This document shows positions 1 through 64,000 of a DNA stretch of 64,000 nucleotides, one piece after another (within the stretch, counting starts at the first letter, position 1; every line of letters starts with the position of its first letter). The notes under the pieces were generated by a model. It made no database searches and was not told the origin of the DNA. It worked only from the letters and a program-made list of their open reading frames with translations. Source of the stretch: Flavobacteriales bacterium (lineage in GTDB: Bacteria > Bacteroidota > Bacteroidia > Flavobacteriales_F > PHOS-HE28). Both the position numbers and the translations under genes were made by a program. The stretch is taken from positions 5,826 through 69,825 of the forward strand of contig DAOKZW010000002.1 in NCBI GenBank assembly GCA_035325445.1, written 5' to 3'.

Positions 1-1130
1 TTCACGCTGATGGCGGCAAAGTCGCCCGTGGTGCCCACTCCACCGGCCCTGTCCCAATAGCCGCCCCCGCACCCGTAGCTCCACAGGTAGCTCTGCTGGG
101 CCATGGTGCTGAAGTAATCGTTGTCGGTGACGTTCTGGTGCCCCACAAGCGGCGCGAAGCCCCTGTATCCATTGGAGGCGAAGGCATCGGAGTAGCCTTG
201 GAAATTGTCGTCCACCAAGCCCCTGACCGTGGCCGTGAAGGCCCTCACCTTCCAGTTGTGCAGCTTGGTGAGGTAATTGCCCATCAGGCCCGTCTCATTC
301 TGCGAGAACATCGGCAGGTTGTAGAAATCAACCCGCCCAACGGCCAGTTCCACTTCGCTGGGCAACACGCTTTGATCGTACTTGCCGTCGCCCGGCACGT
401 TACGGTTGCGCACATCGGTGGCCCAGGTCGCGTTCACCTGGCTGTCCGTCCAATTGCCATTGACATCGCCATAGAACACATCCGCGCTCCACGCCCCTTG
501 GTGGTCGCCATGGCCGTCCGGGGCGAAATTGCCGGAATAAGGCACCGGCACGTGGCCCAGCAGGAAGACCGCCTTGGTGTTCGCCGGGTCGGCGTTGTAT
601 TCGTTCACCACCAGGTTTTTCACCGATGGCACGCTGGCATTGCGGCTCACATCATGCCTCACCACCTTCCAGCCGTCGCCTTCCAGGTCCTGCCTCAGCT
701 GCTCCAACTGTGGTGCCAAGGATTGACTGAAAAAATCGTCCACCAGCAGGATCATTCTTCCCCGGTTTTCCACCATGGGCAGCCGTATGCCTGCATTGAT
801 ATACGAATAGCCTTGGCCCGTATTCGCCGTGGAGCGCACGATCTTGTATTCGTAGGACACGCCAACGTTGACATTGTCATCCGCCCATGTCACCGCCCCT
901 GCGCCCAGCGAGGCCACCGGGTTCCCCCAGGTGGTCGCGCCTTTCACCTTCCGCCAGATCTGATAGCCCGTAACATTGTTCGTGGTCAGCCAGTTCAAAG
1001 TGATGCGCGGTGGCGACACCTGTACCTGCGCCGAAGCCAGAACACTTGCTTCGCGGGCCTGTGCGCGCAATCGGACCGGCAAAAAGCCGGACGCCAGGAC
1101 CAACAAGATCAGCAAAAGCCTACGGGCCAT
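1..1130 (-). CDS. secreted hypothetical protein (signal peptide plus Fn3-like N-terminal region), partial: 3' end lies beyond window start
   Basis: Absent from the ORF track because it has no stop inside the window. The reverse frame from ATG at 1128-1130 is open down to position 3 (checked codon by codon). N-terminus MARRLLLILLVLASGFLPVRLRAQA is a typical signal peptide. Plus-strand ORF 138..1367 is its antisense shadow. Confidence 0.55.
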   Translation of the reverse strand, partial: MARRLLLILLVLASGFLPVRLRAQAREASVLASAQVQVSPPRITLNWLTTNNVTGYQIWRKVKGATTWGNPVASLGAGAVTWADDNVNVGVSYEYKIVRSTANTGQGYSYINAGIRLPMVENRGRMILLVDDFFSQSLAPQLEQLRQDLEGDGWKVVRHDVSRNASVPSVKNLVVNEYNADPANTKAVFLLGHVPVPYSGNFAPDGHGDHQGAWSADVFYGDVNGNWTDSQVNATWATDVRNRNVPGDGKYDQSVLPSEVELAVGRVDFYNLPMFSQNETGLMGNYLTKLHNWKVRAFTATVRGLVDDNFQGYSDAFASNGYRGFAPLVGHQNVTDNDYFSTMAQQSYLWSYGCGGGYWDRAGGVGTTGDFAAISV

Positions 1131-1503
1131 TCCTCAGGTGAATTTGCAAAAGTAGGCCGCTCCCCTGCCCAAGGCAAAGGCGTTCCCTATTCATATTCCA
1201 TCCGGGCCGGGCTGTCATCGCCGATTCCAGGTCCACGGCAGGCACACCTCCGCAGATCCACGCCACCGAATGCCCATGCCTTGTCCGCTTGCATACCCCC
1301 TATAGGTCCGCTTGAACGGCGCCAGAAACGCTTCATGACAATCGGCAGCGCACGCCTCGACGAATAAGCCTAAATTTACGACGAACGGGAAAACGAGCGA
1401 ATCCACTGGCCCGATTCAGCCCATGAAGGGGACCAAACCTTTGCCGCCCTTGGCCGTTTAAGTCCACGCCTGATTTTCTGTACAACAAGGACCGATCCCA
1501 TAC

Positions 1504-4500
1504 ATGTCCCACACGAACGAAGCCGCTCCGGCTTCCATTTTCAGCTACTTTGAACAAGGGGCCGCCTTGGCCCCAAACGCCATCGCGCTCATCGGAGAGC
1601 ACGGTGCATTGACCTATTCGGAATTGAGCGCCCGGGCGGGACGGCTGGCGCACCTGTTGCAAGCCGCCCAGATCGGGCCTGGTGCCAATGTGGGTCTTTG
1701 CTTGGACCGGTCCGCAGAACTGGTCATCAGTGTTTTGGGGATCCTGCAGGCCGGCGCGGCCTACGTTCCCTTCGACCCCTCCTATCCGCCGGAGCGGATC
1801 GCGGCCATGCTGGAAGATGCCCGCCCGCCTGCCGTGATCACCAGCCGGGCACATGCCCACCTTTTCCGTGATGCCGGTGCGAGCACGCTCCTGATCGAGG
1901 ACATGGACCTGGGGACCGGCCCTGCCCTGCAAGGCCCCGGCCCCGCGCAGGGCACCGACCTGTTGTACATCCTTTTCACCAGCGGAAGCACCGGCCGGCC
2001 CAAAGGCGTGGCCATGCCCCACGCGCCGCTGGTGAACCTGATCCAATGGCAGCTACGCACCTCGGTACTACGGGCCGGCGAGCGCACCTTGCAGTTCGCG
2101 CCCATCAGTTTCGACGTCAGCTTCCAAGAGATATTCACCACGTTCGCGCAAGGCGGCACCTTGGTGCTGATCACTGATGAAGACCGGCTCAACAGCACAC
2201 AGCTGCTGCGCAAGATCATCAGCCAAGGCATCAACCGGATCATCGTGCCTTTTGTGGCCTTGCAATACCTGGCCGAAGCCGTGGAGCGCACCGGCGAAGT
2301 GCCTTCATCGCTCAAGGAGGTCTTCACCAGCGGGGAGCAACTGAAGATCACCCCGGCCATCGCCAACCTCTTCAAGCAATTGCCCGGCTGCCGCTTCTGC
2401 AACCAGTACGGCCCCACCGAGGGCCACGTGGTGAGCGAGCTCGAGCTCAAGGGCGACCCGGATGCCTGGCCCTCCCTGCCCAACATCGGCACGGCCATCG
2501 ATAACGTGAAGCTGTACGTGCTCGATGAGCAAATGAAGCCCGTGAAACAGGGTGAGGAAGGCGAGTTGTACCTCGGCGGCGCCTGCGTGGCGAAGGGCTA
2601 CATCGGACGCGACGACCTGACGGCCGAACGCTTCCTTGCCGACCCGTTCGTGGCCGGTGGCCGCATGTACAAGACCGGCGACCGTGCCGCTGAGCTCCCG
2701 AACGGCGAGATCGACTACAAGGGCCGCATCGACGGGCAAGTAAAGGTGCGCGGCTACCGCATCGAACTGGGCGAGGTCGAGGTGGCCATGGAGAAACACC
2801 CGCACGTGGAGCAGGCCGTGGCCACGGTACGCGAAGACCGGCCGGGCCTGAAACGACTGGTGGGCTACTACGTCGCCAAGGGCGAACTGGGGACCAATGA
2901 TCTGCGCAAACACTTGGCCTCCCTCCTGCCGGACTACATGCAGCCTTCGGCCTTCGTGGCGGTGAAGGAACTGCCGCGAACACCCAGCGGCAAGATCGAC
3001 CGAAAGGCGCTTCCCGCCCCTGACGTAAAGCGGCCCGACCTCGACGTTGCCTTTGCGGCACCCGAGACCAGCACGCAGAAGACCATCTCTCAAGTATGGG
3101 CGGACCTGCTCGGCATTGACCGGGTGGGGCTCGACGACAACTTCTTCGACCTGGGCGGCAACTCGCTGCTGAGCATCCAAGCGGTGGCGCAGCTCGAGGG
3201 CCATGGCCTGAAACTGCCCATCGTCAAATTGTACCAGCACCCCACCGCCCGGGCGTGTGCCGCCTATCTCGATGGTGACGCCGGCACGGTGTCGCCCGCC
3301 GAGCTCGCCGCCAAACGGAAGGCATTGGGCACCGCCAAGGGTGATGTGGCCATCATCGGCATGAGCGGCCGATTCCCCGGCGCCGCCAGCGTGGAGGAGC
3401 TGTGGGCCAATTTGCTGGCGAAAAAGAGCAGCATCAGCCAGTGGGCCGCCGACGACATCGACCCGAGCATTCCGGCCGAGCTCCGCAACGACCCCGACTA
3501 TGTAAAGGCACGCGGGGTGATCACCGATGCCGACAAGTTCGACCACGGCTTCTTCGGCGTGAACCCCAAGGTAGCGGCGCTGATGGACCCCCAACAGCGC
3601 GTGTTCCTGGAAACGGCATGGGCCGCCTTGGAGGATGCCGCATACGACCCCGCCCGATTCAACGGGCTCATCGGCGTGTATGCCGGCATGGGCAACAACA
3701 CCTATTACACGCGGAACGTCATCGGCCATCCCGACCTGATCGAGCAGGTGGGCGATTTCGCAGTGATGACGGCCAACGAGAAGGACTACATCGCCACGCG
3801 CCTCGCCTTCGAGTTCGATCTGCGCGGACCGGCCCTGAGCATCCACACTGCGTGCAGCACCTCCCTGGTGGCCATCGCACAGGCCTTCAAGGCGTTGCGC
3901 GACGGTGAGTGCGACATGGCCTTGGCCGGCGGCATCGCCATCACCGTGCCCATCAACAGCGGCATCCTGTACAACGAGGGCGGCATGTACAGCCCCGACG
4001 GGAGCACGCGCACCTTCGACGCCGAGGGCAAAGGCACCAGCTTCAGTGATGGCACGGGCATCGTGGTGCTCAAGCGCCTGGACGATGCCGTGCGCGACAA
4101 GGACCACATTTATGCCGTGGTGAAAGGTGCCGCGTTGAACAACGACGGCAGCGACAAGGCCAGCTTCACCGCACCCAGCGTACGCGGGCAGGCCGAAGTG
4201 ATCGCCATGGCCCAAGCTGACGCCGGTGTTACACCCGACCAGATCACTTACGTGGAAGCGCACGGCACCGCCACCCCGCTCGGCGATCCCATCGAGGTGG
4301 AGGCCCTGACATTGGCATTCGGGGGCAAGCAGGACGGCCACCGCTGCGCCATCGGGTCGGTGAAGAGCAACATAGGCCACCTCACCGCTGCCGCCGGTGC
4401 GGTTGGCGTGATCAAGACCGCCATGGCCTTGCAGCGGGAGCAGATCCCCGCCAACATCGGCTTCGACAAGCCGAACCCGTCGATCAACTTCGCTGATTCG

Positions 4501-7500
4501 CCCTTCCATGTGGTGCAGGACAACCTGGCCTGGCCACGGGTGCCCGGCACACCACGCATGGCGGGCGTATCCTCATTCGGCGTGGGGGGCACCAATGCGC
4601 ATGTGATCCTCGCCGAACCGCCCGTTACCGCGGCCTCCGGCGCATCACGCAGCAAGCAGCTCTTCCTGCTCAGCGCCAAAAGCAAGGCCAGCCTCGACGC
4701 CATGACCGACAACCTCCGCCAATGGATGGAGGACAACGCGGAAACATCATTGGCCGATGCCGCATTCACCTTGCAGGTGGGGCGCCGCCATTTCAAGCAC
4801 CGCCGCCTGATCGTGGGCGGAAGCCACCAGGAAGTGGCCCGGGCCATCGCCGACAAGGATGCCGCCCTCATGGGCACCCGCGAACTCACCGAAGCAGCTC
4901 CCGGCGTGGTCTTCATGTTCCCCGGGCAAGGCTCGCAGTACGTGAACATGGGCCGCGACCTGTGGGAGAGTGAGCCGGTCTTCAAAAAGCATTTCGACAA
5001 GTGCATCCACCTCTTCAGCAAAGAGCTGGGCACGGACCTGCGGGCCATCATCTTCCCGAAACCGGGTGAAGAGGAGAAGGCCGCCGAACAACTCAAGCAA
5101 ACGGTGTACACCCAGGCCGGGCTGTTCACCATGCACTACAGCCTGGCCCAACTGTGGATGGACTGGGGCATCAGGCCGGACGCCCTGATGGGCCACAGCA
5201 TCGGCGAGTTCGCGGCCGCCTGCCTCGCCGGCATCTTCTCGTTGGAGGATGCCGTGAAGCTGGTGGCCAACCGTGGACGCATGATGCAGGAACTGCCCGG
5301 TGGCAGCATGCTCAGCGTGCGCGCCGCAGAGGAGGATGTGGCCAAGCGCCTGCCCGAAGGATGCAGCATCGCCGCCAACAACGGTCCGCAACTCTGCGTG
5401 GCCAGCGGCCCACATGAAGCCATCGCCAAGCTGCAGGCCGAGCTGGAGAAGGAAGAGATCACTTGCAAGTTGCTGGTGACCAGCCACGCCTTCCATAGCC
5501 CGATGATGGAACCGATGGTGGAACCCTACCGCAAGGTGGTGGAAGGCGTGCAATTGAACGCCCCGCGCATCCCCATCATCAGCACCGTGACGGCCGAATG
5601 GCTGAAGGATGACGAGGCCACCTCGCCCACGTATTGGAGCGACCACGTGCGGGCCACCGTGCGTTTTGCCCAAGCCGTGAAGTTCGCATGGCAGGATGCG
5701 GACCCCGCCGACACCAAGGTTGTGGCGGGCTCGCGCGTGATGCTTGAAGTGGGACCGCGTACCACGGCAACCACGTTGGCGCGCCAGCAAAGCACCGATC
5801 CCAAGAAACAAACGGCCGTGTCCTCGCTTGGGGCCGAGGCCGGCAACGGCGCTGAATTGGCGCAACTGCTGAAGGCCGTCGGGGGATTGTGGCAGTCCGG
5901 CATTTCCATCGATTGGGAAAAGTTCCACGGCCAAGAGGAACGCCGCCGGATCAGCATGCCCACCTACGCCTTTGAGCGCATCCGGCACTGGGTGGAGCCC
6001 AATGCCCCCCTGATGGTGGACGGGCACCGTACGGCGGCCGCTACCGCGAGCACCACCGCGAACACAGCGATCGTGGATGCCAGCCTCAGCGCCAAGGACC
6101 AATTGATCGCACAGATCAAGCACCTGCTCGAAGAAAGCTCTGGCCTGGAGTTGGCCAATGCCAGCAACGAGGACACCTTCCTGGAGATGGGCCTCGATTC
6201 CCTCTTCCTGACCCAAGTGGCCACTTCCCTGTCCAAGAAGTTCGGGGTGAAGATCAGCTTCCGGCAGCTCAACGAGGAACTGCCCAACCTGGACAAGCTT
6301 GCGGACCACATCCTGCCACATTGGACGGCCGGGGCGGCAAGTGCCCAAGCACCCGCCGCCAAGGGCGTGGCCGGCGAAGGAAGCCAAGCCACGGGCACCA
6401 ACGCGCTCGAGGATGCGCCCGAACTGAAGAAGGTCTTTGGCGCACAAGCCCGGATCAGCAAGGAGAAGGTGGACGACTTCACGCCCGAGCAGCGCGCCTG
6501 GTTCGACGACTTCGTGAAGCGCTACACCGCGAAGACCGCCAAGAGCAAGGCATTCACCCAGCAACATCGGGCGCACATGGCCGACCCGCGGGTGGTCACC
6601 GGTTTCAAGCCGCAAACCAAGGAACTGACCTACCAAGTGGTGGTGGACCGCAGCACCGGCTGCTACCTGTGGGATATCGACGGGAACAAATACGTGGACA
6701 TCCTGAGCGGCTTCGGCAGCTCCATGTTCGGGTACATGCCCGACTTTGTGAAGGAGGCGCTGCACAAGCAAGTGGACCTGAGCGCGGAGATCGGCCCCAT
6801 GCACCCCTTGGCGGCCGAGGTGAGCGAACTGCTCTGTGAATTGACGGGACAGGAACGCGCGGCGGTGTGCAACACGGGCTCCGAGGCGGTGCTTGGCGCC
6901 ATGCGCATGGCACGCACCGTAACGGGCCGCAGCCTGATCATCTCCTTCAGCGGCAGCTACCACGGCATCAACGACGAGGTGATCATCCGCGGCAGCAAGA
7001 GCAAGAAGAGCTATCCCGGCGCGCCGGGCATCATGCCCGAGGCCGTGCAGAACATGTTGGTGCTGGACTACGGCACGCCCGAGAGCCTGGAGATCATCAA
7101 GGAGCGCTGCCATGAGGCCGCCGCCATCCTGGTGGAGCCCGTGCAAAGCCGCCGCATGGAATTCAGGCCCGTGGACTTCCTGCGCGAGTTGCGCCGCATC
7201 ACCAAGGAACATGGCACCGCGCTGATCTTCGATGAGGTGATCACCGGCTTCCGCACGCACCCCAACGGCGTACAGGCCCTGTTCGGCATCCAGGCCGACA
7301 TCGGCACCTACGGCAAGGTGATCGGAGGCGGCATGCCCATCGGCGCCATGATCGGCAAGCGCGAATGGATGGATGCCCTCGACGGCGGCCACTGGCAGTT
7401 CGGCGACGACAGCGTGCCCGAGGCCGGCGTGACCTATTTCGCAGGCACCTTCGTGCGCCATCCGCTCACCATGGCCGCCATGAAGGCCTCGCTGCAACAC

Positions 7501-8016
7501 ATGAAGGACGAGGGCCCGGCCCTGCAGGAGCGGCTGAACACCATGACCGAAGGCATGGTGGCGCGGGCCAACGACCTCTTCGACAAGTACCAGCTCCCCT
7601 ACCGCTGGGTGAACTTCGGCAGCGCCTTCAAGACCAAATACGACGAGAGCGTAAACTACACGGAGCTCTTCTTCATGTTGATGCGCTACCACGGGGTGCA
7701 CGTGCTCGACTTCCCGCATTTCATCACCACCGCCCATACGGCGGCAGACATCGAATTCATCATGCAGGCCTTGGAGAAGACCTGCAAGGATCTACGGGCC
7801 TCAGGCTTCATGCCGGAGCGCACCTATATGCTGGAAGTGGTGAACAGCACCCTGAACGGCCATGCCCGCAAGCTCAGCGAGCAGGTGATGGAGGCCAACG
7901 AGCCGCCGGTACCTGGTGCCCGCCTGGGCCGCACGCCGCAGGGCGAAACCGCCTGGTTCCTGCCCGACCCCGAGCGCAAAGGGAAGTTCCTGATGGTTGA
8001 ATTGGCTGAGCATTGA
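1504..8016 (+). CDS. hybrid NRPS-PKS megasynthase: A - PCP - KS - AT - ACP - class III aminotransferase
   Basis: Adenylation motifs LYILFTSGSTGRPKGV, FDVSFQE, NQYGPTEG, YKTGD, GRIDGQVKVRGYRIELGEVE. Carrier motif DNFFDLGGNSLLS. KS active site IHTACSTSLVA with EAHGTATPLGDP and KSNIGH. AT GHSIGEFAA with HAFH (malonyl-type). ACP LGLDSLF. C-terminal PLP aminotransferase VITGFR ... GKVIGGGMPIGA. Confidence 0.9.
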   Translation: MSHTNEAAPASIFSYFEQGAALAPNAIALIGEHGALTYSELSARAGRLAHLLQAAQIGPGANVGLCLDRSAELVISVLGILQAGAAYVPFDPSYPPERIAAMLEDARPPAVITSRAHAHLFRDAGASTLLIEDMDLGTGPALQGPGPAQGTDLLYILFTSGSTGRPKGVAMPHAPLVNLIQWQLRTSVLRAGERTLQFAPISFDVSFQEIFTTFAQGGTLVLITDEDRLNSTQLLRKIISQGINRIIVPFVALQYLAEAVERTGEVPSSLKEVFTSGEQLKITPAIANLFKQLPGCRFCNQYGPTEGHVVSELELKGDPDAWPSLPNIGTAIDNVKLYVLDEQMKPVKQGEEGELYLGGACVAKGYIGRDDLTAERFLADPFVAGGRMYKTGDRAAELPNGEIDYKGRIDGQVKVRGYRIELGEVEVAMEKHPHVEQAVATVREDRPGLKRLVGYYVAKGELGTNDLRKHLASLLPDYMQPSAFVAVKELPRTPSGKIDRKALPAPDVKRPDLDVAFAAPETSTQKTISQVWADLLGIDRVGLDDNFFDLGGNSLLSIQAVAQLEGHGLKLPIVKLYQHPTARACAAYLDGDAGTVSPAELAAKRKALGTAKGDVAIIGMSGRFPGAASVEELWANLLAKKSSISQWAADDIDPSIPAELRNDPDYVKARGVITDADKFDHGFFGVNPKVAALMDPQQRVFLETAWAALEDAAYDPARFNGLIGVYAGMGNNTYYTRNVIGHPDLIEQVGDFAVMTANEKDYIATRLAFEFDLRGPALSIHTACSTSLVAIAQAFKALRDGECDMALAGGIAITVPINSGILYNEGGMYSPDGSTRTFDAEGKGTSFSDGTGIVVLKRLDDAVRDKDHIYAVVKGAALNNDGSDKASFTAPSVRGQAEVIAMAQADAGVTPDQITYVEAHGTATPLGDPIEVEALTLAFGGKQDGHRCAIGSVKSNIGHLTAAAGAVGVIKTAMALQREQIPANIGFDKPNPSINFADSPFHVVQDNLAWPRVPGTPRMAGVSSFGVGGTNAHVILAEPPVTAASGASRSKQLFLLSAKSKASLDAMTDNLRQWMEDNAETSLADAAFTLQVGRRHFKHRRLIVGGSHQEVARAIADKDAALMGTRELTEAAPGVVFMFPGQGSQYVNMGRDLWESEPVFKKHFDKCIHLFSKELGTDLRAIIFPKPGEEEKAAEQLKQTVYTQAGLFTMHYSLAQLWMDWGIRPDALMGHSIGEFAAACLAGIFSLEDAVKLVANRGRMMQELPGGSMLSVRAAEEDVAKRLPEGCSIAANNGPQLCVASGPHEAIAKLQAELEKEEITCKLLVTSHAFHSPMMEPMVEPYRKVVEGVQLNAPRIPIISTVTAEWLKDDEATSPTYWSDHVRATVRFAQAVKFAWQDADPADTKVVAGSRVMLEVGPRTTATTLARQQSTDPKKQTAVSSLGAEAGNGAELAQLLKAVGGLWQSGISIDWEKFHGQEERRRISMPTYAFERIRHWVEPNAPLMVDGHRTAAATASTTANTAIVDASLSAKDQLIAQIKHLLEESSGLELANASNEDTFLEMGLDSLFLTQVATSLSKKFGVKISFRQLNEELPNLDKLADHILPHWTAGAASAQAPAAKGVAGEGSQATGTNALEDAPELKKVFGAQARISKEKVDDFTPEQRAWFDDFVKRYTAKTAKSKAFTQQHRAHMADPRVVTGFKPQTKELTYQVVVDRSTGCYLWDIDGNKYVDILSGFGSSMFGYMPDFVKEALHKQVDLSAEIGPMHPLAAEVSELLCELTGQERAAVCNTGSEAVLGAMRMARTVTGRSLIISFSGSYHGINDEVIIRGSKSKKSYPGAPGIMPEAVQNMLVLDYGTPESLEIIKERCHEAAAILVEPVQSRRMEFRPVDFLRELRRITKEHGTALIFDEVITGFRTHPNGVQALFGIQADIGTYGKVIGGGMPIGAMIGKREWMDALDGGHWQFGDDSVPEAGVTYFAGTFVRHPLTMAAMKASLQHMKDEGPALQERLNTMTEGMVARANDLFDKYQLPYRWVNFGSAFKTKYDESVNYTELFFMLMRYHGVHVLDFPHFITTAHTAADIEFIMQALEKTCKDLRASGFMPERTYMLEVVNSTLNGHARKLSEQVMEANEPPVPGARLGRTPQGETAWFLPDPERKGKFLMVELAEH

Positions 8017-8028
8017 GCAAGGAGGATC

Positions 8029-11000
8029 ATGGAGAAATTCATTCAAGAGCCGCGTCTGGTCGCCGTTGATTTCAATCCGTTCGCCGGGCCGGAGATCGCC
8101 CGCACCATCCCCACCACCGAGGCGCAACGGGAAGTATTCACGGCCTCCATGATGGGCCACGACGCGAGCTGCGCGTACAACGAAAGCGTATCCCTGGAGC
8201 TGTCCGGCGAACTCGACCGCGCGGCGCTGGGATCGGCCCTGCAATCCTTGGTGGACCGGCATGAGGCGCTGCGCGCCACGCTGGACCCAACGGGCATGCG
8301 CATGATCATCGCCGGCAAGGCGGAGGTCGCCCTTTCATACAGCGACCTGTCCGCATTGTCCGGGGCGGAACGTGAACAGAAGCTGGATGAGATCGGCCGC
8401 ACGGACATGACCACGGCCTTCGATCTTCACCAAGGCCCGTTGTTCCGCGTGCACCTCATCCGCACCTCGGCACACACCCACCTGCTGCGTCTCACGGGCC
8501 ACCATGCCGTGTGCGACGGATGGAGCCTGGGCATCATGATGGCCGAGATCAGCGGGCTGTACAATGCCGCCAAGAGCGGAACGCCCGCCAAACTTCCCGA
8601 GGCATCACGCTTCAGTGAGTACAGCTTGGCCACCATCGATTTTGCCAAGAGCCCTGAACACCAAACAGTGGAACGCTATTGGATGGACCTGTACAAAGGG
8701 ACCATCCCCCGTATGGACCTGCCCACCGACCGTCCGCGGCCGATGGGGAAGACGTACAGCGGCCACCGCTTGGACCTGCCGTTGACGGTGGAACAGGTGA
8801 ACGCGCTGAAGGGCGTGGCCACCCGCACCGGCGCCAGCTTTGTCACCACGCTGCTCGCCACGTTCGAGGTGCTGCTGTACAGGCTCACCGGCGACACCGA
8901 CCTGGTGGTGGGCCTGCCCGCCGCCGGCCAGAGCGACTTGGGCATGAAGCATCTGGTGGGACACTGCGTGAACCTGCTCGCCCTGCGCAGCCGGATGAAC
9001 GAGAACGCCTCCTTCCAATCCTTCCTGAAGGACCGGCGCACCGGCGTGCTCGATGCCTTTGACAACCAGAAGTACACCTTCGGCACCTTGTTGCGGAAAC
9101 TGAACATCAAGCGCGAGCCGGGGCGGATCCCCTTGGTGCCCATCGTGTTCAACGTGGACATGAACATGGATGACGGCGTGTCCTTCCATGCGCTGGAACA
9201 CCGCTTCATCAGCAACCCCAGGGCCTACGAGAATTTCGAGCTCTTCCTGAACGCCACGGGGCACGAGGACTCGCTGATCCTGGAGTGGAGCTACAACACG
9301 GACCTCTTCGACCAAGCCACGGTGGAGGGCTGGATGCGGCAATTCACGGCCCTGATCGGGCGCATCAGCGCCAACCCCGATGCCGCCATCGTCGACCTGG
9401 CGGGCGATGCGGCACCCGTTGCCGAAACAGCCAAGGTTCCCGCGGAATGGCATGGCAAGGAGACGGCCTTCCCCCAAGTGGACATCAGCACCTTGTTCGA
9501 CCAAGTGGCGGCACAACATGCCGACCGGACGGCGCTGGAACTTTCCGGCAGCACGATGAGCTATGGTGAGCTCCGCGATCGCGTGCACGGCCTCAGCAAG
9601 CTCCTGGCCTCCCTTGGCGTGAAGCCCGGCGAACCGGTAGGGTTGTGCGTGGAGCGCGGGTTCGACATGGTGGTGGCCATGTTGGCCACCCTGCGTGCCG
9701 GCGGTTGCTTCGTGCCTTTCGACCCCGGCTATCCGGCGGAGCGCTTGGAACTGATGTTGGCCGACACTGACGTACGCGTGATGCTCACGCAGGGCCACCT
9801 GGCGAACACACTTCCCGCACATAAGGGCCGCAACATCCTGCTCGAGGATGCGGACATGAGCGGTCAGGGAGGCCCGATGCCGCAGTCCGGCCCCGAGAGC
9901 CCGGCCTACATCATGTACACCTCGGGTTCCACCGGAAAGCCCAAGGGCGTGGTGGTGCCGCACCGGGCGATCATCCGTTTGGTGCACGACCAGAACTTCC
10001 TGCCCTTCGGGCCCGACCTGGTCTTCCTCCAACTGTCCAACATCTCCTTCGATGCCTCCACCTTGGAGCTGTGGGGCGCACTGCTGAACGGGGCCAAGTT
10101 GGTGCTTCAGCCCCAGCAGAAGCCGACGCTGCAGGAGATCGTTCAAACCGTGAAGGACCATGGCGTCACCACCGTCTGGTTCACGGCCGGCCTCTTCAAC
10201 CTGATGGTGGACGAACACCTGGAAGACCTCAAGGGCCTGAAGCATATTCTCGCCGGCGGCGACGTGCTGAGCGTGGCACACGTGCGCCGGGCCCTGGCGG
10301 AGCTTGGGCCGGGCGTTCTCATCAACGGATACGGCCCCACGGAGAACACCACCTTCACGTGCTGCCATGCCATCAACAGCGAGAAGGACCTCACCCCCCG
10401 GATACCCATCGGCGCCCCCTTGCACAACACCACGGTGCATATCCTGGACAGCGCGATGAAGCCTGTTGGCGTAGGCGAGGCCGGCGAGTTGTACACCGGC
10501 GGTGCGGGCGTGGCCCTGGGCTACTGGCACAACCGGCAGCTTACGGACGAGGTTTTCGTCGATGACCCGTTCAGCAAGCGCGCCGGGGCGAAATTGTACC
10601 GCACGGGCGACCTCGTGCGCTGGCTCCCCAACGGGTCCGTGGATTTCATAGGCCGCGCGGACGGCCAGGTGAAGGTGCGCGGGTTCCGCATCGAGCTCGG
10701 CGAGATCGAGAATGCGATCAGCGCGATCGCCGGTGTGAAGGACGGCGTGGTCGTGGTGCGTGACGACCTTCCGGGGGAAAAGCAGTTGGTAGCCTATGTG
10801 GTCCCCTCCTCCGAAGAACAAAAGGCCCAGGAAGACCTGATCAACGCGGTGCGTGAACACCTGCGGGGATCACTTCCCGGCTACATGGTCCCCACGGCAT
10901 TCATGCTGCTTCCGGTGCTGCCGCTCAACCCGAACGGCAAGGTGGACCGCAAGGCGCTGCCGGCGCCCGAACTGCGCGACCGCACGATGGAAGTACGGCA

Positions 11001-11973
11001 CGTGGCCCCGCGCAATGCGCGGGAAACGGCCCTTGCGGAGATCTGGGCGGACCTCCTGAAGGTGGACGGCATCGGCGTGCACGACAACTTCTTCGACCTG
11101 GGAGGCCATTCCTTGATCGGCATCCAGCTGCTGGCCCGCGTGGACGAGCGGATGGGCAAGAAGTTGCCGTTGAACAGCCTCTTCCAAGCGCCCACCATCG
11201 CGCAATTCGCCAAGCTGCTTCAAGACGGAACGAACACCGGGCTTGAGAACTTGGCGCTGTTGCAACCGGAAGGGGACCGCCTGCCATTTGTGCTGGTGCA
11301 CGGCGATGAGGCCAACCACCACATCATGCGCTACCTGGGCAAGGACCAGCCTTTCTACGCCTTCTTCCACCAGGGCGAGGAAGGGGAGCCCTTTGCGCAC
11401 AACTCCGTGGAGGAGATTGCCCAGCACTACATGGGCGAGCTGCTTTCGGTGCAACCCGACGGCCCCTACCTGCTTGGCGGCTATTCCTTCGGCGGGCTCG
11501 TGGCGTACGAAATGGCGCGCCAATTGACGTTGGCCGGCCACGAGGTGCCGCTCCTCGCCCTTTTCGACACGTATGCGCCGAAGGAACACGTGCAGGTGAT
11601 GAAGGAGGAGGAGAAGTTGCACGAGCCGCTGAAGCGCACCGTGATGCGCTGGCTGGTGAAACGCGCGCACGCCAAGGGGCGCATCACCTCGCCGAAACTG
11701 CGGCACTTCTACATCATCGACTCGTACAACCAAGCGATCGAACGGTACAGGCCCGAGCCTTATGCCGGCCCGGTCACGGTCCTCAAAGCCTCGGAATCCA
11801 AAGGTGCGGACGACATGGGATGGCGGAGGCTGGTGAAGGGGCCGTTGGACATCCATGTCCTGCCCGGCAACCACTTCAGCCTGATCAAAGGCGACGAGGT
11901 ACAGCAACTGGTGCGCGAGCTTTCCGTCGTCATCGACCGGGCGGTAAGCAAGCATGCGGTGGAAGCCGTGTAA
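8029..11973 (+). CDS. NRPS termination module: C - A - PCP - TE
   Basis: Condensation motif HHAVCDGWS. A-domain motifs YIMYTSGSTGKPKGV, FDASTLE, NGYGPTEN, YRTGD, GRADGQVKVRGFRIELGEIE. PCP DNFFDLGGHSLIG. Thioesterase GYSFGG. Starts 13 nt after the upstream megasynthase. Confidence 0.9.
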   Translation: MEKFIQEPRLVAVDFNPFAGPEIARTIPTTEAQREVFTASMMGHDASCAYNESVSLELSGELDRAALGSALQSLVDRHEALRATLDPTGMRMIIAGKAEVALSYSDLSALSGAEREQKLDEIGRTDMTTAFDLHQGPLFRVHLIRTSAHTHLLRLTGHHAVCDGWSLGIMMAEISGLYNAAKSGTPAKLPEASRFSEYSLATIDFAKSPEHQTVERYWMDLYKGTIPRMDLPTDRPRPMGKTYSGHRLDLPLTVEQVNALKGVATRTGASFVTTLLATFEVLLYRLTGDTDLVVGLPAAGQSDLGMKHLVGHCVNLLALRSRMNENASFQSFLKDRRTGVLDAFDNQKYTFGTLLRKLNIKREPGRIPLVPIVFNVDMNMDDGVSFHALEHRFISNPRAYENFELFLNATGHEDSLILEWSYNTDLFDQATVEGWMRQFTALIGRISANPDAAIVDLAGDAAPVAETAKVPAEWHGKETAFPQVDISTLFDQVAAQHADRTALELSGSTMSYGELRDRVHGLSKLLASLGVKPGEPVGLCVERGFDMVVAMLATLRAGGCFVPFDPGYPAERLELMLADTDVRVMLTQGHLANTLPAHKGRNILLEDADMSGQGGPMPQSGPESPAYIMYTSGSTGKPKGVVVPHRAIIRLVHDQNFLPFGPDLVFLQLSNISFDASTLELWGALLNGAKLVLQPQQKPTLQEIVQTVKDHGVTTVWFTAGLFNLMVDEHLEDLKGLKHILAGGDVLSVAHVRRALAELGPGVLINGYGPTENTTFTCCHAINSEKDLTPRIPIGAPLHNTTVHILDSAMKPVGVGEAGELYTGGAGVALGYWHNRQLTDEVFVDDPFSKRAGAKLYRTGDLVRWLPNGSVDFIGRADGQVKVRGFRIELGEIENAISAIAGVKDGVVVVRDDLPGEKQLVAYVVPSSEEQKAQEDLINAVREHLRGSLPGYMVPTAFMLLPVLPLNPNGKVDRKALPAPELRDRTMEVRHVAPRNARETALAEIWADLLKVDGIGVHDNFFDLGGHSLIGIQLLARVDERMGKKLPLNSLFQAPTIAQFAKLLQDGTNTGLENLALLQPEGDRLPFVLVHGDEANHHIMRYLGKDQPFYAFFHQGEEGEPFAHNSVEEIAQHYMGELLSVQPDGPYLLGGYSFGGLVAYEMARQLTLAGHEVPLLALFDTYAPKEHVQVMKEEEKLHEPLKRTVMRWLVKRAHAKGRITSPKLRHFYIIDSYNQAIERYRPEPYAGPVTVLKASESKGADDMGWRRLVKGPLDIHVLPGNHFSLIKGDEVQQLVRELSVVIDRAVSKHAVEAV

Positions 11974-11975
11974 GC

Positions 11976-12725
11976 ATGAAGCGCAGCCAGGCGTTGGTGG
12001 TCCATTGCGAGGCCCCCGGTTTCACGGAGGCCACCAGTGGGCATGTGCCCGGCAGCCCGCTGTCCGTACCGCTGGTCTGGTTCAGCCCGCTGGACGCCCT
12101 CCGCGACCGGCTGGACCGGTACATCACCCTATTGGACATGGAGGAGCGCGCACGTGCCGACCGGTTCCGCTTCGAAAGGGACCGGGAGCGCTATATCCTC
12201 GGGCATGGCCTGCTACGTGAGGTCCTGGGGTGGCACCTCGCGCAGCCGGCAGCGCAGCTCGTGATGCCCCGTGAGGAGTTCGGCAAGCCCTTCTTGGAGG
12301 GTCACCCCGTGCATTTCAACCTGAGCGATACCAAGGATGCGGTGCTCGTGGCCCTGCATCGCCTTCCTATTGGGGCCGACGTGGAGACCTTGAACCGCCG
12401 TACCGACCATGAAGAGGTGGCCGGGCACTACTTCACCCCGCGTGAAGTGGCAAGCATCGCCAAGGCGTCCGATGGCAAGCGGCGCTTCCTGGAGCTATGG
12501 ACCCGCAAGGAGGCGGTGCTGAAGGCCTGCGGGGTGGGCCTGATGGACGACCTGCACAGCCTGGAGGTGGGTGAAAGGGAAAACCGGATGACCATCTCCC
12601 ATCCCGAATTCATGCGGCTGGCCGCGCCGGAATACCATGTCCAAACCGCGCTGATCGGGACCGGCCATTTGGCCAGCATCGCTTGCGAAGAGCACTTCGA
12701 CAGGTGCATCCTGCAAAAGGTGTAG
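11976..12725 (+). CDS. Sfp-type 4'-phosphopantetheinyl transferase
   Basis: Motifs FNLSDT, GADVE and WTRKEAVLKACG (W/FxxKEA) are characteristic of Sfp-family PPTases. ATG at 11976 lies 2 nt after the NRPS stop (TAA 11971-11973). The track ORF 11820..12725 is a 5' over-extension. Confidence 0.8.
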   Translation: MKRSQALVVHCEAPGFTEATSGHVPGSPLSVPLVWFSPLDALRDRLDRYITLLDMEERARADRFRFERDRERYILGHGLLREVLGWHLAQPAAQLVMPREEFGKPFLEGHPVHFNLSDTKDAVLVALHRLPIGADVETLNRRTDHEEVAGHYFTPREVASIAKASDGKRRFLELWTRKEAVLKACGVGLMDDLHSLEVGERENRMTISHPEFMRLAAPEYHVQTALIGTGHLASIACEEHFDRCILQKV

Positions 12726-12756
12726 CCTCGGGCCCGGCCTTGCGCGCCCCGGCCAC

Positions 12757-14208
12757 TCAGTCCTCATCACCGTAAAACCGGGGATGGAAGTTGAGCAGGT
12801 AGAGCTGCTCACTGGCCCTGGTGATGGCGGTATACAGCCATCGCACATACTCCCGATCGATCATTTCCTCCGTTACGTAGCCTTGATCGACGAACACGCT
12901 TCGCCACTGCCCGCCTTGGGCCTTGTGGGCGGTAACCGCGTATGCATACTTCACCTGCAACGCATTCACATAAGGGTCTTGCCGGAAGAGCTTGAAGCGC
13001 TCCGCCTTGGTGCGGGCCACGATGCCGGCCAACACATCCTGCGATAACTGGCGCATGCGCGGACCGGGCAATGCGGGCCCTTCCGTGGCCAGCACATCCA
13101 GGATCACCTTCACCTCCAGTTCCCGTTCATCACGCCCGTCCCACCAGGCCACGGTGAGGTCCGCGAAACGAAGTCCGTGCCGCTCCTCGGTCCGGTGCAC
13201 GCGAAGCACGTTCACCTGCTCGCCATTGGCGATCAGGTTGAAGCTTCCGCCCCCCGGCCCGCTCTCCCGGGCCGCCCAGTAGTAGTTGTTCTTCACCACC
13301 ATGAGCCGGTCGTTGGCCTCCAGCTCCTCCTCGAAACCATGTATGCGTGCACGTACCTGCTGGCTGTATTGGTATGCGCGTTTGTTGCTACGGCAGATCA
13401 GGCACACCTCTTCATCGCCATGCCTGGCATAAGCCTCCTCCAAGGCATCCTGCAGGTCGTGGCCATCCACACGCACCACATCGGGATGATCCGTGCTGAA
13501 CCGGGGGATGGCCCTTTCCGTGGGCGCATCATCCCCCGCCCCGGCCCCGTGCATGTCAGCCAACAGGTCCCGCAAGGCCGTGGCGTTGGCCAAGATGCCC
13601 GATTCACCCGCCTGGCGCACCACGTCCGTGAGCTCCACGCTGCCGGCCAGCAGGCCGTACTCACCCAGGTCCTTCACCTCCAAGGCCGGGCTGTGTTCGC
13701 TGCCCACGGGCGGCAACTGCGCCGGATCACCGATCAACAGCAGCTTATTGCCGGGGGAGGCGAACACGTGCTCAAACAGGTCGGCCAGCAGGTCGCGCTC
13801 ATACATGCCCTCTCCGCCCCTGCCGATCATGCTGGCTTCGTCCACCACGAAAAGGGCCTCACGATCCCGGTTGGGGGCCAGCGCCAGGCCGCTGAAGTCC
13901 CCGTCCTCACCGGTCCTGTATATCCTGCGATGGATGGTGCTTGCCGGTGCGCCGGCGTAGGCGCCCAGCACCTTGGCGGCCCTGCCGGTAGGGGCCAGCA
14001 GCACCACCGGGCGGCGGAGGTCGGCCAGCACCTTCACCAAAGCGCCCACCAAGGTGGTTTTGCCCGTGCCTGCGTAGCCCTTCAGCACCAGCGTTGCCCG
14101 GAGCTTCGGGGTGTCCACCAAGCGTTCCAAGGCTGCCATGGCCCTGTGCTGGCCCGGGGTGGGTTGATGGCCCAAACGGGCAAGCAAGCGATCGGCCAAG
14201 GCTGGCAT
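12757..14208 (-). CDS. RecD/TraA-like ATP-dependent DNA helicase (AAA_30 family)
   Basis: Walker A GYAGTGKTT, Walker B LFVVDEASM, helicase C-terminal region. Start assigned to the Met of MPALADRLL (CAT at 14206-14208) rather than the track start at 14313. Confidence 0.7.
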   Translation of the reverse strand: MPALADRLLARLGHQPTPGQHRAMAALERLVDTPKLRATLVLKGYAGTGKTTLVGALVKVLADLRRPVVLLAPTGRAAKVLGAYAGAPASTIHRRIYRTGEDGDFSGLALAPNRDREALFVVDEASMIGRGGEGMYERDLLADLFEHVFASPGNKLLLIGDPAQLPPVGSEHSPALEVKDLGEYGLLAGSVELTDVVRQAGESGILANATALRDLLADMHGAGAGDDAPTERAIPRFSTDHPDVVRVDGHDLQDALEEAYARHGDEEVCLICRSNKRAYQYSQQVRARIHGFEEELEANDRLMVVKNNYYWAARESGPGGGSFNLIANGEQVNVLRVHRTEERHGLRFADLTVAWWDGRDERELEVKVILDVLATEGPALPGPRMRQLSQDVLAGIVARTKAERFKLFRQDPYVNALQVKYAYAVTAHKAQGGQWRSVFVDQGYVTEEMIDREYVRWLYTAITRASEQLYLLNFHPRFYGDED

Positions 14209-15112
14209 GGGCGGTGAAGTTCGGCAGCGCAGCCGGAATGCGAATGCCGCGCTCCCGCCATTCGCCTTCTCCATGCTTCCTTTGTGGTCCACGGGCAACG
14301 GCCCGGCCGCCATGCATACCGATACTTTTCACCCGAGCTACGACCCTGCCCAGGAACACGCTTGGCACCTCAGCTTCTGGCTCTCGCCGGGGCTGCAGGC
14401 ATGGAGCGTGCACGAACGGTCGTCCGGAAGGCTCGTGGGGCTGGCCTCGGGGCCAAACGAAGACCTGCCCTTGCCGGGGCGGCTTCCCGTGAGGCCTTCG
14501 AGCGTGTCCTTCACCGCCATGCCCGAGGTGAGCGCCTTGGTGCCCGAGAGCGCCATGGAGCCCGGCAGCGGCCTGCAACACCTGAAATTGGTGCACGGCA
14601 AGGTGCCCACAGGCCTGCTACGGGATGAACCAGTGGACACTTTGGGGGCGCACTGCATCTACCTGCATGACGAGCAGGCCGAGCTGAACCTGCTGAAACG
14701 CTTTCCCGGGGCCCGCTCCCTGCCTTTGCAAGGCACCCTGATCAGCCATGCCTTGGGCCGCTCGGCCTCCGCGCCGGTGGCCGTGGTACACCGCGCGCCC
14801 AACCGGGTAGACCTGGTGGTCGCCGATCACGGCAGGCTTCTGCTGAGCAACACCTTCTTCGCCACCACCCCGGAAGATGTGCTGTACTACACGCTGTTTG
14901 CCGTGGAGCAGTGCGGCCTGGCGCCGGGGGATATACAGCTTCGCACGGGCGGCACCCATCTCACCGCGGCCGACGAGCATCTGCTTGCCGACTATTTCAC
15001 CTCCGGCCCGGTGCCCACCACCGGCAAGGCCGACCCCGTGCTATCGCTGTTGGCCTTGCCTGATGCACATCGTTGGACCGGGTTGATCGAACAATTCCCA
15101 TGCGCATCGTAG
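14207..15112 (+). CDS. hypothetical protein, DUF3822-like (conserved Bacteroidota gene upstream of rsmD)
   Basis: Family assignment from the gene's position immediately upstream of rsmD/coaD, as in Bacteroidota; no diagnostic motif was read, so the family call is by recall. Precise start uncertain (candidate Mets at 14273 and 14312). Confidence 0.45.
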   Translation: MGGEVRQRSRNANAALPPFAFSMLPLWSTGNGPAAMHTDTFHPSYDPAQEHAWHLSFWLSPGLQAWSVHERSSGRLVGLASGPNEDLPLPGRLPVRPSSVSFTAMPEVSALVPESAMEPGSGLQHLKLVHGKVPTGLLRDEPVDTLGAHCIYLHDEQAELNLLKRFPGARSLPLQGTLISHALGRSASAPVAVVHRAPNRVDLVVADHGRLLLSNTFFATTPEDVLYYTLFAVEQCGLAPGDIQLRTGGTHLTAADEHLLADYFTSGPVPTTGKADPVLSLLALPDAHRWTGLIEQFPCAS

Positions 15113-15648
15113 CCGGCCGCTTCAAGGGCAAACGCATCCATCCGCCGAAGGAGATCGCGGCACGCCCCACCACGGACTTCGCCAAGGAGGCCCTCTTCAA
15201 CATCCTTCAGCACTCCATTGCGCTGGAAGGCATCCGCGTGCTCGACCTGTTTGCGGGCGCCGGGGGCATCTCGCTCGAATTCCTCAGCCGCTGTGCGGAG
15301 GAGGTGATCAGCGTGGAACAGGACCGCACGTTGTTCGCACACCTGCAGCGTACCGGGCGCGAGCTGGGCATCGACAACTGGCACTTGGTGAAGGCGGATG
15401 CCTTCGCCTACCTGAACACCGACCGCAGCCGGTACGATGTGATCTTCGCAGACCCCCCGTTCCATTTGCCCGAAACGGCCAGTTTGCCGGCACGGGTCCG
15501 CGATGCAGGCCTGCTCGCCCCTGACGGCCTGCTGATCGTGGAGCATTACAAGGAACTGGACCTCAGCAACGATCCGTGGTTCGATGTTTGCCGGAAGTAC
15601 AGCAACATCCATTTCAGCTTCTTCACCCCGAAAAGTGAACAACCATGA
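15100..15648 (+). CDS. rsmD: 16S rRNA (guanine966-N2)-methyltransferase RsmD
   Basis: MRIVAGRFKGKRIHPP ... VLDLFAGAGGISLEF ... DVIFADPPF are RsmD signature motifs. Start moved to the Met of MRIVAG. Confidence 0.8.
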   Translation: MRIVAGRFKGKRIHPPKEIAARPTTDFAKEALFNILQHSIALEGIRVLDLFAGAGGISLEFLSRCAEEVISVEQDRTLFAHLQRTGRELGIDNWHLVKADAFAYLNTDRSRYDVIFADPPFHLPETASLPARVRDAGLLAPDGLLIVEHYKELDLSNDPWFDVCRKYSNIHFSFFTPKSEQP

Positions 15649-16109
15649 GCACCGGCAAGCAGATCGCCGTTTTTCCCGGGTCCTTCGACCCGGTGACCAT
15701 CGGGCATGTCAGCATCGTGCAGCGCGCACTCCCCTTGTTCGACAAGGTGGTGGTGGCCATGGGCGAGAACATCACCAAACGCTACATGTTCCCCACGGAA
15801 CAGCGCCTGCGGTGGCTGAAGGAGACATTCGCCGCGGAGCCCAAGGTGGAGGTGATCGCCTTCCAAGGGCTGACGGCCGACCTGTGCCAGGAACTCGGCG
15901 CGCGGTACATCGTGCGCGGCCTGCGCAACAGCACCGACCATGGGACGGAGCGGAGCATCGCACTGATGAACCATGCCCTGCGCGGCGTGGAGACCATCTT
16001 CCTGCCGGCCCTGCCGGAGCATGCGCATATCAGCAGCACCATCGTGCGCGAGCTGCTCGCCAATAAGGCCGACGTTTCCGCGTTCGTTCCTTCTGCGGTA
16101 CGCCCCTGA
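15645..16109 (+). CDS. coaD: phosphopantetheine adenylyltransferase
   Basis: IAVFPGSFDPVTIGHVSIV (HxGH nucleotidyltransferase motif) and C-terminal ISSTIVRE. Overlaps rsmD stop by 4 nt. Confidence 0.9.
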   Translation: MSTGKQIAVFPGSFDPVTIGHVSIVQRALPLFDKVVVAMGENITKRYMFPTEQRLRWLKETFAAEPKVEVIAFQGLTADLCQELGARYIVRGLRNSTDHGTERSIALMNHALRGVETIFLPALPEHAHISSTIVRELLANKADVSAFVPSAVRP

Positions 16110-17626
16110 TGAAGAAGATCCTGGCCGGTCTCTCCGTGCTCCTCTGCCTGGCGGCGGAAGCGGGCGGCGTGCACCTGCTTGTGGACGCCCCGGCCTATGC
16201 CGGCCAGCAGGTTACGCTGTACCGCTACATGGACCTGTTCACCCGCCGCCTGGAGCCCTTGGCCAAGGGCATGATGGATGCCCAAGGACAGATCCGCCTG
16301 GATGCGGAGGTGGAGGGCACGCAAAAGGCCCTGCTGCTGGTGGGTGGTGCGGGCGCGGACCTGTGGCTGCGCGCCGGCAACTACCATGTGCAACTGTCAC
16401 CCCCGGCACCGGGGCAGCCGCGTTCGTTGGGCAAGGCCGCCCAGGCCGACCTGCTCTTCATCGACCTGGACCCGCTTGATGTGAATGCCTTGGTCGGCGA
16501 CCTGAACGAACGGCTGGACGCCTTCCTGGCCGAGGGCCTCGCCACCGACCGGAGCGCTGCGATGGGCGCCATCGGGCAGGCCCGCAGCGGCGGAGAGGCC
16601 ATAGCCCCCGACACCACCGGCGCCGCCCGTAGCCTGTACATCGCACCCACTTGGGAAGGCAGCCGCGTGGACACCTTCGGGCAGAAGCTTGAGCGATTCT
16701 ACGCCGGTGTGCAAGACCCTTGGTTCAAGGCGGATGTGGAATACGGGCTGGCGGGCCTGCGCCTGGGGCCCAAGGCCAATAATCGCGCCCTGTACAACCG
16801 CTACCTGAACGGGAGGCCGGTGCTGTACGACGTGCCGGAATACATCCGGTTCTTTTCCACCTTCTTCGCCGACCACCTCCGGCGTTTCCCCTTCCGCAGC
16901 CATGCGGATGCCCTGCTGCGCCAAGTCAAGGAAGGCGCCACCGACAGCCTGAAGGCATTGCTGGCCACCAACGATTTCCTGGTGGACGACCGCCTGAACG
17001 AGCTGGTGCTGATCACGAACCTGTACGCCGAACACGCCCATGCCCTGCTGGACCGCAACGGCATCCTGCGGGTGCTCGGCGAGGTGCGCGACCGGTCGGC
17101 ATACCCGGAACACCGCCGGATAGCGGGCAACATGATCTGGGACCTCACCGCCATGGGCAAGGGCTCCGCGCTGCCGGACGGCGCCCTTCTGGACCAGGCG
17201 GGCCGCACCTTGGCACTGGACAGCCTGCTGCAAGGCCCCACCTGCCTGCTCGTGGCCCGGCCGGGCAATCCGTATAGCGACCAGGAGCTTGTGGCCATGA
17301 ACCAACTGGCACGGGACTATGCAGGGGTGGTCCGCTTCCTGTACGTGATCCTGGGGCACACGCCGGCCGAGCTGGCCGCTTGGCGGAAGAGCGCCCCCCC
17401 TGCGGGCGGCGTGTGGGCCGTTCCCGCCGATCAGCGTGCGCTGCTGGACCAATGGCGCATCAGCCAGGCACCGATGGTATTGCTGCTGGAGGGCCGCACC
17501 TTGAGCGCCTCCCCCGGCCCGCTGCCCAGCCAAGGGCTTGTATCGGAGCTGCACCGGACAAGGGTGGCCGCCGAGCGCGAACAGAAGCTCAACCGCGAGC
17601 GTGGCGTGCCTGCCCCCAAGCGCTAA
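16109..17626 (+). CDS. exported hypothetical protein with C-terminal thioredoxin-like region
   Basis: Signal peptide MKKILAGLSVLLCLAAEAGG. No catalytic CxxC seen. Family not recognised. Confidence 0.5.
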   Translation: MKKILAGLSVLLCLAAEAGGVHLLVDAPAYAGQQVTLYRYMDLFTRRLEPLAKGMMDAQGQIRLDAEVEGTQKALLLVGGAGADLWLRAGNYHVQLSPPAPGQPRSLGKAAQADLLFIDLDPLDVNALVGDLNERLDAFLAEGLATDRSAAMGAIGQARSGGEAIAPDTTGAARSLYIAPTWEGSRVDTFGQKLERFYAGVQDPWFKADVEYGLAGLRLGPKANNRALYNRYLNGRPVLYDVPEYIRFFSTFFADHLRRFPFRSHADALLRQVKEGATDSLKALLATNDFLVDDRLNELVLITNLYAEHAHALLDRNGILRVLGEVRDRSAYPEHRRIAGNMIWDLTAMGKGSALPDGALLDQAGRTLALDSLLQGPTCLLVARPGNPYSDQELVAMNQLARDYAGVVRFLYVILGHTPAELAAWRKSAPPAGGVWAVPADQRALLDQWRISQAPMVLLLEGRTLSASPGPLPSQGLVSELHRTRVAAEREQKLNRERGVPAPKR

Positions 17627-18227
17627 GCACGCGGCGGACCGACGGGTAAGTATCCCGCCACATGGCCTCCACGCCTGCCGCATCCAGCCACTGCACCGCA
17701 TCGATATCCTCTTCGGCCTGGGGCACGAGCGCTTCCGCGGCATGGCCCCGCATGAGGTACCACCGGGTCCGTTTCAGGTGTTGCTCCCCTTGGCGGGCGT
17801 AGGTATGCCACGTATCACACAGGTGCCGCACCACCTCCAGCTGCCGCAGGCCGCACTCCTCCTGCACCTCGCGCACGGCGGCAACATCCAGGGCCTCCCC
17901 GGCCTCCACTTTTCCCTTGGGAAGGTCCCACCGGCCCAGCCGATGGATGGCCAGCAGCCGGCCCGCCTCATCCTCCACGGCGCCACCGGCGGCCTCCACC
18001 GCCCGGAAGCCGTCCTGGAACCACTGCCACAGCTCATCCACCGGCCGGCCGAAGACATGGATGCCCCGCAGCTCCTGCTGCTTGGCCAGTGTCTCCTTGG
18101 CCAAGCGCATCTCCTCCGGGCTTTCCACCCGCAAATACAGCCAGTTGCCCGGTATCTCCCGTAAATTGGGCTCCTCCCCGATGGTGAAGCTCCTGCCGTC
18201 GGTATGGACTTCGTATTTTTGCCGCAT
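17589..18227 (-). CDS. NUDIX hydrolase
   Basis: Nudix box GKVEAGEALDVAAVREVQEECGL. Confidence 0.8.
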   Translation of the reverse strand: MRQKYEVHTDGRSFTIGEEPNLREIPGNWLYLRVESPEEMRLAKETLAKQQELRGIHVFGRPVDELWQWFQDGFRAVEAAGGAVEDEAGRLLAIHRLGRWDLPKGKVEAGEALDVAAVREVQEECGLRQLEVVRHLCDTWHTYARQGEQHLKRTRWYLMRGHAAEALVPQAEEDIDAVQWLDAAGVEAMWRDTYPSVRRVLSAWGQARHARG

Positions 18228-18900
18228 GGATCCCCGCCTCGAACCGGCATTGAAGATCGCCGAATTCCTTCTGCGAATAAAGGCCGTGAGGCTTGAACCT
18301 CAAAACCCGTTCACCTGGGCCAGCGGTTGGAAGAGCCCGATCTATTGCGACAACCGCAAGACGCTGAGCCATCCGGTGATGCGCACGTTCATCCGCCAGC
18401 AGTTCGTGGAAGCCATCCAGGACAAGTTCGGCAAGCCGGACATGATCGCGGGCGTGGCCACGGGCGGCATCGCACATGGTGCCTTGGTGGCCCAGGAACT
18501 GGGGCTTCCCTTCATCTATGTGCGCAGCTCGGCCAAGGGCCACGGCCTGAAGAACATGGTGGAGGGCGACCTTTCACAGGGCCGGAGCGTGGTGGTGGTG
18601 GAGGACCTGGTGAGCACCGGGAAGAGCAGCCTGCAGGCCGTGGCCGCGCTGCGCGAGGAGCAGTGCGAAGTAAAAGGCATGGTGAGCATATTCACATACG
18701 GGCTGAAGGATGCCACGGAAGCCTTTGCCAAGGAGCGCGTGCGCCTCTATGCATTGACGAACTACAACATCCTGCTGAAGCAGGCCATTGCCGACAACTA
18801 CATCACCGAAAAGGACCTGCAGTCCTTGAACAGTTGGCGCGAAAACCCCGCCGAATGGGGCGGCACGGCCGCGGCCACTGCCAGCGGCGCAACAGCATAA
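18226..18900 (+). CDS. pyrE: orotate phosphoribosyltransferase
   Basis: PRPP-binding motif VVVVEDLVSTGKS. The N-terminus MDPRLEPALKIAEF and overall length match PyrE. The track ORF 17917..18900 is an over-extension; ATG at 18226. Confidence 0.85.
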   Translation: MDPRLEPALKIAEFLLRIKAVRLEPQNPFTWASGWKSPIYCDNRKTLSHPVMRTFIRQQFVEAIQDKFGKPDMIAGVATGGIAHGALVAQELGLPFIYVRSSAKGHGLKNMVEGDLSQGRSVVVVEDLVSTGKSSLQAVAALREEQCEVKGMVSIFTYGLKDATEAFAKERVRLYALTNYNILLKQAIADNYITEKDLQSLNSWRENPAEWGGTAAATASGATA

Positions 18901-18930
18901 GAGCCGCCACCACAGCCCCAAGGCCAACAC

Positions 18931-19332
18931 ATGACGAGCATCCAAAGCAAGAGCGTCCGCATCAACCGGACGGCGGAAGAGTTGTACCATTTCCTGCAGG
19001 ACATGCACAACTTCGAGCAACTGCTGCCGCAAAACCACATCAGCGATTGGAAGTGCGACGGCCAGTCCTGTTCCTTCAAGGTGCAAGGCGCGGCCACCAT
19101 CGGCCTGGCCTTGGATGGCGGCACGCCGAACTCCCTGGTGAAGATGAAGAGCACGGACCGCGCACCCTTTCCCTTCACCCTGGACGTGCACCTGGAGGAA
19201 AAGGACGGGGTGACGGAAGCACACCAACTCTTCCAGGGGGACATCAACCCCTTCCTGCGGATGATGGTGGAGAAGCCGTTGAAGAACCTCTTCGACCACA
19301 TCGCCGACAAGATGGTGGCCCTGCACGGGTGA
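18931..19332 (+). CDS. SRPBCC (START/Bet v1-like) family hypothetical protein
   Basis: 133-aa protein. Fold assignment by general resemblance only. Confidence 0.4.
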   Translation: MTSIQSKSVRINRTAEELYHFLQDMHNFEQLLPQNHISDWKCDGQSCSFKVQGAATIGLALDGGTPNSLVKMKSTDRAPFPFTLDVHLEEKDGVTEAHQLFQGDINPFLRMMVEKPLKNLFDHIADKMVALHG

Positions 19333-19427
19333 GGCCCGTGCCTGCCCAGGCCGCCCAACTTCCAAAAAGTGCAACGAACCGGACATCCGCCCCGCGGGTG
19401 CTCCAATTTCGTGGGCACGCTCGCGCC

Positions 19428-21251
19428 ATGGCAACAAAAAAAGGCAACAACAACGCGCAGGATGCGCCGCACCAAGTAACCCAGGCCTCCTGGCGCAAGG
19501 CCCTGCGCCTGTTCCGTTACCTGCGGCCACACTGGGGCATCTTTGCGGCAGGCATGTTCTGCCTGCTGGTCACCAGCCTGCTCAGCCTGGCCTTCCCCAT
19601 CCTGCTGGGCAAGTTGGTCAACGCCGAGGCCTCCGTTGGTGGCGGCTTTTGGTCGGCGCCCCTCACAGACCTCACCAACATCGACTCGGTGGCGAAGCTT
19701 CTGGTACTGGTCTTCGCCTTCCAGGCCGCCTTCGGCTTTGCACGCATCTACTTCTTCGGGCTGGTCTCGGAGAATGCCTTGGCCAACCTGCGGCAGGACA
19801 CGTACGCCCATCTGGTGCGCATGCCCATGCTCTTCTTCGCGCAGCACCGGGTGGGCGAGCTCAACAGCCGCATCAGCGCGGACGTGGCACTGCTGCAGGA
19901 AGGCATGACCACCTCGCTGGCGGAAATGCTGCGGCAGGTGCTCACCATCACCATCGGCATCAGCCTGCTCACCATGGTGAGCGTGCAACTGACGCTGACG
20001 ATGCTCGCCACCCTGCCCGTGGTGGCGCTGGTGGCCGTGTTCTTCGGCCGCTGGATCCGCAAGCTCAGCAAGCAGGTGCAGGACCGGATAGCGGATACCA
20101 ACGTGATCGTGGACGAGACGCTGCAAGGGATCCAGAACGTGAAGGCCTTCAGCAACGAAGGCTTTGAGGTGGCCCGCTACCGCAGCAGCGTGCTCAAGGC
20201 CCGCGACCTGGCGCTGAAGGGTGTGCGCTGGCGGGGCGCCTTCGTCTCGTTCATCATCTTCTGCATGTTCGGCGTCATCGTGTTCATCATTTGGCGCGCC
20301 GTGCACCTGATGGCCGAGGGCGTACTGAACATGGGCGACATCACCTCCTTCCTCGCGCTGTCCATCATGATCGGTGCCTCCATCGCCAGCGTGCCCGAAC
20401 TGGTGACCACCATGCTGAAGGCCGTGGGCGCCACCGAGCGCCTGATGGACCTGCAGGAAGGCGAGACCGAACCGCTGTCATTGGAGGAGGCGGGCGCTCC
20501 CCTGCCCGTGCAGGGCGACATCCGCTTCGAACACGTCTCCTTCCACTATGCCACCCGGGCCGACCATCCCGTTCTGCACGACGTCACCTTCCACGCACGG
20601 CCCGGTGAGCGCGTGGCCCTGGTGGGGCCCAGCGGTGCGGGCAAGAGCACCATCGCCTCGCTGGTGCTGCGCTTCTACGACCCCGTGGGCGGGCAGATCC
20701 TCATTGACGGGAAGGATGCGCAGGGCTACGACCTCAGCGCCCTGCGCGGGCGCATGAGCATCGTGCCGCAGGAGGTGCTGCTCTTCGGCGGCACCATCCG
20801 GGAGAACATTGCATACGGAAAACCAGGTGCATCCGCCGCCGATATCGAAGCCGCCGCGCGAAAGGCCAACGCCCACGACTTCATCACCGTCTTCCCCGCA
20901 GGGTACGACACCGTGGTGGGCGAACGGGGCGTGCAGCTCAGCGGTGGCCAACGGCAGCGGATCGCCATCGCACGCGCGGTGCTGAAGGACCCGGCCATCC
21001 TGATCCTGGACGAGGCCACCAGCGCCTTGGACACCGCCAGCGAGCGCGTGGTGCAGGAGGCACTGGACAAACTGATGGAGGGGCGCACCAGCATCGTGAT
21101 CGCCCACCGCCTCAGCACGGTGCGCCGCGCAAACCGCATCCTGGTGCTGGACCAAGGGCGCGTGCTGGAAAGCGGCACCCATGATGAGCTGATCGCCGAT
21201 ACCCAAGGACTGTACTACTCGCTGAGCCGGATGCAGTTGGCCGGGGCCTGA
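19428..21251 (+). CDS. ABC exporter, fused permease/ATPase (MsbA/ABCB-like)
   Basis: Six-TM N-terminal domain. Walker [10 protein letters not shown], signature LSGGQRQR, Walker [13 protein letters not shown]. True start is the Met of MATKKGNN (ATG 19428); the 974-aa track ORF from 18327 is an artefactual N-extension. Confidence 0.85.
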
Positions 21252-21301
21252 ACAGGGGTTTTCGTGTTCCGCGGATACCCATCCCGAACTACCTTGCTCC
21301 C

Positions 21302-21826
21302 ATGCAGCGGTACACTTTCCTCTTCCTTGCGGCCTTGCTCCTCCCCCACCTGGCCCATGGGCAGTCCGACCTGCCACCAGCGGCACCGGGGGTGGACCTG
21401 TACCTGTATGGCACGATCAAGAGCTATGAAACCCGGGACTCGCTGCCGGGTGCATCCGTCCGCCTGCTGGAGCAGCCTGCCGGGCAGGAGCTGTTGCACC
21501 TGGTGGCGAACGAGCGTGGGCGATATGAACTGGAGCTGAACCGGAGCGGCCTGTTCCGCCTGGCATTCAGCGATGAGGGCCGGGTGGCCAAAATGGTGGA
21601 GATCGACCTCCGTGACGTCCCCGATTCCCTTTGGGCCGGGGGTGTGGCCATGAACATTGAGATGACCCTGTTCGAGACCCTCCCCGGGGTGGACTACTCC
21701 ATCCTGGCTGAGCCCATGGGCAGGGCCCGTTACAACGCCGAGCTGGACAACATCGCCTGGGACCTGGAGTACACGGAAGGGATACGCCAACAGCTCAAGG
21801 CCCTCCAGGAAGCCCACAGCCGGTGA
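21302..21826 (+). CDS. secreted hypothetical protein
   Basis: Signal peptide MQRYTFLFLAALLLPHLAHG. No recognisable catalytic motif. Confidence 0.5.
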   Translation: MQRYTFLFLAALLLPHLAHGQSDLPPAAPGVDLYLYGTIKSYETRDSLPGASVRLLEQPAGQELLHLVANERGRYELELNRSGLFRLAFSDEGRVAKMVEIDLRDVPDSLWAGGVAMNIEMTLFETLPGVDYSILAEPMGRARYNAELDNIAWDLEYTEGIRQQLKALQEAHSR

Positions 21827-21911
21827 CCCGCATACCGGTGCGGTAGAGGTTCACCCGGGGATGCGCCGCCGGTCCTGCCTGCCCAGGGATGAAAGGGTAT
21901 CGGCGCGCCGC

Positions 21912-23663
21912 TCACTGCACCACCAAGGTACACGCAGCCAAGGGCAGGCCATCACGCACGGCCCGCACGAGGTAAGTGCCGGGCCGGACACCATTGAGGT
22001 CGAGCACGGTCCAAGCATCCGACGCGGGTGTTGAGGATACCAATTGCCCCATGGCATTGAACAGGTCAAGGCGGATGCCGGCCCCGGCGGAATTCAATTC
22101 CACCGTAACCCTGTCCATGGCGGGGTTGGGATACAGTTGCACCGCCGTGGGCACCTCACCGCCCACGCCAACCGTGCCGCAGGCCAGGATCATCATGTTG
22201 TCCATGGCCAACAGGCGTGCATCCAGCCATTGTTCCATATAGTCCAGTTGTGCGGGATCATGGTGGTAGCCGGACCAGGCCATTTCCTCCCGCTCATACA
22301 CCCCCGACGCGGCCAATTCTGCATGCCGGTCCTGGAACCGCTGGAGGATGCCGGCCGTGGAGAGTTCGTTCTGCCGCAGCTGCCACCACCGATCGCAAAC
22401 GGCCCACCGGAATGAATTGCCTTCAGGCCCGTCGAGCCACCGATCGTACAACCCATTGCTAAGGACCCACTGCGACCCATCATCCGGCGACCCGTCCCAA
22501 TTGATGCCCAGGATGCCATCCAGGTCCCAAGGGACGTAGAAGAATGGCTCATGCTCCTTGTAGCGGGCCACATAGAGGTTCTTCCCCGTATTGTCCGCCG
22601 CTTTCAGGGCATTCATGAAGATGTAGTAGTCGACGGCATTCCCGCGGTGGAAGCGCTGGTCCACTTGGGCATGGAAATCAGCCACGGACGCTTCCGCAAC
22701 GAAGTGGGCAAATTCCGATAGCGTTTCCCAATCGGGCACATCATCCGGGTAAATGGCCTTGAAGCCTGCCCAGGTGGGCTGACCCGCCACGTATGGCGGG
22801 GGCACCACATCAAAGGTGGTGACGCCGCTCCAAGACTCCCCCTTGTACACCAGCCCGCGATATTGGCTTGTCGTCTTCTTCACCTTCAGCTGCTTGCGAT
22901 CCACCCGTTCGCCCACGGCGTAAAGGCCGCGGTAGGTGCCATTGACGGCCAGTTCCACAAAGGCATGCCGCACGCCGCCCATCGCCTCCGGCTCCAGGAA
23001 TGCGTAGTAGGGCTGGTGGATGTCCATCCACAGTTCCTGCCCGATCACCGAGCGCAGGCGCAACGGCTCAATGGAAAAGGCCTGCAGGTTCCAATCATCA
23101 TCGGAACGCATGCCCAGCAACGCCACATCCCGGGTGACGGTCTGGTCGCTGTCCTCCCTGAACTCGATGCGGTAGGGCTTCTTGGGAAGGGTTTGCGCGT
23201 AGGCGCCGCGGTATTCTATGCCGATGCTGTACTGGTCGATCACTTGACCGGGTGACCAGAGGCTGAACCGGCCGGGCACCTTGGGCTCGTCCACAATGGT
23301 CTGCTCCGTGGTGATCTGCACCAGCGGCAGGTTGGTGAAATAGACGGCCACCCCATTTCCGGCGGTATCCACGGCCTCATACCGCTGGCCCGTTGCAATG
23401 GCCGGCACCGGCGCATCGAATTGGAAAAAAGCACCTGCCCTTACGCCCTCCTTCATCCCTGGCCATTGGGCCTGCACCTCATCACCGGTCATGGCCACCA
23501 CCACCAGGCCGAGGCCGGGATCATGGATGTACCGCCCGGTGGCAACGGCCACCGTATCGCCTGCGGCAACCATGCCGGGCAGGCCGGCCCATACCGCCAG
23601 CAACAACGCCCCCTGCATGCCGATCCTTCCCGGCATCAGCCGGCCATACCATTGGTTGCTCAT
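21912..23663 (-). CDS. CotH kinase-family protein with T9SS C-terminal sorting domain
   Basis: CotH-like core (DDDWNLQA, YRGLYAVGE, YYIFMNALKAADNTGKNLYV, VPWDLDGILG). C-terminal ~80 aa (VQLYPNPAMDRVTVELN ... GTYLVRAV) is a Por/T9SS sorting tail. N-terminal signal peptide. Confidence 0.7.
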   Translation of the reverse strand: MSNQWYGRLMPGRIGMQGALLLAVWAGLPGMVAAGDTVAVATGRYIHDPGLGLVVVAMTGDEVQAQWPGMKEGVRAGAFFQFDAPVPAIATGQRYEAVDTAGNGVAVYFTNLPLVQITTEQTIVDEPKVPGRFSLWSPGQVIDQYSIGIEYRGAYAQTLPKKPYRIEFREDSDQTVTRDVALLGMRSDDDWNLQAFSIEPLRLRSVIGQELWMDIHQPYYAFLEPEAMGGVRHAFVELAVNGTYRGLYAVGERVDRKQLKVKKTTSQYRGLVYKGESWSGVTTFDVVPPPYVAGQPTWAGFKAIYPDDVPDWETLSEFAHFVAEASVADFHAQVDQRFHRGNAVDYYIFMNALKAADNTGKNLYVARYKEHEPFFYVPWDLDGILGINWDGSPDDGSQWVLSNGLYDRWLDGPEGNSFRWAVCDRWWQLRQNELSTAGILQRFQDRHAELAASGVYEREEMAWSGYHHDPAQLDYMEQWLDARLLAMDNMMILACGTVGVGGEVPTAVQLYPNPAMDRVTVELNSAGAGIRLDLFNAMGQLVSSTPASDAWTVLDLNGVRPGTYLVRAVRDGLPLAACTLVVQ

Positions 23664-24274
23664 AGTTCCACGTCCACCACTTTCTTGGTCTCAAAGAACG
23701 GCTCTTGGAAGAAGTCGCGGAGCTCTACCACCCGCACGGGCCTTCGCAAGGGCCTCAACTCATCGATGAGGTCCCCGCCCTTCAGGTAGAGCAACCGCCC
23801 CCGGCCCTTGTGTACCAGGTGCTTGGTGGCTTGGATGAACTCGGGCAGGGTGGTGACCGCCCGGCTGACGATGAAGTCGTACTTCGCCTTGTGGTCCTGG
23901 CTCCGCACCTGTTCCGCGCTGGCGTTCGCCAGGCCAAGCCCATCGATCACGCCCTGCACGGCGGCGATCTTCTTTCCGATGCCATCGATGCAGTGGAAGC
24001 TGCTTTCCGGGAACATGATCGCCAGGGGGACACCCGGAAATCCACCACCGGTGCCCACATCGATGATGCGCGACCCCGGGGCGAAGCGGTGCACCTTGGC
24101 GATGCCCAACGAATGCAGGATGTGCCGCTCGTACAAGTATTCGAAATCCTTCCGGGAAACGAGGTTCACGCGTTCGTTCCACTGCGCATAGAGGCCTCCC
24201 AGGCGCGCAAACCGTGCCCGCTGCCCGTCGGTCAGCTCGGGGAAATAATGGGGGACCAGGCCAGCGCCCTGCAT
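23660..24274 (-). CDS. rsmG: 16S rRNA (guanine527-N7)-methyltransferase
   Basis: GidB/RsmG motifs IIDVGTGGGFPGVPLAI and YDFIVSRAV. Confidence 0.85.
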   Translation of the reverse strand: MQGAGLVPHYFPELTDGQRARFARLGGLYAQWNERVNLVSRKDFEYLYERHILHSLGIAKVHRFAPGSRIIDVGTGGGFPGVPLAIMFPESSFHCIDGIGKKIAAVQGVIDGLGLANASAEQVRSQDHKAKYDFIVSRAVTTLPEFIQATKHLVHKGRGRLLYLKGGDLIDELRPLRRPVRVVELRDFFQEPFFETKKVVDVEL

Positions 24275-24321
24275 ATCGCGTTACGTTCTTCCCGGCCTCG
24301 TGCGCCGATGGGTGCCGCGCC

Positions 24322-24933
24322 TCAAATGGTATCCTTGCGGGTATCCAGCAGGTTCTCGAGGAACTCGCGGGCACGGAACAACTGCGCCTTCACCGTGCCC
24401 AAGGGCAGGTCCAGTTCATCGGCGATCTCCTCGTAGCTGTACTCCTTGTAGTAGCGCAACTCCACCAAGGTGCGGTAGCGCGGCTTGAGCTTCTCCACCA
24501 CTTCCCGCATCACCTCGCTCTTCTGCTCCTTGATCACCACCTCCACCGGGTCAAGCCCGTGGCCCTTGAGCTCGATGTGCATCTCATCGCCGTCCTGCGT
24601 GCCGATGGGATTGTCGATGCTCAGCATCTTCTTCTTCTTCTCCTTGCGGATCCAGTCGATGCAGTTGTTGGACGCGATCTTGAACAGCCACGTGCTGAAC
24701 GCATAGTTGGGCGTGTACTGGTGCAGCCGATTGAAGGCCTTTCCGAAGGCCTCGATGGTGAGGTCATCCGCGTCGTCCTTGTTATTGATCATCTTCAACA
24801 ACATGAAGTAGATCGAATCGCGGTAGCGTGACATCAGTTCGGCATAGGCCTTCTGGTCCTTCGCTTCCACGGCGCGGCGCACGAGCTCCAGGTCGTACAC
24901 GGCCTTGTCCGAGAGGTTCGGGCTTACTTCCAT
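24322..24933 (-). CDS. ECF RNA polymerase sigma factor (Bacteroidota SigW/SigE-like)
   Basis: Region 2 (DDLTIEAFGKAFNRLHQY ... FSTWLFKIASNNCIDWIRK) and region 4 (TLVELRYYKEYSYEEIADELDLPLGTVKAQLFRARE). Start set at the Met of MEVSPNL (CAT 24931-24933). Confidence 0.85.
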   Translation of the reverse strand: MEVSPNLSDKAVYDLELVRRAVEAKDQKAYAELMSRYRDSIYFMLLKMINNKDDADDLTIEAFGKAFNRLHQYTPNYAFSTWLFKIASNNCIDWIRKEKKKKMLSIDNPIGTQDGDEMHIELKGHGLDPVEVVIKEQKSEVMREVVEKLKPRYRTLVELRYYKEYSYEEIADELDLPLGTVKAQLFRAREFLENLLDTRKDTI

Positions 24934-26168
24934 CGTTGGGGTTTGATGATGAGGGTACTGATGTAAATGCAGGGATCCAAAAGTAGGAACAGCCATTCCA
25001 AGGGCAGCGCGAGCCAGATGATGCCGCGCGCACCCAGCCTACGCATGGCCATCATGCCGATGGGCATGAAGACCAGGAGTTCCACGGCCAGGCCGATCAG
25101 TGCCATCTGGTAATGGCCGTTCAGGGCGAGGTACAGCACGGTGGCCCAGAGCATGAGCCTGGCGGTGGGCAACAGGGTGAGCAGCAGTTGGTGGCCGAAG
25201 CGGTAGAAGCGCGCCGTGGTGTAGTGGCGCCGTTTGCGCCGCAGCCAGGTGGCCATGTCGGGCGTGGCCCGGGTGACCATGTACGCCGCGCCGTCAGCGA
25301 TGGCCGCAGTATTCTTGGCCCGCGCCACCTCGTTGATGAACAGGTCATCGTCGCCGCTCATCAATTGGCGTTGCTGCCGGCCGCCCTTGGCGCTGAAGAA
25401 CAGGTCGCTCGTGAAGGCCATGTTGCGCCCAACCCCCATGTACGGGAAGCCCGCCTGTGCGAAGCTGATGTACTGCACCGCCTTGGTGAACCCGTCGTAG
25501 CGCTCCAGCAGGTTGGTCAGGCCCGGGCGTTGTTCGTACGGGCTATGCCCGATAACGATCTGGCGGCCGTCCTTGAACCCTGCTGCCATGCGGCTGATCC
25601 AATCGCGGCTGGTGGGCTCGCAATCCGCATCGGCCACCAGCACATGCGGGTATTTCGCGCTGCGCACCCCCACCCCGAGGGCGATCTTCTTGCCATAGCT
25701 GAACTTCTCGTCGGCCTGTATGTTCACCGGTTTCAGGCGTGGGTAGTTCGGCTTCATCCACTGCAACACCTCCCAGCTGTCGTCGTCGCTCCGGTCGTTC
25801 ACCACCACCAGCTCAAACTCGTGGTGGTCCTGTTCCATCAGGACCGGGATCAAGCGCTGGAGCGCGATGCTTTCGTTCCGGGCGCAGATCACCACGCTCA
25901 CCGGCAGTTCCCGGTCGGGTTGCACCTCCTGCTTCCTGAACGCCAGGCGGCTGAAGATGACCAAATGAAAAAAGGCCAGGACCAGCAAGGCCGCGACCAT
26001 CAGATAAAATACGTACGTGGCGATCAAATCAGGGCGCACCCGGGGTGCGATATGGTACGGTGCGAAGCTATCCGGGCCGCGCCGGGGCGGAAAGGGGCCG
26101 GCGGTCCAGTTATGAACAACGGCAAAGTGGATGCGGAGGCCCCGTTCATCGCGATCTTCGCGCCCCAA
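24924..26168 (-). CDS. family 2 glycosyltransferase (membrane-anchored)
   Basis: GT2 signature VSVVICARNESIALQRLIPVL ... VVVNDRSDDDS and a DxD-type region. N-terminal TM segment. Start may be a downstream Met (MVAALLV). Confidence 0.75.
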   Translation of the reverse strand: MGREDRDERGLRIHFAVVHNWTAGPFPPRRGPDSFAPYHIAPRVRPDLIATYVFYLMVAALLVLAFFHLVIFSRLAFRKQEVQPDRELPVSVVICARNESIALQRLIPVLMEQDHHEFELVVVNDRSDDDSWEVLQWMKPNYPRLKPVNIQADEKFSYGKKIALGVGVRSAKYPHVLVADADCEPTSRDWISRMAAGFKDGRQIVIGHSPYEQRPGLTNLLERYDGFTKAVQYISFAQAGFPYMGVGRNMAFTSDLFFSAKGGRQQRQLMSGDDDLFINEVARAKNTAAIADGAAYMVTRATPDMATWLRRKRRHYTTARFYRFGHQLLLTLLPTARLMLWATVLYLALNGHYQMALIGLAVELLVFMPIGMMAMRRLGARGIIWLALPLEWLFLLLDPCIYISTLIIKPQRWK

Positions 26169-27304
26169 TGGAATTCAAGTTATTGACCACCGACCCCCGC
26201 AGCAAGGCCCGGGCCGGCGAACTGCATACCGGGCACGGCGTGGTGCCCACGCCCATCTTCATGCCCGTGGGCACCCTCGGCGGCGTGAAGGCCGTGCACA
26301 TGCGCGAACTGCGCGAAGACGTGAAGGCCTCCATCATACTGGGCAACACCTACCACCTGTACCTGCGGCCGGGCACCGAGGTGATCGAACATGCGGGGGG
26401 GCTCCACAAATTCAACGGCTGGGATGGCCCCATCCTCACCGACAGCGGGGGATTCCAGGTCCATTCCCTCAGCGAAATGCGCAAGATCACCGAGGAGGGC
26501 GTGCGGTTCAGCAGCCATATCGACGGCAGCAAGCACCTCTTCACACCCGAGGGCGTGATGGACATCCAACGCACCATCGGGGCCGATATCATGATGGCCT
26601 TCGATGAATGCACCCCGTGGCCCTGCGACCTGAAGTACGCCACCGACAGCATGCACCTCACCCACCGCTGGCTGGACCGCTGCATGGACCGCTTCAACGG
26701 CACAGAGCCCAAGTATGGCTACGAACAGGCCCTGTTCCCCATCGTGCAGGGAAGCACCTTCCCCGAATTGCGCAAGGCCAGCGCCGAGTACGTGGCCCGC
26801 AAGGAGGCCTACGGCAACGCCATCGGCGGGCTGAGCGTGGGGGAGCCCGAGGAAGAGATGTACGCCATGGCCGAGCTGTGCTGCGACATCCTGCCCAAGG
26901 AACGGCCCCGATACCTGATGGGCGTGGGCACACCGTGGAACCTGCTGGAGAACATGGCCCTGGGCGTGGACATGTTCGACTGCGTGATGCCCACACGCAA
27001 CGGACGCAACGGCATGCTCTTCACCCGCGAGGGCGTGGTGCAGATCAAGAACAAAGCGTGGGCGGACGACCATTCCCCGCTGGACCCGAACGGCACCAGC
27101 TTCGTGGACAGCGCGTACACCAAGGCCTTCGTGCGGCACCTCTTCGTCACCAACGAACTGCTGGGCCTGCAGATCGCCAGCCTGCACAACTTGGCCTTCT
27201 ACGTGGCGCTGATGACCGAGGCACGGGCGAAGATCCTCGACGGGACGTTCTCCGATTGGAAAGCGATGATGCTGCCCAAGCTGAAGAACCGGATCACTGG
27301 ATAA
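26168..27304 (+). CDS. tgt: queuine tRNA-ribosyltransferase
   Basis: MEFKLLTTDPRSKARAGELHTGHGVVPTPIFMPVGT ... LTDSGGFQV. The zinc-binding C-terminal region was not checked. ATG at 26168; track ORF 26045 is an over-extension. Confidence 0.9.
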   Translation: MEFKLLTTDPRSKARAGELHTGHGVVPTPIFMPVGTLGGVKAVHMRELREDVKASIILGNTYHLYLRPGTEVIEHAGGLHKFNGWDGPILTDSGGFQVHSLSEMRKITEEGVRFSSHIDGSKHLFTPEGVMDIQRTIGADIMMAFDECTPWPCDLKYATDSMHLTHRWLDRCMDRFNGTEPKYGYEQALFPIVQGSTFPELRKASAEYVARKEAYGNAIGGLSVGEPEEEMYAMAELCCDILPKERPRYLMGVGTPWNLLENMALGVDMFDCVMPTRNGRNGMLFTREGVVQIKNKAWADDHSPLDPNGTSFVDSAYTKAFVRHLFVTNELLGLQIASLHNLAFYVALMTEARAKILDGTFSDWKAMMLPKLKNRITG

Positions 27305-27345
27305 AGTAGCTTCGGGCCGCGAGCTTCGAGCCCACACCATCGGCC

Positions 27346-28497
27346 ATGTTCAAAACCCTCGACCGCTACATCATCCGCCAGTTCCTGGGGACCTTCTTCC
27401 TCATCCTGGTGCTGATCATGAGCATCGCGGTGGTGTTCGACATCAGCGAGAAGACGGAGGACTTCACCAAGGCGTCGGCCACCTTTTCGGAGATCGTGTT
27501 CGACTACTACGTGAACTTCATCCTCTACTACAGCAACCTCTTCAGCGGCCTGCTGATCTTTATCGCGGTGCTGCTGTTCACCAGCCGCATGGCGGGGCGC
27601 AGCGAGGTGATCGCCGCCCTCAGCAACGGGGTCAGCTTCCCGCGCTTCGTCAGGCCTTTCTTCGTCACCGCCACCATCCTCACCGCGCTGTCCCTGTACG
27701 TGAACGTCTTCCTGCTCCCCCACGCCAACCGCACCCGGGTCGCCTTTGAGAAGGCGCATATCTGGAGCACCTACAAGCTGGAAGAGAACAATGTGCTGCG
27801 TGAAATAGCACCGGGCGAGATCGTCTACTTCGAGGCCGTGGACGTGCCCAAGCTCACCGGCTACCGTTTCAGCCTGGAGAAATGGCAGGACGGCCAACTC
27901 CGCAAGAAACTCTTGAGCGACCGCGCCGTGTATGACACGCTCACGGGTATCTGGACGGTGTACGACTACATGGTGCGGGAGATACCGGAAGACCCGGGAC
28001 CGATGGGCCTGGACCGGCCCACGGGGGCGGTGGTGGGCGGCGATGGCCACCGGGAACGGGCCGTCGCCGAACGGATCCAACGCGGCGCGGTGCTGGACAC
28101 GGTGATCCCGCTAAAAATGTCGGACCTGGGGCAACGGCTGGACAACGCCGCGGCCATGGACCGCAAGGAGATCGCTGAGTTCATTGCCAAGGAACGGGCG
28201 CGGGGCGGCAGCAAGATGGCGCACTATGAGGTGGAGCAGAAGCAGCGCACCTCCTATCCGTTCGCCACGTACGTCTTCACGCTGATGGGCGTGGGCATCG
28301 CCAGCCGCAAGGTGCGCGGCGGCACCGGCGTACACCTGGTGCTGGGCGTGCTGCTCACCCTCCTGTATGTCTTCGCCATGAAGATGACCACCGTGGCGGC
28401 CACCAACTCCGCCTTCAACACCACCTTGGCCGTGTGGCTGCCCAACATCGTGTTCGGCATCATCGGCCTGTGGATTTACTGGAAGGCCCCGAAGTAG
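27346..28497 (+). CDS. LptF/LptG family permease (YjgP/YjgQ)
   Basis: N-terminus MFKTLDRYIIRQFLGTFFLILVLIMSIAVVFD typical of LptF/G, periplasmic beta-jellyroll insert, C-terminal TM helices. Confidence 0.8.
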   Translation: MFKTLDRYIIRQFLGTFFLILVLIMSIAVVFDISEKTEDFTKASATFSEIVFDYYVNFILYYSNLFSGLLIFIAVLLFTSRMAGRSEVIAALSNGVSFPRFVRPFFVTATILTALSLYVNVFLLPHANRTRVAFEKAHIWSTYKLEENNVLREIAPGEIVYFEAVDVPKLTGYRFSLEKWQDGQLRKKLLSDRAVYDTLTGIWTVYDYMVREIPEDPGPMGLDRPTGAVVGGDGHRERAVAERIQRGAVLDTVIPLKMSDLGQRLDNAAAMDRKEIAEFIAKERARGGSKMAHYEVEQKQRTSYPFATYVFTLMGVGIASRKVRGGTGVHLVLGVLLTLLYVFAMKMTTVAATNSAFNTTLAVWLPNIVFGIIGLWIYWKAPK

Positions 28498-28503
28498 GAC
28501 CGC

Positions 28504-29421
28504 CTACCAAGCGAATTTCGCGCCCAAGGCGCGCAGATCGGCCTCTATGCCGCCGGTACGCACCGGCTGAATGCCGGCCAGGCGCGCATCACGGCCCACC
28601 GCCAAGCTCTGCAGTTCCAGGTGTTGGTCCACGAACAGCAGCTCCATGTCCGGGTACGGGCCGCGCAGCGCCTCCACCAGTTCCACCACGGAGTGGTCCT
28701 CCTCCACCAGGTCGAAGGTGCCCACCAGCTGGTTGGGCGGCAGCAATGCCGCCAAGGTGGCCACCACGGCATCCACATGGATGAAGGGCCGCCGCTGGTT
28801 GCCCGTGCCGCGGACGGTGATCCTCCCTTGGAAGTGGGCCTGGAAGGCAAAGCGGTTGATCACCGCATCGAAGCGCATGCAACGCCCGTAGCCATGCACG
28901 TTGCCGGAACGCAGGATGCACACCGGTTGGTTGTCGCCCAGGCGCTCCATGTGCGCCTCACCCCGTAACTTGGCGTGGCCGTATGCCGATCGCGGCGACG
29001 GCTTCTCCGCCGAAAGCGCCGAGCCCGTGGCCTGTCCGTACACCGAGGCGCTGCTCAGGTACACCACCCGCGCCTCGGGGGCCACCTCCTCGATGGCATA
29101 CACCACCTCGGCCGTGCCCCAGTGGTTCACCTGTTCAAACTGGCTGTGGCCCGCCTCGGAAAACGGCGTGGTGACCTTCGCCGCCAGATGGTAGATCATG
29201 TCGGCGCCGGCCAATTCCTGCAGCAGGCGCCGCGAATCCAGCACATCGCCCTGCACCAGGCGCACCTTGGCGGTGCCGAGCCGGGGGCCCATGAAGACGC
29301 CGAAATGCCCGCGCTCCAACGAGTCGTAGACCACCAGCTCGTCCACGCGCGGATCGTTCGCCAGCACGGCGCACAGCTCGGCCCCAATGTATCCGGCTCC
29401 TCCGGTCACCACCACTTTCAT
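28504..29421 (-). CDS. NAD-dependent epimerase/dehydratase
   Basis: Rossmann motif VVTGGAGYIGAELC. SDR-extended fold with YxxxK. Confidence 0.8.
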   Translation of the reverse strand: MKVVVTGGAGYIGAELCAVLANDPRVDELVVYDSLERGHFGVFMGPRLGTAKVRLVQGDVLDSRRLLQELAGADMIYHLAAKVTTPFSEAGHSQFEQVNHWGTAEVVYAIEEVAPEARVVYLSSASVYGQATGSALSAEKPSPRSAYGHAKLRGEAHMERLGDNQPVCILRSGNVHGYGRCMRFDAVINRFAFQAHFQGRITVRGTGNQRRPFIHVDAVVATLAALLPPNQLVGTFDLVEEDHSVVELVEALRGPYPDMELLFVDQHLELQSLAVGRDARLAGIQPVRTGGIEADLRALGAKFAW

Positions 29422-30092
29422 TGCTTCCCTTTGTTATCGACCACCAGGTCCGTGTTTAACCCGCACTCCGTCTTCTTCAGCCCGTACCAGCGGCTGGTGC
29501 GTTCATCATAGCCCTCCATGGCCTTCCGCGTGTACGGCATGTCGCCGATGCTCAGGTAACCCTCGGCCTCCAATGGGTGGGGCGGCAGGTTGTGTTCCTT
29601 GATGTAGGCGTGGATCATGCGCGCATTCCAATCCAACATGGGGTGGTAGCGCAGGCATCCGTGCGCAGCGGGCTGCTCCACGCCCATCGCCCGGCGAGCG
29701 TCGCTCTGGTCGGCCCGCACACCGTTGATCCACACATCATATTCCGCCAGCACCAGCTCCATGGGCTGCACCTTGTTCAGGTACGAATCGCGGTCGGGGT
29801 CCCAGCTGTACATCAGCTCGCCATGGGCATTGAGCTGCTGGCTCTTGGACACCAAGGGCCGAAGCTGCACGAATTTCAGGCCCAGCAGCTTCTTCAGCGT
29901 ATCGCGGAAGCGCAACGTCTCGGGGAACAGGTACCCGGTGTTCACGTAGTACACGGGGATCGTCGGATCGATCCGCATCAACATGTGCAACATGGGCACG
30001 CTGTGGCCTTGGAAGCTGGTGGACGCGAAGATCTTCTTGCCCTCGGCCTGGAAGGCGTGCACCCGGTCCCGGAATTGCTCGAAGGTGGGCAT
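29418..30092 (-). CDS. PAPS reductase/CysH-like family protein
   Basis: PP-loop-like region SFQGHSVPMLHMLMRIDPTIPVYYVNTGYLFPET typical of the phosphoadenosine phosphosulfate reductase family. Confidence 0.7.
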   Translation of the reverse strand: MPTFEQFRDRVHAFQAEGKKIFASTSFQGHSVPMLHMLMRIDPTIPVYYVNTGYLFPETLRFRDTLKKLLGLKFVQLRPLVSKSQQLNAHGELMYSWDPDRDSYLNKVQPMELVLAEYDVWINGVRADQSDARRAMGVEQPAAHGCLRYHPMLDWNARMIHAYIKEHNLPPHPLEAEGYLSIGDMPYTRKAMEGYDERTSRWYGLKKTECGLNTDLVVDNKGKQ

Positions 30093-30108
30093 GGGCGCAA
30101 AGGTGGCG

Positions 30109-30210
30109 ATGGAATGGGGAATGGGGAATGGGGAATGGGGAATGGTGAAGAGGTGAAGAGGTGAAGAGGTGAAGAGGTGAAGAGGTGAAGAAGTGAAGAA
30201 GTGAAGAGGT
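30109..30210. repeat. compound tandem repeat: (AATGGGG) x5 followed by (GTGAAGAG) x8, in a divergent promoter region
   Basis: Read directly: ggaatggggaatggggaatggggaatgg then gtgaagag repeated 8 times with two A/G variants (gtgaagaa). Lies between the CAT start of the minus-strand CysH-like gene (30090-30092) and the plus-strand gene starting at about 30213. Confidence 0.9.
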
Positions 30211-30212
30211 GG

Positions 30213-31007
30213 ATGATGACGAGTGCATGGTTCGCACCACGTTGGGAAAAGGTGATGGGCCTAATTGCTGAGCCGGAAGGAAATCGCGCGGCTTACGACC
30301 TTTGTACCATGCTCGCCGATCGTTTGCTGAAGGAGGTTTTTGGATTTGACATCGCCAAGGCTGGTTTGCCGAAGCGCATCGGGGTCCTGGACCCGTTCAA
30401 TGGCGAAAACGCGGAGCAGGTGCGCCATAACGTGGAGCTCTTCCACCGCCGCTACTACGCCGACGACAAGCCTCGCATGCTGATGCTGGGCATCAATCCG
30501 GGCCGCTTCGGCGCCGGAAGCACCGGCATCTGCTTCACGGACACCAAGCGCTGCGTGGCCGACCTGGGCATTCCCGTTGAGGGCATCCAGACGCACGAGC
30601 CCAGCAGCGATTTCTTCTACCGCATGGTGCGGGCCGCCGGCGGGCCGGAAGCCTTCTACGGCCAAGTGTACGTGCAATCGCTCTGCCCGCTCGGGTTCAC
30701 ACGGAAAGGACCCAAGGGCACCTGGGTGAACCTGAACTACTACGACGACCCCGCGCTCCAAAAGGCCATAACCCCGCTCATGGTGGACTGGATCCATGCC
30801 CTGATCGGCACCGGCATGCACACCACCGTGGCCTGCTGCATCGGCACCGGGAAGAACTATACGTTCATGAAGAAGCTCAACGACCAGCACGGCTTCTTCG
30901 AGCGGATCATCCCCTTGGAGCATCCCCGCTTCGTGATGCAGTACCGATACAAAAGGCTGGAGGAGTACATCGACAAGTACCTCGCCGCCCTGCTGGAAGT
31001 TCAATAA
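30213..31007 (+). CDS. uracil-DNA glycosylase superfamily-like hypothetical protein
   Basis: GINPGRFGAGSTGICFTD resembles the UDG-superfamily G-x-N-P-G glycosylase motif. Start ambiguous: GTG 30201 lies inside the repeat, ATG at 30213, ATG at 30255. Confidence 0.5.
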   Translation: MMTSAWFAPRWEKVMGLIAEPEGNRAAYDLCTMLADRLLKEVFGFDIAKAGLPKRIGVLDPFNGENAEQVRHNVELFHRRYYADDKPRMLMLGINPGRFGAGSTGICFTDTKRCVADLGIPVEGIQTHEPSSDFFYRMVRAAGGPEAFYGQVYVQSLCPLGFTRKGPKGTWVNLNYYDDPALQKAITPLMVDWIHALIGTGMHTTVACCIGTGKNYTFMKKLNDQHGFFERIIPLEHPRFVMQYRYKRLEEYIDKYLAALLEVQ

Positions 31008-31058
31008 GACGCAAGAGCGATCGTAACCTTTCGGCGGCCCGTGCGACTATCTTGTTGA

Positions 31059-31613
31059 ATGCCCGCCATGCAGCCTGATCCACGCACTGCCTTCATGCAG
31101 GCCTACGCGCCGTGCCATGAACCCTTTGCACGCTACTGCGCGGCCCTGGCCTTCGGGCGCATGGAGGTGGAAGACCTGATGCAGGACGTGCTGCTCAGCG
31201 CCTTCCGGCAATTCGACCGGATCCAACGCAAGGACCAATTGCTGCACTACCTGATCCGCGCCGCGCGAAACCGTGCCGCCAGTGAATGGCGCTTGGCCTC
31301 ACGAACGGAAGCGATGCGGGAAAAGCAACTGGGCCACATCCGCGACAAGGGCACGCCCGCCGAGGTACTGGTGGACGTGGGCCTGCTGTATGCCGAACTG
31401 GACAGGCTGCCCGCCAAGCAGCGCGAGGCATTGGTCCTCTTCGAGGTGTCCGGCCTCAGCATGGAGGAGATCGCCGACATACAGGGCGTGAAGGCCAATG
31501 CCATCAAGACCCGGGTGAGCCGGGCGCGCACGGCGCTGCGGGCCAGGCTTGAAGGACGGGCCCGGCCCAACGCCGCCAAATTGTTGAACACCATGGCCAG
31601 CCTGATGCTATGA
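31059..31613 (+). CDS. ECF RNA polymerase sigma factor
   Basis: Region 2 (DLMQDVLLSAFRQFDR ... LLHYLIRAARNRAASEW) and region 4 (REALVLFEVSGLSMEEIADIQGVKANAIKTRVSRAR). Confidence 0.8.
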   Translation: MPAMQPDPRTAFMQAYAPCHEPFARYCAALAFGRMEVEDLMQDVLLSAFRQFDRIQRKDQLLHYLIRAARNRAASEWRLASRTEAMREKQLGHIRDKGTPAEVLVDVGLLYAELDRLPAKQREALVLFEVSGLSMEEIADIQGVKANAIKTRVSRARTALRARLEGRARPNAAKLLNTMASLML

Positions 31614-33100
31614 AACAGCCCACGCCCGACCATACCCTGCTGGCGCCGCTGCGCAGCCTGCCCCTGCCCGTGGAACTGGGACAGGTGGAACGCATGGTGG
31701 CCGTCTTCCCCGCCGCCACCGGGCTTGCCGCATGGCTGGCACGTATTCGCACCAACTTCAATTCCATCCTGATCATGACCATTTCCGTCGCCACCATCCT
31801 GACCGCCGCCCTCCTGCTCACGGGTGGTCCTTCGCCACAACCCATCGCCGCAGTGGCAGTCCCGGCCACGGCCGACACGGCCCAAGTGGTACAGCCCGCA
31901 TCCACGACCGAAGTGGAGGCGGAACAGGGAACGGCCATTCCCCCGATCGACCTTCCAGCACCCCAAGCCGCACCCACGGATACCACCTTGGCAAACGAAG
32001 GCCACGGGTTGGAACCGACCGTGGATGCAAGGACCAGCGTACCCGTCCGACCATTGGTCCAAGCGCCGGAGCCGCATGCCATGGGCACCGACGGAGTATC
32101 GAAGGCAAAACACGAAGGGGCGGCCCGCACCTTCCCGATCACCGGCTTCACCCAACTGGCCATCGGCTCAGCCCCCCACGCGAACCCCGACGGCGTGAGG
32201 AAACGGGGCAAGGAGAAAACCACCATCAATCCGAAAGGAAGTCCCACGCTGCTGGTGCAGGTGGAGGAAGGCCCCTTCTCTGTTTCGGCTGCAGGTGATG
32301 AACTTCTAGTGGATCTGGTACAGGCCAGCGTGGTGAAGGGCAAAGCCTACCTGTACTGGGATGTGAATGCAAACTTCCCAAAAGGATCGCTGCGCGATAC
32401 CGTACGCATAAGGGTGGTCCTGCCCCGGCTGGAATCGGTGGCCGTTCTTGGCCAGCAACAGGTCCTCATCAGCGAGCTGCACGGCTCCAAGGAGCTGGAT
32501 CTGTCCGTGGTCGGCTCCGGCGGGATCACGCTGGCCCGGGCCTTAGCCTTGGAAAAGCTGCAAGCCCTCCAATCAGGTTCGGGCACCATAGACTGCCAGG
32601 GGGTGGGTGTGCGGGGTGAATTGGGCCTATCGCAGGTTGGCAGCGGCCGTATCTGGGTATCGGGCAACGCCGGTTCGTTGGCAATCACCCAAAGCGGGTC
32701 GGGGTCGGTGGTGGGCCAAGGCCTGGTAGTGGGGCAGGAAGCGAGCCTGGCCCAGGTGGGCAGCGGCAACATCACCCTCACCGGCACCGCCGGGAAACTG
32801 AGCGCAACCCAGTCAGGCACCGGAAAGATCACCTGCGAAGGGAGCGCCCCATGGGGGCCCGTGGAGCTGAGCCAGCTTGGCAGCGGACGCACCACGCTGA
32901 AGGGTGACGCAGCCACCCTTTCCATCACGCTCAGCGGCTCCGGTACCGTGGACGCCTCCGCGTTGGCCGTGCCCTCGGCCGAAGTGTCCCTCCTCGGCAG
33001 CGGGAGCGTGAAGGTGGAAAAGGCCGAAAGGGTGAGCTCCACCGTGATGGGCAGCGGCACCGTCCACACGCGCGACGGTTTGCAGCGGAAGGCACGCTGA
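31610..33100 (+). CDS. putative anti-sigma factor / membrane protein with C-terminal GIN-type (DUF2807/DUF4097-like) beta-helical repeats
   Basis: Overlaps sigma gene stop by 4 nt. Short N-terminal region, single TM (FNSILIMTISVATILTAALLLTGG), Pro/Ala-rich linker, then about eight repeats of the form L.QVGSG.I.V.G.A..L.ITQSGSG.V. Confidence 0.55.
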   Translation: MKQPTPDHTLLAPLRSLPLPVELGQVERMVAVFPAATGLAAWLARIRTNFNSILIMTISVATILTAALLLTGGPSPQPIAAVAVPATADTAQVVQPASTTEVEAEQGTAIPPIDLPAPQAAPTDTTLANEGHGLEPTVDARTSVPVRPLVQAPEPHAMGTDGVSKAKHEGAARTFPITGFTQLAIGSAPHANPDGVRKRGKEKTTINPKGSPTLLVQVEEGPFSVSAAGDELLVDLVQASVVKGKAYLYWDVNANFPKGSLRDTVRIRVVLPRLESVAVLGQQQVLISELHGSKELDLSVVGSGGITLARALALEKLQALQSGSGTIDCQGVGVRGELGLSQVGSGRIWVSGNAGSLAITQSGSGSVVGQGLVVGQEASLAQVGSGNITLTGTAGKLSATQSGTGKITCEGSAPWGPVELSQLGSGRTTLKGDAATLSITLSGSGTVDASALAVPSAEVSLLGSGSVKVEKAERVSSTVMGSGTVHTRDGLQRKAR

Positions 33101-33283
33101 CCCGGCACCGCCACCTGCGGCAAGAACAGTACGCCACGCCCGCTGTTCCTTTGGGGAAATGAGGAAAGGCGGCCAGCATCCCGGACACCACGGAACGGCG
33201 GGGAACACATCTCCGGATCTCGTATCGGGCCCCGGCGTTATTTTGGGCGATTGTATCGGATGCACATCCCAACCCCGTCCCCG

Positions 33284-33711
33284 ATGAAGACCCTGCTTAC
33301 CCTCATCACGGTTCTGCTGGCCGCGCCGTTGGCCCTCGCCCAGAACACTCTGGCCATTTCAAACGTGTATGCCCTGTATGGCAACGACACCCTGCGGGGG
33401 GACAACACCCTGCTGCAACTTGATGCCGAAGGGGCGCCAGGCAACGCCTACATCATGGCGGGCGGGAAGGTGGCCGTAAGGCTGGATGCCAAGCTCAGCC
33501 CCGCCCCGCACACCGCGCCCGCCGGGACCGAAAGCACACGGATGCTCAGCATGGACATCACCATGAAGGCCGATCGTGAAAAGCAGACCAAGCACGTGGA
33601 CATTGGTCTGACCCCGAACAGCAATACCGCCGTCATGGTGACGGAACCATTCACCTTCAGCGGCGGAAGCGGTACACAGCCCGTCATCCTGTCCTTCAAT
33701 ATCGCCTTGGA

Positions 33712-33715
<4 letters not shown>
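33284..33715 (+). CDS. small secreted hypothetical protein
   Basis: Signal peptide MKTLLTLITVLLAAPLALAQ. Track ORF begins 33 nt upstream at 33251. Confidence 0.45.
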
Positions 33716-35478
<1,763 letters not shown>

Positions 35479-35505
35479 CCCCATCCATTCCAACGACAAC
35501 ATCCC

Positions 35506-35910
35506 ATGCAAATCCCTTCCATCCGCCACCTGGCCATCCTTTTGGCCTCAACCGCCATGCTCACCTGGGGCTGCAAGAAGGAGCCCGGCGAAGGCGGCAA
35601 GGCCGAGATCCGCGGTGTGGTGCTGCGACAAGATGTGAACGCCGTGGGCAACCCCATCGGCGACCCCTACCCTTTCCAGGAAACACGGGTATACATCGTG
35701 TACGGCGACCACGACTTCCACGATGACGACGTGCGCACCGGGCCTGACGGCAACTACGTGTTCCGCTGGCTCCGCAAGGGTGATTACACCGTATACACCT
35801 TCAGCGAATGCAACTGCCCGGGAAAGACCGAGGTGGTGTCGCGCACGGTGACCGTTGACGGCCGCAAGGACGTGATCACCGTGCCCACCATCACCGTGAA
35901 GAACTTCTGA
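35506..35910 (+). CDS. hypothetical lipoprotein
   Basis: Signal peptide with lipobox LTWGC. No other recognisable motif. Confidence 0.5.
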   Translation: MQIPSIRHLAILLASTAMLTWGCKKEPGEGGKAEIRGVVLRQDVNAVGNPIGDPYPFQETRVYIVYGDHDFHDDDVRTGPDGNYVFRWLRKGDYTVYTFSECNCPGKTEVVSRTVTVDGRKDVITVPTITVKNF

Positions 35911-35915
35911 GGAAC

Positions 35916-36629
35916 ATGCGGTCTGCAATGGCCATACTGCTATGCCTGGGCCTTGCCGCACAGGCGGCGGCCCAAGGTGAAGGCCCTGCCCAGGCACAGC
36001 AGGACGCACAATTGTGGTTCAGTTTGGCCGGTGAGATCAAGCCGTTCAGGAAAAAGGAAGGCGACCAGGCGCAACCGCGGTTTTTCCGCAACCTGCGCAC
36101 CACCGGAGAGCTCGGCTGGAAGCTCAATGAAAATGGGAGCAACCTCTCGCAGTTCAACATCGATGCCGGTGCGCGCTATGCCGTCACCGGCTTCATGCGG
36201 CTGGGCGCACAGTACCGGTACAGCATGCGCGACCGGTACACCAGCGACCGCCAACGCGTGGACGGCCGGCTCTACCTGAAGTACAAGCACGAACGCCTGA
36301 AGGCCGACTACCGCCTCGTGTACGAGCACTCCTTCAGGGAACCCCGGAAGTTGCGAACTTTGCTCCGCAACCGCATTGCCATCGGGTACAACATCCCCAA
36401 GTGGAAGTACGACCCGTTCATCAGTGTGGAGTCGTTCACCGCCCTGCACTACACGGGCAATCGACTGGTGGGCATGCGCTACGACCTGGGCACCGACATC
36501 AACCTGAACAAGAACAAGACCAGAACGCTCGAAGTGGCCCTGCGCCACGACCGCGAGGTGAACACCAGCAAGCCCACCAACTCGTGGATCCTCGTACTGG
36601 CCCTTGAAAACGCATTCAAACGAAAGTGA
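35916..36629 (+). CDS. hypothetical outer-membrane beta-barrel-like protein (DUF2490-like)
   Basis: Signal peptide MRSAMAILLCLGLAAQAAAQ. Alternating hydrophobic pattern with aromatic-rich C-terminus. Family assignment tentative. Confidence 0.4.
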   Translation: MRSAMAILLCLGLAAQAAAQGEGPAQAQQDAQLWFSLAGEIKPFRKKEGDQAQPRFFRNLRTTGELGWKLNENGSNLSQFNIDAGARYAVTGFMRLGAQYRYSMRDRYTSDRQRVDGRLYLKYKHERLKADYRLVYEHSFREPRKLRTLLRNRIAIGYNIPKWKYDPFISVESFTALHYTGNRLVGMRYDLGTDINLNKNKTRTLEVALRHDREVNTSKPTNSWILVLALENAFKRK

Positions 36630-37291
36630 AGAACGCCCCTTACCTACGAGCCGGCATTTTCGCCGCCATCTTCGGCATCGCCGTCACCATCGGCTATTTC
36701 GTGCTCAAGCCTTCCGATGAGCTGCCCATCTACCACCCGTCCCATCTGGACCCGCGCCTGGTGGACCCTTCGGTGCTGGGCAACAAGGATGAATTCCACA
36801 TCAAGCCTTTCCGCCTGATCGACCAGAACGGCGACAGCCTCTTCCTGCCCGATGTGCAGGGCAAGGTGCTGCTCACCGATTTCTTCTTCACCACCTGTGG
36901 GAGCATCTGCCCCAAAATGACCAAGCAGATGGTGCGCGTGCAAGCTGAATTTGCCGATGACGACCGCGTGCTCCTCCTCTCCCACTCCGTAACGCCGGGC
37001 GCCGACTCGGTGCCGGTGCTGAAGGCCTATGCGGAGGAAAACGGCGTGGACCACCGCCGCTGGCGCCTGCTCACCGGCGACCGCAAACACATCTACGACC
37101 TGGCGCGCACCAGCTATTTCGCCGTGCTGGACCAAGGCGATGGAGGACCCGATGATTTCGTACACACGGAAAACTTCGTCCTCGTTGACCCCGAAGGCCG
37201 CCTGCGCGGCTTCTATGACGGCACCAAGGCCAAGGAAGTGGACCAGGCCATCAAGGACATCCGCAAGCTGCTGAAGGAGATGAAGCGCTGA
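36626..37291 (+). CDS. SCO1/SenC family copper chaperone (thioredoxin-like)
   Basis: N-terminal TM. CxxxC motif FFFTTCGSICPKMT and downstream conserved His, characteristic of SCO proteins. Confidence 0.8.
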   Translation: MKNAPYLRAGIFAAIFGIAVTIGYFVLKPSDELPIYHPSHLDPRLVDPSVLGNKDEFHIKPFRLIDQNGDSLFLPDVQGKVLLTDFFFTTCGSICPKMTKQMVRVQAEFADDDRVLLLSHSVTPGADSVPVLKAYAEENGVDHRRWRLLTGDRKHIYDLARTSYFAVLDQGDGGPDDFVHTENFVLVDPEGRLRGFYDGTKAKEVDQAIKDIRKLLKEMKR

Positions 37292-37296
37292 CGGCG

Positions 37297-37851
37297 CTAC
37301 CTCCCCCTTGCCGGCGGCAGCTCCTCCTCCTTCGGGCCGTAATACAGTTTCCCGTCCTTCAGCCGCGCCGCGGCGGTGTACGGGTGCTCCTCCTCCTTGC
37401 CCAGGCCCATGATGTGATGCACCAGCCAGCCATCGGCCTTCAGCCGGTCGCTGATCATGGAACGATGGCAGCGCCACCACAGCACCTCGCTGCACATGAT
37501 GGCCGTGCGCCGTGCATCCGCCAGCTGCTTTAGTTCCGCCAAGCCCTCCTCAAAGGCCGGATCGTTCATCATGTAGTCGGCATAGCCGCGAAAGGCCGGA
37601 TGCCGCCACACCGTGTTCACGGAATCCTTCGCCTCGCGCCGCCTGCCGCCCAGCGACCGCAAATGGACGTACCCGATGCCCGCCCCGTCCAGCTCCCCCG
37701 GCAGCACCTCCTTGTTGAACTGCGGCTCGCGCCGCGACCCCGGATAGCTCCGCACGTCCACGAGCTGGGCGATATCAAAAGCCCGCAACCACGCCGCGAA
37801 TTCCGCGAAGGGATGGGTGGAGTGGCCGATTGTCCAGAGCTCGTGGGGCAT
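37297..37851 (-). CDS. DUF488 family protein
   Basis: MCSEVLWWRCHRSMIS motif and overall pattern typical of DUF488. Confidence 0.65.
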   Translation of the reverse strand: MPHELWTIGHSTHPFAEFAAWLRAFDIAQLVDVRSYPGSRREPQFNKEVLPGELDGAGIGYVHLRSLGGRRREAKDSVNTVWRHPAFRGYADYMMNDPAFEEGLAELKQLADARRTAIMCSEVLWWRCHRSMISDRLKADGWLVHHIMGLGKEEEHPYTAAARLKDGKLYYGPKEEELPPARGR

Positions 37852-37865
37852 GGTGCGAAGGTCGG

Positions 37866-38058
37866 GATTGGTTGGCAGGTGGCAGGTGGCAGTCCGCCTT
37901 CGCCCTTCGGGCTATGGCGGGACGAAGTTGGCAGGTGGCAGAGGGCAGGTGCAGTTGGCAGGTGCAGAGGGCAGGTGCAGTTGGCAGGTGGCAGAGGGCA
38001 GTTGCAGTTGGCAGGGTAGCGGAGTGCCCTAACAACTAACAACTGACAACTGACAACC
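37866..38058. repeat. complex intergenic repeat: TTGGCAGGTGGCAG copies, three ~27-bp units (TTGGCAGGTGGCAGAGGGCAGGTGCAG), then (CAACTRA) x4, forming an imperfect long inverted repeat
   Basis: Read directly in the 237-bp divergent region between the DUF488 gene and the ABC-F gene. Words GCAGTTGGCAG and ACAACTGACA recur at 51095-51165. Confidence 0.8.
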
Positions 38059-38088
38059 AGGAAATGGCCCCATACCTTCGCGACCCGC

Positions 38089-39957
38089 ATGAACTGCCTT
38101 TCCGTGGAGCGCATCAGCAAGCGCTATGGCCCCCGCCTGCTTTTCGAGAACATCTCCTTCGGGCTGGAGAAAGGCCAGAAAACGGCCATCGTGGCGCGCA
38201 ACGGCACCGGCAAGAGCACGCTGCTGAAGTGCATCGCCGGGGTGGAGAAGCCGGACGAGGGCATCATCACCTTCAACAAGGGCCTGCGCGTGGGCTACCT
38301 GGACCAGAACGTGGAGATGACCGCCACGCACTCGCTGGTGGACGAGATGCTGGACCGCGACGACCCGGTGTCGAACGCCATCCGCACCTACGAGCACTTG
38401 TCGGCCAAGGGAAGCCAAGGACCCGAACTGGAGGCCGCCATTGCGCGCATCACCGAGCTGGGCGCATGGGACCACGAGGCCCGCATCAAGCGGCTGCTGT
38501 TCCAGTTCGGCCTGCGCGACCTGGAGCAGCCCGTGAACACCCTCAGCGGCGGCCAGCAGAAGCGGGTGGCCATGGCCAAGGTGCTCATCGACATGCCCGA
38601 CGTGCTGATCCTGGACGAGCCCACCAACCACCTCGACCTGCACATGATCGAGCAGCTCGAGGAGGAACTGTCGGCACCGAACGTCACGCTCCTGCTGGTC
38701 ACCCACGACCGCTGGTTCCTGGACAACGTGTGCGACGAGATCATCGAGATGGAGTTCGGCTCCTTCACGCGATTCAAGGGCAACTACAGCTACTACGTGG
38801 AAAAGAAGGCCCTGCTGGAGGAAGTGCGCGATGCCACCCAGCAGCACCTGCGCGGACTGGCCCGCAAGGAATTGGAGTGGGTGCGAAAGATGCCCCGCGC
38901 ACGCGGCACCAAAAGCAAAAGCCGCCTGCAGGCCTACGACACGCTGAAGGACCTCGCCGGCCGCAGCTACGACCAGGAGCAGGTGAGCCTCGACATCAAA
39001 ACCACCCGCCTGGGCGGCAAGGTGATCGAGACGCGCAACCTTACCAAGAGCTTCGGCGACAAGAAGATCGTGGAGCACTTCAACTACTCCATCAAGGCCG
39101 GCGACCGCATCGGCGTGGTGGGGCCCAACGGCATCGGCAAGAGCACCTTCATCGACCTGCTCACACGCAAAACAGAGCCCGACGCCGGCAAGGTCACCAT
39201 CGGCGATACCGTGGTGCTCGGCATCTTCGGACAGCAGGGCCTGCAACTGAAGGATGACAAGCGCATCATCGAGGTGGTGCGCGACATCGCCGAGGCCATA
39301 CCACTCAGCAAGGGACGCACCCTCACCGCCGCGCAGCTTTTGGAGCGCTTCCTCTTCGACAAGGAACAGCAATACCAGTACGTGAGCACCCTCAGCGGTG
39401 GCGAGAAGCGCCGCCTCTACCTGTGCACCGTGCTGATGAAAAACCCCAACGTGCTGGTGCTGGACGAGCCCACCAACGACCTCGACATCGCCACGCTCAA
39501 CGCACTGGAGGACTTCCTCACGGACCTCGACATCTGCCTGCTCATCGTCAGCCACGACCGCTTCTTCATGGACAAGCTCTGCACCAAGCTGCTGGTGTTC
39601 GAGGGCGACGGCGTGATCAAGGAATGGGTACACACCTACACCGAGCTGCGCGAGTGGCAGAAGGAGCAGGAACGTGCGGCGAAAGAGGCGCGGGAGAAGG
39701 AGGCCAGGAAGGAGAAGGAAGTCAAGAAGGGCGCGCCGTCGGGCAAGCTCACCTACGCCGAACGCATAGAGCTGCGCAAGATCGACCAGCAGCTGCCCAA
39801 GCTGGAGCAAAAGAAAACCGAGCTGCTCGCCGAGATGGCCGAAAAGGCCGCCGACCACCACGCCGTGATGGAACTCTCGATCCAGCTGGAGAAGACGACT
39901 TCGGAGCTGGAGCGATTGGGGGATCGATGGCTGGAGCTGAGCGAGAAGGGAGAGTGA
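38089..39957 (+). CDS. ABC-F family ATPase (tandem ABC domains, no TM)
   Basis: Two nucleotide-binding domains: ARNGTGKSTLLK / LSGGQQKRVAMAKVL / LILDEPTNHLD and GPNGIGKSTFIDLL / LSGGEKRRLYLCTVL / LVLDEPTNDLD. Charged coiled-coil C-terminal extension. Confidence 0.9.
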   Translation: MNCLSVERISKRYGPRLLFENISFGLEKGQKTAIVARNGTGKSTLLKCIAGVEKPDEGIITFNKGLRVGYLDQNVEMTATHSLVDEMLDRDDPVSNAIRTYEHLSAKGSQGPELEAAIARITELGAWDHEARIKRLLFQFGLRDLEQPVNTLSGGQQKRVAMAKVLIDMPDVLILDEPTNHLDLHMIEQLEEELSAPNVTLLLVTHDRWFLDNVCDEIIEMEFGSFTRFKGNYSYYVEKKALLEEVRDATQQHLRGLARKELEWVRKMPRARGTKSKSRLQAYDTLKDLAGRSYDQEQVSLDIKTTRLGGKVIETRNLTKSFGDKKIVEHFNYSIKAGDRIGVVGPNGIGKSTFIDLLTRKTEPDAGKVTIGDTVVLGIFGQQGLQLKDDKRIIEVVRDIAEAIPLSKGRTLTAAQLLERFLFDKEQQYQYVSTLSGGEKRRLYLCTVLMKNPNVLVLDEPTNDLDIATLNALEDFLTDLDICLLIVSHDRFFMDKLCTKLLVFEGDGVIKEWVHTYTELREWQKEQERAAKEAREKEARKEKEVKKGAPSGKLTYAERIELRKIDQQLPKLEQKKTELLAEMAEKAADHHAVMELSIQLEKTTSELERLGDRWLELSEKGE

Positions 39958-40045
39958 AGGGATGTTCCCTGCCCACCGTTAGGTAGGCTCCATTCACCGT
40001 ATCGGTTGGTCGGCCCTGGAACTATGGGCTCCTCCCCTATGCGTT

Positions 40046-40318
40046 TCATTGTTCCCACTCCCCCAAATGCGCCCGCATCAGGCTCTTGAAGAGCTTGCCA
40101 TGGTTCGGGACGCGCAGGTGTAGCAGTTCATGCACGATCACATAGTCCTGGAACTTGAGGGGTTTATGCAGGAGTTCGCTATTGAAATTCAAGTGGCCTT
40201 TCGTGGAGCAGCTGGCCCACTTGTGGCGCATAGGGCGGATGCCCAGCCACACCACCTCCACACCGATCTTCTCCGACCAGTCACGGACGCGTTGCTTGAA
40301 GGCGGCCTTGGCGTCCAT
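40046..40318 (-). CDS. YgjP-like metal-dependent hydrolase (DUF45), unusually short (90 aa)
   Basis: HEXXH motif in YVIVHELLHLRVPNHG preceded by WASCSTKGHLNFNSELL, the conserved C-terminal half of DUF45. ATG shares one nucleotide with the hsdR stop at 40318. Missing about 100 N-terminal residues relative to typical family members. Confidence 0.6.
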   Translation of the reverse strand: MDAKAAFKQRVRDWSEKIGVEVVWLGIRPMRHKWASCSTKGHLNFNSELLHKPLKFQDYVIVHELLHLRVPNHGKLFKSLMRAHLGEWEQ

Positions 40319-43300
40319 CAGATGCGGTCTGCTTTCTCCAGCAACGTGAATAACTCATCCACCAGCCGCGCCACCAGTATTTCGTCGTCCACCTGGCCGT
40401 AAATGGCGAAGGTGACCTTGGAGCGCAGCTCGCGCAGTTCTTTCTCACTGGTCTTCCAGTGCGGGAAGGCCACGAAGGCGTCCTTGATCTTGCGGCTCAC
40501 CGTCTCGCTTTCGGGCACCTGGGCATCCAGCAGGGTGCGGTACACGAAGTAGGTAAGCCCATCGAAGCCCTTCTCGGCCTGCTCCCGTTTGCGGTCCTCA
40601 TTTTGTTGCACGAGGCGTAGCAGATCATCCAGCGCCTCTTTCGTATCGGACTGGCGGCTTTCGAAGCTCTCCTGCACCGCCTTGGCGCGTTCGGCCATGG
40701 CGATCAGGAAGGGGTCGTCGCTTTCGGACTCGGCCTTCTTCTCGATGCTCTTGACCAAGTTGATCACCTTGGTACCGTCACCCGCATTCTTCTGCTTGAT
40801 CAGCTCGATGGTGCGCTCGTTGATCTCCACCAGCTCCAGCGGCGCGTTCACGTTGTAGGTGCCCACGTGTTCCTGCACCAGGCTGTTCGTCTTGCGCTGG
40901 AACTCCCGGTCCACCTCCACACGCTTGGTGTAGGCCTTGCGCACCACGTCGTAGATGGCGCTCAGCGTGGCATAGGGCTCGATGTAGGGGCGCAGGAAGG
41001 CATCGGGGCTGATGATCTCATACAGCATCTCCACTTCCTTGTACGCCTTGAAGAACTCCTTGCGGCGTTCCGGGTCGCGGAAGTGCTCGATCAGCGTGTC
41101 CACGTCGCGGTCGTCGAAGCGGCCGCCCACCAGCGCCAGGTAGGCGGGTACCTTCTGCTCCATCTTGTTCTTGAACAGACCCTTCAGCAGGGCGATGTCC
41201 TTCACGATGGCATTGACCTCGTCACTATCAAAGGCCAGCGCTTTCTCCAACTTGTCGAAGATGCCCACGAAGTCCAGCACGAAGCCGTGGGGCTTCACCA
41301 TCTCGGCCTGCTCGTTCTCATACGGACGGTTCACCCGGGCGATGGCCTGCAGCAGTGTGTGGTCGCGCATGGGCTTGTCCAGGTACATGGCGTAAAGCAG
41401 CGGCGCATCGTAGCCGGTGAGCAGCTTCTCGGTGACGATGAGGATCTTGGGCTGCTGGTCCAGTTTGGTGAAGGCCTTGCGGATCTGCCGCTCCTTCTTC
41501 TCGTCCAGGTGGAATTCCTTCAGCGCGGCGCTGTCGTTGTTGTTGCCGGTGTACACTACGGCGCTGTACTCGGGCGGCAGGTACTTGTCCAGCGCGTGCT
41601 TGTACAGGGCGCAGGCCTCGCGGTCCACGCCTACGAGGAAGGCCTTGTAGCCGAGCGGCTCCACGTTCTCGGTGTAGTGCTTCGCCACGAACTCGGCCAC
41701 CTTGGGGATGCGCTCCCTGCCCTTCAGGAAGTTCTTCAGGTTCACGGCGCGGTCCAGCACCTTGTTCAGGTGCTCGATGTCCGCCAGGCCCTCGGCCTCG
41801 GCCAGCGAGAGGAACTCCTTGTCCAGCGTTTCGTGCGGCACCAGCAGCTCGTTCGGCGCCAGGTTGTAGTACAGCGGCAATGTGGTGCCGTCGCTGATGC
41901 TGTCGGCGATGCTGTACTTGTGCAGGTAGCCTTTGTCGTCCTCCCCGCCGAAGGTCTTGAAGGTGCCACGTCCGTAGGCGGTCTTGTCGATGGGTGTGCC
42001 GGTGAAGCCGATGTAACTCGCGTTCGGCAATCCGGCCATGAGGAAGTTGCCCAGGTCGCCGCCGGTGGTGCGGTGCGCCTCGTCGATCAGCACGTAGATG
42101 TTCTTCCGCGTGTTGATGTTTGCCGGCATGTCGCGGAACTTGTGCACCATGCACACGATGATGCCGCGGTAGTCGTCCTTCAGCAGCTTGTTCAGCCGGG
42201 CGATGCTCTCGGCGTGCTCGATGTTGCCCAGGCCCAGCGCCGCGAGGTTCTTCAGCATCTGGTCCTCCAGCTCGTTGCGGTCGATCATCAGCAGCACCGT
42301 GGGCTTGTCCGCCTCGGGGGCCTTGAAGAGCAGCTCGGCGGCCTTGATCATGGTGAAGGTCTTGCCGCTGCCCTGCGTGTGCCACACCAGCCCGCGCCGC
42401 CGTTGCGGGTCCAGCGCGCGGTGCACCACGCGCTCCACGGCCGTGGTCTGGTGCTGGCGCAGGATGTACTTGTTCAGCTCCTCATCCTTCTCGGCGAAGA
42501 CAATGAAGTCCTTCAGCAGGGCCAGCACCTGGGGGATGGCGCAGAAGCTTTTCACCTTGGCCTCCAGTCGGCCGGGGGTGTAGGATGGCGGACCTCCTGG
42601 TCCGCCCGAGATCCCGGTGCTATGCGGCGGACCGGGAGGTCCGCCTTCCGTCAATGCGTCCTTCTCGTAGAGCAGGTACTCACCCTCCTTCAGCCCGCTC
42701 TTCACCGGATTGTTGCGGATGTAATCACACACCTGCTCAAAGTGGTCCTCGTTGCGGATCAGCCGGTCCCAGTACTCGTCCATCCAAAGCGAACCGGTCT
42801 TACCCAGGCGCTTATTCACTTCACGTGCGCTGAAGCCCTTCCATGACTTCACGATCTCACCGATCGTGTGGCCGTTCAGCGGGCGGAACAGCACATGCAC
42901 GTGGTTCGGCATCACCACGTAGCTCACGACTTCATAGCGGTCGCCGTCGAAGTGAAGGATCGCATCACCAACAATGCGGGCCAACTCCGGCTTCCGGAAG
43001 GGGCACGAGCCTTTGCCGGCGTCCAGCCACTTGTCCATGCGGCGGCTGAAGCGGTCGAAATGCTCCAGTTCGATGGCTTCGGTCCACGGTTCGGGGTGTT
43101 CGCGCAACCACGCATCGCGCTCGGCTTTCCATTCATCCAAAACTTCACGTGGAAGAGAGTCGCCCATGCGCCACGTCACGGAGCAGTACACGCCGGGTTG
43201 GTGCCAATGCGGTACACGGTGCTCTTTCGGGTTGACGGAGGAGTACGGGTCGAAGAAGGGGCTTTCCGGGATGGCGGACATTCCTGGGACGGCGGACATT

Positions 43301-44091
43301 CCTGTCCGCCCAGTGCTCCGTGGCGGACTGGAAAGTCCGCCTTCCTCCCCCCGTAGGATTTTCCACTCGAAGATGTTGCGGTACACCGTATTCCAGGTCA
43401 CCCCGTACTTGAAGCCGATGGCATCGGTGGCGGTGAAGAGCTGCTGGGGCACCATTACCTCGGGCGTTTCGCGGTGGTAGCGCCGGATCTGGTCGATGCC
43501 CAGGGCGATGCCCTCGTCCTTGGTGGCGTTCTTGCACTCCACCACCAGCACGGGGATGCCGTTGATGAGGAAGACCACATCCTGCCGCGTGCTGTGGTGG
43601 CCGTTGTGCGTTACCCACTCCTCGGTGACCTCGTAGATATTCCTGTCGGATGGCGGACTTTCTTGTCCGCCCGAGACTCCGGCCACACCCGTGCTCACGC
43701 GCGGACTGGAAAGTCCGCGTTCCAAGACCGCACCGTAATCGATGAGCACCAGGTCGCGCTCGCGGTCCTCTTCGTGGTCGAAGAACTTGCCTTGGTTGCG
43801 CAGGTACTGGAGGAACTCGCGGTTGCCGTAGATGTCCGTGTGCAGGTGGCGCAAGCGGCCCGGCAGGGCACCGGGAGCCTCGGTGTAGCGCGGGTTGAAG
43901 CGCCGCACCTGCGCATCCAGCACCTCTTCGAAATAGAGGCTGGCACCCCTGGCCCGTTCACTGCCCGTAGCGGCGGCGTTGAAACCCCGGCGCCGCTCGG
44001 CGGTTTCGCGCGGCACCACGGCCCAGCCCACCTCCTTGGCGTAGGCCAGGATGCGCGCTTGAACGGTCTTGTGTTCGCCGGGGGTGGGCAT
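40318..44091 (-). CDS. hsdR: type I restriction enzyme R subunit (HsdR) carrying three in-frame REP insertions and an in-frame RayT-like transposase domain
   Basis: N-terminal PD-(D/E)xK nuclease (DVVFLINGIPVLVVECK), helicase motif I HTQGSGKTFTM, DEAH-type LIDEAHR, motif VI region, C-terminal helical domain. The 1257-aa ORF is continuous. About 290 extra residues (aa 251-510) plus a 25-aa insert at aa 126-150 are not HsdR-like. Confidence 0.85.
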   Translation of the reverse strand: MPTPGEHKTVQARILAYAKEVGWAVVPRETAERRRGFNAAATGSERARGASLYFEEVLDAQVRRFNPRYTEAPGALPGRLRHLHTDIYGNREFLQYLRNQGKFFDHEEDRERDLVLIDYGAVLERGLSSPRVSTGVAGVSGGQESPPSDRNIYEVTEEWVTHNGHHSTRQDVVFLINGIPVLVVECKNATKDEGIALGIDQIRRYHRETPEVMVPQQLFTATDAIGFKYGVTWNTVYRNIFEWKILRGEEGGLSSPPRSTGRTGMSAVPGMSAIPESPFFDPYSSVNPKEHRVPHWHQPGVYCSVTWRMGDSLPREVLDEWKAERDAWLREHPEPWTEAIELEHFDRFSRRMDKWLDAGKGSCPFRKPELARIVGDAILHFDGDRYEVVSYVVMPNHVHVLFRPLNGHTIGEIVKSWKGFSAREVNKRLGKTGSLWMDEYWDRLIRNEDHFEQVCDYIRNNPVKSGLKEGEYLLYEKDALTEGGPPGPPHSTGISGGPGGPPSYTPGRLEAKVKSFCAIPQVLALLKDFIVFAEKDEELNKYILRQHQTTAVERVVHRALDPQRRRGLVWHTQGSGKTFTMIKAAELLFKAPEADKPTVLLMIDRNELEDQMLKNLAALGLGNIEHAESIARLNKLLKDDYRGIIVCMVHKFRDMPANINTRKNIYVLIDEAHRTTGGDLGNFLMAGLPNASYIGFTGTPIDKTAYGRGTFKTFGGEDDKGYLHKYSIADSISDGTTLPLYYNLAPNELLVPHETLDKEFLSLAEAEGLADIEHLNKVLDRAVNLKNFLKGRERIPKVAEFVAKHYTENVEPLGYKAFLVGVDREACALYKHALDKYLPPEYSAVVYTGNNNDSAALKEFHLDEKKERQIRKAFTKLDQQPKILIVTEKLLTGYDAPLLYAMYLDKPMRDHTLLQAIARVNRPYENEQAEMVKPHGFVLDFVGIFDKLEKALAFDSDEVNAIVKDIALLKGLFKNKMEQKVPAYLALVGGRFDDRDVDTLIEHFRDPERRKEFFKAYKEVEMLYEIISPDAFLRPYIEPYATLSAIYDVVRKAYTKRVEVDREFQRKTNSLVQEHVGTYNVNAPLELVEINERTIELIKQKNAGDGTKVINLVKSIEKKAESESDDPFLIAMAERAKAVQESFESRQSDTKEALDDLLRLVQQNEDRKREQAEKGFDGLTYFVYRTLLDAQVPESETVSRKIKDAFVAFPHWKTSEKELRELRSKVTFAIYGQVDDEILVARLVDELFTLLEKADRI
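42587..42645. repeat. REP-like palindromic doublet (inside hsdR, in-frame)
   Basis: GGCGGACCTCCTGGTCCGCC ... GGCGGACCGGGAGGTCCGCC: two perfect 8-bp-stem hairpins 19 nt apart. Confidence 0.75.
42646..43260 (-). mobile_element. RayT / IS200-like Y1 HUH tyrosine transposase domain, in-frame inside hsdR, flanked by REP doublets
   Basis: Residues about 278-482 of the hsdR ORF. HUH motif VVMPNHVHVLF and catalytic-Tyr helix FEQVCDYIRNNPVKSGL. No homology to HsdR. Confidence 0.6.
43273..43341. repeat. REP-like palindromic element (inside hsdR, in-frame)
   Basis: GGCGGACATTCCTGGGAC GGCGGACATTCCTGTCCGCC cagtgctccgt GGCGGACTGGAAAGTCCGCC. Translates as SSPPRSTGRTGMSAVPGMSAIPESP. Confidence 0.75.
43652..43718. 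repeat. REP-like palindromic doublet (inside hsdR nuclease domain, in-frame)
   Basis: GGCGGACTTTCTTGTCCGCC ... GCGGACTGGAAAGTCCGC. Translates as LSSPRVSTGVAGVSGGQESPPSDR. Confidence 0.7.
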
Positions 44092-44094
44092 GGT

Positions 44095-46029
44095 TTATAC
44101 TGTCGGCCAATCTTCAGGTACCAGCTTAAGACCACCGCGCCAACGTTCGCGTATAGTGTCCTGGTACCAATTCTCCTGGAACTCGGCGTGCTCCGTCATG
44201 ATAACTTGAAGCCCCGGTGCCACTTCCTGAACAAGGTCATAGATCAGCTTGAACATCCTTTTCAAGTCCTCCCTATCATCGCCTTTTAGCTCAACCACGT
44301 TGTCTCTTGAAACATCTGGTGGGAAGTACACCTGTGAAGGCTGGTCCAGAAAAAGGAAATGAGGAACAGGACGACGTTGCATTGTAAACCACTTGTGAAG
44401 GGCAAGGTGGCCTATTAAATGATAACCTACCCAGTTCTCACCACTGCCCATCTTGTCCATTGTAATCGCTCCATTGGAAGTTGCCGCAAACACCGTGAGT
44501 TTGTTCACATTTAGGCGTAAGGGATACTTTGAATGTTCGAGCTCCAACCTCTTCGCCCAGATGGACATGTCTTCCGCCAGGATGGAGACGATTGATTCAA
44601 GCCGCTCCTTGATGTCCTCGTCCGACAACTTCTCCTCAAACTCTGCAACTTCAAGCTGCAGGAGCTTCGATTGTCTTTCCAGGTCTAGTGTATTGGGTAA
44701 GTCGGGCAAACTTTCCAAGTACAGACTGATGCGACCAAGGATCAGAGCCCGGAGCGATACATCGTCGCGTAATTGCTTGAGCTTCTCATCAGCCTGAACA
44801 ACCGCGGCCATCGACTCTCGATTCTTACGCAAACTCTCATTCAAGCCGCTAATCTTCGATTGAGTCTCTGCGATAGACTTCTCTACCTGAGGTAGGTTAC
44901 GTTGTACTCTATTCAGTTGGTCAGCCACCTTAGAAATGGAGTCAGTGATGCTCGTGGCGATGGGCAGGTTAGACGTATCCGCCAAACCTTGCTCACACAA
45001 CGGACAGACGTGCGCTTCACCCTGGCTCAATAACCCTATGCTCACCAGCCTTGCCTTCTGTTCCTTAGCCTCTGAAGTGAATCCTACTTCAGCATCCGCA
45101 ATTGATTGAATCGCCGAAAGTTGTGCTTGGAGGTGGCCTCGCTCCGCCAAGAGTCTCTCGCGTTCAGATGCTAGCTTCTCGTACTCGCCGGCATCCGTGC
45201 CCTTGGCGTCTAGCACCGACACACTGGCCTGGCTTGCTTTATGCAGATGTGCAACGAGTTCGTTCCAGTCAGAAGTATCCGGGGCTTGGCTCAAGCCAGC
45301 CTCCCGAGCTTGCGCTAGCAGCGAAGCGGCTTTGCCGATTCCTTCGCCGCGAATTGACCGTAGCTCGTTCAGCTTCCTCTCAATCGAGCGGAGTTCACCC
45401 TTTAACATTCGAAGCCGCTCTTGATTTGCGACATAATCATCGCTCACTGCGCCTAAAAAGAAGGGCAGTGTATCCTTGAGGGCTTGTGCCTTGAAGGAGT
45501 CGTTCGCCTTGTAGAAGAGCTGCTCCGGTTGATTGATCACATACTGTGGTTGAAAACACAGCATTAAAGCGTGGCGCACGGTAGCGGCAACAGGCAATCG
45601 TGTGTGGCCCGCATCAGGAACGTGAATATTCTCCTTTACACCAGTCCATCCTGTCACTATTGAGATTAGGCCCTCCTTGTTTGTATTCGAGATTAGGTCT
45701 TCGAACGCCGGGATAGCGATCTCTCGGCCAATTGCAACGTAACACTCCTCCGAGTAGTCTCCGTCCACCCGCGGCGCTTTGCGGGCAATGAAGGCTTCCC
45801 CGTCATCTAGCTTGAGCCGCAAACCGAACCATGAAACGGCGGAGCGAATAATACCATAAGGCACCTTGCATTTGCCACTACCCATGCAGAAGTCAACAAT
45901 TGATATCAGTGCTGACTTGCCAGTCTTTGAGGCGCCCGTTATGACGTTTACCTCGCCAGGAGTGAATGGGAGCTTACGAACTCGTCCATCATGCGAGTAA
46001 AGCACCAAGTCGTGTATTTGAATGCTCAT
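44095..46029 (-). CDS. SMC/Rad50-like ABC ATPase with coiled coil and CxxC zinc hook (DUF3732-like; candidate ABC-3C ATPase)
   Basis: Walker A VITGASKTGKSAL at N-terminus. About 300-aa heptad-rich middle with CPLCEQ hook. C-terminal signature-like MGSGENW, Walker B/D-loop HFLFLDQPSQ, H-loop IMTEHA. Start set at the Met of MSIQIHDL (CAT 46027-46029), overlapping the upstream stop by 4 nt. Confidence 0.7.
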   Translation of the reverse strand: MSIQIHDLVLYSHDGRVRKLPFTPGEVNVITGASKTGKSALISIVDFCMGSGKCKVPYGIIRSAVSWFGLRLKLDDGEAFIARKAPRVDGDYSEECYVAIGREIAIPAFEDLISNTNKEGLISIVTGWTGVKENIHVPDAGHTRLPVAATVRHALMLCFQPQYVINQPEQLFYKANDSFKAQALKDTLPFFLGAVSDDYVANQERLRMLKGELRSIERKLNELRSIRGEGIGKAASLLAQAREAGLSQAPDTSDWNELVAHLHKASQASVSVLDAKGTDAGEYEKLASERERLLAERGHLQAQLSAIQSIADAEVGFTSEAKEQKARLVSIGLLSQGEAHVCPLCEQGLADTSNLPIATSITDSISKVADQLNRVQRNLPQVEKSIAETQSKISGLNESLRKNRESMAAVVQADEKLKQLRDDVSLRALILGRISLYLESLPDLPNTLDLERQSKLLQLEVAEFEEKLSDEDIKERLESIVSILAEDMSIWAKRLELEHSKYPLRLNVNKLTVFAATSNGAITMDKMGSGENWVGYHLIGHLALHKWFTMQRRPVPHFLFLDQPSQVYFPPDVSRDNVVELKGDDREDLKRMFKLIYDLVQEVAPGLQVIMTEHAEFQENWYQDTIRERWRGGLKLVPEDWPTV

Positions 46030-46538
46030 GGTCTCATCCCCAGAAGGGCATATGTTGTTTCTACTGCACCGGCTCGCATGAGCCACCGACCAAGGAACTC
46101 CGCCTTCTTCATACACTCAGCCACCTCATCGGACATATCGCCACTGGCTCGATTGAACACCACCCTATACTTCGCGTTGGGCACAATCACCTCACCTTCG
46201 ATTTGAAATAGACCACTGTTCGATCCGTAGAGGAGCGCTTCCTTCGCGTAAGGAACCAGCTGCAGAGTTCTGAAGGGCAATCCTGCAACCAGCAATGGGT
46301 TGCTCTCTACCCAGGTCGGTATGGATGATCTTACGTTGGTTGGAAGCGACTCTCGCGTCTTCTGATGCAAGATTAGTGGGAGCAAGAGAAAGGCCTCCAA
46401 GTAGTGCAATGCGGTACGTTTTCCCTTAGGATTCTTAAGCGCATCCGTCGCCGCATGCCAGATGATGAAGGCACAGAACCCAGGGTTGAGCAGGAACCGC
46501 TCTTCATGAGGCCGTTGATTCCAAGGCTGCAACGGCAT
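46026..46538 (-). CDS. small hypothetical protein; candidate middle component of a tripartite ABC-3C-like module
   Basis: 170 aa, no recognisable motif. Wedged between the upstream stop (2-nt gap) and the downstream ATPase start (4-nt overlap). Confidence 0.45.
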   Translation of the reverse strand: MPLQPWNQRPHEERFLLNPGFCAFIIWHAATDALKNPKGKRTALHYLEAFLLLPLILHQKTRESLPTNVRSSIPTWVESNPLLVAGLPFRTLQLVPYAKEALLYGSNSGLFQIEGEVIVPNAKYRVVFNRASGDMSDEVAECMKKAEFLGRWLMRAGAVETTYALLGMRP

Positions 46539-46540
46539 AG

Positions 46541-47740
46541 TCAGCTAAGGATTGAAGCCAAGCGGTCCTTGAACTCTGGATGCCAACCGATCCTCATGTC
46601 GTTCGCCAAAATGTGCAATGAGCCACGGGTAATGAACCCATCATGCACGCCGGGTCTTATCCGAGAGTTTTGATTGCCCTGTTCCGCCCATGCCAGCAGA
46701 TCGCTAGCCGCACGCTTCTTCACTTCTTCAGTGGCGCCTGTACCCAGGGTGTCCTCCATCTGGTGGAATACAGCCTCCCATTCCTCAATCAAGGCCCGCT
46801 CATATACGGTAAGGTCGGCTACAAAGAGCAGGTCTTGGCGCAGCCACCTTGAACGCTGTTCAAAGGCTCTGAAATAGTCACGTATTGCTGCACGCAAACG
46901 CTTTGAATGAGAAGTTGCAAGTTCAACTTGCTTAACAAAGGGCAAGCTCTTGTGCGCCTCCGCGGTATCCGTATCAAGTTCAAAGTTCAGCAGGTCATCA
47001 GCAACAGGCAATGAGTCCTGGCGGAATCGATCGCGAACTTCAGTCACCTGCGCTTCAATTTCCTCGGACAGTATTCTACTACTTAACGAAGTGTCCAAGA
47101 GTTGCTGGATAACACGCCTAAACCACCAGCCTTCCAGATACTCAACGAACGTTTCACGATTGTTCTTCCCTGCAGCATAGTGCACTTCTGCCGCAAGAAG
47201 AGAATTGACGCCTTCGATGTCAGGCGCTTGGTCAATGACAAGTACTCGCTCAAGTAGCTCACGGCACTGGCTTGGTTTCCATGCCTTATAGGCGGCGTAT
47301 GCGCTCTCGTTCGTCGCGCTCTCCGAAGTTTGAGCCACGGCCAAAAGTCCCTTCATCGCGCCCTCAACATCTCTGTCTTTCGTTTTCAGCTTTCCTGCAA
47401 TAGAAGCGGCCTGTGCTGTCTCAGAGGTCACGAGGAAGAGCATCGTGTCCTTAGCTAGCTTTCCAGCATTAGTTAGCTCAATCCAAATACGCAGCGTTTT
47501 CCAAAGATCACTGGAGCTGTTCATAAGATTTCCCTTACGGTTCAAATGATGCTTGGTCTGTAGCAGATCCGTTGGCGTGCCAAGCTTCTCGAAAGCAACG
47601 TCATCGAGTGTCTCCACTGAGACACTGAATATTTCGCTGTTCTTCAACCGCTGAAGGCTCCACAACAGTGCACACCGAACCTGGTATAGGTAGCCCAATG
47701 CAGATTCTGCGGCTGAGAATTGCGCTGTTGTATCGGTCAT
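46541..47740 (-). CDS. hypothetical protein; candidate effector with N-terminal restriction-endonuclease-like (Cap4/DUF4297-type) region
   Basis: N-terminus ESALGYLYQVRCALLWSL ... VSVETLDDVAFEK ... LLQTKHH resembles the G-Y-x-Y-Q start and D / (E,Q)xK pattern of PD-(D/E)xK-type Cap4 nuclease domains. ATG overlaps the hsdS stop (ATGA). Confidence 0.45.
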   Translation of the reverse strand: MTDTTAQFSAAESALGYLYQVRCALLWSLQRLKNSEIFSVSVETLDDVAFEKLGTPTDLLQTKHHLNRKGNLMNSSSDLWKTLRIWIELTNAGKLAKDTMLFLVTSETAQAASIAGKLKTKDRDVEGAMKGLLAVAQTSESATNESAYAAYKAWKPSQCRELLERVLVIDQAPDIEGVNSLLAAEVHYAAGKNNRETFVEYLEGWWFRRVIQQLLDTSLSSRILSEEIEAQVTEVRDRFRQDSLPVADDLLNFELDTDTAEAHKSLPFVKQVELATSHSKRLRAAIRDYFRAFEQRSRWLRQDLLFVADLTVYERALIEEWEAVFHQMEDTLGTGATEEVKKRAASDLLAWAEQGNQNSRIRPGVHDGFITRGSLHILANDMRIGWHPEFKDRLASILS

Positions 47741-49017
47741 GCTCGTACTGATGTGTAGTACGTGACTTCTTTAGGAACCCTCACCTTCCCCGTCATCAGC
47801 TCATGAAGCAGGGTGCGGAAGAGGTCTTGGAGTGACGTGAGTTTCGTTCGGTGGTGTTCGCCCTTGCGTTCAATCGCAAGCAAAGCATCTGTGATGCCAT
47901 TCTGCACATCAAGCCCAGGAAGTGGTAGTGGCATACTCCTCACATCGGCCACATTGAGATGGGCTACCGTGAGGCCACTGGCGATCGACTTCATGTGCTT
48001 GCTCAGTACCGGACTGTAGAAGCTGTAGACGAGGAACTCTGGACTAAGCCTAGATCGGTCTGTGCGTATCAGCATGGTTCGTTGCCCCAAGCTGAGTCGC
48101 ATGCCTTCCGGAATGACGCATGCTTCACCTACCGGAGCCTCGCGACTGAACAGAACATCACCTGGTTCGGGCACGGCGCGCCGAACACGATCACGATACT
48201 GCTCCTCGCTCGTGAAGAAGGCTGGTTCCGGCACGAAACGACCATCGCGGATGTTGAAGTTCCGGGCGACGCGTACCCCAGTGGTCAGGAACTTCGGCGT
48301 GGTATGCGGGCAATCGATGACCAGTTCACACACTGACTGCAAAGGCACCACCTCCCAACTCTCCGGCACCAACCCGATCTCGGTCTCCTTCTGGGCTTCG
48401 CCGCGCAGCCCTTCGGTGAAGAGCTTTTGCATCAGGGCCTGCTTCAGCTCGGTGGTGGTGCGGATCAGGCGCTCCTGCTGTTCGATGGCCGATTGCACCG
48501 TGCTGAGCACTTGGGCGATGCGCTGCTGTTCGGCAAGCGGTGGCAGTGGGAGTTCAGACCCGAACACGTCGGATTCACGCACCGCCGGATATCCTGCGCC
48601 ACGTTCCAATCCTGCCATACGTGCTATGAAGCCATCCGTAAGGAGGAATGAGTAGAGGTACCGGGGATCAACCTTGCTCCGGTCGCTCCGAAGCACGCAA
48701 TAGCCTGTGCTAGCGATCTGGCCATCCAGCTTCTCCGGTACTAGCGCCACACGCCTAAGCGTAGGACGGACAGTTGCGAAGAGCACATCGTCCCGGCGTA
48801 TCTCTTTCCGCGCACGGCTCGGCGCATCTTTCCCTACTAGAGAAGCTGACTCTGTGATCTTGAACGATTCATTGGATACGCTGGAAACATCCACATACGC
48901 GAAGCGCTCATGAGGTGCTTTGCGCGGGTCCCGTTGCTTCGCCTTGAGCACTAGGTTCCCGATGCGCTCGCGGCGCCAACCTTGGGGCAAGTCGTATGGA
49001 AGTTCATCCTCCATCAT
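47737..49017 (-). CDS. hsdS: type I restriction-modification specificity subunit HsdS
   Basis: Two target-recognition domains separated by the conserved central helix LPPLAEQQRIAQVL and the C-terminal helix LQDLFRTLLHELMTGKVRV. Start overlaps the hsdM stop (ATGA). Confidence 0.85.
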   Translation of the reverse strand: MMEDELPYDLPQGWRRERIGNLVLKAKQRDPRKAPHERFAYVDVSSVSNESFKITESASLVGKDAPSRARKEIRRDDVLFATVRPTLRRVALVPEKLDGQIASTGYCVLRSDRSKVDPRYLYSFLLTDGFIARMAGLERGAGYPAVRESDVFGSELPLPPLAEQQRIAQVLSTVQSAIEQQERLIRTTTELKQALMQKLFTEGLRGEAQKETEIGLVPESWEVVPLQSVCELVIDCPHTTPKFLTTGVRVARNFNIRDGRFVPEPAFFTSEEQYRDRVRRAVPEPGDVLFSREAPVGEACVIPEGMRLSLGQRTMLIRTDRSRLSPEFLVYSFYSPVLSKHMKSIASGLTVAHLNVADVRSMPLPLPGLDVQNGITDALLAIERKGEHHRTKLTSLQDLFRTLLHELMTGKVRVPKEVTYYTSVRA

Positions 49018-51041
49018 GCCAACTGCTTCAAGATCTTCTTCAGCGCCGCATCCGTTTCCCGCGCCTCGGCCTCAATGGCCTCCAGTTCCTGCACCAGCTC
49101 GGGGATGGGCCGGTAGCTGGTGGCCTCGCCGGTGTGGATGTAGCGGCTGGGCGAGAGGTTGTAGTCGCTCAGTTCGGCCAGTGGCACAATGCGGCTGAGC
49201 TTCTCCTCCTCCTTCCACCCGAGCATCACGTCCGCAATGCGGTCAATGTGCTCGGGCGCCAGGAAGTTCTTGGGCTTGCCCTTCTCGAAGAGCTGGCCGG
49301 CGTTCACCAGCAGCACCTTGCCCTGGCGGGCTGCCGGCTTGGCCCTGCGCAGGAAGAGCACGATGCCCGGCGCGGTGGTGTTGTAGAAGAGGTTGTCCGG
49401 CAGGTAGAGCACGCTCTCCACCAGGTCGTTATCCACGAACCACTTGCGTACCTCGCGCTCCTTGCTGTGGCCATCGTTGCCGCTGCCGCGGCTGGCGGCG
49501 CCGGTATCCAGCACCACGGCGGCGCGGCCGGTCGGCTTCAGGCTAGAGAAGATGTGCTGCGCCCAGCCCCAGTCCGCACTGGCCTTTCCGGGGAAGCCCG
49601 CGCCGGTGGGGAAGCGGTCCAGCTCGTCGTTGGCGTAATCGGCCTCGGTGAACCAATCCTGGTTCCACATGGGGTTGGCCACCACGCGGTCGAAGGTCTT
49701 CAGCCGCCCACGCTCGCGGAACTTGGGGTTCTTGAAGGTGTCGCCGATCTCGATCTGGCCCTGCATGTCATGGATGATCATGTTCATGTTGGCCATGGCC
49801 CAGGTCTCGGCGATGTATTCCTGGCCGTAGAGGCGGAGGGGCGCGTACTTCGGCATGGCAGGCATTCCTGGGCCGGCGGACATTCCTGGGCCGGCGGACA
49901 TTCCTGGGTCGGCGGACATTCCTGTCCGCCCGGTACCGTGTGGCGGACTGAAAAGTCCGCCTACCGAATATGTGGTGCCGCCATCCTTCATGCGCGCCTC
50001 CAATGCGATCTCGCATTTGATCAGCAGGCCGCCGCTGCCGCAGCAGGGGTCGTACACCTCCATGCCGGGCTCGCATTCCAGCACGCGGGCCATCACCTCG
50101 CCCACTTCGCCGGGGGTGTAGAACTCGCCCGCGCTCTGCCCGCCGCCCTCGGCGAACTTGCGGATGAGGTACTCGTAGCTCTTGCCGATGATGTCGGCCT
50201 CCACATCGTTGAGGCCAAGGCGCTTGGTGCTGATGGCCTCGATGAGGTTGCTGAGGCGGTCGTCGGCCAGGTCGCGCTGGCCGTGGGTAGTGGCGTTGAA
50301 GTCCACGCGGTCGATGATGCCCTGCAGCAGCGGGTTGGCCTTGGCCACTTCGCGCAGGTGGGTGGTGAGCTGCTCGCCGATCTTGTCGCTGAGGGTGCGG
50401 ACCACGCTCCACACGGGCTGCTCGGGGTCGGCGGGTTCCAGCGGCAGGTAGAAGCGCACGAGCTTCCTATCGGCTTTTACCAGCCGGAAGGCCTTGGCGC
50501 GGGATCCCACCTCGGCGGCGATGCGGTCCAGCTCATCATCGAACACGTCGCACAGCCGCTTGGTGAAGATGAGCGGCAGGATGTAGTCCTTGTATTTGGG
50601 GGCATCCTTGGCGCCCCGGATGGAGCAGGCGGCATCCCAGATCCAGGTCTCGAGGGATTTGTCGGGGGTGGGCTTGGCAGCCTTCTTCGGGCGGCCGGTC
50701 TTGGTTTTTTCGGCGGGGTCGGGGTCGGTCTTCGCGGACCGGGAGGTCCGCGGGCTCGGTTTGTGGGCGACTTCCTTATCCCCGTCCTGCGCGGACCGGG
50801 AGGTCCGCGGACCGGAGGCTTCCTTTTCCGCGGTCTGCGAGGACCGCGGACCGAGTTTGATGCTGCCGCCTCGCCCGCGCCCGAGGGCGATGGCGCCTTC
50901 GGCGAGGAGCTCGGCTTTTAAGCTTTCGTAGGTGGGCTCGTCCACATCCAGCAGCTCGCGGGCCTTTCCATTACCCAAGCTGGGCGTTTCAGCCAGTAGG
51001 GCGAGCAGGGCTTCCTTGCGGTTGGTATTCTCTTCGGTCAT
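49014..51041 (-). CDS. hsdM: type I restriction-modification N6-adenine DNA methyltransferase HsdM carrying two in-frame REP insertions
   Basis: Motif I VYDPCCGSGGLLIK, FYTPGEVGEVMARVL, motif IV variant VVANPMWNQ, C-terminal HsdM helical region. Continuous 675-aa ORF. Inserts are GGLFSPPHGTGRTGMSADPGMSAGPGMSAGPGMPAMP and the N-terminal region EKEASGPRTSRSAQ ... SPRTSRSAKTDPDP. Confidence 0.85.
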   Translation of the reverse strand: MTEENTNRKEALLALLAETPSLGNGKARELLDVDEPTYESLKAELLAEGAIALGRGRGGSIKLGPRSSQTAEKEASGPRTSRSAQDGDKEVAHKPSPRTSRSAKTDPDPAEKTKTGRPKKAAKPTPDKSLETWIWDAACSIRGAKDAPKYKDYILPLIFTKRLCDVFDDELDRIAAEVGSRAKAFRLVKADRKLVRFYLPLEPADPEQPVWSVVRTLSDKIGEQLTTHLREVAKANPLLQGIIDRVDFNATTHGQRDLADDRLSNLIEAISTKRLGLNDVEADIIGKSYEYLIRKFAEGGGQSAGEFYTPGEVGEVMARVLECEPGMEVYDPCCGSGGLLIKCEIALEARMKDGGTTYSVGGLFSPPHGTGRTGMSADPGMSAGPGMSAGPGMPAMPKYAPLRLYGQEYIAETWAMANMNMIIHDMQGQIEIGDTFKNPKFRERGRLKTFDRVVANPMWNQDWFTEADYANDELDRFPTGAGFPGKASADWGWAQHIFSSLKPTGRAAVVLDTGAASRGSGNDGHSKEREVRKWFVDNDLVESVLYLPDNLFYNTTAPGIVLFLRRAKPAARQGKVLLVNAGQLFEKGKPKNFLAPEHIDRIADVMLGWKEEEKLSRIVPLAELSDYNLSPSRYIHTGEATSYRPIPELVQELEAIEAEARETDAALKKILKQLA
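49855..49961. repeat. REP-like element (inside hsdM, in-frame): 3.5 x 18-bp GGCGGACATTCCTGGGCC units plus two hairpins
   Basis: ggcggacattcctgggcc x3, GGCGGACATTCCTGTCCGCC, GGCGGACTGAAAAGTCCGCC. Same family as the hsdR copies. Confidence 0.8.
50734..50846. repeat. REP-like triple hairpin (inside hsdM 5' region, in-frame)
   Basis: GCGGACCGGGAGGTCCGC at 50734-50751 and 50791-50808, GCGGTCTGCGAGGACCGC at 50829-50846. Confidence 0.7.
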
Positions 51042-51235
51042 TCAGCCGATGAAAATAGGGGAATCGGGGTAAACGTGCGGAGTTCGGAGGCAGTTGGCAG
51101 CGGGCAATCGTCGGGGCCCGCAAACCACAAACCAACCTTCTCGCCGAACACAACTGACAGCCCTGCCTGATCAAAGATCGCTTCGGCCGCAAGGCCGGCC
51201 TCGCGATGACGTGCCGCAGGCGCGAGGGAGTGCCG

Positions 51236-51280
51236 CCCTACGAACTACGCCCTACGAACTACGAACTCCGAACCCCGAAC
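51236..51280. repeat. short tandem repeat (CCCTACGAACTACG / CGAACTMCG units) upstream of the hsdM operon
   Basis: ccctacgaactacg ccctacgaactacgaactccgaaccccgaac read directly. Lies between the rluD stop (51288) and the hsdM start (51041). Confidence 0.6.
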
Positions 51281-51287
51281 TAAAAAC

Positions 51288-52352
51288 CTACTCCTCCTCC
51301 AACGGCCTCGCATTCGTGTACACCCGCCAGCGTTCCAGCACGGCTTGCATGTCGGCGGGGAGCGGGCTTTCGAATTTCATGCGCTTGCCCGTGGCCGGGT
51401 GGTCGATCTCCAATAGGTACGCGTGCAGGGCCTGCCGGGGCAGCAGCTCGAAGCAGTTCTCCACGAAGCGCTTGTATTTGGTGAAGACCGTGCCCTTGAG
51501 CACGCGGTCGCCGCCGTAGTGGGCATCGTTGAAAAGCGGATGGCTGATGTGCCTCATGTGCGCCCGGATCTGGTGGGTGCGGCCGGTCTCCAGCTTGCAC
51601 TCCACCAAGGTGACGTAGGTGAAGCGCTCCAGCACTTTCCAGTGGGTGATGGCGGGTTTCCCCTGTTCGGGGTCCTGGGGCACGGCCATCACGGTGCGGT
51701 CCTTGGGCGAGCGGTCCAGGTTGCCCTCAATGGTGCCCGCATCCTCCTCAAAGTCACCCCAGACCAGGGCCTGGTAGCGGCGGTCGTTGCTGCGCACGTA
51801 GAATTGATGCGCCAAGTGGGCGAGCGCATCGTCGGTCTTGCCGATCACCATCACGCCACTGGTATCCTTGTCCAGGCGGTGCACCAGTCCGGGGCGCGGC
51901 ACGGGCTGGTTGGGCGCGGACGGCAGCTTGCCGAAGTGGTAGAGCAGGGCGTTGACGAGCGTGCCCGTCCAGTTGCCATGGCCGGGGTGCACCACAAGCC
52001 CGGGCTGCTTGTTGATCACCAGGATCTGGTCGTCCTCGTACAGCACTTCCAGCGGGATGTCCTCCGGAATGAGCTCTACTTCGCGCACGGGCTGGGGCAG
52101 CACCACGGTGACCACGTCGCGGGGCTTCACCTTGTAGCTGGGCTTCTCGGGCTTGTCGTTGACGAGCACGTTGCTGTTGCGGATGGCTGCGGCCACGCGT
52201 GTGCGCGAGGCACCGGCCATGCGCTCCGCCAGGAATTTGTCCAGGCGCATGAGTCCTTGGCCGGGGTCGGCCACGATGCGGTGGTGCTCGTAGAGTTCCT
52301 CGCCGGCCTCAGAAACCTCGTCCACCGGTTGTTCGTTCTTGTTGCTCATCAC
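51288..52352 (-). CDS. rluD: 23S rRNA pseudouridine synthase, RluA/RluD family
   Basis: S4-like N-terminal domain (RLDKFLAERM) and catalytic motif HRLDKDTSGVMVIGK with conserved Asp. Confidence 0.85.
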   Translation of the reverse strand: MMSNKNEQPVDEVSEAGEELYEHHRIVADPGQGLMRLDKFLAERMAGASRTRVAAAIRNSNVLVNDKPEKPSYKVKPRDVVTVVLPQPVREVELIPEDIPLEVLYEDDQILVINKQPGLVVHPGHGNWTGTLVNALLYHFGKLPSAPNQPVPRPGLVHRLDKDTSGVMVIGKTDDALAHLAHQFYVRSNDRRYQALVWGDFEEDAGTIEGNLDRSPKDRTVMAVPQDPEQGKPAITHWKVLERFTYVTLVECKLETGRTHQIRAHMRHISHPLFNDAHYGGDRVLKGTVFTKYKRFVENCFELLPRQALHAYLLEIDHPATGKRMKFESPLPADMQAVLERWRVYTNARPLEEE

Positions 52353-54613
52353 CGCTGCACGACCAGGCGCACCTGGCCGATGGTTTCACCGGCACGGCCC
52401 GTGGCACGTGCGATGTACAGGCCGGGCGCCACGTCCGACACGGACAGTGCTCCTTCCACGGAAGCCCATTGCTTCACCACGCGGCCCATGGGGTCGATCA
52501 GCTCCATGCGTGCCGAGGCCGGAAGGCCCGTTCCCACGCGGAAGGCATCGCCCGCAGGGTTGGGGTACACCATGAACCCGGTGGAGGCTTCCTGTTCGTC
52601 CACGCCCGCAAAGGGGTCCACGGCGGCCACCATCACGGGGCGGATCATCCAGGAGGCCTGCTGCCCGGACACCGACCAGTTCTGGCCGACCCTGTAGTAC
52701 ATCTTGTCCTGGTTGTTCCGATTCTTGTCCATGCCCAGGTTCATCTGCACGGCGTTGGTCTGCACCCAGCCCACGTAGAAGGTGCCATCCACGGGCACCA
52801 CGCTGTCCAGCTCATACTCCACGAAGTGGTCGGGGCCCCACATCCTGTACTCGGGTTTGCTGAAGGAGACGTTCTGGTGGATGATCACCTCGGGTGTGAG
52901 GCTCTTCCAGATGGTGATGATGAAGGACCCGTTGGGCGGATAGTTCACCGGCGGCGGGTTGTAGGTGAAGATGGGCGCGAAGTACATCCGCAGCGCCCGC
53001 AGCGAATCGCTGCCCTGGGTATCGAAGCGATAGGCCTGCGCGGCCCCGGCGGCGTTCAGGCTGTAACCGGCCTCGGCGCTGCCATCGTCGTAGCTGTAGT
53101 AGTTGCTGATCTCCTGCACGTAGCGCATGGTGTCGTTGTAGGCGCATACGTCGGGCGTGGCGTTGGTCCAGAAGGTGGTGGTGAGGAAGGCGGCGTCCGC
53201 GCACCCTGATACATCGTACACCAGCGGGTTGGCCCCGCTGTTGACCGGGTGCACGCTGTTGAAGTCAGAGAAGGCGTTGTTGCTGATGTTGTTGCCGTAG
53301 CCGCCGCGCGTGGCCGTCCAGCCGCAATCCGAGGATACCTCGTAGCCCCAGGTGATGAACTTGTCCACCAGGTCGTTGTTGCGCTGTTCCAAATTCACCT
53401 CGGCCGCCATGTACCCGGCGGGCGATTGGATGAACTTGTTGAAGGGCACCGACGTGTAGCTCTGCAGCAGGCCGGCCTGCTGGTATAGGAAGGCCACATC
53501 CTGCAGCACGGTATCGGTATAGGTGCGGTTGCGGTCGAGGCGCACATAATCGACGTGCCATTGGTCCACCATGCCCCCGAGGGTGGCATCGTTGCGGAAG
53601 CGCATGCGGAAGTTGTTCTTCAGGAACCGCTCTTCCGCGATGGGCACCATCACTTGGCGGAATACGTCGGGCGCGGCCGTGCCGGGGCTTGCCCACACTT
53701 GGTACCACTTCTGCTCCTGCGGGGCGAAGAGGTCCAGATACAGGCTGTCCTCGGCATGGGCCAGGTCGTCGCCGCTGAGGCCGATGGGCTCGCAGAAGAA
53801 GCTGAGGTAGATGCTGTCGCCGGCCGGATAGGCCAGGTTGATGGGCACCGAGGTGAGCTTGTCGGCCGGGCCGTTCACATTGGGGTTCAGCGGGTCGTAG
53901 GGCCACCCGGTGCGGTCCATGCCGTCCAGCGTGGCCACGCCGATGGTGGGCGGGTTGACCGGGAAGCTGTTGTTCACGTAGGCATCATCGTCCTCCCACA
54001 GGATCCACGGGCGCGTGGAGTTGTCCGGGTTGATGTACAGGCGCGGATCGGGATCCACGGTATAGACCAGCAGGGAGTCCTGCAGCAGGTTGGGCTCCAG
54101 CGCCAAGGTGTCGGTGGAGGTGGTGCCCACGGTGTCGATCAGCGTGTAGGGCGGCCACACATACATGCTCTGCTCGGTGGGCGGGTACACGTTCAGGTCG
54201 CGCATGATGGCCACGATGGCGGGGTTGGGCAGCACCTGGATGATCAGGGTGTCATCCTCCACTTGGAAGATGTAGTGGTAGGTGGTATCGGCCAGGTAGG
54301 CCATGTCCGGCGTGCTCACGCCCCCCACCTCGATCCGGTAGATGGTCTCCGAGTAGTGCACGTCCGCATCGCCGTGCTGCGCGTTGCGGTGGCGCGTGCG
54401 GTCCACGGAAAAGTCGTCGACCACGGGCAGTGTCTGCGGCGCGTTGTTGTACAGGAACACCTCGTTCGGCCCGCCCGCCTTGTGCATGGCCGGCGGATTG
54501 TCCGGGCGGGGCACCACGCCCAGCGGGGTAACGATCTCCTGGGCAAAAAGCGCCGGGGCCGACAAGGCCATGGCCAGCCCCAACAACTTCCGGTAGCTAT
54601 GCGTTCCCTTCAT
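52349..54613 (-). CDS. large secreted protein with T9SS C-terminal sorting domain (function unknown)
   Basis: Signal peptide MKGTHSYRKLLGLAMALSAPALFAQ (start set at CAT 54611-54613). C-terminal FMVYPNPAGDAFRVG ... GLYIARATG is a T9SS tail. Confidence 0.7.
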   Translation of the reverse strand: MKGTHSYRKLLGLAMALSAPALFAQEIVTPLGVVPRPDNPPAMHKAGGPNEVFLYNNAPQTLPVVDDFSVDRTRHRNAQHGDADVHYSETIYRIEVGGVSTPDMAYLADTTYHYIFQVEDDTLIIQVLPNPAIVAIMRDLNVYPPTEQSMYVWPPYTLIDTVGTTSTDTLALEPNLLQDSLLVYTVDPDPRLYINPDNSTRPWILWEDDDAYVNNSFPVNPPTIGVATLDGMDRTGWPYDPLNPNVNGPADKLTSVPINLAYPAGDSIYLSFFCEPIGLSGDDLAHAEDSLYLDLFAPQEQKWYQVWASPGTAAPDVFRQVMVPIAEERFLKNNFRMRFRNDATLGGMVDQWHVDYVRLDRNRTYTDTVLQDVAFLYQQAGLLQSYTSVPFNKFIQSPAGYMAAEVNLEQRNNDLVDKFITWGYEVSSDCGWTATRGGYGNNISNNAFSDFNSVHPVNSGANPLVYDVSGCADAAFLTTTFWTNATPDVCAYNDTMRYVQEISNYYSYDDGSAEAGYSLNAAGAAQAYRFDTQGSDSLRALRMYFAPIFTYNPPPVNYPPNGSFIITIWKSLTPEVIIHQNVSFSKPEYRMWGPDHFVEYELDSVVPVDGTFYVGWVQTNAVQMNLGMDKNRNNQDKMYYRVGQNWSVSGQQASWMIRPVMVAAVDPFAGVDEQEASTGFMVYPNPAGDAFRVGTGLPASARMELIDPMGRVVKQWASVEGALSVSDVAPGLYIARATGRAGETIGQVRLVVQR

Positions 54614-54627
54614 GCTCCTTTTCTGCT

Positions 54628-55401
54628 TCAAGGCTCTTCGGGCGTTTGCTCCAAGGTAAGCCATACATCGACCATACCTCCCGGGCTTATCCAATCCTCG
54701 GGGCCGGCCGCCGGAAACTGGCGCACCACCGTGGCCAACGCCGTGTCGCACCCGTTATTGCCGCAACCCTTCACCTCCACCACCAGGCCCAGCTTCAGCG
54801 AAGAAAGGGCCAGCACTTCCTTCATTTCCTGGAAACCCATGCCGCGCAGGTCGGGCACGGGGATCTGCTCCCCCTTCTGGCCTTGGCCCAGCACCAAGGT
54901 GATGGCCTCCCCCTTGCGGATGCGGCCATCCGGCGGGATGGGCTGCCCCTTGTACAGTTGGGCCACCACGCAATCGAAGCAGGGGTCGGGACGGTACTCC
55001 ACCTTTTCCACCTTCAGGCCCAAGATCTCCATCACGCTCATGGCCTGTCGTTTGCTCAGGCTCACCAGGTCGGGCATGTTCAGCATCTTGGGTTGGCTGG
55101 CGTTCATCACCAGGTACACCGTGCGCTCGGGCTTCACGTACTTGCCCGCCCGGGGGTCCTGCTCCACCACGGCCCCCTTGGCCGCCTCATCGCTGTACAC
55201 CGAATCAACCACCTCCGGCTTCAGGCCCAAGGCTTCCAAGGCCTGCGTGGCCTCCTCGAAGGACATGGCCTTCACATCGGGCACCTGCACCTGTTGGTTG
55301 TGCCGCGTGTAGGTACCCAACCACGCCCAGGCCCCCAGCACCACCAAGGCGGCGGTCAGCAGGGGCGCGAGGAAAAGAAGAAAGCGCTTACCGGATGTCA
55401 T
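54628..55401 (-). CDS. PASTA domain-containing membrane protein
   Basis: N-terminal TM, then three PASTA-like repeats (VPDVKAMSFEEATQALEALGL ..., MPDLVSLSKRQAMSVMEILGL ..., VPDLRGMGFQEMKEVLALSSL ...). Confidence 0.75.
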   Translation of the reverse strand: MTSGKRFLLFLAPLLTAALVVLGAWAWLGTYTRHNQQVQVPDVKAMSFEEATQALEALGLKPEVVDSVYSDEAAKGAVVEQDPRAGKYVKPERTVYLVMNASQPKMLNMPDLVSLSKRQAMSVMEILGLKVEKVEYRPDPCFDCVVAQLYKGQPIPPDGRIRKGEAITLVLGQGQKGEQIPVPDLRGMGFQEMKEVLALSSLKLGLVVEVKGCGNNGCDTALATVVRQFPAAGPEDWISPGGMVDVWLTLEQTPEEP

Positions 55402-55574
55402 CCATAGTGCTGCGCGCCGAGCGGCGCACGTTGCAGCGAGGCGCGAATATAGTTCCGCCCTTCGGCTCCGCTTCGCACCAACCCGGGGATCAACAGTGCG
55501 CCGTTGGCACTTCGGACAGGAGGGCCGCCCGCGTGCCTTCGCACCGGGCCAATTTTGGGCACAAGCCCTTGCCC

Positions 55575-56570
55575 ATGCCCCTGCCCTTCATTGCCGTCAT
55601 GCGCGGCGGATATACCGGTGAGTCCGTCATCAGCATGCAGAGCGCCGACAACATGATGGCCGCCATCGATACCGGCCGGTATGATGCGGTGTTCGTGACC
55701 GTGGAACGCGGCGCCTGGACCTGCCTCCGCACCGATGGCACCCCGCTGCCTTTTGACCGCGGCAACTTCACCGCCGACCGCGGCCACGGGCATGAACGGT
55801 TCGCGGCCGCGCTGATCGCCGTGCACGGCACCCCCGGCGAGGACGGCAAGCTGCAGGGCTACCTGGACATGCTGGGCGTGCCCTACCAGACCGGCGGCGT
55901 GCTCAACATGGCGCTCACCATGAGCAAGTACAGCACCGTGAGCCTGCTGCGCCAGATGGGCTTCGCCGTGGCACCCTCCTTGCGCCTGTACAAGGGCATG
56001 CCCGATGCGGCCGGCCGGGTGGCCCGCGAGATCGGCTTCCCCTGCTTCGTGAAGCCCGATACCAGCGGCAGCAGCCTGGGCATGAGCAAAGTGAAGACCG
56101 CCGACGAACTGCCCGCCGCCCTGGAAAAGGCCTTCGCCGAGGATGCCATCATCATGTGCGAGAAGGCCGTCACCGGCCGCGAGCTCACCTGCGGCGTGCT
56201 GCGGCTGAACGGCCAAGTGCAGGCCCTGCCCGTGTGTGAGATCCGTACCAGCCGCGAGTTCTTCGACTACGAGGCGAAATATCATGCCGCCGACACGCAA
56301 GAGCTAGTTCCGGCTCCCATCCCGGACGAGATCGCGGAGATCGTCCAGCGCCGCTCCGAAACCATCTACACCGCCATGGACTGCGACGGCATGGTGCGCA
56401 TCGATAATTTCTGGCTTGAAGGACAAGGCGACGGCAAGCAGGTGGTCACCATCGAGATCAACACCGTGCCGGGCTTCACCGCCGCCAGCATATACCCCCG
56501 CATGCTCAAGGCGGCGGGCATCACGGTCGGGCAGGTGGTGAACGGGCTGCTGGTGGGGCTACTGAAGTAA
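55575..56570 (+). CDS. ddl: D-alanine--D-alanine ligase
   Basis: N-terminal MPLPFIAVMRGGYTGESVIS, ATP-grasp motifs FVKPDTSGSSLGMS and EINTVPGFT. ATG at 55575; track ORF from 55395 is an over-extension. Confidence 0.85.
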   Translation: MPLPFIAVMRGGYTGESVISMQSADNMMAAIDTGRYDAVFVTVERGAWTCLRTDGTPLPFDRGNFTADRGHGHERFAAALIAVHGTPGEDGKLQGYLDMLGVPYQTGGVLNMALTMSKYSTVSLLRQMGFAVAPSLRLYKGMPDAAGRVAREIGFPCFVKPDTSGSSLGMSKVKTADELPAALEKAFAEDAIIMCEKAVTGRELTCGVLRLNGQVQALPVCEIRTSREFFDYEAKYHAADTQELVPAPIPDEIAEIVQRRSETIYTAMDCDGMVRIDNFWLEGQGDGKQVVTIEINTVPGFTAASIYPRMLKAAGITVGQVVNGLLVGLLK

Positions 56571-56581
56571 GCTCCTCGCTC

Positions 56582-57160
56582 CTATCCCCGCTCGGCGAGG
56601 AAGCGCGCCAGTTTCCACACGGCGTGGCTCCGGTGGCTGATGGCATTCTTCGTCTCCGCGGGCAGCTCCCCGAAGGTGAATTCACTGGACTCCGGCATGA
56701 ACACCGGATCGTAGCCGAAGCCGTTGGTGCCCCGCGCCTCCAAAGCGATGCGGCCTTGCACCTCGCCCTCGAACAGGTGCTCCCCTTCTCCATCCACCAA
56801 AGCGATCACCGTGCGGAAGCGCGCCCTGCGGTCAGCCACGCCCTCCAACTCGCGCAGCAGCTTGGCCACGTTGGCCTTGTCATCCTTTTCCGGCCCCGCA
56901 TAGAAAGCGGTGTCCACGCCCGGTGCGCCGCCCAAGGCCTCCACCTCCAGACCGGAGTCATCGGCAATGGCGGGAAGACCGCTTTCCTGAAACCCCAACC
57001 GCGCCTTCTGCAAGGCGTTCTCAGCGAAGGTCCGCCCGGTCTCGGGCAGGTCCTTCGGCAAGTTGAAGTCGGCCAAGGTGGCCAGCTCGATGCCGGGCGG
57101 CAACAGCTCGCGGATCTCTTTCACCTTGCCGGGGTTGCCGGAGCAGAGGAGGTAGCGCAT
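56582..57160 (-). CDS. rdgB: RdgB/HAM1 non-canonical purine NTP pyrophosphatase
   Basis: MRYLLCSGNPGKVKE at the N-terminus, plus FGYDPVF and NAISHRSHA motifs. Confidence 0.8.
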   Translation of the reverse strand: MRYLLCSGNPGKVKEIRELLPPGIELATLADFNLPKDLPETGRTFAENALQKARLGFQESGLPAIADDSGLEVEALGGAPGVDTAFYAGPEKDDKANVAKLLRELEGVADRRARFRTVIALVDGEGEHLFEGEVQGRIALEARGTNGFGYDPVFMPESSEFTFGELPAETKNAISHRSHAVWKLARFLAERG

Positions 57161-57274
57161 GGGGGTTGGATCAGGCTCGCGAAGGAACGACAAGGGGCGG
57201 ATCCGCGCCAACCCGCAGGGCCTTGGGACAGGGCTACATGAGAATTAGGCATCTTTGCGCCCCTGCCCCACCCC

Positions 57275-58339
57275 ATGGGAAAAACGATCCTGATCACCGG
57301 AGGCGCCGGCTTTGTCGGTTCCAGCTTGGCGCTGCACCTGAAGGGCAGGGCCCCGCAGGACCGGGTGATCGCCTTGGACAACCTGAAGCGGCGCGGGAGC
57401 GAGCTGAACCTGCCCCGGCTGAAGGCCGCTGGCGTGGAGTACGTGCATGGCGACGTGCGCAACCCGGGCGACATCGTCGGCCTTCCGGCCTTCGACGTGC
57501 TGCTGGAATGCTCGGCGGAACCCTCTGTGCTGGCCGGGTACGGCGGCGACACGCGCTACGTGGTGGACACCAACCTGGTGGGCACGGTGAACTGCCTGGA
57601 GGCCGCCGCAAGGCATAAGGCCGCCATCGTTTTCCTGAGCACCAGCAGGGTCTATCCCATCGACCCCATCAACCGCCTGTGCGTGGAGGGGGAGAACGGG
57701 TTCGCCATTGATGAAGGCCAGGGCGTGCCGGGTGCCTCCGCGAAGGGCATCGCGGAACAGTTCCCGCTCGGCGGGGTGCGTTCGCTGTACGGCGCCACCA
57801 AGCTGGCCAGCGAGCTGCTGATCGCGGAATACGCGGCCATGCACGGCTTGCCGGCGGTGATCAACCGCTGCGGCGTGATCGCGGGCCCTTGGCAGATGGG
57901 CAAGACCGACCAAGGCTTCGCCCTGCTGTGGATCGCACGCCACCACTGGGGACTGCCCCTGAGCTACATCGGCTTCGGCGGCCGCGGGTCGCAGGTGCGC
58001 GACATGCTGCACGTGGACGACCTCTGCGACCTCATCAACCTCCAGCTCGAAGGGATGGACCGCGTGAAAGGCATGACCTTCAACGTGGGGGGCGGGCCCG
58101 CCAACAGCCTTTCCCTGCGCGGATTCACCGAATTGGCTGCCGCCACCACCGGCCGGAAGATCAACGTGGGCAGCGACCCCAACGACCGGCCCGGCGACCT
58201 GAAACTTTATATCACGGACAACGCCTTGATCACCGCCACCACCGGCTGGGCCCCGCAGCGGGACCTGCCTACCCTCTTCGCCGATGCGCACCGATGGCTG
58301 ACCGAACACGAGGACGAACTCCGACCCATCCTGACCTGA
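57275..58339 (+). CDS. NAD-dependent sugar epimerase/dehydratase
   Basis: [18 protein letters not shown] Rossmann motif; extended SDR. Confidence 0.8.
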
Positions 58340-58343
58340 ACCC

Positions 58344-59408
<1,065 letters not shown>

Positions 59409-59517
59409 GGCTGCGGACGCCACTTCGGGCACAACCGTATTTTTACCCGCTGACCGCGGCCTCCAAGCCGGGCCCAAGCGATCGGGCCGCAACAAGGCCG
59501 TGCATCCACCAAGCTCC

Positions 59518-60654
59518 ATGAAGATCGCCATCCTCGAAACCGTGCACTTCCAGTATGGGCTGGCCCAGTCCGAGGTGTTCGGCGCCGCGGAAAAAACATT
59601 CTTCATCACCGAGGAGCTGCACCGGCGCATGCACGACTACGACCCCGCGCTGTGCGATGGCGAGTTCATCATCATCGACGACCTGGCCAGCGCCGCCCGG
59701 CAGATCATCGACAAATGCAACGGCGAAGGCATCGACATCCTGCTGATCAGCCCGATCTTCAAGGAATTCGAAAGCCTGTACCGGATCGTGAAGGAGACCA
59801 CCTGCACCAAGGTGATCACCATCCACAACCTCAATTACTGGCTCAAGTCCTTCTTCCGGACACCGAAGTATTACCGGGAGCGGAAACTGAAACAGGCCAT
59901 CGTGGAGGCCTGCGACTTCATCGCCGTGGAGGATTTCCTGTACCACCACGTCCGGACCCGGAATCCGAGGCTCTTCAACCGGTACAAGTTCATCTACATC
60001 CCCTTCACGCTGTTCCATCCGCGCACACCCGGCCGTAACGTGAAGGACGACCCCACGCGGTTCAAGGTGGTCATCCCCGGCCAGATCAACCCGGCGCGCA
60101 GGCGCTACGAGGAGGTGGTCGAGGTGATCCATCACTTCGCCTGGGCCAAGGCGCCCATCACCTTCTCGCTGCCGGGCAGGCCCGTGGGCGACTATGGCAA
60201 GTGGGTAACGGACGAGCTGGACAAGGCCAACCGGGAGCATCCCGGCATTGCCTATGCCTTCCCGGCGGAAGGCACCGTGACCACCGAAATGTTCCTGCGC
60301 GAAATGGAAACCTCCGACCTGGTGCTCTCGGCCAGCAGCGAGGTATTCCGCGACCTGGGCACCAAGGAGATCTACGGGAAGACCAAGGCCCCGGGCGCCA
60401 TCTACGACATGATGACCTTCCAGCTGCCCGGCCTGCTGCCGGCGCACCTGGGCGTGCCGCGCAACCTCGAGGGCTCGGCCTTCACCTACGCCTCCGCCCA
60501 AGAGCTCACCAGGCTCCTGGAAAAGGCGATGCGCGACCGCGACACCTACATGCAGTGGAAGCGCAAGGCCGAAAGCAACGCCTACAACTACACCGCGGAG
60601 GCCGTGCGGAAACAGTTGCCATTCTTTGCACCGGCGCCCGTCGCCGCCCAATGA
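59518..60654 (+). CDS. hypothetical protein of the polysaccharide locus (possible glycosyltransferase)
   Basis: Start at the Met of MKIAILETV (ATG 59518). No diagnostic motif. Context only. Confidence 0.45.
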   Translation: MKIAILETVHFQYGLAQSEVFGAAEKTFFITEELHRRMHDYDPALCDGEFIIIDDLASAARQIIDKCNGEGIDILLISPIFKEFESLYRIVKETTCTKVITIHNLNYWLKSFFRTPKYYRERKLKQAIVEACDFIAVEDFLYHHVRTRNPRLFNRYKFIYIPFTLFHPRTPGRNVKDDPTRFKVVIPGQINPARRRYEEVVEVIHHFAWAKAPITFSLPGRPVGDYGKWVTDELDKANREHPGIAYAFPAEGTVTTEMFLREMETSDLVLSASSEVFRDLGTKEIYGKTKAPGAIYDMMTFQLPGLLPAHLGVPRNLEGSAFTYASAQELTRLLEKAMRDRDTYMQWKRKAESNAYNYTAEAVRKQLPFFAPAPVAAQ

Positions 60655-60658
60655 ACCG

Positions 60659-61513
60659 ATGCTGAGGGTATTCTTCGGACAGCACAAATGCGCATCCAAG
60701 TGGGTCACGCTACTGATCGAGCGGATGTGCAACGAAATGGGATGGAAATGCGCGATAGCCTACCGCGCGCATGTGGATGGGCACGGAGGCTTGCGCCCCT
60801 TCATCGAAAAGCAGCTACCGGACTTCCTGGTCATCCCCGAGTCCGACATCTCCCTGGTGGGCGAGATACCCGTTCCATTCAAGGGCTTCCATGTGATCCG
60901 CGACCCGCGGGACCTGGTCGTTTCGGGCTACTTCTCGCATCTGAAGGTGCACGACCTGACCACCAACCCCGAGCAGGGCGTGACCGCCGAACACCGCAGG
61001 CAGCTGGAGGAGCTGCCCAAGGAGCAGGGCATCGACCTGGAGATCGCCACCATCGCCCGCATACCCTTGGAGCACCTCTACGAATGGAACTACCGCAACC
61101 CGGACATCCTGGAGGTCAAGTTCGAACAACTGACGGCCGACCCCTATAAGGAGATGATGGCCATCCTCACCTTCCTGGACATGGAAGGGCCCGCCAACCG
61201 CCTCGCCTTCGCCCTGCGGTGCTACATCAACCGCCTGCTCAAGCGGGCCAAGATCAGGGGGCCCCGGGCGGACCGGTATTCCGGGAGCCAATTGCGCAAG
61301 ACACTCCGCGACCTCTCATTCGAGAACCTGAAACGGGGCAAGCCGTGGTGGCTCAACCAGAAGGGCGCGCACTACCGGAAAGGCAAGGCCGGCGACTGGC
61401 GGCACCATCTGACGAACCGCCAGGAACGCGAGATCGACCGGATCTTCCCCGGCATCCTCGAAAAACTGGGCTACCACGGCCAGGCTGCGGGCCACCCCAC
61501 CGTTTCCCCCTAA
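60659..61513 (+). CDS. sulfotransferase family protein
   Basis: 5'-PSB-like KCASKW near the N-terminus and the RDPRD motif (FHVIRDPRDLVVSGYFSH) typical of PAPS-dependent sulfotransferases. Confidence 0.65.
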   Translation: MLRVFFGQHKCASKWVTLLIERMCNEMGWKCAIAYRAHVDGHGGLRPFIEKQLPDFLVIPESDISLVGEIPVPFKGFHVIRDPRDLVVSGYFSHLKVHDLTTNPEQGVTAEHRRQLEELPKEQGIDLEIATIARIPLEHLYEWNYRNPDILEVKFEQLTADPYKEMMAILTFLDMEGPANRLAFALRCYINRLLKRAKIRGPRADRYSGSQLRKTLRDLSFENLKRGKPWWLNQKGAHYRKGKAGDWRHHLTNRQEREIDRIFPGILEKLGYHGQAAGHPTVSP

Positions 61514-61525
61514 GCCAGGCAACAC

Positions 61526-62668
61526 GTGGACAACCCCGGCCAAACACGGCACAAGGTCTTCTTCGAGAACCTCGACGGGCTCCGCTTCCTGTGCTTCATC
61601 GCCGTCTTCCTCTACCACAGCTTCCACACCGACCTTGTCCATATCAGCGATACGGCCGCGTACCGCTTCATCAAGACGGGCATCTTCGGCAACGGCAATA
61701 TCGGGGTCAACTTCTTCTTCGTGCTCAGCGGATTCCTCATCACCTACCTGCTGATCGAGGAGAAGAAGGTCACGGGACAGGTCCATGTCCGCTTCTTCTG
61801 GGTGCGCCGGATCCTCCGCATCTGGCCCCTGTACTACCTCTGCGTGGCCTTCGGGTTCCTCGCCTTTCCCCTGCTGAAGACCGCCTTCGGCCAGGTGCCC
61901 GACGAGACCGCGGACCCGTGGTACTACGTCACCTTCATCGGCAACTTCGACCACATCCGCAAGGGCGTGCCCGACGCCTCCAACCTCGCCGTGCTGTGGA
62001 GCGTGGCCGTGGAGGAGCAGTTCTACCTGGTGTGGCCCGTGGTGCTGGCGTTCGTCCCCGTGCGGCGTTATTGGGCGGTATTCCTCGCCATCATCGCAGG
62101 TTCCCTGTGGTACAGGGCCTGCAACACCTCCTACCTGGAGCACGAGATGCACACCCTTTCCTGCATCGGCGACATGGCCGTGGGCGCCATGGGCAGCTGG
62201 CTGGTACAGCAACGCCCTGCCGTGCTCCACCGCCTGGAAAGGCTGGGCAAAGGCAGCATCGCCCTCATCTACGCCGCCTTCCTCGCCATCTTCTTCTTCC
62301 GCAAGGAACTGCTCCACTGGTCCCTGGCCATCACCGTGGCGGAGCGCGTGATCATTGCGGTGGTGATCGTGCTGATCATCCTCGAGCAGAACTACGCAAG
62401 GAACTCCTTCATCAAAATGGCACGCTTTAAGTGGATGGGCTACCTGGGCCGCATCTCGTACGGCCTGTATTGCCTCCACTTCATCGGCATCCTCATCGCC
62501 CTGCGCATCACCGCATGGCTGGGGCTCAACCAAACGCTCGCCCAGGTGGCCGTGTTGGAGACCGGGCTGGCATTGGGCGTCACCATCGCCCTGGCCCACT
62601 TCAGCTACCAGTATTACGAGAAGCCTTTCCTGCGGCTGAAGGACAGGTTTGCCTTCATCACGAAATGA
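61526..62668 (+). CDS. acyltransferase family 3 (OafA/OatA-like membrane O-acyltransferase)
   Basis: N-terminal FENLDGLRFLCFIAVFLYH motif with conserved His, about 10 TM helices. Confidence 0.8.
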   Translation: MDNPGQTRHKVFFENLDGLRFLCFIAVFLYHSFHTDLVHISDTAAYRFIKTGIFGNGNIGVNFFFVLSGFLITYLLIEEKKVTGQVHVRFFWVRRILRIWPLYYLCVAFGFLAFPLLKTAFGQVPDETADPWYYVTFIGNFDHIRKGVPDASNLAVLWSVAVEEQFYLVWPVVLAFVPVRRYWAVFLAIIAGSLWYRACNTSYLEHEMHTLSCIGDMAVGAMGSWLVQQRPAVLHRLERLGKGSIALIYAAFLAIFFFRKELLHWSLAITVAERVIIAVVIVLIILEQNYARNSFIKMARFKWMGYLGRISYGLYCLHFIGILIALRITAWLGLNQTLAQVAVLETGLALGVTIALAHFSYQYYEKPFLRLKDRFAFITK

Positions 62669-62765
62669 ACCGGCGTGAACACGGGGCCGGGTGCCCCCGG
62701 CGGTCCTATACTTGGCCCCACGGTGGTGACCGGACCATCACGGCCCCGCCACACGGACGAGCGGC

Positions 62766-63878
62766 ATGAAGCTGAAGGGACTGAACATACTGCTGATCTC
62801 CAACGAGCCTTGGGGTGATGTGTGGTACTCCAAGCACAACTACGCCCACGAGCTCTCCAAGCACAACCATGTCACCTTCGTGGGGCCCTCCCCCGCATGG
62901 CGGCCGCGGTTCCTGCTCGGATGCAACGTGTCCGAGGAAAGCGTTGCGGAAGGGCTGACGGTGCTGCACTACAACAACGTGCTGCCCGCCAAGCCGGGCT
63001 ACAGCTACCACCGCAACAACGCGTTGGTCTCAGCGGCCATCCGCCGGCACCTGCAAAAACGGGGCAGGCCCACCGACCTCTTCATCAGCTTCGACCCCGC
63101 CCGCCTGTACGACCCGCAGGCGCTGGGGGCCAAGACCTCCCTCTTCATCGCGGTGGACAAATACTTCTTCTCCCTGCCGGGTGAACGCCACCTGTATTCC
63201 AAAGTGGACGGCATCGTCACCATCAGCCGCACCTTCAACGACCTCTACCTCCCTTTCCGCAAGCCCATCCTCACCATCGGGCACGGCATCTCCTCGGACG
63301 AGTTCTCCGCCACACCGGCGGAAACCGTGCATGAAGGATTCGGGCTATACATCGGCGGGATAGACAAGCGCGTGGACCTGGGCCTGGTGGAGCATCTGGT
63401 GACGTCCTTTCCGGAGGTGCCGTTCGTCTTCATAGGCCGTTTCGCCCTGCAAGGCGATCCCCGCGCCGAAGCCCTGTTCATGCAAGGCCGCCATAAAAAC
63501 CTCCACCACTTGGGGGTAAAACCCTTCAAGGAGTTGAAACGCTGGATCGCCGCCTCCCGTTTCTGCCTGGCGCCGATGGACATTACCCATCCGGGGAACG
63601 ACATCTCGCACCACAAGGTGTTCCAGTACCTCGCCTTCGGCAAGCCCATCTTCTCCACGGTCTTCAGCGAGTATGCCGGCATCGCCGACCTCCTGTACAT
63701 GGACAACGACCCGCAGGCGCTGGCGGCCAAACTCGCACGCTTCCTTCAGGCTTCGGAAGACCCGGGACTGCTGGCGGCGCGGATAGCCCACATGAAAGGA
63801 CAGACCTACGAGGGCATCCTGCAACGACTGGAGGCATTCCTGGAGCAGGAAGTGCGGCCCGGCAAGGAACGGGCCTGA
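62766..63878 (+). CDS. glycosyltransferase (GT4-like)
   Basis: N-terminal MKLKGLNILLISNEPWGDVWYSKHNYAHEL and C-terminal Rossmann half typical of retaining GT-B enzymes. Tentative. Confidence 0.55.
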   Translation: MKLKGLNILLISNEPWGDVWYSKHNYAHELSKHNHVTFVGPSPAWRPRFLLGCNVSEESVAEGLTVLHYNNVLPAKPGYSYHRNNALVSAAIRRHLQKRGRPTDLFISFDPARLYDPQALGAKTSLFIAVDKYFFSLPGERHLYSKVDGIVTISRTFNDLYLPFRKPILTIGHGISSDEFSATPAETVHEGFGLYIGGIDKRVDLGLVEHLVTSFPEVPFVFIGRFALQGDPRAEALFMQGRHKNLHHLGVKPFKELKRWIAASRFCLAPMDITHPGNDISHHKVFQYLAFGKPIFSTVFSEYAGIADLLYMDNDPQALAAKLARFLQASEDPGLLAARIAHMKGQTYEGILQRLEAFLEQEVRPGKERA

Positions 63879-64000
63879 GCACGCCCCCTCGCCTGCTGCC
63901 GGTAGGGCCGCCGGGGATAACTTGGCCCCGCTCCTTGGGAAACGCCCCCACCCGGCACCAAGGAACCTTTATCGATGCACGTACTCCACACCTTCTCCAA

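What the first reader, a model, noticed from the sequence alone, without database searches (positions are those of the whole stretch)
42587..43718. Three REP-like palindromic doublets inserted in-frame in hsdR, each translated as a Gly/Pro/Ser-rich peptide
Hairpins with 7-8-bp GGCGGAC(C/T/A)...GTCCGCC stems occur as doublets at 42587-42645, 43273-43341 and 43652-43718. Every insert length preserves the reading frame and is stop-free. The translations (LSSPRVSTGVAGVSGGQESPPSDR, SSPPRSTGRTGMSAVPGMSAIPESP, GGPPGPPHSTGISGGPGGPP) are flexible-loop-like. This parallels Rickettsia palindromic elements that insert in-frame into protein-coding genes. That the insertions stay in frame in a large multidomain enzyme suggests they are tolerated, or that insertions breaking the ORF are selected against.
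Basis: partly seen in the sequence, partly recalled or inferred. Interest (0 to 1): 0.7.

Follow-up and report, generated by a model that had tools for sequence, protein, structure and literature searches.

The report
Transposase-plus-palindromes cassette inside a restriction gene
The palindromic doublets in this restriction-enzyme gene are real, but two of them are the ends of a whole REP-associated transposase (RAYT) cassette read in frame as an internal domain of HsdR, an arrangement found in many bacterial phyla that I could not find described in the literature I searched.

Summary
GGCGGAC-N6-GTCCGCC hairpins occur as doublets at the stated coordinates: 10 copies in the window against about 1 expected. 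They lie in frame in a 1257-aa hsdR ORF.

The 600 bp between doublets 1 and 2 encode a complete REP-associated tyrosine transposase (RAYT) with HUH and Tyr motifs intact. It has no start or stop of its own and shares the hsdR reading frame. So doublets 1 and 2 are the two ends of a REPtron sitting in the linker between the nuclease and motor domains. Doublet 3, and further copies in hsdM, are solo REPINs.

At least 71 diverged HsdR homologues carry the same cassette at the same site. Sources name Verrucomicrobia, Chlorobium and Wenzhouxiangella; Flavobacteriales MAGs carry it too. Cassette-free alleles reach 97% core identity with cassette-bearing ones.

Both hsdR and the RAYT are under purifying selection, with dN/dS about 0.1-0.3. 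The REP-coded peptides drift, yet the hairpin stems stay intact.

These hairpins appear only in hsdR and hsdM, and only in operons that carry the RAYT.

Related RAYTs are embedded in frame in type IIG restriction enzymes, LeuRS and a DinG-like helicase.

In-frame REPs are already known. An in-frame REPtron appears to be undescribed.

The parts
40318..44091 (-). hsdR, one 1257-aa ORF: type I restriction R subunit carrying the inserts
   Evidence: TIGR00348 hsdR scores 433.5 bits against a cutoff of 284.55. HSDR_N, SWI2_SNF2/ResIII and T1R_D3-like domains are all found. The identical protein sits on contigs from three independent samples.
42583..43345 (-). The whole in-frame REPtron cassette (REPIN, RAYT, REPIN) in the linker between the nuclease and motor domains, aa about 250-503
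   Evidence: The cassette is absent from the 973-aa homologues, which have a 4-aa linker (HEEV or similar) at this point. It is present at the same site in 71 of the 121 sequences compared.
42583..42649 (.). REPIN doublet 1, on the C-terminal side of the RAYT; encodes GGPPGPPHSTGISGGPGGPPS
   Evidence: The 24-nt arms are 92% complementary (pair I4). It folds at -29.2 kcal/mol, z = -7.1.
42658..43239 (-). RAYT core (REP-associated tyrosine transposase), aa 285-478 of HsdR. HUH motif H397-V-H399 is at 42895-42903 and the catalytic Tyr457 at 42721-42723
   Evidence: Pfam Y1_Tnp gives 8.1e-10 and NCBIfam REP_Tyr_transpos 7.3e-21. The best PDB sequence match is 4ER8 TnpA-REP at E = 1.9e-6, with HUH and DYIxxNPVK aligned. 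Foldseek also ranks 4ER8 first. dN/dS is 0.05-0.13. H397, H399 and Y457 are invariant in 50 fusions.
43264..43345 (.). REPIN doublet 2, on the N-terminal side of the RAYT, including an 18-nt tandem half copy; encodes GGLSSPPRSTGRTGMSAVPGMSAIP
   Evidence: Located. The tandem repeat spans 43264-43304. Fold z = -4.8.
43648..43723 (.). Solo REPIN doublet 3, inside the HSDR_N nuclease domain (aa about 124-149)
   Evidence: Located (pair I2); fold z = -3.9. It is polymorphic among close relatives: present in the window, L005 and L006, and absent in L004, L008 and L007.
49014..51041 (-). hsdM of the same operon, which also carries REP inserts in frame
   Evidence: ORF. It matches PADLOC MTase_I at 9e-163.
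49863..49965 (.). REPIN doublet 4 in hsdM, with an 18-nt x 3.4 tandem expansion; encodes GGLFSPPHGTGRTGMSADPGMSAGPGMSAGPGMPAMP
   Evidence: Located. L005 has an insert at the same site; the RAYT-less operon L007 has none.
50733..50849 (.). Two single hairpins CGCGGACCGGGAGGTCCGCG plus one degenerate copy in the variable N-terminal region of hsdM, read in a different frame (PRTSRSA)
   Evidence: (family D7).

Best explanation
A REPtron has been inserted in frame into the flexible linker between the PD-(D/E)xK nuclease domain and the motor domain of HsdR. A REPtron is a RAYT (Y1/HUH tyrosine transposase) gene flanked by its cognate REP hairpin doublets.

Shown:
- The cassette has no start or stop codon of its own, so the only evident route to the RAYT is translation as an internal domain of HsdR.
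- The flanking REPINs are translated into disordered Gly/Pro/Ser tethers.
- Both the host enzyme and the RAYT remain under purifying selection with catalytic residues intact.
- The hairpin stems are conserved at the DNA level while the peptides they encode drift.
- REP copies occur only in hsdR and hsdM, and only in operons that carry the RAYT.
- Cassette-bearing and cassette-free hsdR alleles coexist and exchange segments by homologous recombination.

Inferred:
- The embedded RAYT still binds, cuts and joins single-stranded REP hairpins, as E. coli TnpA-REP does. This would make it the agent that seeds, maintains and homogenises the extra REPINs in hsdR and hsdM.
- The operon is a compact unit that moves horizontally and has almost no intergenic DNA. 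The only REP copies that can travel with it are therefore those inside conserved genes.
- Of those, only copies whose length is a multiple of three and which sit in permissive loops or linkers survive selection. That filter, not a frame-aware insertion mechanism, explains why every insert is in frame.
- The cassette behaves mainly as a tolerated selfish passenger that gains expression and horizontal transport from the restriction-modification operon.
For: Identity of the RAYT. Pfam, NCBIfam, PDB sequence search and fold search all point to the TnpA-REP family. HUH and Tyr are invariant in 50 fusions.

One continuous ORF. The frame is unbroken in the window and in 71 diverged homologues, 74-96% identical in the core. 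No Met is conserved ahead of the RAYT in close relatives.

Selection:
- RAYT dN/dS 0.05-0.13.
- HsdR parts 0.07-0.34.
- REP-coded peptides 0.4-1.1, with one outlier near 2.

Hairpins are constrained as DNA. Of the 32 hairpins (up to 2 mismatches) in the five hsdR genes, 21 have perfect 7+7 stems. This holds even though dS in the adjacent RAYT is 0.5-1.2. Base pair 8 is Watson-Crick in 41 of 45 copies in eight RM loci, with three pair types: C-G, A-T and T-A.

REPs track the RAYT. 40 hairpins lie in 23 kb of hsdR and hsdM. None lie in the 111 kb of flanks, cargo genes and hsdS in the same loci. Two RAYT-less operons have none in 44 kb.

The REP-RAYT pairing is genuine. A standalone RAYT 48% identical, with its own ATG and TAA, is flanked by the same GGCGGACATTCCTGTCCGCC hairpins in a Chromatiales MAG.

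The inserts look tolerated. AF2 gives pLDDT 26-41 to the REP-coded segments and 60-87 to the RAYT core.

Mosaicism.
- P0005 versus P0065: about 5 mismatches over roughly 720 aa from residue 537 to the C-terminus, but 54 in the N-terminal domain.
- The RAYT tree and the HsdR core tree disagree.
- The residue just after the cassette (GR versus GK) is linked to insert state.

No chance effect in stop-freeness. The doublets are open in 4-6 of 6 frames.
Against: - No activity data exist. That the RAYT is catalytically active inside HsdR, or that this HsdR restricts DNA, rests on conservation alone.
- NCBIfam REP_Tyr_transpos scores 74.6 bits, just under its whole-protein cutoff of 80.
- Only about 134 kb of genomic context in five loci could be inspected, so REP copies elsewhere in this genome cannot be excluded. 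At least one genome with a fusion, the Opitutales contig holding P0076, does have a REPIN doublet elsewhere (locus L114).
- The strong, long-term purifying selection on the RAYT and its recurrent association with restriction enzymes would also fit a benefit to the host.
- The trees are neighbour-joining trees without support values.
Confidence: 0.72

Rival explanations
1. One reading: three independent REP/RPE-like palindromic doublets each inserted separately into hsdR and were kept because they happened to be in frame. No transposase is involved locally.
For: Doublet 3 and the hsdM copies behave this way. They are solo REPINs that are present or absent among close relatives. In-frame REPs in functional genes are documented elsewhere (PMC3733652).
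Against: Doublets 1 and 2 flank a complete RAYT in the same frame. The three pieces are inherited together as one cassette at one site in 71 homologues. REPs are found only in operons with the RAYT.
Confidence: 0.08
2. Exaptation: the RAYT domain has become a working part of the restriction enzyme. It might act as a second, hairpin- or ssDNA-directed nuclease, or as a DNA-anchoring module. The flanking REPs would be leftovers that now serve as linkers.
For: - RAYT dN/dS is 0.05-0.13, as low as or lower than in HsdR.
- Its catalytic residues are invariant.
- The architecture is widespread across phyla.
- Related RAYTs are repeatedly embedded in other restriction enzymes of the Eco57I/MmeI type.
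Against: - Cassette-free HsdR alleles up to 96.8% identical in the core are common and equally conserved.
- The same RAYT clade is also embedded in LeuRS and a DinG-like helicase.
- The flanking hairpins are maintained as DNA structures with compensatory changes. Mere linkers would not need that.
- Intact RAYT ORFs outlive decayed hsdR genes.
Confidence: 0.17
3. hsdR is a dead gene disrupted by an IS200-like insertion, and the open frame is a coincidence.
For: Decayed versions do exist: in L128, L129 and L130 hsdR is split or truncated around the RAYT.
Against: - The 1257-codon ORF is intact here and in 71 diverged homologues.
- dN/dS of the hsdR parts is 0.07-0.34 in comparisons between cassette-bearing genes.
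- D171, E185, K187, the Walker A motif and DEAH are invariant.
- The IS200 model scores 24.5 bits against a cutoff of 55.
Confidence: 0.02
4. The cassette is removed after transcription or translation, as an intron, IStron or intein would be, so the mature HsdR is normal.
For: The pattern resembles inteins in three ways: a sporadic distribution, a fixed site and an in-frame position in a large conserved enzyme.
Against: - No Hint/intein domain or other such family is found.
- No Rfam intron family is found; the only hits are sub-threshold hairpin matches.
- The boundaries vary in length and residue between homologues and lack conserved Cys/Ser/Thr or His-Asn junction residues.
- The RAYT is under amino-acid-level selection in the host frame and has no start or stop of its own.
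Confidence: 0.02

Closest known systems
REPtrons / RAYT-REPIN systems (TnpA-REP with flanking REPs; Nunvar 2010, Bertels & Rainey 2011, Ton-Hoang 2012 PMC3333891, Messing 2012 PMC3479197, Quentin 2018 PMC6006769)
   Same: A Y1/HUH transposase with HUH and Tyr motifs, whose closest solved structure is 4ER8. It is flanked on both sides by cognate GC-rich REP hairpins arranged as inverted doublets. A standalone relative with the same REPs exists (L018). The motif signature NHVH / WQ / YIRNNP resembles TnpA-Y1 subclass 2.7 in Table 1 of PMC6006769; this is a lead and was not tested.
   Different: - The RAYT is not a separate gene. It has no start or stop and is read as an internal domain of HsdR.
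- In this lineage the REPs are intragenic and confined to the carrier operon, not spread through extragenic DNA.
- The cassette moves horizontally with a restriction-modification operon and recombines between alleles, whereas RAYTs are usually described as vertically inherited.
- Quentin et al. discarded long proteins as 'gene fusions or annotation errors'.
Intragenic in-frame REPs: Rickettsia palindromic elements (RPE) and 'REP-decorated' proteins (Di Nocera 2013, PMC3733652)
   Same: Short palindromic repeats, often as dimers encoding 20-30 aa, sit in frame in functional genes, often genes of DNA metabolism. They are thought to be tolerated in loops and linkers, with disruptive insertions purged.
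   Different: Those reports describe repeats only. Here the transposase itself is in frame too. The solo copies are restricted to the genes next to it, rather than scattered among many genes of a REP-rich genome. That paper does not mention restriction genes.
Inteins and other in-frame selfish insertions in conserved enzymes
   Same: It works in a similar way. The element is optional and sporadically distributed, sits at a fixed site of a large nucleic-acid enzyme, keeps the host frame open, and encodes its own nuclease-type enzyme. It is also found in an essential gene (LeuRS).
   Different: There is no Hint domain and there are no splice-junction residues. The boundaries vary. The insert most likely stays in the mature protein. 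The enzyme is a Y1 HUH transposase, not a homing endonuclease.
IS200/IS605 insertion sequences and IStrons
   Same: A Y1 transposase fold, and subterminal hairpins at both ends of the coding sequence.
   Different: The IS200 model scores below its cutoff (24.5 against 55 bits). There is only one copy in the window. No TnpB is present and no intron RNA is detected.

Membership tests
RAYT / TnpA-REP (REP-associated tyrosine transposase) | HUH metal-binding motif and catalytic Tyr in a Y-x-x-x-NP helix | tested here: met
   H397-V-H399 and Y457 (DYIRNNPV) align with HMH and DYIYINPV of 4ER8. They are invariant in 50 fusions.
RAYT / TnpA-REP (REP-associated tyrosine transposase) | Sequence or fold similarity to characterised TnpA-REP above family thresholds | tested here: inconclusive
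   Pfam Y1_Tnp scores 39.3 bits, above its cutoff of 23. PDB 4ER8 is the best match by sequence (E = 1.9e-6) and by fold (probability 1.0, TM 0.57 on the target). NCBIfam REP_Tyr_transpos scores 74.6 bits, below its cutoff of 80.
RAYT / TnpA-REP (REP-associated tyrosine transposase) | Gene flanked by cognate REP hairpins (REPtron arrangement) | tested here: met
   REPIN doublets lie at 42583-42649 and 43264-43345, on either side of the core. The same holds in all relatives examined and in the standalone relative L018.
RAYT / TnpA-REP (REP-associated tyrosine transposase) | Free-standing gene of about 150-320 aa | tested here: not met
   It has no start or stop of its own and is embedded at aa 285-478 of a 1257-aa HsdR.
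RAYT / TnpA-REP (REP-associated tyrosine transposase) | Binds and cleaves single-stranded REP DNA | not testable with these tools
   This needs biochemistry.
REP / REPIN repeats | Short GC-rich imperfect palindromes, often as inverted doublets able to form one long hairpin | tested here: met
   Stems of 7-8 bp with 4-6 nt loops. Doublets fold with z = -3.9 to -7.1. Base pair 8 shows compensatory variation.
REP / REPIN repeats | High copy number, predominantly extragenic | tested here: not met
   In this lineage 40 of 40 copies lie inside hsdR or hsdM, with none in 111 kb of surrounding DNA. In other genomes the same doublet type is mostly intergenic.
REP / REPIN repeats | Conserved 5' tetranucleotide tag (GTAG or CGTC) | tested here: inconclusive
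   GTAGGAT precedes the hairpin at 42580. The other copies have GTCGGAT, CGGGAT or GGAA, and only GGA(T/A) is shared.
In-frame palindromic insertions (RPE-like) | Insert in frame, stop-free, within a gene that stays under purifying selection; absent from close homologues | tested here: met
In-frame palindromic insertions (RPE-like) | Insert located in a surface loop or linker | tested here: inconclusive
   The AF2 model has low overall confidence (pLDDT 56.9). The REP-coded segments score 26-41 and sit where insert-less homologues have 4-5-residue connectors.
HsdR, type I restriction R subunit | HSDR_N PD-(D/E)xK nuclease, SF2 motor and C-terminal helical domain; family HMM above cutoff | tested here: met
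   TIGR00348 scores 433.5 against 284.55. D171, E185-x-K187, GSGKT and DEAH are invariant. The gene sits in an operon with hsdM and hsdS.
Intein | Hint domain with conserved N- and C-terminal splice-junction residues | tested here: not met
   There is no Hint or intein match. The boundaries are variable and lack conserved junction residues.
IS200/IS605 insertion sequence | TnpA-IS200 equivalog; multicopy element | tested here: not met
   NF033573 scores 24.5 bits against a cutoff of 55. The window holds a single copy.

The most novel reading that the evidence does not exclude
In-frame REPtrons may be a distinct lifestyle of RAYT transposases, intein-like but without splicing. The RAYT would be made and would act only as an internal domain of a host enzyme: HsdR, Eco57I/MmeI-type restriction enzymes, LeuRS or a DinG-like helicase.

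In the restriction enzymes it might be mechanistically coupled to the DNA translocase. Supercoiling driven by the motor would extrude REP cruciforms, which the tethered HUH domain would then cut and rejoin. That would make restriction enzymes an engine of REPIN mobility, or would give them a second, hairpin-directed nuclease.
Probability: 0.2. Interest if true: 0.9.

Novelty: new variant of a known kind. Interest (0 to 1): 0.75.

Why it matters
RAYTs are usually presented as single-copy, free-standing, vertically inherited 'domesticated' transposases, and REPs as extragenic elements. Here the transposase and its repeats live inside the reading frame of a horizontally mobile restriction-modification operon. 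Relatives do the same in other restriction enzymes and in an essential tRNA synthetase.

This has several consequences:
- It offers a route for REP-RAYT systems to spread between phyla.
- It explains a class of 'over-long' HsdR proteins. It may also explain why some ~200-330-aa RAYT proteins are annotated as 'type I restriction enzyme R subunit', although at least some of those are probably fragments of fusions on short contigs.
- It is a natural example of a 250-aa domain insertion tolerated in a molecular motor.
- It provides natural near-isogenic allele pairs with and without the cassette. These make the long-open question of what RAYTs do directly testable.

Tried and rejected
- **Wrong loop length.** A first pattern search used a 7-nt loop and found only a chance match. 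The loop is 6 nt.
- **Introns or known RNAs.** An Rfam search of the insert region found no intron or other known RNA family, only sub-threshold miRNA-like hairpin matches.
- **Inteins.** No intein or Hint domain was found.
- **'Standalone' close relatives.** Three RAYT hits that looked free-standing (P0123, P0139, P0132) turned out to be ORFs inside split or truncated hsdR genes. They cannot serve as evidence that the cassette leaves hsdR intact.
- **Long ORFs across doublets in GC-rich genomes.** My test for 'long ORF spanning the doublet' gave false positives. The translations were Arg/Pro/Ala-rich nonsense. Only L074 and L091 look like true in-frame cases outside hsdR.
- **Structure model.** The AF2 model of aa 1-620 has low overall confidence (pLDDT 56.9, pTM 0.34). 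I used it only for per-segment confidence and for the fold of the RAYT core.
- **REP scars in cassette-free alleles.** I looked for remnants that would indicate excision and found none. All empty sites carry a uniform 4-aa linker. Precise excision therefore cannot be told apart from allelic recombination.
- **Literature.** Searches for RAYT or IS200 together with HsdR, restriction or fusion, for REPtron and for PF01797 found no description of the architecture. The library covers open-access papers only.

Full report
**1. The observation**

The region lies in a single 1257-codon ORF on the minus strand, 40318-44091. Perfect GGCGGAC-N6-GTCCGCC hairpins sit at 42587, 42626, 43291, 43322 and 43652. 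A CGCGGAC...GTCCGCG variant sits at 43700.

With up to two mismatches the 64-kb window holds 10 copies against 1.05 expected, and none of 100 shuffles reaches 10. In doublets 1-3 the two hairpins are mutually complementary. As single strands these doublets fold into one long REPIN-type hairpin, with z-scores of -3.9 to -7.1.

Being stop-free means little, because each doublet is open in 4-6 of its six frames. The extra GGCGGAC at 43273 is a half copy produced by an 18-nt tandem duplication.

**2.

The 600 bp between doublets 1 and 2 are not hsdR sequence. Residues about 285-478 match the following:
- Pfam Y1_Tnp (8e-10) and NCBIfam REP_Tyr_transpos (7e-21; 74.6 bits, just under the cutoff of 80).
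- The E. coli RAYT structure 4ER8 as the best PDB sequence match, E = 1.9e-6. The HUH motif (H397-V-H399) and the tyrosine helix (D-Y457-IRNNPV) are aligned.
- 4ER8 again as the top fold match for the AF2 model, followed by IS200/IS605 TnpA structures.

The segment has no start or stop codon of its own. Doublets 1 and 2 are therefore the two ends of a REPtron (REPIN, RAYT, REPIN). It lies in frame between the HSDR_N nuclease domain and the SWI2/SNF2 motor. Doublet 3 is a solo REPIN inside the nuclease domain.

The same operon's hsdM (49014-51041) carries a fourth doublet with an 18-nt x 3.4 expansion, plus two or three single hairpins. All are in frame.

**3. It is a family, not an accident**

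- Of the 120 best HsdR homologues plus the window's own protein, 71 carry the RAYT at exactly this site. They are 1061-1353 aa long, and their HsdR cores are 74-96% identical to the window's. Sources name Wenzhouxiangella, Verrucomicrobia, Chlorobium and Pseudomonadota. The window's nearest named relatives are Flavobacteriales MAGs.
- The other 50 are mostly 972-980-aa proteins with a uniform four-residue linker (HEEV or similar) at the site and no REP remnant.
- Presence and absence are interspersed on the HsdR core tree. P0005 and P0065 are 96.8% identical, P0008 and P0045 96.6%, and P0012 and P0106 94.3%. For 17 of 116 sequences the nearest neighbour has the other insert state.
- The pattern is mosaic. 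P0005 and P0065 are almost identical from residue 537 to the C-terminus but differ at 54 positions in the N-terminal domain. The RAYT tree disagrees with the core tree. The residue just after the cassette (GR versus GK) is linked to insert state.

I read this as two old allele classes that exchange segments by homologous recombination. RAYT-mediated precise excision or insertion cannot be excluded.

The identical window protein occurs on contigs from three independent samples, so it is not an assembly artefact.

**4. Selection**

Codon comparisons used the window and four cassette-bearing relatives, plus one cassette-free relative.

| Region | dN/dS | dS |
|---|---|---|
| HsdR parts | 0.07-0.34 | 0.14-0.62 |
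| RAYT core | 0.05-0.13 | 0.54-1.18 |
| REP-coded peptides | 0.4-1.1, one outlier near 2 | - |

The nuclease residues D171, E185 and K187, the Walker A motif and DEAH are invariant. So are 47 RAYT positions, including H397, H399 and Y457. The gene is not a pseudogene, and the RAYT is constrained as a protein in the host frame.

The REP-coded peptides drift, yet the hairpins do not. Of 32 hairpins in the five hsdR genes, 21 have perfect 7+7 stems. In eight RM loci, base pair 8 is Watson-Crick in 41 of 45 copies, with three pair types. The constraint therefore acts on the nucleic-acid structure. That is expected if the RAYT still uses these hairpins.

AF2 gives pLDDT 26-41 to the REP-coded segments and 60-87 to the RAYT core. 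This fits folded domains joined by disordered tethers.

**5. Where the REPs are**

- In the window and four related loci, all 40 hairpins lie in hsdR or hsdM (23 kb). None lie in the 111 kb of chromosomal flanks, hsdS or the defence cargo. Two RAYT-less operons have none in 44 kb.
- Solo copies vary among close relatives. Doublet 3 is present in three and absent in three, and the hsdM inserts differ in copy number.
They span Planctomycetota, Acidobacteriota, Chloroflexota, Bacteroidota, Firmicutes, Proteobacteria and others.
- In those genomes the doublets are overwhelmingly in short open stretches, that is, intergenic. Only three loci are hsdR-RAYT, and about two are genuine in-frame insertions in other genes.
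- A Chromatiales MAG has a classic standalone REPtron. Its 221-aa RAYT is 48% identical, has its own ATG and TAA, and is flanked by the same GGCGGACATTCCTGTCCGCC hairpins.

The REP type therefore belongs to this RAYT clade and is normally extragenic. The intragenic, operon-restricted distribution is special to the embedded version.

**6. Most likely mechanism**

Shown:
- An in-frame REPtron in an interdomain linker.
- No evident way to make the RAYT other than as part of HsdR.
- Both partners under selection.
- Hairpins conserved as DNA.
- REPs co-occurring with the RAYT.
- Allelic recombination.

Inferred:
- The embedded RAYT is active on REP hairpins, like TnpA-REP, and seeds or homogenises copies nearby.
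- The operon's genes overlap or abut, and its hsdS and cargo are frequently swapped. The cargo here is Lamassu at 52% GC against 63% for the surroundings. So only copies inside the conserved hsdM and hsdR genes travel with the unit.
- Only copies that keep the frame and sit at permissive sites survive.
- The cassette is mainly a tolerated selfish passenger that gains expression and horizontal transport.

The main rival is that the RAYT has become useful to the restriction enzyme. It is not excluded. Against it stand the abundance of equally conserved cassette-free alleles, the maintained hairpins, the intact RAYT ORFs in decayed hsdR genes, and the same kind of insertion in non-defence genes.

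**7. Beyond hsdR**

I ran an exhaustive phmmer search of the RAYT core against 1.84 billion cluster representatives. It gave 13,344 hits at E <= 1e-3. Of the best 150, 49 are at least 450 aa long, and 30 have at least 120 aa of other protein on both sides.

Pfam identifies these hosts:
- Eco57I/MmeI-type type IIG/IIL restriction-modification enzymes (12 of the 17 proteins scanned).
- Leucyl-tRNA synthetase (three of the 17 scanned; two further hits share the same flanking LeuRS sequence).
- A DinG/XPD-like helicase.

Most embedded RAYTs inspected are flanked on both sides by similar short peptides, and the peptide type differs between hosts. In the LeuRS locus L131 these correspond to 29-nt inverted repeats, each holding a small hairpin. 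In-frame REPtrons therefore look like a general habit of this RAYT clade.

**8. Comparison with what is known**

REPtrons, RAYTs and REPINs are well described (PMC3333891, PMC3479197, PMC5581495, PMC6006769, PMC8266576). In-frame intragenic REPs are also known: Rickettsia RPEs, and the 'REP-decorated' proteins of Di Nocera 2013, PMC3733652.

I found no description of a RAYT read in frame inside a host enzyme. Quentin et al. 2018 explicitly discarded long proteins as 'gene fusions or annotation errors'. Searches combining RAYT, IS200, HUH or PF01797 with HsdR, restriction or fusion returned nothing relevant. The library is limited to open-access papers.

I classify the feature as a new variant of a known kind.

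**9. Verdict**

- It misses the central feature, a complete RAYT cassette embedded in frame and shared by a large, cross-phylum family of HsdR proteins.
- Interest is 0.75.

Noticed in passing
P0250, P0253, P0261 (locus L131:3001-6219), P0247, P0345: Leucyl-tRNA synthetase, an essential gene, carries a related RAYT in frame after the editing domain. The flanking LeuRS sequence is the same in several diverged proteins, which suggests one shared site. In L131 the insert is bounded by 29-nt inverted repeats (4189-4217 and 4843-4871), each holding a small hairpin.
   Followed up: partly
P0244, P0257, P0262, P0271, P0296, P0312, P0332, P0338, P0343, P0344, P0361, P0387; P0269: Related RAYT domains are embedded at various positions in Eco57I/MmeI-type type IIG/IIL restriction-modification enzymes and in a DinG/XPD-like helicase. 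Most are flanked on both sides by similar repeat-coded peptides. Of the best 150 cluster representatives, 30 have at least 120 aa of host protein on both sides.
   Followed up: partly
window 44095-47740 (-): A Lamassu defence system sits between hsdS and hsdR: LmuA 46541-47740, LmuC 46026-46538, LmuB 44095-46116. Its GC is about 0.52 against 0.63 for the surroundings. Relatives carry other cargo at this position, including CBASS-like, Thoeris-like and OLD/UvrD-type genes. The slot is a variable cargo site in this type I operon family.
   Followed up: partly
loci L009-L127 (genome-contig scan): REPIN doublets with the identical GGCGGAC/GTCCGCC stem occur in more than 100 species genomes across many phyla. 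These include low-GC Firmicutes, Bacteroides/Porphyromonas and a Pasteurellaceae isolate. That is an unusually broad distribution for one REP stem.
   Followed up: partly
L128:4001-5542, L129:5178-8916, L130:3230-4780: Here hsdR is split or truncated around the cassette, yet the RAYT persists as an intact ORF of 194-344 aa. The transposase seems to outlive its host gene.
   Followed up: partly
proteins P0124-P0232: Many ~200-350-aa proteins with only a Y1_Tnp domain are named 'type I restriction enzyme R subunit' by JGI. This may be annotation transfer from HsdR-RAYT fusions, though several lie on very short contigs and may be fragments of fusions.
   Followed up: no
window 51234-51282: A heptamer tandem repeat (CTACGAA x 6.4, with a 14-nt period overlaid) lies in the short spacer between the upstream pseudouridine-synthase-like gene and hsdM. 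It could be a slippage-prone tract near the operon's promoter.
   Followed up: no
window 40046-40318 (-): A small YgjP-like (PF01863) ORF overlaps the hsdR stop codon. A gene of this family follows hsdR in every related operon examined, with or without the RAYT. It is 90 aa here and 107-121 aa in relatives.
   Followed up: no
L074:6839-6904; L091:3545-3603: These are two genuine in-frame insertions of the same REPIN type in unrelated genes. One is in a 47%-GC Bacteroides ORF (...RRGGPVCPPDGSWNSVFGRTHGSAPT...). The other is in a TPR protein of a Vicinamibacterales MAG (RRGGPSGPPDPADRRGGPSGPPD).
   Followed up: partly

Follow-up and report, generated by a model that had tools for sequence, protein, structure and literature searches.

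A predicted type II Lamassu cassette nested in a type I restriction-modification operon of a Flavobacteriales bacterium

On the minus strand of a 64,000-nt stretch of DNA from a Flavobacteriales MAG (the whole stretch, from here: the window), three co-directional, stop-free open reading frames between positions 47740 and 44095 code for an effector of 399 aa, a middle protein of 170 aa and a coiled-coil ABC ATPase of 644 aa; a 2-nt gap separates the first two genes, and the last two overlap by 4 nt (Table 1). An earlier note, made from the sequence alone, had proposed an ABC-3C cassette in the order effector, middle component, ABC ATPase. ABC-3C and type II Lamassu, or DdmABC, are two names for one system (10.1101/2025.06.23.660979). 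Here we ask to which family these three genes belong and whether they would act independently of the type I restriction-modification (R-M) operon that surrounds them.

Table 1. Features of the Lamassu cassette and of the surrounding genes, in coordinates of the window
Feature	Coordinates	Strand	Description
lmuA	46541..47740	-	399-aa Lamassu effector; predicted N-terminal Cap4-type PD-(D/E)xK nuclease and ABC-3C C-terminal domain 7
LmuA nuclease domain	47021..47716	-	about residues 9-240; AF2 pLDDT 70-91; from Foldseek and conserved motifs
LmuA GYLYQ	47681-47695	-	aa 16-20
LmuA ETLDDV (E43/D46/D47)	47597-47614	-	aa 43-48
LmuA QTK (Q61-x-K63)	47552-47560	-	aa 61-63
LmuA C-terminal domain CTD7	46562..46939	-	residues 268-393; Pfam PF20283
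lmuC	46026..46538	-	170-aa middle component
lmuB	44095..46029	-	644-aa SMC/Rad50-like ABC ATPase, putative sensor
LmuB Walker A GASKTGKS (K38)	45913..45936	-	aa 32-39; aligns with SalEnt GASRTGKS, K40
LmuB CPLC zinc-hook motif	44995..45006	-	aa 342-345, mid coiled coil; aligns with SalEnt CPMC; zinc binding putative
LmuB signature MGSGENW (S529)	44431-44451	-	aa 527-533; S529 aligns with SalEnt S536, a head-engagement residue
LmuB deviant Walker B FLFLDQPSQ (D562-Q563)	44332-44358	-	aa 558-566; FLFLDQ aligns with SalEnt FLILDQ
hsdM	51041..49014	-	type I R-M; Pfam N6_Mtase 6.7e-82, HsdM_N; PADLOC MTase_I
hsdS	49017..47737	-	type I R-M; Pfam Methylase_S; PADLOC Specificity_I
hsdR	44091..40318	-	1257 aa; TIGR00348 1.5e-129; Pfam HSDR_N, SWI2_SNF2, T1R_D3-like, Y1_Tnp
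YgjP-like gene	40318..40046	-	Pfam YgjP-like; 3' of hsdR

Family assignment of the three proteins

Profile searches placed all three proteins in ABC-3C/Lamassu families and not in unrelated ones, in agreement with the cassette type and gene order proposed earlier. Pfam returned ABC-3C C-terminal domain 7 (CTD7, E=2.1e-39) for the effector, MC3 ('ABC-3C Middle Component 3', PF20131, E=1.3e-40, full length) for the middle protein and DUF3732/LmuB_C (PF12532, E=8e-51) for the ATPase, and PADLOC named them LmuA (PDLC03848, E=2.6e-62, residues 7-394), LmuC (E=8.8e-11) and LmuB (PDLC03859, E=1.8e-135, residues 1-641). The description of the 170-aa protein as having no known motifs was therefore wrong; in the PDB it matched the LmuC chains 9uxl_D, 9ny5_C and 9uxh_D, at about 1e-6. 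Nearly all loci in a set of 80 related genomes share the order lmuA-lmuC-lmuB, and the NCBI annotation of relatives already reads 'ABC-three component system protein'. Judged by these sequence matches, the cassette at 44095..47740 is a type II Lamassu system with a predicted anti-phage role. Directly established are the families to which the three proteins belong, the nuclease fold, and that functional residues and gene order are conserved.

From its pattern GYLYQ ... D ... QTK, the N-terminus of LmuA had been read as a Cap4/DUF4297-type nuclease, and this reading is supported. Residues G16, Y17, Q20, E43, D46, D47, Q61 and K63, and with them the D and QxK positions of the pattern, are invariant in a set of homologues from species-level genomes (80/80), and K63 aligns with the catalytic lysines mutated in the Vibrio cholerae (VcLmuA K57, in 9ny1) and Salmonella enterica (SalEnt LmuA K68) proteins. 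The solved LmuA chains 9nxx_A and 9hqu_C were matched at E=2.5e-13 and 4.8e-9 (5e-22 and 4.5e-16 in a profile search), with an identity to solved LmuAs of ~18-21% in structural alignments. When the model of the N-terminal domain was searched with Foldseek, solved LmuA structures ranked at the top (E=1e-9), followed by Cap4 (6wam, 6vm6, 7yib), Avs3 and DUF4297-HerA. The sole Pfam match in this domain was Cap4_nuclease (PF14130/DUF4297), over residues 12-82 and at 17.5 bits (E=0.005) against a gathering threshold of 26.2 bits, and the profile search of the PDB with LmuA did not reach Cap4 chains by sequence. The separate C-terminal domain, also recognized earlier, is CTD7; it can be aligned to the corresponding domains of 9nxx_A and 9hqu_C and was modelled by AF2 at low confidence (pLDDT 31-58). 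Its reported role in LmuA is sequestration and oligomerisation (10.1101/2025.03.14.643221).

LmuB aligned over its full length with the solved SalEnt LmuB (9hqu_A, E=2.4e-63) and VcLmuB (9ny5_D, E=2.9e-59). The motifs GASKTGKS, CPLC, MGSGENW, FLFLDQPSQ and MTEHA, the last being the H-loop at aa 611-615, were each found at the place where they had been claimed. Invariant in all 69 homologues are the signature serine S529, C342-P-x-C345, D562-Q563, Q160/Q162 and H614, while K38 is conserved in 67/69. Both the Walker A lysine and the signature serine are required for defence in the systems studied, as is the zinc hook in the SalEnt Lamassu; the window LmuB has a single CxxC copy, and across type II Lamassu zero, one or two copies are found. 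A deviant Walker B of the form hhhhD[Q/S/T/E] is typical of short Lamassu, and Q in place of E is a described hallmark both of LmuB and of short Lamassu. As the start of lmuB we favour ATG 46029 because of its ATGA overlap with the lmuC stop, an independent gene call of 644 aa on an identical contig and the PADLOC LmuB alignment from residue 1. The GTG at 46116, the first possible start in the open reading frame list (673 aa), is probably not real.

With its ABC head, coiled coil and CxxC hook, the ATPase could also be taken for a Rad50/SbcC-type DNA-repair or chromosome-maintenance protein beside unrelated neighbours; there are weak NCBIfam matches to Rad50, RecN and an archaeal SMC-related protein, and Lamassu has been proposed to originate from SbcCD. 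However, the Rad50 and RecN models, with cut-offs of 400-1000 bits, are matched at 14-19 bits, far below these values; the specific LmuB models reach 1e-135, and all homologues carry Q in place of the catalytic Walker B glutamate. Moreover, lmuA and lmuC adjoin lmuB in nearly all loci, and no Mre11/SbcD gene was found nearby, the neighbours being lmuC, lmuA and the hsd genes. This reading is effectively refuted.

The classical ABC-ATPase passengers of type I R-M operons are PrrC and RloC, of which RloC carries a CxxC hook, and the position of the cassette between hsdS and hsdR together with a hook-bearing ABC ATPase recalls such an anticodon nuclease module. But PADLOC gave no match to a PrrC or RloC model at E<0.01, the ATPase terminates about 30 residues beyond its H-loop and, as the earlier note had stated, has no appended anticodon-nuclease domain, and the effector, with its predicted DNA-nuclease fold, is encoded separately. 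Profile and architecture tests thus refute this module, to which we attach practically no probability.

The surrounding type I R-M operon

The Lamassu cassette is inserted between hsdS and hsdR. ATGA overlaps are found at hsdM/hsdS, hsdS/lmuA and lmuC/lmuB, and hsdR starts 3 nt past the end of lmuB. As start and stop codons overlap, the cassette is probably co-transcribed with the R-M operon, judging from gene spacing alone. Within HsdR itself lies a RAYT transposase domain, in frame and accompanied by REP palindromes, a feature odder than the Lamassu cassette.

This arrangement raises the alternative that the Lamassu system is functionally wired to the R-M system. In one version, DNA ends from HsdR cleavage would be the signal sensed by LmuB, in line with the sensing of DNA ends by Lamassu. 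In the other, Lamassu would guard the R-M complex and fire once a phage anti-restriction protein disables it, comparable to the guarding of EcoprrI by PrrC. The near-abutting or overlapping start and stop codons between hsdS and hsdR fit such a coupling, as does the recurrence of the whole composite hsdM-hsdS-lmuACB-hsdR(RAYT)-ygjP in the related loci L082-L085, in Opitutales (L004, L075) and in Terrimicrobiaceae (L002); altogether, in 9/80 loci Lamassu lies co-directionally within a type I R-M operon, and these operons belong to several unrelated hsd families. Against it, no type I R-M gene was detected within 10 kb in at least 65 of the 80 loci, therefore the Lamassu family works without R-M, and the studied Salmonella and Vibrio systems provide defence when expressed alone. 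The same R-M frame is found without Lamassu (L086, L087, L089) or with additional cargo between hsdS and hsdR (DSR2 in L002, an ABC ATPase in L004), and that type I R-M operons take up unrelated defence genes is a general phenomenon (10.1101/2024.01.29.577857). We consider functional wiring unlikely.

Since other defence cargo occupies the same slot in relatives, Lamassu appears as an exchangeable passenger. Its GC3 of 0.54-0.60 contrasts with 0.87 for hsdM and hsdR, a contrast that is also seen in L082. Based on this composition, the other cargo and the R-M frames without Lamassu, the sequence data identify the cassette as a horizontally acquired passenger of the hsdS-hsdR slot.

The foreign composition (GC3 0.55 versus 0.87) would likewise suit a decaying or silenced remnant that has lost its defence function, and scans for promoters and terminators were uninformative and yielded no promoter. 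Yet all three reading frames are intact with every catalytic and structural motif present, and the proteins are 88-90% identical to those of the L082 cassette, without frameshifts and at a conservation similar to that of the flanking R-M genes. In one of four contigs (L082/L083) the lmuC gene call is shorter, and the full 170-codon frame is open there. A remnant is thus very unlikely. Our joint reading, to which we assign a probability of roughly 0.88, is a type II ('short', Cap4-nuclease, zinc-hook) Lamassu anti-phage/anti-plasmid system, lmuA-lmuC-lmuB, acquired horizontally as a passenger of the R-M operon and acting independently of it.

A mechanism proposed by homology

The earlier note described ABC-3C systems as lacking experimental characterisation, a view outdated by cryo-EM and biochemistry on Lamassu from Salmonella and on DdmABC from Vibrio cholerae. 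This literature describes an LmuA1-LmuB2-LmuC1 complex, sequestration of LmuA, sensing of DNA ends and activation through a tetramer. By homology to these two systems we infer complex stoichiometry, trigger and abortive outcome for the window cassette.

Two LmuB protomers, with their ABC heads (Walker A K38, signature S529 and a presumably hydrolysis-impaired D562-Q563 Walker B), folded coiled coils and CPLC hook, would together with one LmuC clamp CTD7 of a single LmuA, so that its Cap4-type nuclease domain would be held monomeric and inactive. Invader DNA ends or replication intermediates would then bind the LmuB heads, with ATP modulating the binding step. LmuA set free would form a tetramer via its C-terminal domain, in which two nuclease domains would pair to yield the active site (E43, D46/D47, Q61, K63), and indiscriminate DNA cutting would abort the infection. 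The previously suggested NTP-driven sensor that licenses a DNA-cleaving effector was roughly right but incomplete: the studied systems are triggered by DNA ends, ATP only modulates, and licensing consists of LmuA release followed by tetramerisation.

Comparison with known systems

Lamassu of this kind is already known and structurally solved, and the window cassette appears to be a further instance, with a Flavobacteriales MAG as host. It shares with the Salmonella enterica Lamassu LmuACB (PDB 9hqu, 9hqx, 9hr5; 10.1101/2025.03.14.643221) the order of three genes, LmuC and a PD-(D/E)xK/Cap4-like LmuA. The equivalent residues in Salmonella and in the window are K68 and K63 in LmuA, and K40 and K38, S536 and S529, CPMC and CPLC, and FLILDQ and FLFLDQ in LmuB. 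The two LmuA proteins are very divergent (E=4.8e-9, with two stretches aligned locally, and ~18% identity when aligned by structure), and the window system differs in its host and in its location inside a type I R-M operon.

Architecture and Cap4-type effector are also common to Vibrio cholerae DdmABC/Lamassu Vc-Cap4 (PDB 9nxx, 9ny1, 9ny5, 9nyg, 9uxh-9uxl; 10.1101/2025.04.02.646746, 10.1101/2025.06.23.660979). The window LmuA aligns with VcLmuA over the full length (residues 9-394), K63 falling on K57, and the best PDB match of the middle protein is the V. cholerae LmuC. VcLmuB has, according to the paper, lost its zinc hook, whereas the window LmuB and 69/69 relatives retain CPxC. Type I Lamassu (LmuAB, e.g. 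of Bacillus cellulasensis) has no LmuC gene, unlike the window system.

The fold of the LmuA N-terminal domain is shared with CBASS Cap4 nucleases (6wam, 6vm6, 7yib) and DUF4297-HerA (Foldseek probability 0.99-1.0, TM 0.31-0.34, ~243 columns). CBASS Cap4 is activated by cyclic oligonucleotides via its SAVED domain. Membership in this group was rejected, the LmuA C-terminus being CTD7 and not SAVED, with no CD-NTase among the 7 genes of the operon. PrrC and RloC are likewise ABC-ATPase abortive-infection modules located between hsd genes; the window system differs from them by a separate, predicted DNA-nuclease effector, a middle component and the lack of an anticodon-nuclease domain. With ABC-3C as a class of comparative genomics (Pfam CTD1-n, MC1-n), the window proteins agree in matching CTD7 and MC3, families built from that classification, and there is no difference between the two, ABC-3C being the second name of type II Lamassu.

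Family assignment and conserved features of the cassette

The three minus-strand genes lmuA, lmuC and lmuB encode the effector, the middle component and the ABC ATPase of a Lamassu system. The earlier note had classified them as ABC-3C from the sequence alone, and rightly so: matches were obtained to the Pfam families CTD7, MC3 and DUF3732 as well as to the PADLOC models LmuA, LmuC and LmuB, and the proposed class proves to be Lamassu, a well-known family of defence systems, ABC-3C being a second name for type II Lamassu. The 170-aa protein, in which no known motifs had been seen, belongs to a described family, MC3/LmuC. Neither LmuA nor LmuC is represented by a family in NCBIfam, which for LmuB returned only Rad50/RecN/SMC-type matches far below threshold. 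A PrrC/RloC anticodon nuclease was rejected, as the PrrC and RloC models did not match any cassette protein in the PADLOC search and the anticodon-nuclease domain is absent. A Rad50/SbcCD repair protein was likewise rejected, and so was a CBASS Cap4 system, with neither a SAVED domain nor a CD-NTase present. The observation itself was confirmed, since all three genes are intact and all motifs quoted for them were found in place in the translated reading frames.

Features of the lmu cassette and its surroundings (window coordinates; motif positions in residues)
Feature	Coordinates	Strand	Description
hsdM	51041..49014	minus	type I R-M operon
hsdS	49017..47737	minus	type I R-M operon
lmuA, 399 aa	47740..46541	minus	intact ORF; GYLYQ 16-20, then E43/D46/D47 and Q61-T-K63; Pfam CTD7 'of the ABC-three component systems' 2.1e-39 (residues 268-393); PADLOC LmuA 2.6e-62 (full length)
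lmuC, 170 aa	46538..46026	minus	intact ORF; Pfam MC3 'ABC-3C Middle Component 3' 1.3e-40; PADLOC LmuC 8.8e-11
lmuB, 644 aa	46029..44095	minus	intact ORF, start ATG at 46029; GASKTGKS (Walker A) 32-39; CPLC 342-345, mid coiled coil; C-terminal GSGENW 528-533, FLFLDQ 558-563, TEHA 612-615; Pfam DUF3732 (now LmuB_C) 8e-51; PADLOC LmuB 1.8e-135
hsdR, 1257 aa	44091..40318	minus	type I R-M operon
RAYT module region	42577-43329; core 42691-42990	minus	HsdR ~255-505; Pfam Y1_Tnp, NCBIfam
REP-like palindromes, hsdR	42583-42649, 43263-43345, 43641-43723		within coding sequence
REP-like palindromes, hsdM	49847-49965		within coding sequence
Second palindrome family, GCGGACCGGGAGGTCCGC	50730-50849		2-3 copies in frame, hsdM residues ~65-105 of 675
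YgjP-like gene, 90 aa	40318..40046	minus	one-base overlap with hsdR stop
27-nt tandem repeat	37926-38015		3.4 copies, 95% matches; intergenic
ABC-F-type ATPase gene	38089..39957	plus	

For lmuB, the ORF lister offered a GTG at 46116 as an alternative start, which would give a protein of 673 aa. Translation more likely starts from the ATG at 46029, because it overlaps the lmuC stop codon (ATGA), because 644 aa were also assigned in an independent gene call on the identical public contig, and because the alignments to the PADLOC LmuB profile and to Salmonella LmuB begin at residue 1-3.

Residues G16, Y17, Q20, E43, D46, D47, Q61 and K63 of LmuA are invariant in 30 aligned relatives and at 80 species-level genome loci (41-58% identity). 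A lack of conserved acidic and lysine catalytic residues across homologues had been named beforehand as the finding that would speak against the proposal; E43, D46, D47, Q61 and K63 show no variation. In LmuB, the C-P-x-C motif, D-Q, the Q-loop glutamines, the signature GS and the H-loop histidine are all invariant among 69 relatives. At least 1,960 database relatives of LmuA exist, among them an identical protein from a Flavobacteriales MAG, and relatives already carry the name 'ABC-three component system protein'. A search with the LmuA alignment found the clade in 511 species-representative genomes, which span many phyla of bacteria and include some archaea, while a search of genome contigs with the LmuB sequence alone gave no matches. 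The order lmuA-lmuC-lmuB is retained in nearly all of the 80 loci.

The fold of the effector was modelled with AlphaFold2 from a 30-sequence alignment. The N-terminal domain (approximately residues 10-240) reached pLDDT values of 70-91 and is the only usable part of the model, as the C-terminal domain remained at 31-58. In a Foldseek comparison with the PDB, 15 LmuA chains ranked at the top (E 1e-9 to 1e-4), followed by the Cap4 nucleases of A. baumannii, E. cloacae and M. osloensis (probability 0.8-1.0, TM ~0.3, ~245 columns) and then by Avs3 and DUF4297-HerA. The sole Pfam match of the N-domain alone was Cap4_nuclease at residues 12-82, a span that holds all motif residues, with 17.5 bits and thus below the threshold of 26.2 bits. 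Because of this sub-threshold score, and because the LmuA profile did not reach the Cap4 chains of the PDB by sequence, the kinship to Cap4 rests on fold and motifs. At this level, the model supports a predicted Cap4/DUF4297-type PD-(D/E)xK nuclease, and the corresponding reading in the earlier note is supported by the Foldseek result together with the motif residues.

The surrounding restriction-modification operon

The genes are arranged in the order hsdM, hsdS, lmuA, lmuC, lmuB, hsdR and YgjP-like gene, and neighbours either overlap at an ATGA or are separated by 2-3 nt. In base composition, the cassette is foreign to this type I restriction-modification (R-M) operon, with a GC content of 0.51-0.53 and a GC3 of 0.54-0.60 compared with a GC3 of 0.87 in hsdM and hsdR, and the boundary is sharp at the lmuB/hsdR junction. 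Promoter and terminator scans from 39.6 to 51.6 kb stayed at the level of shuffled sequence, based on a sigma-70 consensus that may not apply to Bacteroidota.

Among the related genome loci compared, L082 shows ~87-92% protein identity in the frame and cassette genes, hsdS excepted, and the same contrast in composition; therefore, the insertion is older than the split of the two lineages. The sole operon gene that differs strongly is hsdS, which is 34% identical to its counterpart at L082:1728-3050, conservation being confined to a central segment of 186 nt and the final ~110 nt. Judged from these alignments, hsdS appears to have been swapped between the two, in the pattern expected from the swapping of target-recognition domains. 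In the more distant composites L075 and L004 (Opitutales) and L002 (Terrimicrobiaceae), HsdM is 72-73% and HsdR 64-70% identical, but the Lmu proteins only 46-58%. Of the 80 loci, 9 lie co-directionally within type I R-M operons, which belong to several hsd families, and a further six have hsd genes in the vicinity but arranged differently, the remainder having none within 10 kb; these counts are a lower bound, with the Hsd proteins of the window as the only probes.

Downstream of hsdR, the YgjP-like gene encodes a metallopeptidase fragment that spans only positions 112-198 of a 207-position profile, with HExxH present, and it is kept 3' of hsdR in L075, L082, L086, L087 and L089. The 27-nt tandem repeat adjoins the 5' side of the ABC-F-type ATPase gene.

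HsdR carries an in-frame RAYT/Y1-transposase module of ~195 aa between its HSDR_N nuclease and SWI2/SNF2 motor domains (Pfam 8e-10; NCBIfam REP_Tyr_transpos 7e-21, slightly below cut-off), in which the HUH motif (PNHVH) and the tyrosine motif YIRNNP are intact. The same architecture is found in L082, L075 and L004 (63-87% identity), and proteins combining HSDR_N and Y1_Tnp make up many clusters in the database. The insert by itself has stand-alone RayT proteins as homologues; JGI labels many stand-alone RayT-like proteins of ~200-260 aa as 'type I restriction enzyme R subunit', probably by annotation transfer from HsdR::RAYT fusion proteins. In L089, three genes of the phage integrase family in a row interrupt hsdR (10001-17129) behind the RAYT module, and L090 and L091 (10001-11419) possess an orphan 472-aa HSDR_N + Y1_Tnp gene for which R-M genes were not found nearby.

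The module is flanked by linkers translated in frame from REP-like palindromes of the form GGCGGAC-N6-GTCCGCC. The 64-kb window contains seven matches of this pattern, every one of them within hsdR or hsdM, against a chance expectation of 0.07. The encoded linkers include GGLxxPP and a 'GMSAGPGMSAGP' run that derives from a tandem repeat of 18 nt, and relatives have their own versions at the same positions, for instance GGLENPPSV four times in L004. The second palindrome family lies in an N-terminal extension of HsdM of ~125 residues that precedes the HsdM_N domain. Compared with the Lamassu cassette, HsdR::RAYT with its REP palindromes is the more unusual feature.

Relation of the cassette to its host operon

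The slot between hsdS and hsdR also accommodates other genes. In L002, a DSR2 gene stands beside Lamassu (5645-9556; PADLOC 4e-221), and L004 has additional cargo at 6796-9747, 13643-16078 and 17397-18401, comprising a 983-aa ABC ATPase (Ppl/AriA/HEC-01-like), a methyltransferase/specificity fusion and a ClpP-like SDH protease. Furthermore, frames with the same unusual HsdR exist without Lamassu: L086 holds RhuM, an SMC_N/AAA_21 protein, AAA_14 and DUF4143, L087 holds KilA-N and SEC-C proteins, and L089 is interrupted by its three integrase genes. In view of these frames, the reading that Lamassu is obligately tied to the HsdR::RAYT frame was rejected. Defence genes embedded in type I R-M, BREX and DISARM operons have been described as a general phenomenon (10.1101/2024.01.29.577857). 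Because of this other cargo, the Lamassu-free frames and the published embedding elsewhere, Lamassu is best seen as an exchangeable passenger of the R-M operon.

The same observations speak against the alternative that Lamassu works together with the surrounding R-M system, which we regard as very improbable. LmuB might sense, as its signal, the double-strand ends that HsdR generates on invader DNA lacking modification, a conceivable but unsupported and equally improbable cascade that would amount to restriction-then-suicide; or Lamassu might guard the R-M complex against anti-restriction proteins. If such a coupling existed, hsdM-hsdS-lmuACB-hsdR(RAYT)-ygjP would be kept and transferred as one module in Bacteroidota and Verrucomicrobiota. 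Among the accessible papers on Lamassu with hsdS and hsdR, we found none that deals with this nesting in particular. The cassette provides a clean case of defence genes nested between hsdS and hsdR, and its composition clearly bears the signature of later acquisition. The nesting principle is already known, and current defence-finder models would annotate the cassette automatically.

Comparison with structurally characterised Lamassu systems

The cassette is a new, fairly divergent Bacteroidota member of an experimentally and structurally characterised family. It is of little importance alone: the architecture and activation mechanism of this family are already solved, and existing PADLOC and Pfam models recognise it. 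The 511-genome clade could serve as a comparative set for hook-bearing, Cap4-type Lamassu.

In the systems of Salmonella enterica (SalEnt; 10.1101/2025.03.14.643221) and Vibrio cholerae (Vc, DdmABC; 10.1101/2025.04.02.646746, 10.1101/2025.06.23.660979), a single LmuA monomer is held by its C-terminal domain, which is sequestered by two LmuB with folded coiled coils together with LmuC. In vitro, the complex binds to DNA ends; in vivo, that of Vibrio also binds a phage replication origin, and the response is modulated by ATP binding and slow hydrolysis. Once freed, LmuA assembles into a tetramer, two of the nuclease domains come together and cut DNA, and the infected cell dies. Because every sequence feature required by these steps is present in the window, the same mechanism can be assigned to this cassette by homology with high, though not complete, confidence: LmuA would be held by two LmuB and LmuC, released when the complex binds DNA ends and assembled into a DNA-cutting tetramer, leading to cell death.

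All three proteins match chains in cryo-EM entries from 2025-2026. LmuB does so over its full length (Salmonella 9hqu_A, 2.4e-63; Vibrio 9ny5_D, 2.9e-59), LmuC matches 9uxl_D, 9ny5_C and 9uxh_D (each ~1e-6), and LmuA matches 9nxx_A (2.5e-13; 5e-22 by profile) and also 9hqu_C. Defence by SalEnt needs the nuclease, the hook, ATP binding and head engagement, and a Walker B with Q for E is a described hallmark of LmuB and 'short' Lamassu (hhhhD[Q/S/T/E]). Counting along the alignments to the solved chains, K63 of LmuA corresponds to K57 of VcLmuA, replaced by Ala in the nuclease-dead mutant of entry 9ny1, and to K68 of SalEnt. In LmuB, K38 corresponds to the SalEnt Walker A residue K40, S529 to the head-engagement residue S536, CPLC to the CPMC zinc hook and FLFLDQ to FLILDQ. 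LmuA of the window is ~20% identical to the solved LmuA proteins, and its LmuB keeps the zinc hook.

What the first reader, a model, noticed from the sequence alone, without database searches (positions are those of the whole stretch)
49855..50846. Same REP family inserted in-frame twice in hsdM, in the same translation frame as in hsdR
The 49855-49961 copy has three 18-bp units plus two hairpins and the 50734-50846 copy has three hairpins. Both encode Gly/Pro/Ser-rich peptides (GGLFSPPHGTGRTGMSADPGMSAGPGMSAGPGMPAMP and SGPRTSRSAQ...SPRTSRSAKTDPDP) within a continuous 675-aa HsdM. The peptide GGL.SPP..TGRTGMSA.PGMSA is nearly identical to the HsdR insert, so the element is read in the same frame and orientation in two different genes. 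Five in-frame copies fall in the two RM enzyme genes, whereas I spotted no copy in the other 30 kb of minus-strand coding sequence in this window. This hints at targeted or selected association with the RM genes.
Basis: partly seen in the sequence, partly recalled or inferred. Interest (0 to 1): 0.65.

Follow-up and report, generated by a model that had tools for sequence, protein, structure and literature searches.

The report
REP hairpins and their transposase inside restriction genes
The Gly/Pro/Ser-rich stretches in this DNA methylase gene are real copies of a small hairpin repeat (REP) whose own transposase sits in frame inside the neighbouring restriction gene, so a mobile-element system lives entirely within the coding sequence of a restriction-modification operon.

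Summary
hsdM (49014-51041, minus strand) carries two in-frame blocks of one REP hairpin family (8-bp stem GGCGGACN, 4-nt loop). One lies in the loop after methylase motif I, with a 3.4-copy 18-bp array. The other lies in the N-terminal linker. All 11 copies in 64 kb lie in hsdM or hsdR.

hsdR carries, in frame, a REP-associated tyrosine transposase (RAYT) block at 42652-43262, bracketed by REP pairs. Its HUH motif and catalytic Tyr are intact, and dN/dS is 0.11.

HsdR::RAYT chimeras occur at the same site in dozens of protein clusters from several phyla. In 4 of 4 RAYT+ lineages hsdM also carries the hairpins, against 1 of 31 RAYT-less loci.

The peptides look like passengers: dN/dS is about 0.6-1, they are predicted coil, and all three reading frames are used among copies. 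The enzyme cores are under purifying selection.

The "same frame as hsdR" point holds for one pair only and proves little.

Relatives of this RAYT are often embedded in other host genes, mostly type IIG/IIL restriction enzymes and LeuRS. Intragenic REPs are known. I found no description of a RAYT and its REPs confined to restriction-gene coding sequence. A whole-genome census and a methylome were not possible.

The parts
49014..51041 (-). hsdM, 675 aa. It has an N-terminal small helical domain (aa 1-63), a REP-bearing linker (about aa 64-125), HsdM_N (131-270), and an N6_Mtase domain split by the REP-bearing loop (aa about 355-398).
   Evidence: dN/dS of the cores against the L003 and L006 orthologues is 0.07-0.19.
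49855..49965 (-). REP pair (REPIN-like) plus 18-bp in-frame tandem array in the loop between the motif I helix (DPCCGSGG...CEIALE) and strand beta2 (LYGQE). Hairpins at 49942-49961 and 49911-49930; array at 49863-49924. Encodes VGGLFSPPHGTGRTGMSADPGMSAGPGMSAGPGMPAMP. The coding-strand 5' flank reads GTAG.
   Evidence: DNA fold -22.8 kcal/mol, z -6.4. The loop is 35-39 aa (DP..GQE) in RAYT-less homologues against 78 aa here. In solved 7vru_A, 15 residues correspond to 59 here. A 98%-identical allele, P0001, has one unit fewer.
50733..50850 (-). Three single REP hairpins in the linker between the N-terminal domain and HsdM_N: 50733-50752, 50790-50809 and the variant at 50827-50850. They encode GPRSSQTAE...GPRTSRSAQ...SPRTSRSAK.
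   Evidence: The REP-less relative P0018 has a short linker and is 598 aa. Linker dN/dS is 0.6-1.0. pLDDT is about 27-32, coil.
47737..49017 (-). hsdS (Methylase_S). No REP copies.
44095..47740 (-). ABC-3C three-gene defence cargo between hsdS and hsdR (CTD7 effector, MC3, DUF3732 ATPase). No REP copies. The cargo differs in relatives.
40318..44091 (-). hsdR, 1257 aa: HSDR_N nuclease domain, in-frame RAYT block, SWI2/SNF2 motor, T1R_D3.
43641..43723 (-). REP pair inside the HSDR_N domain loop (aa about 123-150). Encodes ERGLSSPRVSTGVAGVSGGQESPPSD.
   Evidence: Absent from L003 and from the RAYT-less L206.
43263..43345 (-). REP pair plus 2.3 copies of the 18-bp unit at the upstream junction of the RAYT block. 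Encodes EGGLSSPPRSTGRTGMSAVPGMSAIPE.
42652..43262 (-). RAYT (REP-associated tyrosine transposase, HUH/Y1) block, in frame in hsdR (aa about 277-480), between the nuclease and motor domains.
   Evidence: Pfam Y1_Tnp 8e-10. NCBIfam REP_Tyr_transpos 78.2 bits against a cut-off of 80. Best solved match is 4er8 TnpA_REP. HUH and Tyr are conserved in 13 of 13 chimeras. dN/dS 0.108.
42579..42649 (-). REP pair (subtype 2) at the downstream junction of the RAYT block. Encodes EGGPPGPPHSTGISGGPGGPPSY.

Best explanation
The two hsdM inserts are copies of a REP/REPIN hairpin family. The cognate RAYT transposase of that family is encoded in frame inside hsdR of the same type I restriction-modification operon, so the REP-RAYT system lives within the coding sequence of the operon.

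Shown:
- The hairpins, their in-frame position in two structurally permissive places of HsdM (a surface loop after motif I and an inter-domain linker), and REP pairs bracketing the RAYT.
- An intact RAYT under purifying selection.
- Purifying selection on the HsdM and HsdR cores, with near-neutral evolution of the REP-coded peptides.
- Co-occurrence of hsdM hairpins with the hsdR RAYT across loci.
- Absence of the hairpins from all surrounding DNA examined.

Inferred:
- The RAYT, an HUH/Y1 enzyme that cuts and rejoins single-stranded hairpin DNA, seeds and maintains REP copies preferentially close to its own gene.
- Hairpin-promoted slippage and gene conversion then expand or contract them. 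Evidence for this is the 18-bp array, the copy-number differences between 98%-identical alleles, and tandem duplications that include host flank.
- Selection keeps only copies whose length is a multiple of three and that fall in loops or linkers. An RM operon needs a working methylase.

The peptides themselves are passengers. What persists is the DNA (or RNA) hairpin.
For: - REP anatomy and restriction to hsdM and hsdR.
- RAYT in hsdR. Same site, flanking REP peptides and conserved catalytic residues in 13 chimeras from several phyla.
- Selection: HsdM core dN/dS 0.07-0.19, HsdR core 0.11-0.14, RAYT 0.108, REP linker 0.6-1.0.
- Co-occurrence. RAYT+ loci: window 6 hairpins in hsdR + 4 in hsdM + 0 elsewhere; L003 4+4+0; L006 6+3+0; L109 4+2+2. 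About 75 RAYT-less loci, 31 of them with hsdM, have none, except one remnant in L175, whose hsdR is truncated.
- Empty-site alleles in close relatives.
- The loop insert maps to a 15-residue loop of solved 7vru_A. REP-coded stretches are coil with the lowest pLDDT.
- REP subtype in hsdM matches the subtype flanking the RAYT in the same operon: only subtype 2 in L003, both subtypes in the window.
- Copy-number variation of the 18-bp unit between 98%-identical alleles.
- All three reading frames are used by different copies.
Against: - No experiment or data here shows that the RAYT moves or maintains these REPs. RAYT-driven REP transposition has never been shown in vivo for any system (my knowledge).
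- Two of three further RAYT+ operons, paired only by matching contig length, have an empty HsdM loop. A RAYT therefore does not always imply hsdM copies.
- The same HsdM loop carries unrelated REP-like families in other lineages, so loop permissiveness alone explains part of the pattern.
- A whole-genome census was impossible. Copies could exist elsewhere in the genome beyond the 64 kb window and the 22 kb loci.
- The insert boundaries are not clean simple insertions with target duplications.
- The covariation count was made on hairpins picked by a perfect-stem finder, so it is partly circular.
Confidence: 0.72

Rival explanations
1. The inserts are ordinary members of a genome-wide REP population. 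They landed in a very permissive HsdM loop and linker, and the link with RM genes is a local coincidence.
For: - Intragenic in-frame REPs are known in other bacteria, including an N-6 DNA methylase of Opitutus terrae.
- 51 of 117 HsdM homologues have an expanded loop with REP-like peptides from at least three families.
- The GGCGGAC-N6-GTCCGCC doublet occurs in very many phyla.
Against: - There are 0 copies in 58 kb of non-RM window sequence and 0 in the flanks of L003 and L006.
- The hairpins are in hsdM in 4 of 4 RAYT+ lineages against 1 of 31 RAYT-less loci.
- The REP subtype in hsdM tracks the subtype next to the RAYT in the same operon.
Confidence: 0.12
2. The REP-coded peptides are selected as protein features, for example flexible Gly/Pro linkers or variable surface loops that tune assembly or evade anti-restriction proteins. 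The 18-bp array would act as a tuning knob.
For: - The most frequent reading frame gives GGxxxPP, a flexible sequence.
- Copy number of the 6-aa unit varies between near-identical alleles and stays in frame.
- The inserts persist across species.
Against: - Linker dN/dS is 0.6-1.0.
- The same hairpin is read in all three frames in different copies and homologues, giving unrelated peptides.
- Close relatives lack the inserts altogether.
- What is conserved is the stem pairing, not the peptide.
Confidence: 0.06
3. The operon is a decaying pseudogene cluster riddled with repeats. The long ORFs stay open only because GC-rich REP sequence rarely contains stop codons.
For: - 4-6 of 6 frames of each REP block are open.
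- A 641-aa antisense ORF lies opposite hsdM, which shows how cheap ORFs are at 62.6% GC.
Against: - Core dN/dS is 0.07-0.19 for hsdM and 0.11-0.14 for hsdR.
- All five insert blocks keep the frame.
- The same architecture is kept in orthologous loci of other species and in dozens of protein clusters.
- The catalytic motifs are invariant.
Confidence: 0.04
4. The RAYT block is a recruited functional domain of HsdR, an extra single-strand or hairpin nuclease for defence. The REP hairpins in hsdM and hsdR are then its regulatory or self-recognition sites rather than mobile copies.
For: - Catalytic residues are conserved and selection is purifying.
- The insertion point is fixed between the nuclease and motor domains across phyla.
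- Relatives of the RAYT are embedded mainly in other restriction enzymes.
Against: - RAYT-less alleles up to 95% identical are common and interleaved with RAYT+ alleles on the backbone tree.
- The block is always bracketed by variable REP copies, as a mobile REPtron is.
- The same clade also sits in LeuRS, CarB and other housekeeping genes.
Confidence: 0.06

Closest known systems
REP/REPIN-RAYT systems (E. coli TnpA_REP and BIMEs; Pseudomonas REPINs; 'REPtron')
   Same: - Short GC-rich hairpins.
- Pairs of inverted REPs that fold into a longer hairpin.
- A Y1/HUH transposase closest to TnpA_REP that is bracketed by its REPs.
The definitions come from PMC3116915, PMC3337134 and PMC3333891, as listed.
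   Different: - The RAYT is not a stand-alone gene. It is translated in frame inside hsdR.
- All REP copies seen are intragenic and confined to two genes of one operon, rather than dispersed and extragenic.
- The system travels with a horizontally spread RM operon across phyla. REPIN-RAYT systems are described as mostly vertically inherited (abstract).
Intragenic GTAG/CGTC REPs (Di Nocera et al. 2013, PMC3733652), most abundant in Opitutus terrae
   Same: - REP singles and dimers lie in frame in known proteins and encode 20-30 aa.
- There is a bias to DNA-metabolism genes.
- One listed case is an N-6 DNA methylase.
- The authors' view is that inactivating insertions are purged.
   Different: - In that work the REPs belong to genome-wide families and the RAYTs are separate genes.
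- No link to a RAYT embedded in the neighbouring gene, nor to RM operons as such, is described.
- Only one of our copies carries a true GTAG tag; the others have GAAG or GGAG.
Rickettsia palindromic elements (RPEs)
   Same: Palindromic repeats inserted in frame in protein-coding genes at permissive sites, with the proteins still functional (cited in PMC3733652, and my knowledge of Ogata et al. 2000).
   Different: - The sequence family is unrelated.
- RPEs are longer.
- No associated transposase is known.
- There is no operon confinement.
Inteins and homing endonucleases
   Same: It works alike in one respect: a selfish unit sits in frame inside a host gene at a fixed site, with presence/absence polymorphism among close alleles.
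   Different: - No intein domain or splicing motifs were found by Pfam.
- The guest is a DNA transposase flanked by DNA hairpins.
- Nothing suggests removal at the protein level.
IS200/IS605 insertion sequences
   Same: A Y1/HUH TnpA fold, with hairpins recognised on single-stranded DNA.
   Different: - The NCBIfam IS200 score is 27.9 against a cut-off of 55.
- There is no tnpB.
- The unit is not a multicopy element with distinct left and right ends.

Membership tests
REP / REPIN | Short (20-40 bp) GC-rich imperfect palindrome forming a stem-loop | tested here: met
   The unit has an 8-bp stem and a 4-nt loop. DNA folds have z-scores of -3.5 to -6.4.
REP / REPIN | Two REPs in inverted orientation separated by a short spacer, able to fold into one long hairpin (REPIN) | tested here: met
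   Inverted repeat I3 has 24-nt arms, 92% complementary, 19 nt apart. The subtype-2 hairpin forms are exact reverse complements of each other. Long-hairpin folds are seen for the hsdR copies.
REP / REPIN | High copy number, dispersed, predominantly extragenic | tested here: not met
   There are 11 copies in 64 kb. All are intragenic, in hsdM or hsdR, and none is elsewhere. The whole genome was not available.
REP / REPIN | Conserved 5' tetranucleotide tag (GTAG or CGTC superfamilies) | tested here: inconclusive
   GTAG is found only at the hsdM loop copy. Other copies have GAAG, GGAG or no tag.
RAYT (REP-associated tyrosine transposase) | HUH motif and catalytic tyrosine of the Y1 fold | tested here: met
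   VMPNHVHVLF is present, and the Tyr of DYIRNNP aligns with Y115 of 4er8. Both are conserved in 13 of 13 chimeras.
RAYT (REP-associated tyrosine transposase) | Reaches the curated family threshold | tested here: inconclusive
   NCBIfam NF047646 scores 78.2 bits against a cut-off of 80, E 5.6e-22. Pfam Y1_Tnp scores 39.3 bits against 23.
RAYT (REP-associated tyrosine transposase) | Gene flanked by its cognate REPs | tested here: met
   REP pairs lie at both junctions in the window and in all aligned chimeras.
RAYT (REP-associated tyrosine transposase) | Stand-alone, single-copy gene | tested here: not met
   The block is in frame inside hsdR with no conserved start codon of its own. There is one copy in the window. 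Genome-wide copy number could not be tested.
Type I RM methyltransferase HsdM | HsdM_N plus N6_Mtase domains with motif I (DPxCGSGG) and motif IV (NPxW/F) | tested here: met
   Pfam gives 6.7e-82 and 5.9e-18. DPCCGSGG and ANPMW are invariant among homologues. Solved homologues are 7vru and 7bst. The NCBIfam hsdM equivalog scores below its cut-off, 162 against 243.
Type I RM methyltransferase HsdM | Operon with hsdS and hsdR | tested here: met
   hsdS lies at 47737-49017 and hsdR at 40318-44091 on the same strand.
Type I RM methyltransferase HsdM | Methylates a bipartite target in vivo | not testable with these tools
   This needs SMRT or nanopore methylome data.
Intein | Hint domain and splice-junction residues | tested here: not met
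   Pfam found no intein or Hint family in HsdR or HsdM. The junctions are REP-coded Gly/Pro peptides.
IS200/IS605 | TnpA reaching the IS200 family threshold; full element in several copies | tested here: not met
   NF033573 scores 27.9 bits against a cut-off of 55. There is a single copy in the window.

The most novel reading that the evidence does not exclude
One clade of RAYT transposases has an intein-like niche. The whole REP-RAYT-REP unit lives in frame inside host genes, preferentially in inter-domain linkers of restriction enzymes (type I HsdR, type IIG Eco57I-like, type IIL MmeI-like), and also in LeuRS and CarB. Its REPs colonise permissive loops of the host operon, here hsdM. The unit spreads between alleles and phyla by riding the horizontally mobile, addictive RM module. 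It may also be functionally coupled to the host enzyme's DNA translocation or nuclease activity.
Probability: 0.35. Interest if true: 0.85.

Novelty: new variant of a known kind. Interest (0 to 1): 0.68.

Why it matters
REP/RAYT systems are described as dispersed extragenic repeats served by a stand-alone, vertically inherited, domesticated transposase. What the transposase actually does remains an open question.

Here the transposase is translated as part of a restriction enzyme. Its hairpins exist only as coding sequence of the same operon, and the package moves between phyla. This gives three things:
- A compact natural system in which RAYT activity on a handful of defined local targets could be tested.
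- A concrete reason why restriction-gene alleles differ by Gly/Pro-rich indels.
- A possible new way for a DNA transposon to persist, as an in-frame guest of host genes.

It also warns annotators that low-complexity inserts and 'fusion' domains in RM enzymes can be mobile-element sequence.

Tried and rejected
1. A protein-universe census of the REP-coded peptide. The second returned nothing, because the word index does not catch such peptides. One capped search was wasted.
It returned a phylogenetically very broad set with different loops, so it could not serve as a census for this organism. It did yield further HsdR::RAYT chimeras (L090, L109) and a stand-alone relative flanked by the same hairpins (L018).
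3. I tested whether a GTAG-like target explains the insertion sites. The closest empty hsdR allele has GTAGGC exactly at the site, but 40 other RAYT-less alleles mostly have GTCGGC. I rejected it as a general rule.
4. Clean insertion boundaries or target-site duplications were not found. The flanks are remodelled.
5. Rfam gave no known RNA family over 40000-51300.
6. The AlphaFold model of HsdM was poor overall (mean pLDDT 57.5). I used it only to say that the REP-coded stretches are the least ordered parts.
7. I considered an intein reading and rejected it: no Hint domain was found.
8. I considered a pseudogene reading and rejected it on dN/dS.
Full report
**The locus**

The window has 62.6% G+C. 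Its minus strand carries a type I restriction-modification operon:
- hsdM, 49014-51041, 675 aa, with HsdM_N and N6_Mtase domains.
- hsdS, 47737-49017.
- A three-gene ABC-3C defence cassette, 44095-47740.
- hsdR, 40318-44091, 1257 aa.

The exact HsdM sequence is encoded on five independently assembled metagenomic contigs, including a 117-kb ENA contig and a Logan assembly. The sequence is therefore not an assembly artefact. The closest named homologues are from Flavobacteriales MAGs.

**Checking the observation**

On the coding strand the loop block reads TCG-GTA-GGCGGACTTTTCAGTCCGCC ... GGCGGACAGGAATGTCCGCC, followed by repeated CCAGGAATGTCCGCCGRC units.
- The true unit is an 8-bp stem with a 4-nt loop.
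- Tandem Repeats Finder gives an 18-bp array at 49863-49924 (3.4 copies, 97% matches). A 2.3-copy array of the same unit lies in hsdR at 43264-43304.
- The N-terminal block has two identical hairpins, at 50733-50752 and 50790-50809. A third, at 50827-50850, has a stem that changed on both arms (GGTC/GACC).

The family is far beyond chance. GCGGAC-N6-GTCCGC gives 10 hits against 0.59 expected, and all are in hsdM or hsdR. Relaxing to three mismatches adds only chance-level hits elsewhere. Of the 13 perfect hairpins with stems of 8 bp or more in 64 kb, 10 belong to this family. Single-stranded DNA folds are 3.5-6.4 SD more stable than shuffles, and the hsdR pairs can also fold as one long REPIN-type hairpin. 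Rfam finds nothing there.

**What the finding leaves out**

Translating hsdR shows three REP blocks, and between the second and third lies a roughly 200-aa segment with HWHQPG...VMPNHVHVLF...EYWDRLIRNE...DYIRNNP.
- Pfam calls it Y1_Tnp.
- NCBIfam's best model is 'REP-associated tyrosine transposase', at 78.2 bits, just under the cut-off of 80.
- The best solved relative is E. coli TnpA_REP, 4er8. The HUH motif and the tyrosine matching Y115 are present.

So hsdR contains, in frame, a RAYT bracketed by REP pairs, which is the arrangement called a REPtron.

**This is not a one-off**

The orthologous loci of two related species (L003, L006) sit at the same chromosomal site but carry different defence cargo. 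Their HsdR proteins, of 1242 and 1290 aa, also contain Y1_Tnp.

A database search finds dozens of 90%-identity clusters with the architecture HSDR_N + Y1_Tnp + motor domains.
- They are 1200-1350 aa long and 64-89% identical to the window protein.
- They come from Flavobacteriales, Verrucomicrobia, Wenzhouxiangella, Chlorobium phaeobacteroides and other Pseudomonadota.
- RAYT-less versions of about 973 aa are up to 95% identical over the shared parts.

In an alignment of 13 chimeras and 5 RAYT-less proteins:
- The RAYT always sits at the same point, after ...NIFxWK..E and before GKLEAKVKSF, which is the junction of the nuclease and motor domains.
- It is always bounded by variable REP-coded peptides: GGLSSPP, GGQECPP, GGLENPP, SGFSNP, GGHSCPP.
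- Further lineage-specific REP peptides occur at other HsdR positions.

**Selection**

Nei-Gojobori estimates against L003 and L006:

| Region | dN/dS |
|---|---|
| HsdM cores | 0.07-0.19 |
| HsdR cores | 0.11-0.14 (0.33 for residues 1-120 against L006) |
| RAYT block | 0.108 (dS 0.67, 199 codons) |
| REP-bearing HsdM linker | 0.6-1.0 |

The enzymes and the transposase are kept as proteins in this frame. The REP-coded peptides are not constrained as peptides.

**Where the hsdM inserts sit**

Against solved type I methylases, the query splits into residues 128-342 and 402-665. The 59 residues in between correspond to 15 residues of 7vru_A.

Measured from the DPxCGSG motif to GQE, the loop is 35-39 aa in RAYT-less relatives, 51 aa in L003 and L006, and 78 aa here.

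The second block lies in the linker between a small N-terminal helical domain and HsdM_N. REP-less relatives such as P0018 (598 aa) have the same domain with a short linker.

An AlphaFold model was poor overall. It does place both REP-coded stretches (68-125 and 355-396) in coil with the lowest confidence.

**Association with the RAYT**

I counted GCGGA[CT]-N6-[AG]TCCGC hairpins in all loci that hold an hsdR relative.

| Locus | In hsdR | In hsdM | Elsewhere | Sequence examined |
|---|---|---|---|---|
| Window (RAYT+) | 6 | 4 | 0 | 64 kb |
| L003 (RAYT+) | 4 | 4 | 0 | 22 kb |
| L006 (RAYT+) | 6 | 3 | 0 | 22 kb |
| L109 (RAYT+, Verrucomicrobia) | 4 | 2 | 2, immediately after hsdM | 8 kb |

About 75 RAYT-less loci from the metagenome scan have none at all; 31 of them include hsdM. 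The one exception is a degenerate pair in L175, where the N-terminal half of hsdR has been replaced by 8 kb of other genes.

My own arithmetic from these counts gives a Fisher probability of about 1e-4 for 4 of 4 against 1 of 31. The chance that five independent blocks all fall in the 9% of the window occupied by hsdM and hsdR is about 6e-6.

The REP subtype also tracks within operons. L003 has only the GGACC-TCCC/GGGA-GGTCC subtype in both genes. The window has both subtypes in both genes.

The link is not absolute. Of three further RAYT+ operons, paired only by matching contig lengths, two have an empty HsdM loop.

**The 'same frame' point**

The loop copy and the hsdR copy at 43263-43345 are indeed read alike. 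However:
- Each REP block is open in 4-6 of its 6 frames.
- Hairpins in the four RAYT+ loci start at all three codon positions. GGxxxPP is the commonest reading, and RTxxxSA and ADxxxVR also occur.
- Homologues read the same hairpin in other frames.
- The pairs are near-palindromic.

The shared frame therefore reflects a shared copy plus the multiple-of-three filter. It is not a constraint on the peptide.

**What is conserved is the stem**

Variants GGAC/GTCC, GGGTT/AACCC, GGTC/GACC and GGAG/CTCC all keep pairing. Four of the eight stem pairs vary, and always on both sides. The caveat is that I collected these hairpins with a perfect-stem finder, so the percentage paired is partly by construction.

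**Dynamics**

- A 98%-identical allele (P0001) has one 18-bp unit fewer. P0002, P0004 and P0005 have extra linker copies together with duplicated host flank. A Thiocapsa homologue has three tandem copies of REP plus host flank. This points to slippage or duplication at hairpins.
- RAYT+ and RAYT-less alleles are interleaved on the HsdR backbone. Within 10% backbone distance of the window protein there are 6 RAYT+ and 10 RAYT-less proteins.
- RAYT distances correlate only moderately with backbone distances (r = 0.49), and some pairs are discordant.
- The RAYT dS exceeds the backbone dS.

The block has therefore been gained, lost or exchanged repeatedly.

DNA comparison with the closest RAYT-less locus (L206) shows remodelled junctions rather than clean insertions. 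L206 has GTAGGC exactly at the empty hsdR site, but this is not general.

**A wider pattern**

An exhaustive search with the RAYT block finds 13,292 representatives. About a third of the best 150 are long proteins with the RAYT in an internal position.

Pfam scans of the 50 long ones give:
- Eco57I-type: 11.
- MmeI_Mtase: 9.
- N6_Mtase: 7.
- TaqI_C: 6.
- LeuRS: 6-7.
- CarB: 3.
- Single cases: HSDR_N, EcoEI_R_C, XseA, PdxA, a DinG-like helicase and others.

These counts overlap, because one protein can hit several models. Each RAYT is bracketed by its own repeat-coded peptides. Restriction enzymes are thus the leading host class. Because RM enzymes split into many 50% clusters, this is not a formal enrichment test.

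**Comparison with the literature**

In-frame intragenic REPs are documented by Di Nocera et al. 2013. They are most frequent in Opitutus terrae and Rickettsia conorii, are often in DNA-metabolism genes, and include one N-6 DNA methylase. Rickettsia palindromic elements are the classic case.

Five full-text searches found no description of a RAYT embedded in restriction genes or of REPs confined to an RM operon. The library is incomplete, so I rate this as a new variant of a known kind.

**Verdict**

The most likely explanation, at about 0.7, is a REP-RAYT system housed in the coding sequence of the RM operon, with hsdM copies surviving where frame and fold allow.

The steps not shown are RAYT activity on these hairpins, translation of the fusion, HsdM activity and the genome-wide distribution.

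Noticed in passing
window 42652-43262 (minus strand), inside hsdR: A RAYT-type Y1/HUH transposase block lies in frame between the nuclease and motor domains of HsdR, bracketed by REP pairs. The finding I was given does not mention it. The same chimera occurs in dozens of protein clusters from several phyla.
   Followed up: yes
window 44095-47740; L003 13129-15813; L006 13760-15670; L206 5510-9997: The gap between hsdS and hsdR holds a different defence cargo in each related locus. The window has an ABC-3C trio, L003 a PHP + AAA_15 protein, L006 an NB-ARC protein, and L206 SIR2/TIR (Thoeris-like) genes. The flanking chromosomal genes are the same in the window, L003 and L006. None of the cargo genes carries REP hairpins.
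   Followed up: partly
proteins P0245-P0390, no window coordinates: Close relatives of this RAYT are embedded in frame in other host proteins. These are mostly type IIG/IIL restriction-modification enzymes (Eco57I-like, MmeI-like), and also LeuRS (after the editing domain), CarB, XseA, PdxA and a DinG-like helicase. Each is bracketed by its own repeat-coded peptides.
   Followed up: partly
HsdM loop, window 49855-49990; homologues P0033-P0117, L146, L204: The same HsdM loop holds unrelated REP-like peptides in other lineages, for example SPSPPSGERAGVRGQSK, IPSPLRGEGGG and GRNAPA. In all, 51 of 117 homologues have an expanded loop, so it is a recurrent insertion or tolerance hot spot.
   Followed up: partly
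L109 3175-3380: In the Verrucomicrobia locus a cluster of four REP hairpins follows the hsdM stop codon. After the cluster comes a second, diverged copy of the hsdM 3' tail (…IEAEARETDKALKEILEKIGI*) that overlaps the hsdS start. This looks like a REP-associated rearrangement or allele junction.
   Followed up: partly
L206 about 10700 (hsdR empty site): The RAYT-less allele closest to the window reads GAG GTA GGC AAG at the exact insertion point, which contains GTAGGC and resembles the REP 5' end. Forty other RAYT-less alleles mostly read GTCGGC. This could be a footprint or chance.
   Followed up: partly
L175 190-11821: This is a degraded relative. The N-terminal half of hsdR, including the RAYT site, is replaced by about 8 kb of opposite-strand genes. 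Its hsdM keeps a REP pair whose second hairpin changed on both arms (GGAGC/GCTCC).
   Followed up: partly
L007-L125 (genome-contig scan): The doublet GGCGGAC-N6-GTCCGCC ... GGCGGAC-N6-GTCCGCC occurs in MAGs of very many phyla (Acidobacteriota, Planctomycetota, Chloroflexota, Calditrichota, Firmicutes and more), with different loops. L018 (Chromatiales) has a stand-alone RAYT (E 3.6e-62) flanked by hairpins with the same GGAA loop.
   Followed up: partly
window 48996-50921 (+ strand): A 641-aa ORF runs antisense to hsdM. It is most likely an artefact of the high G+C content, and it shows how little an open frame means here.
   Followed up: no
window 40046-40318 (minus strand): A small YgjP-like (PF01863) gene directly follows hsdR in the window's locus (gene call taken from L001). 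It is conserved after hsdR in L003, L006 and L206.
   Followed up: no
hsdR, window 42652-43262 versus the rest of the gene: Synonymous divergence of the RAYT block between the window and L003 (dS 0.67) is more than three times that of the C-terminal hsdR backbone (0.19). This suggests a separate history, with recombination or exchange of the block.
   Followed up: partly
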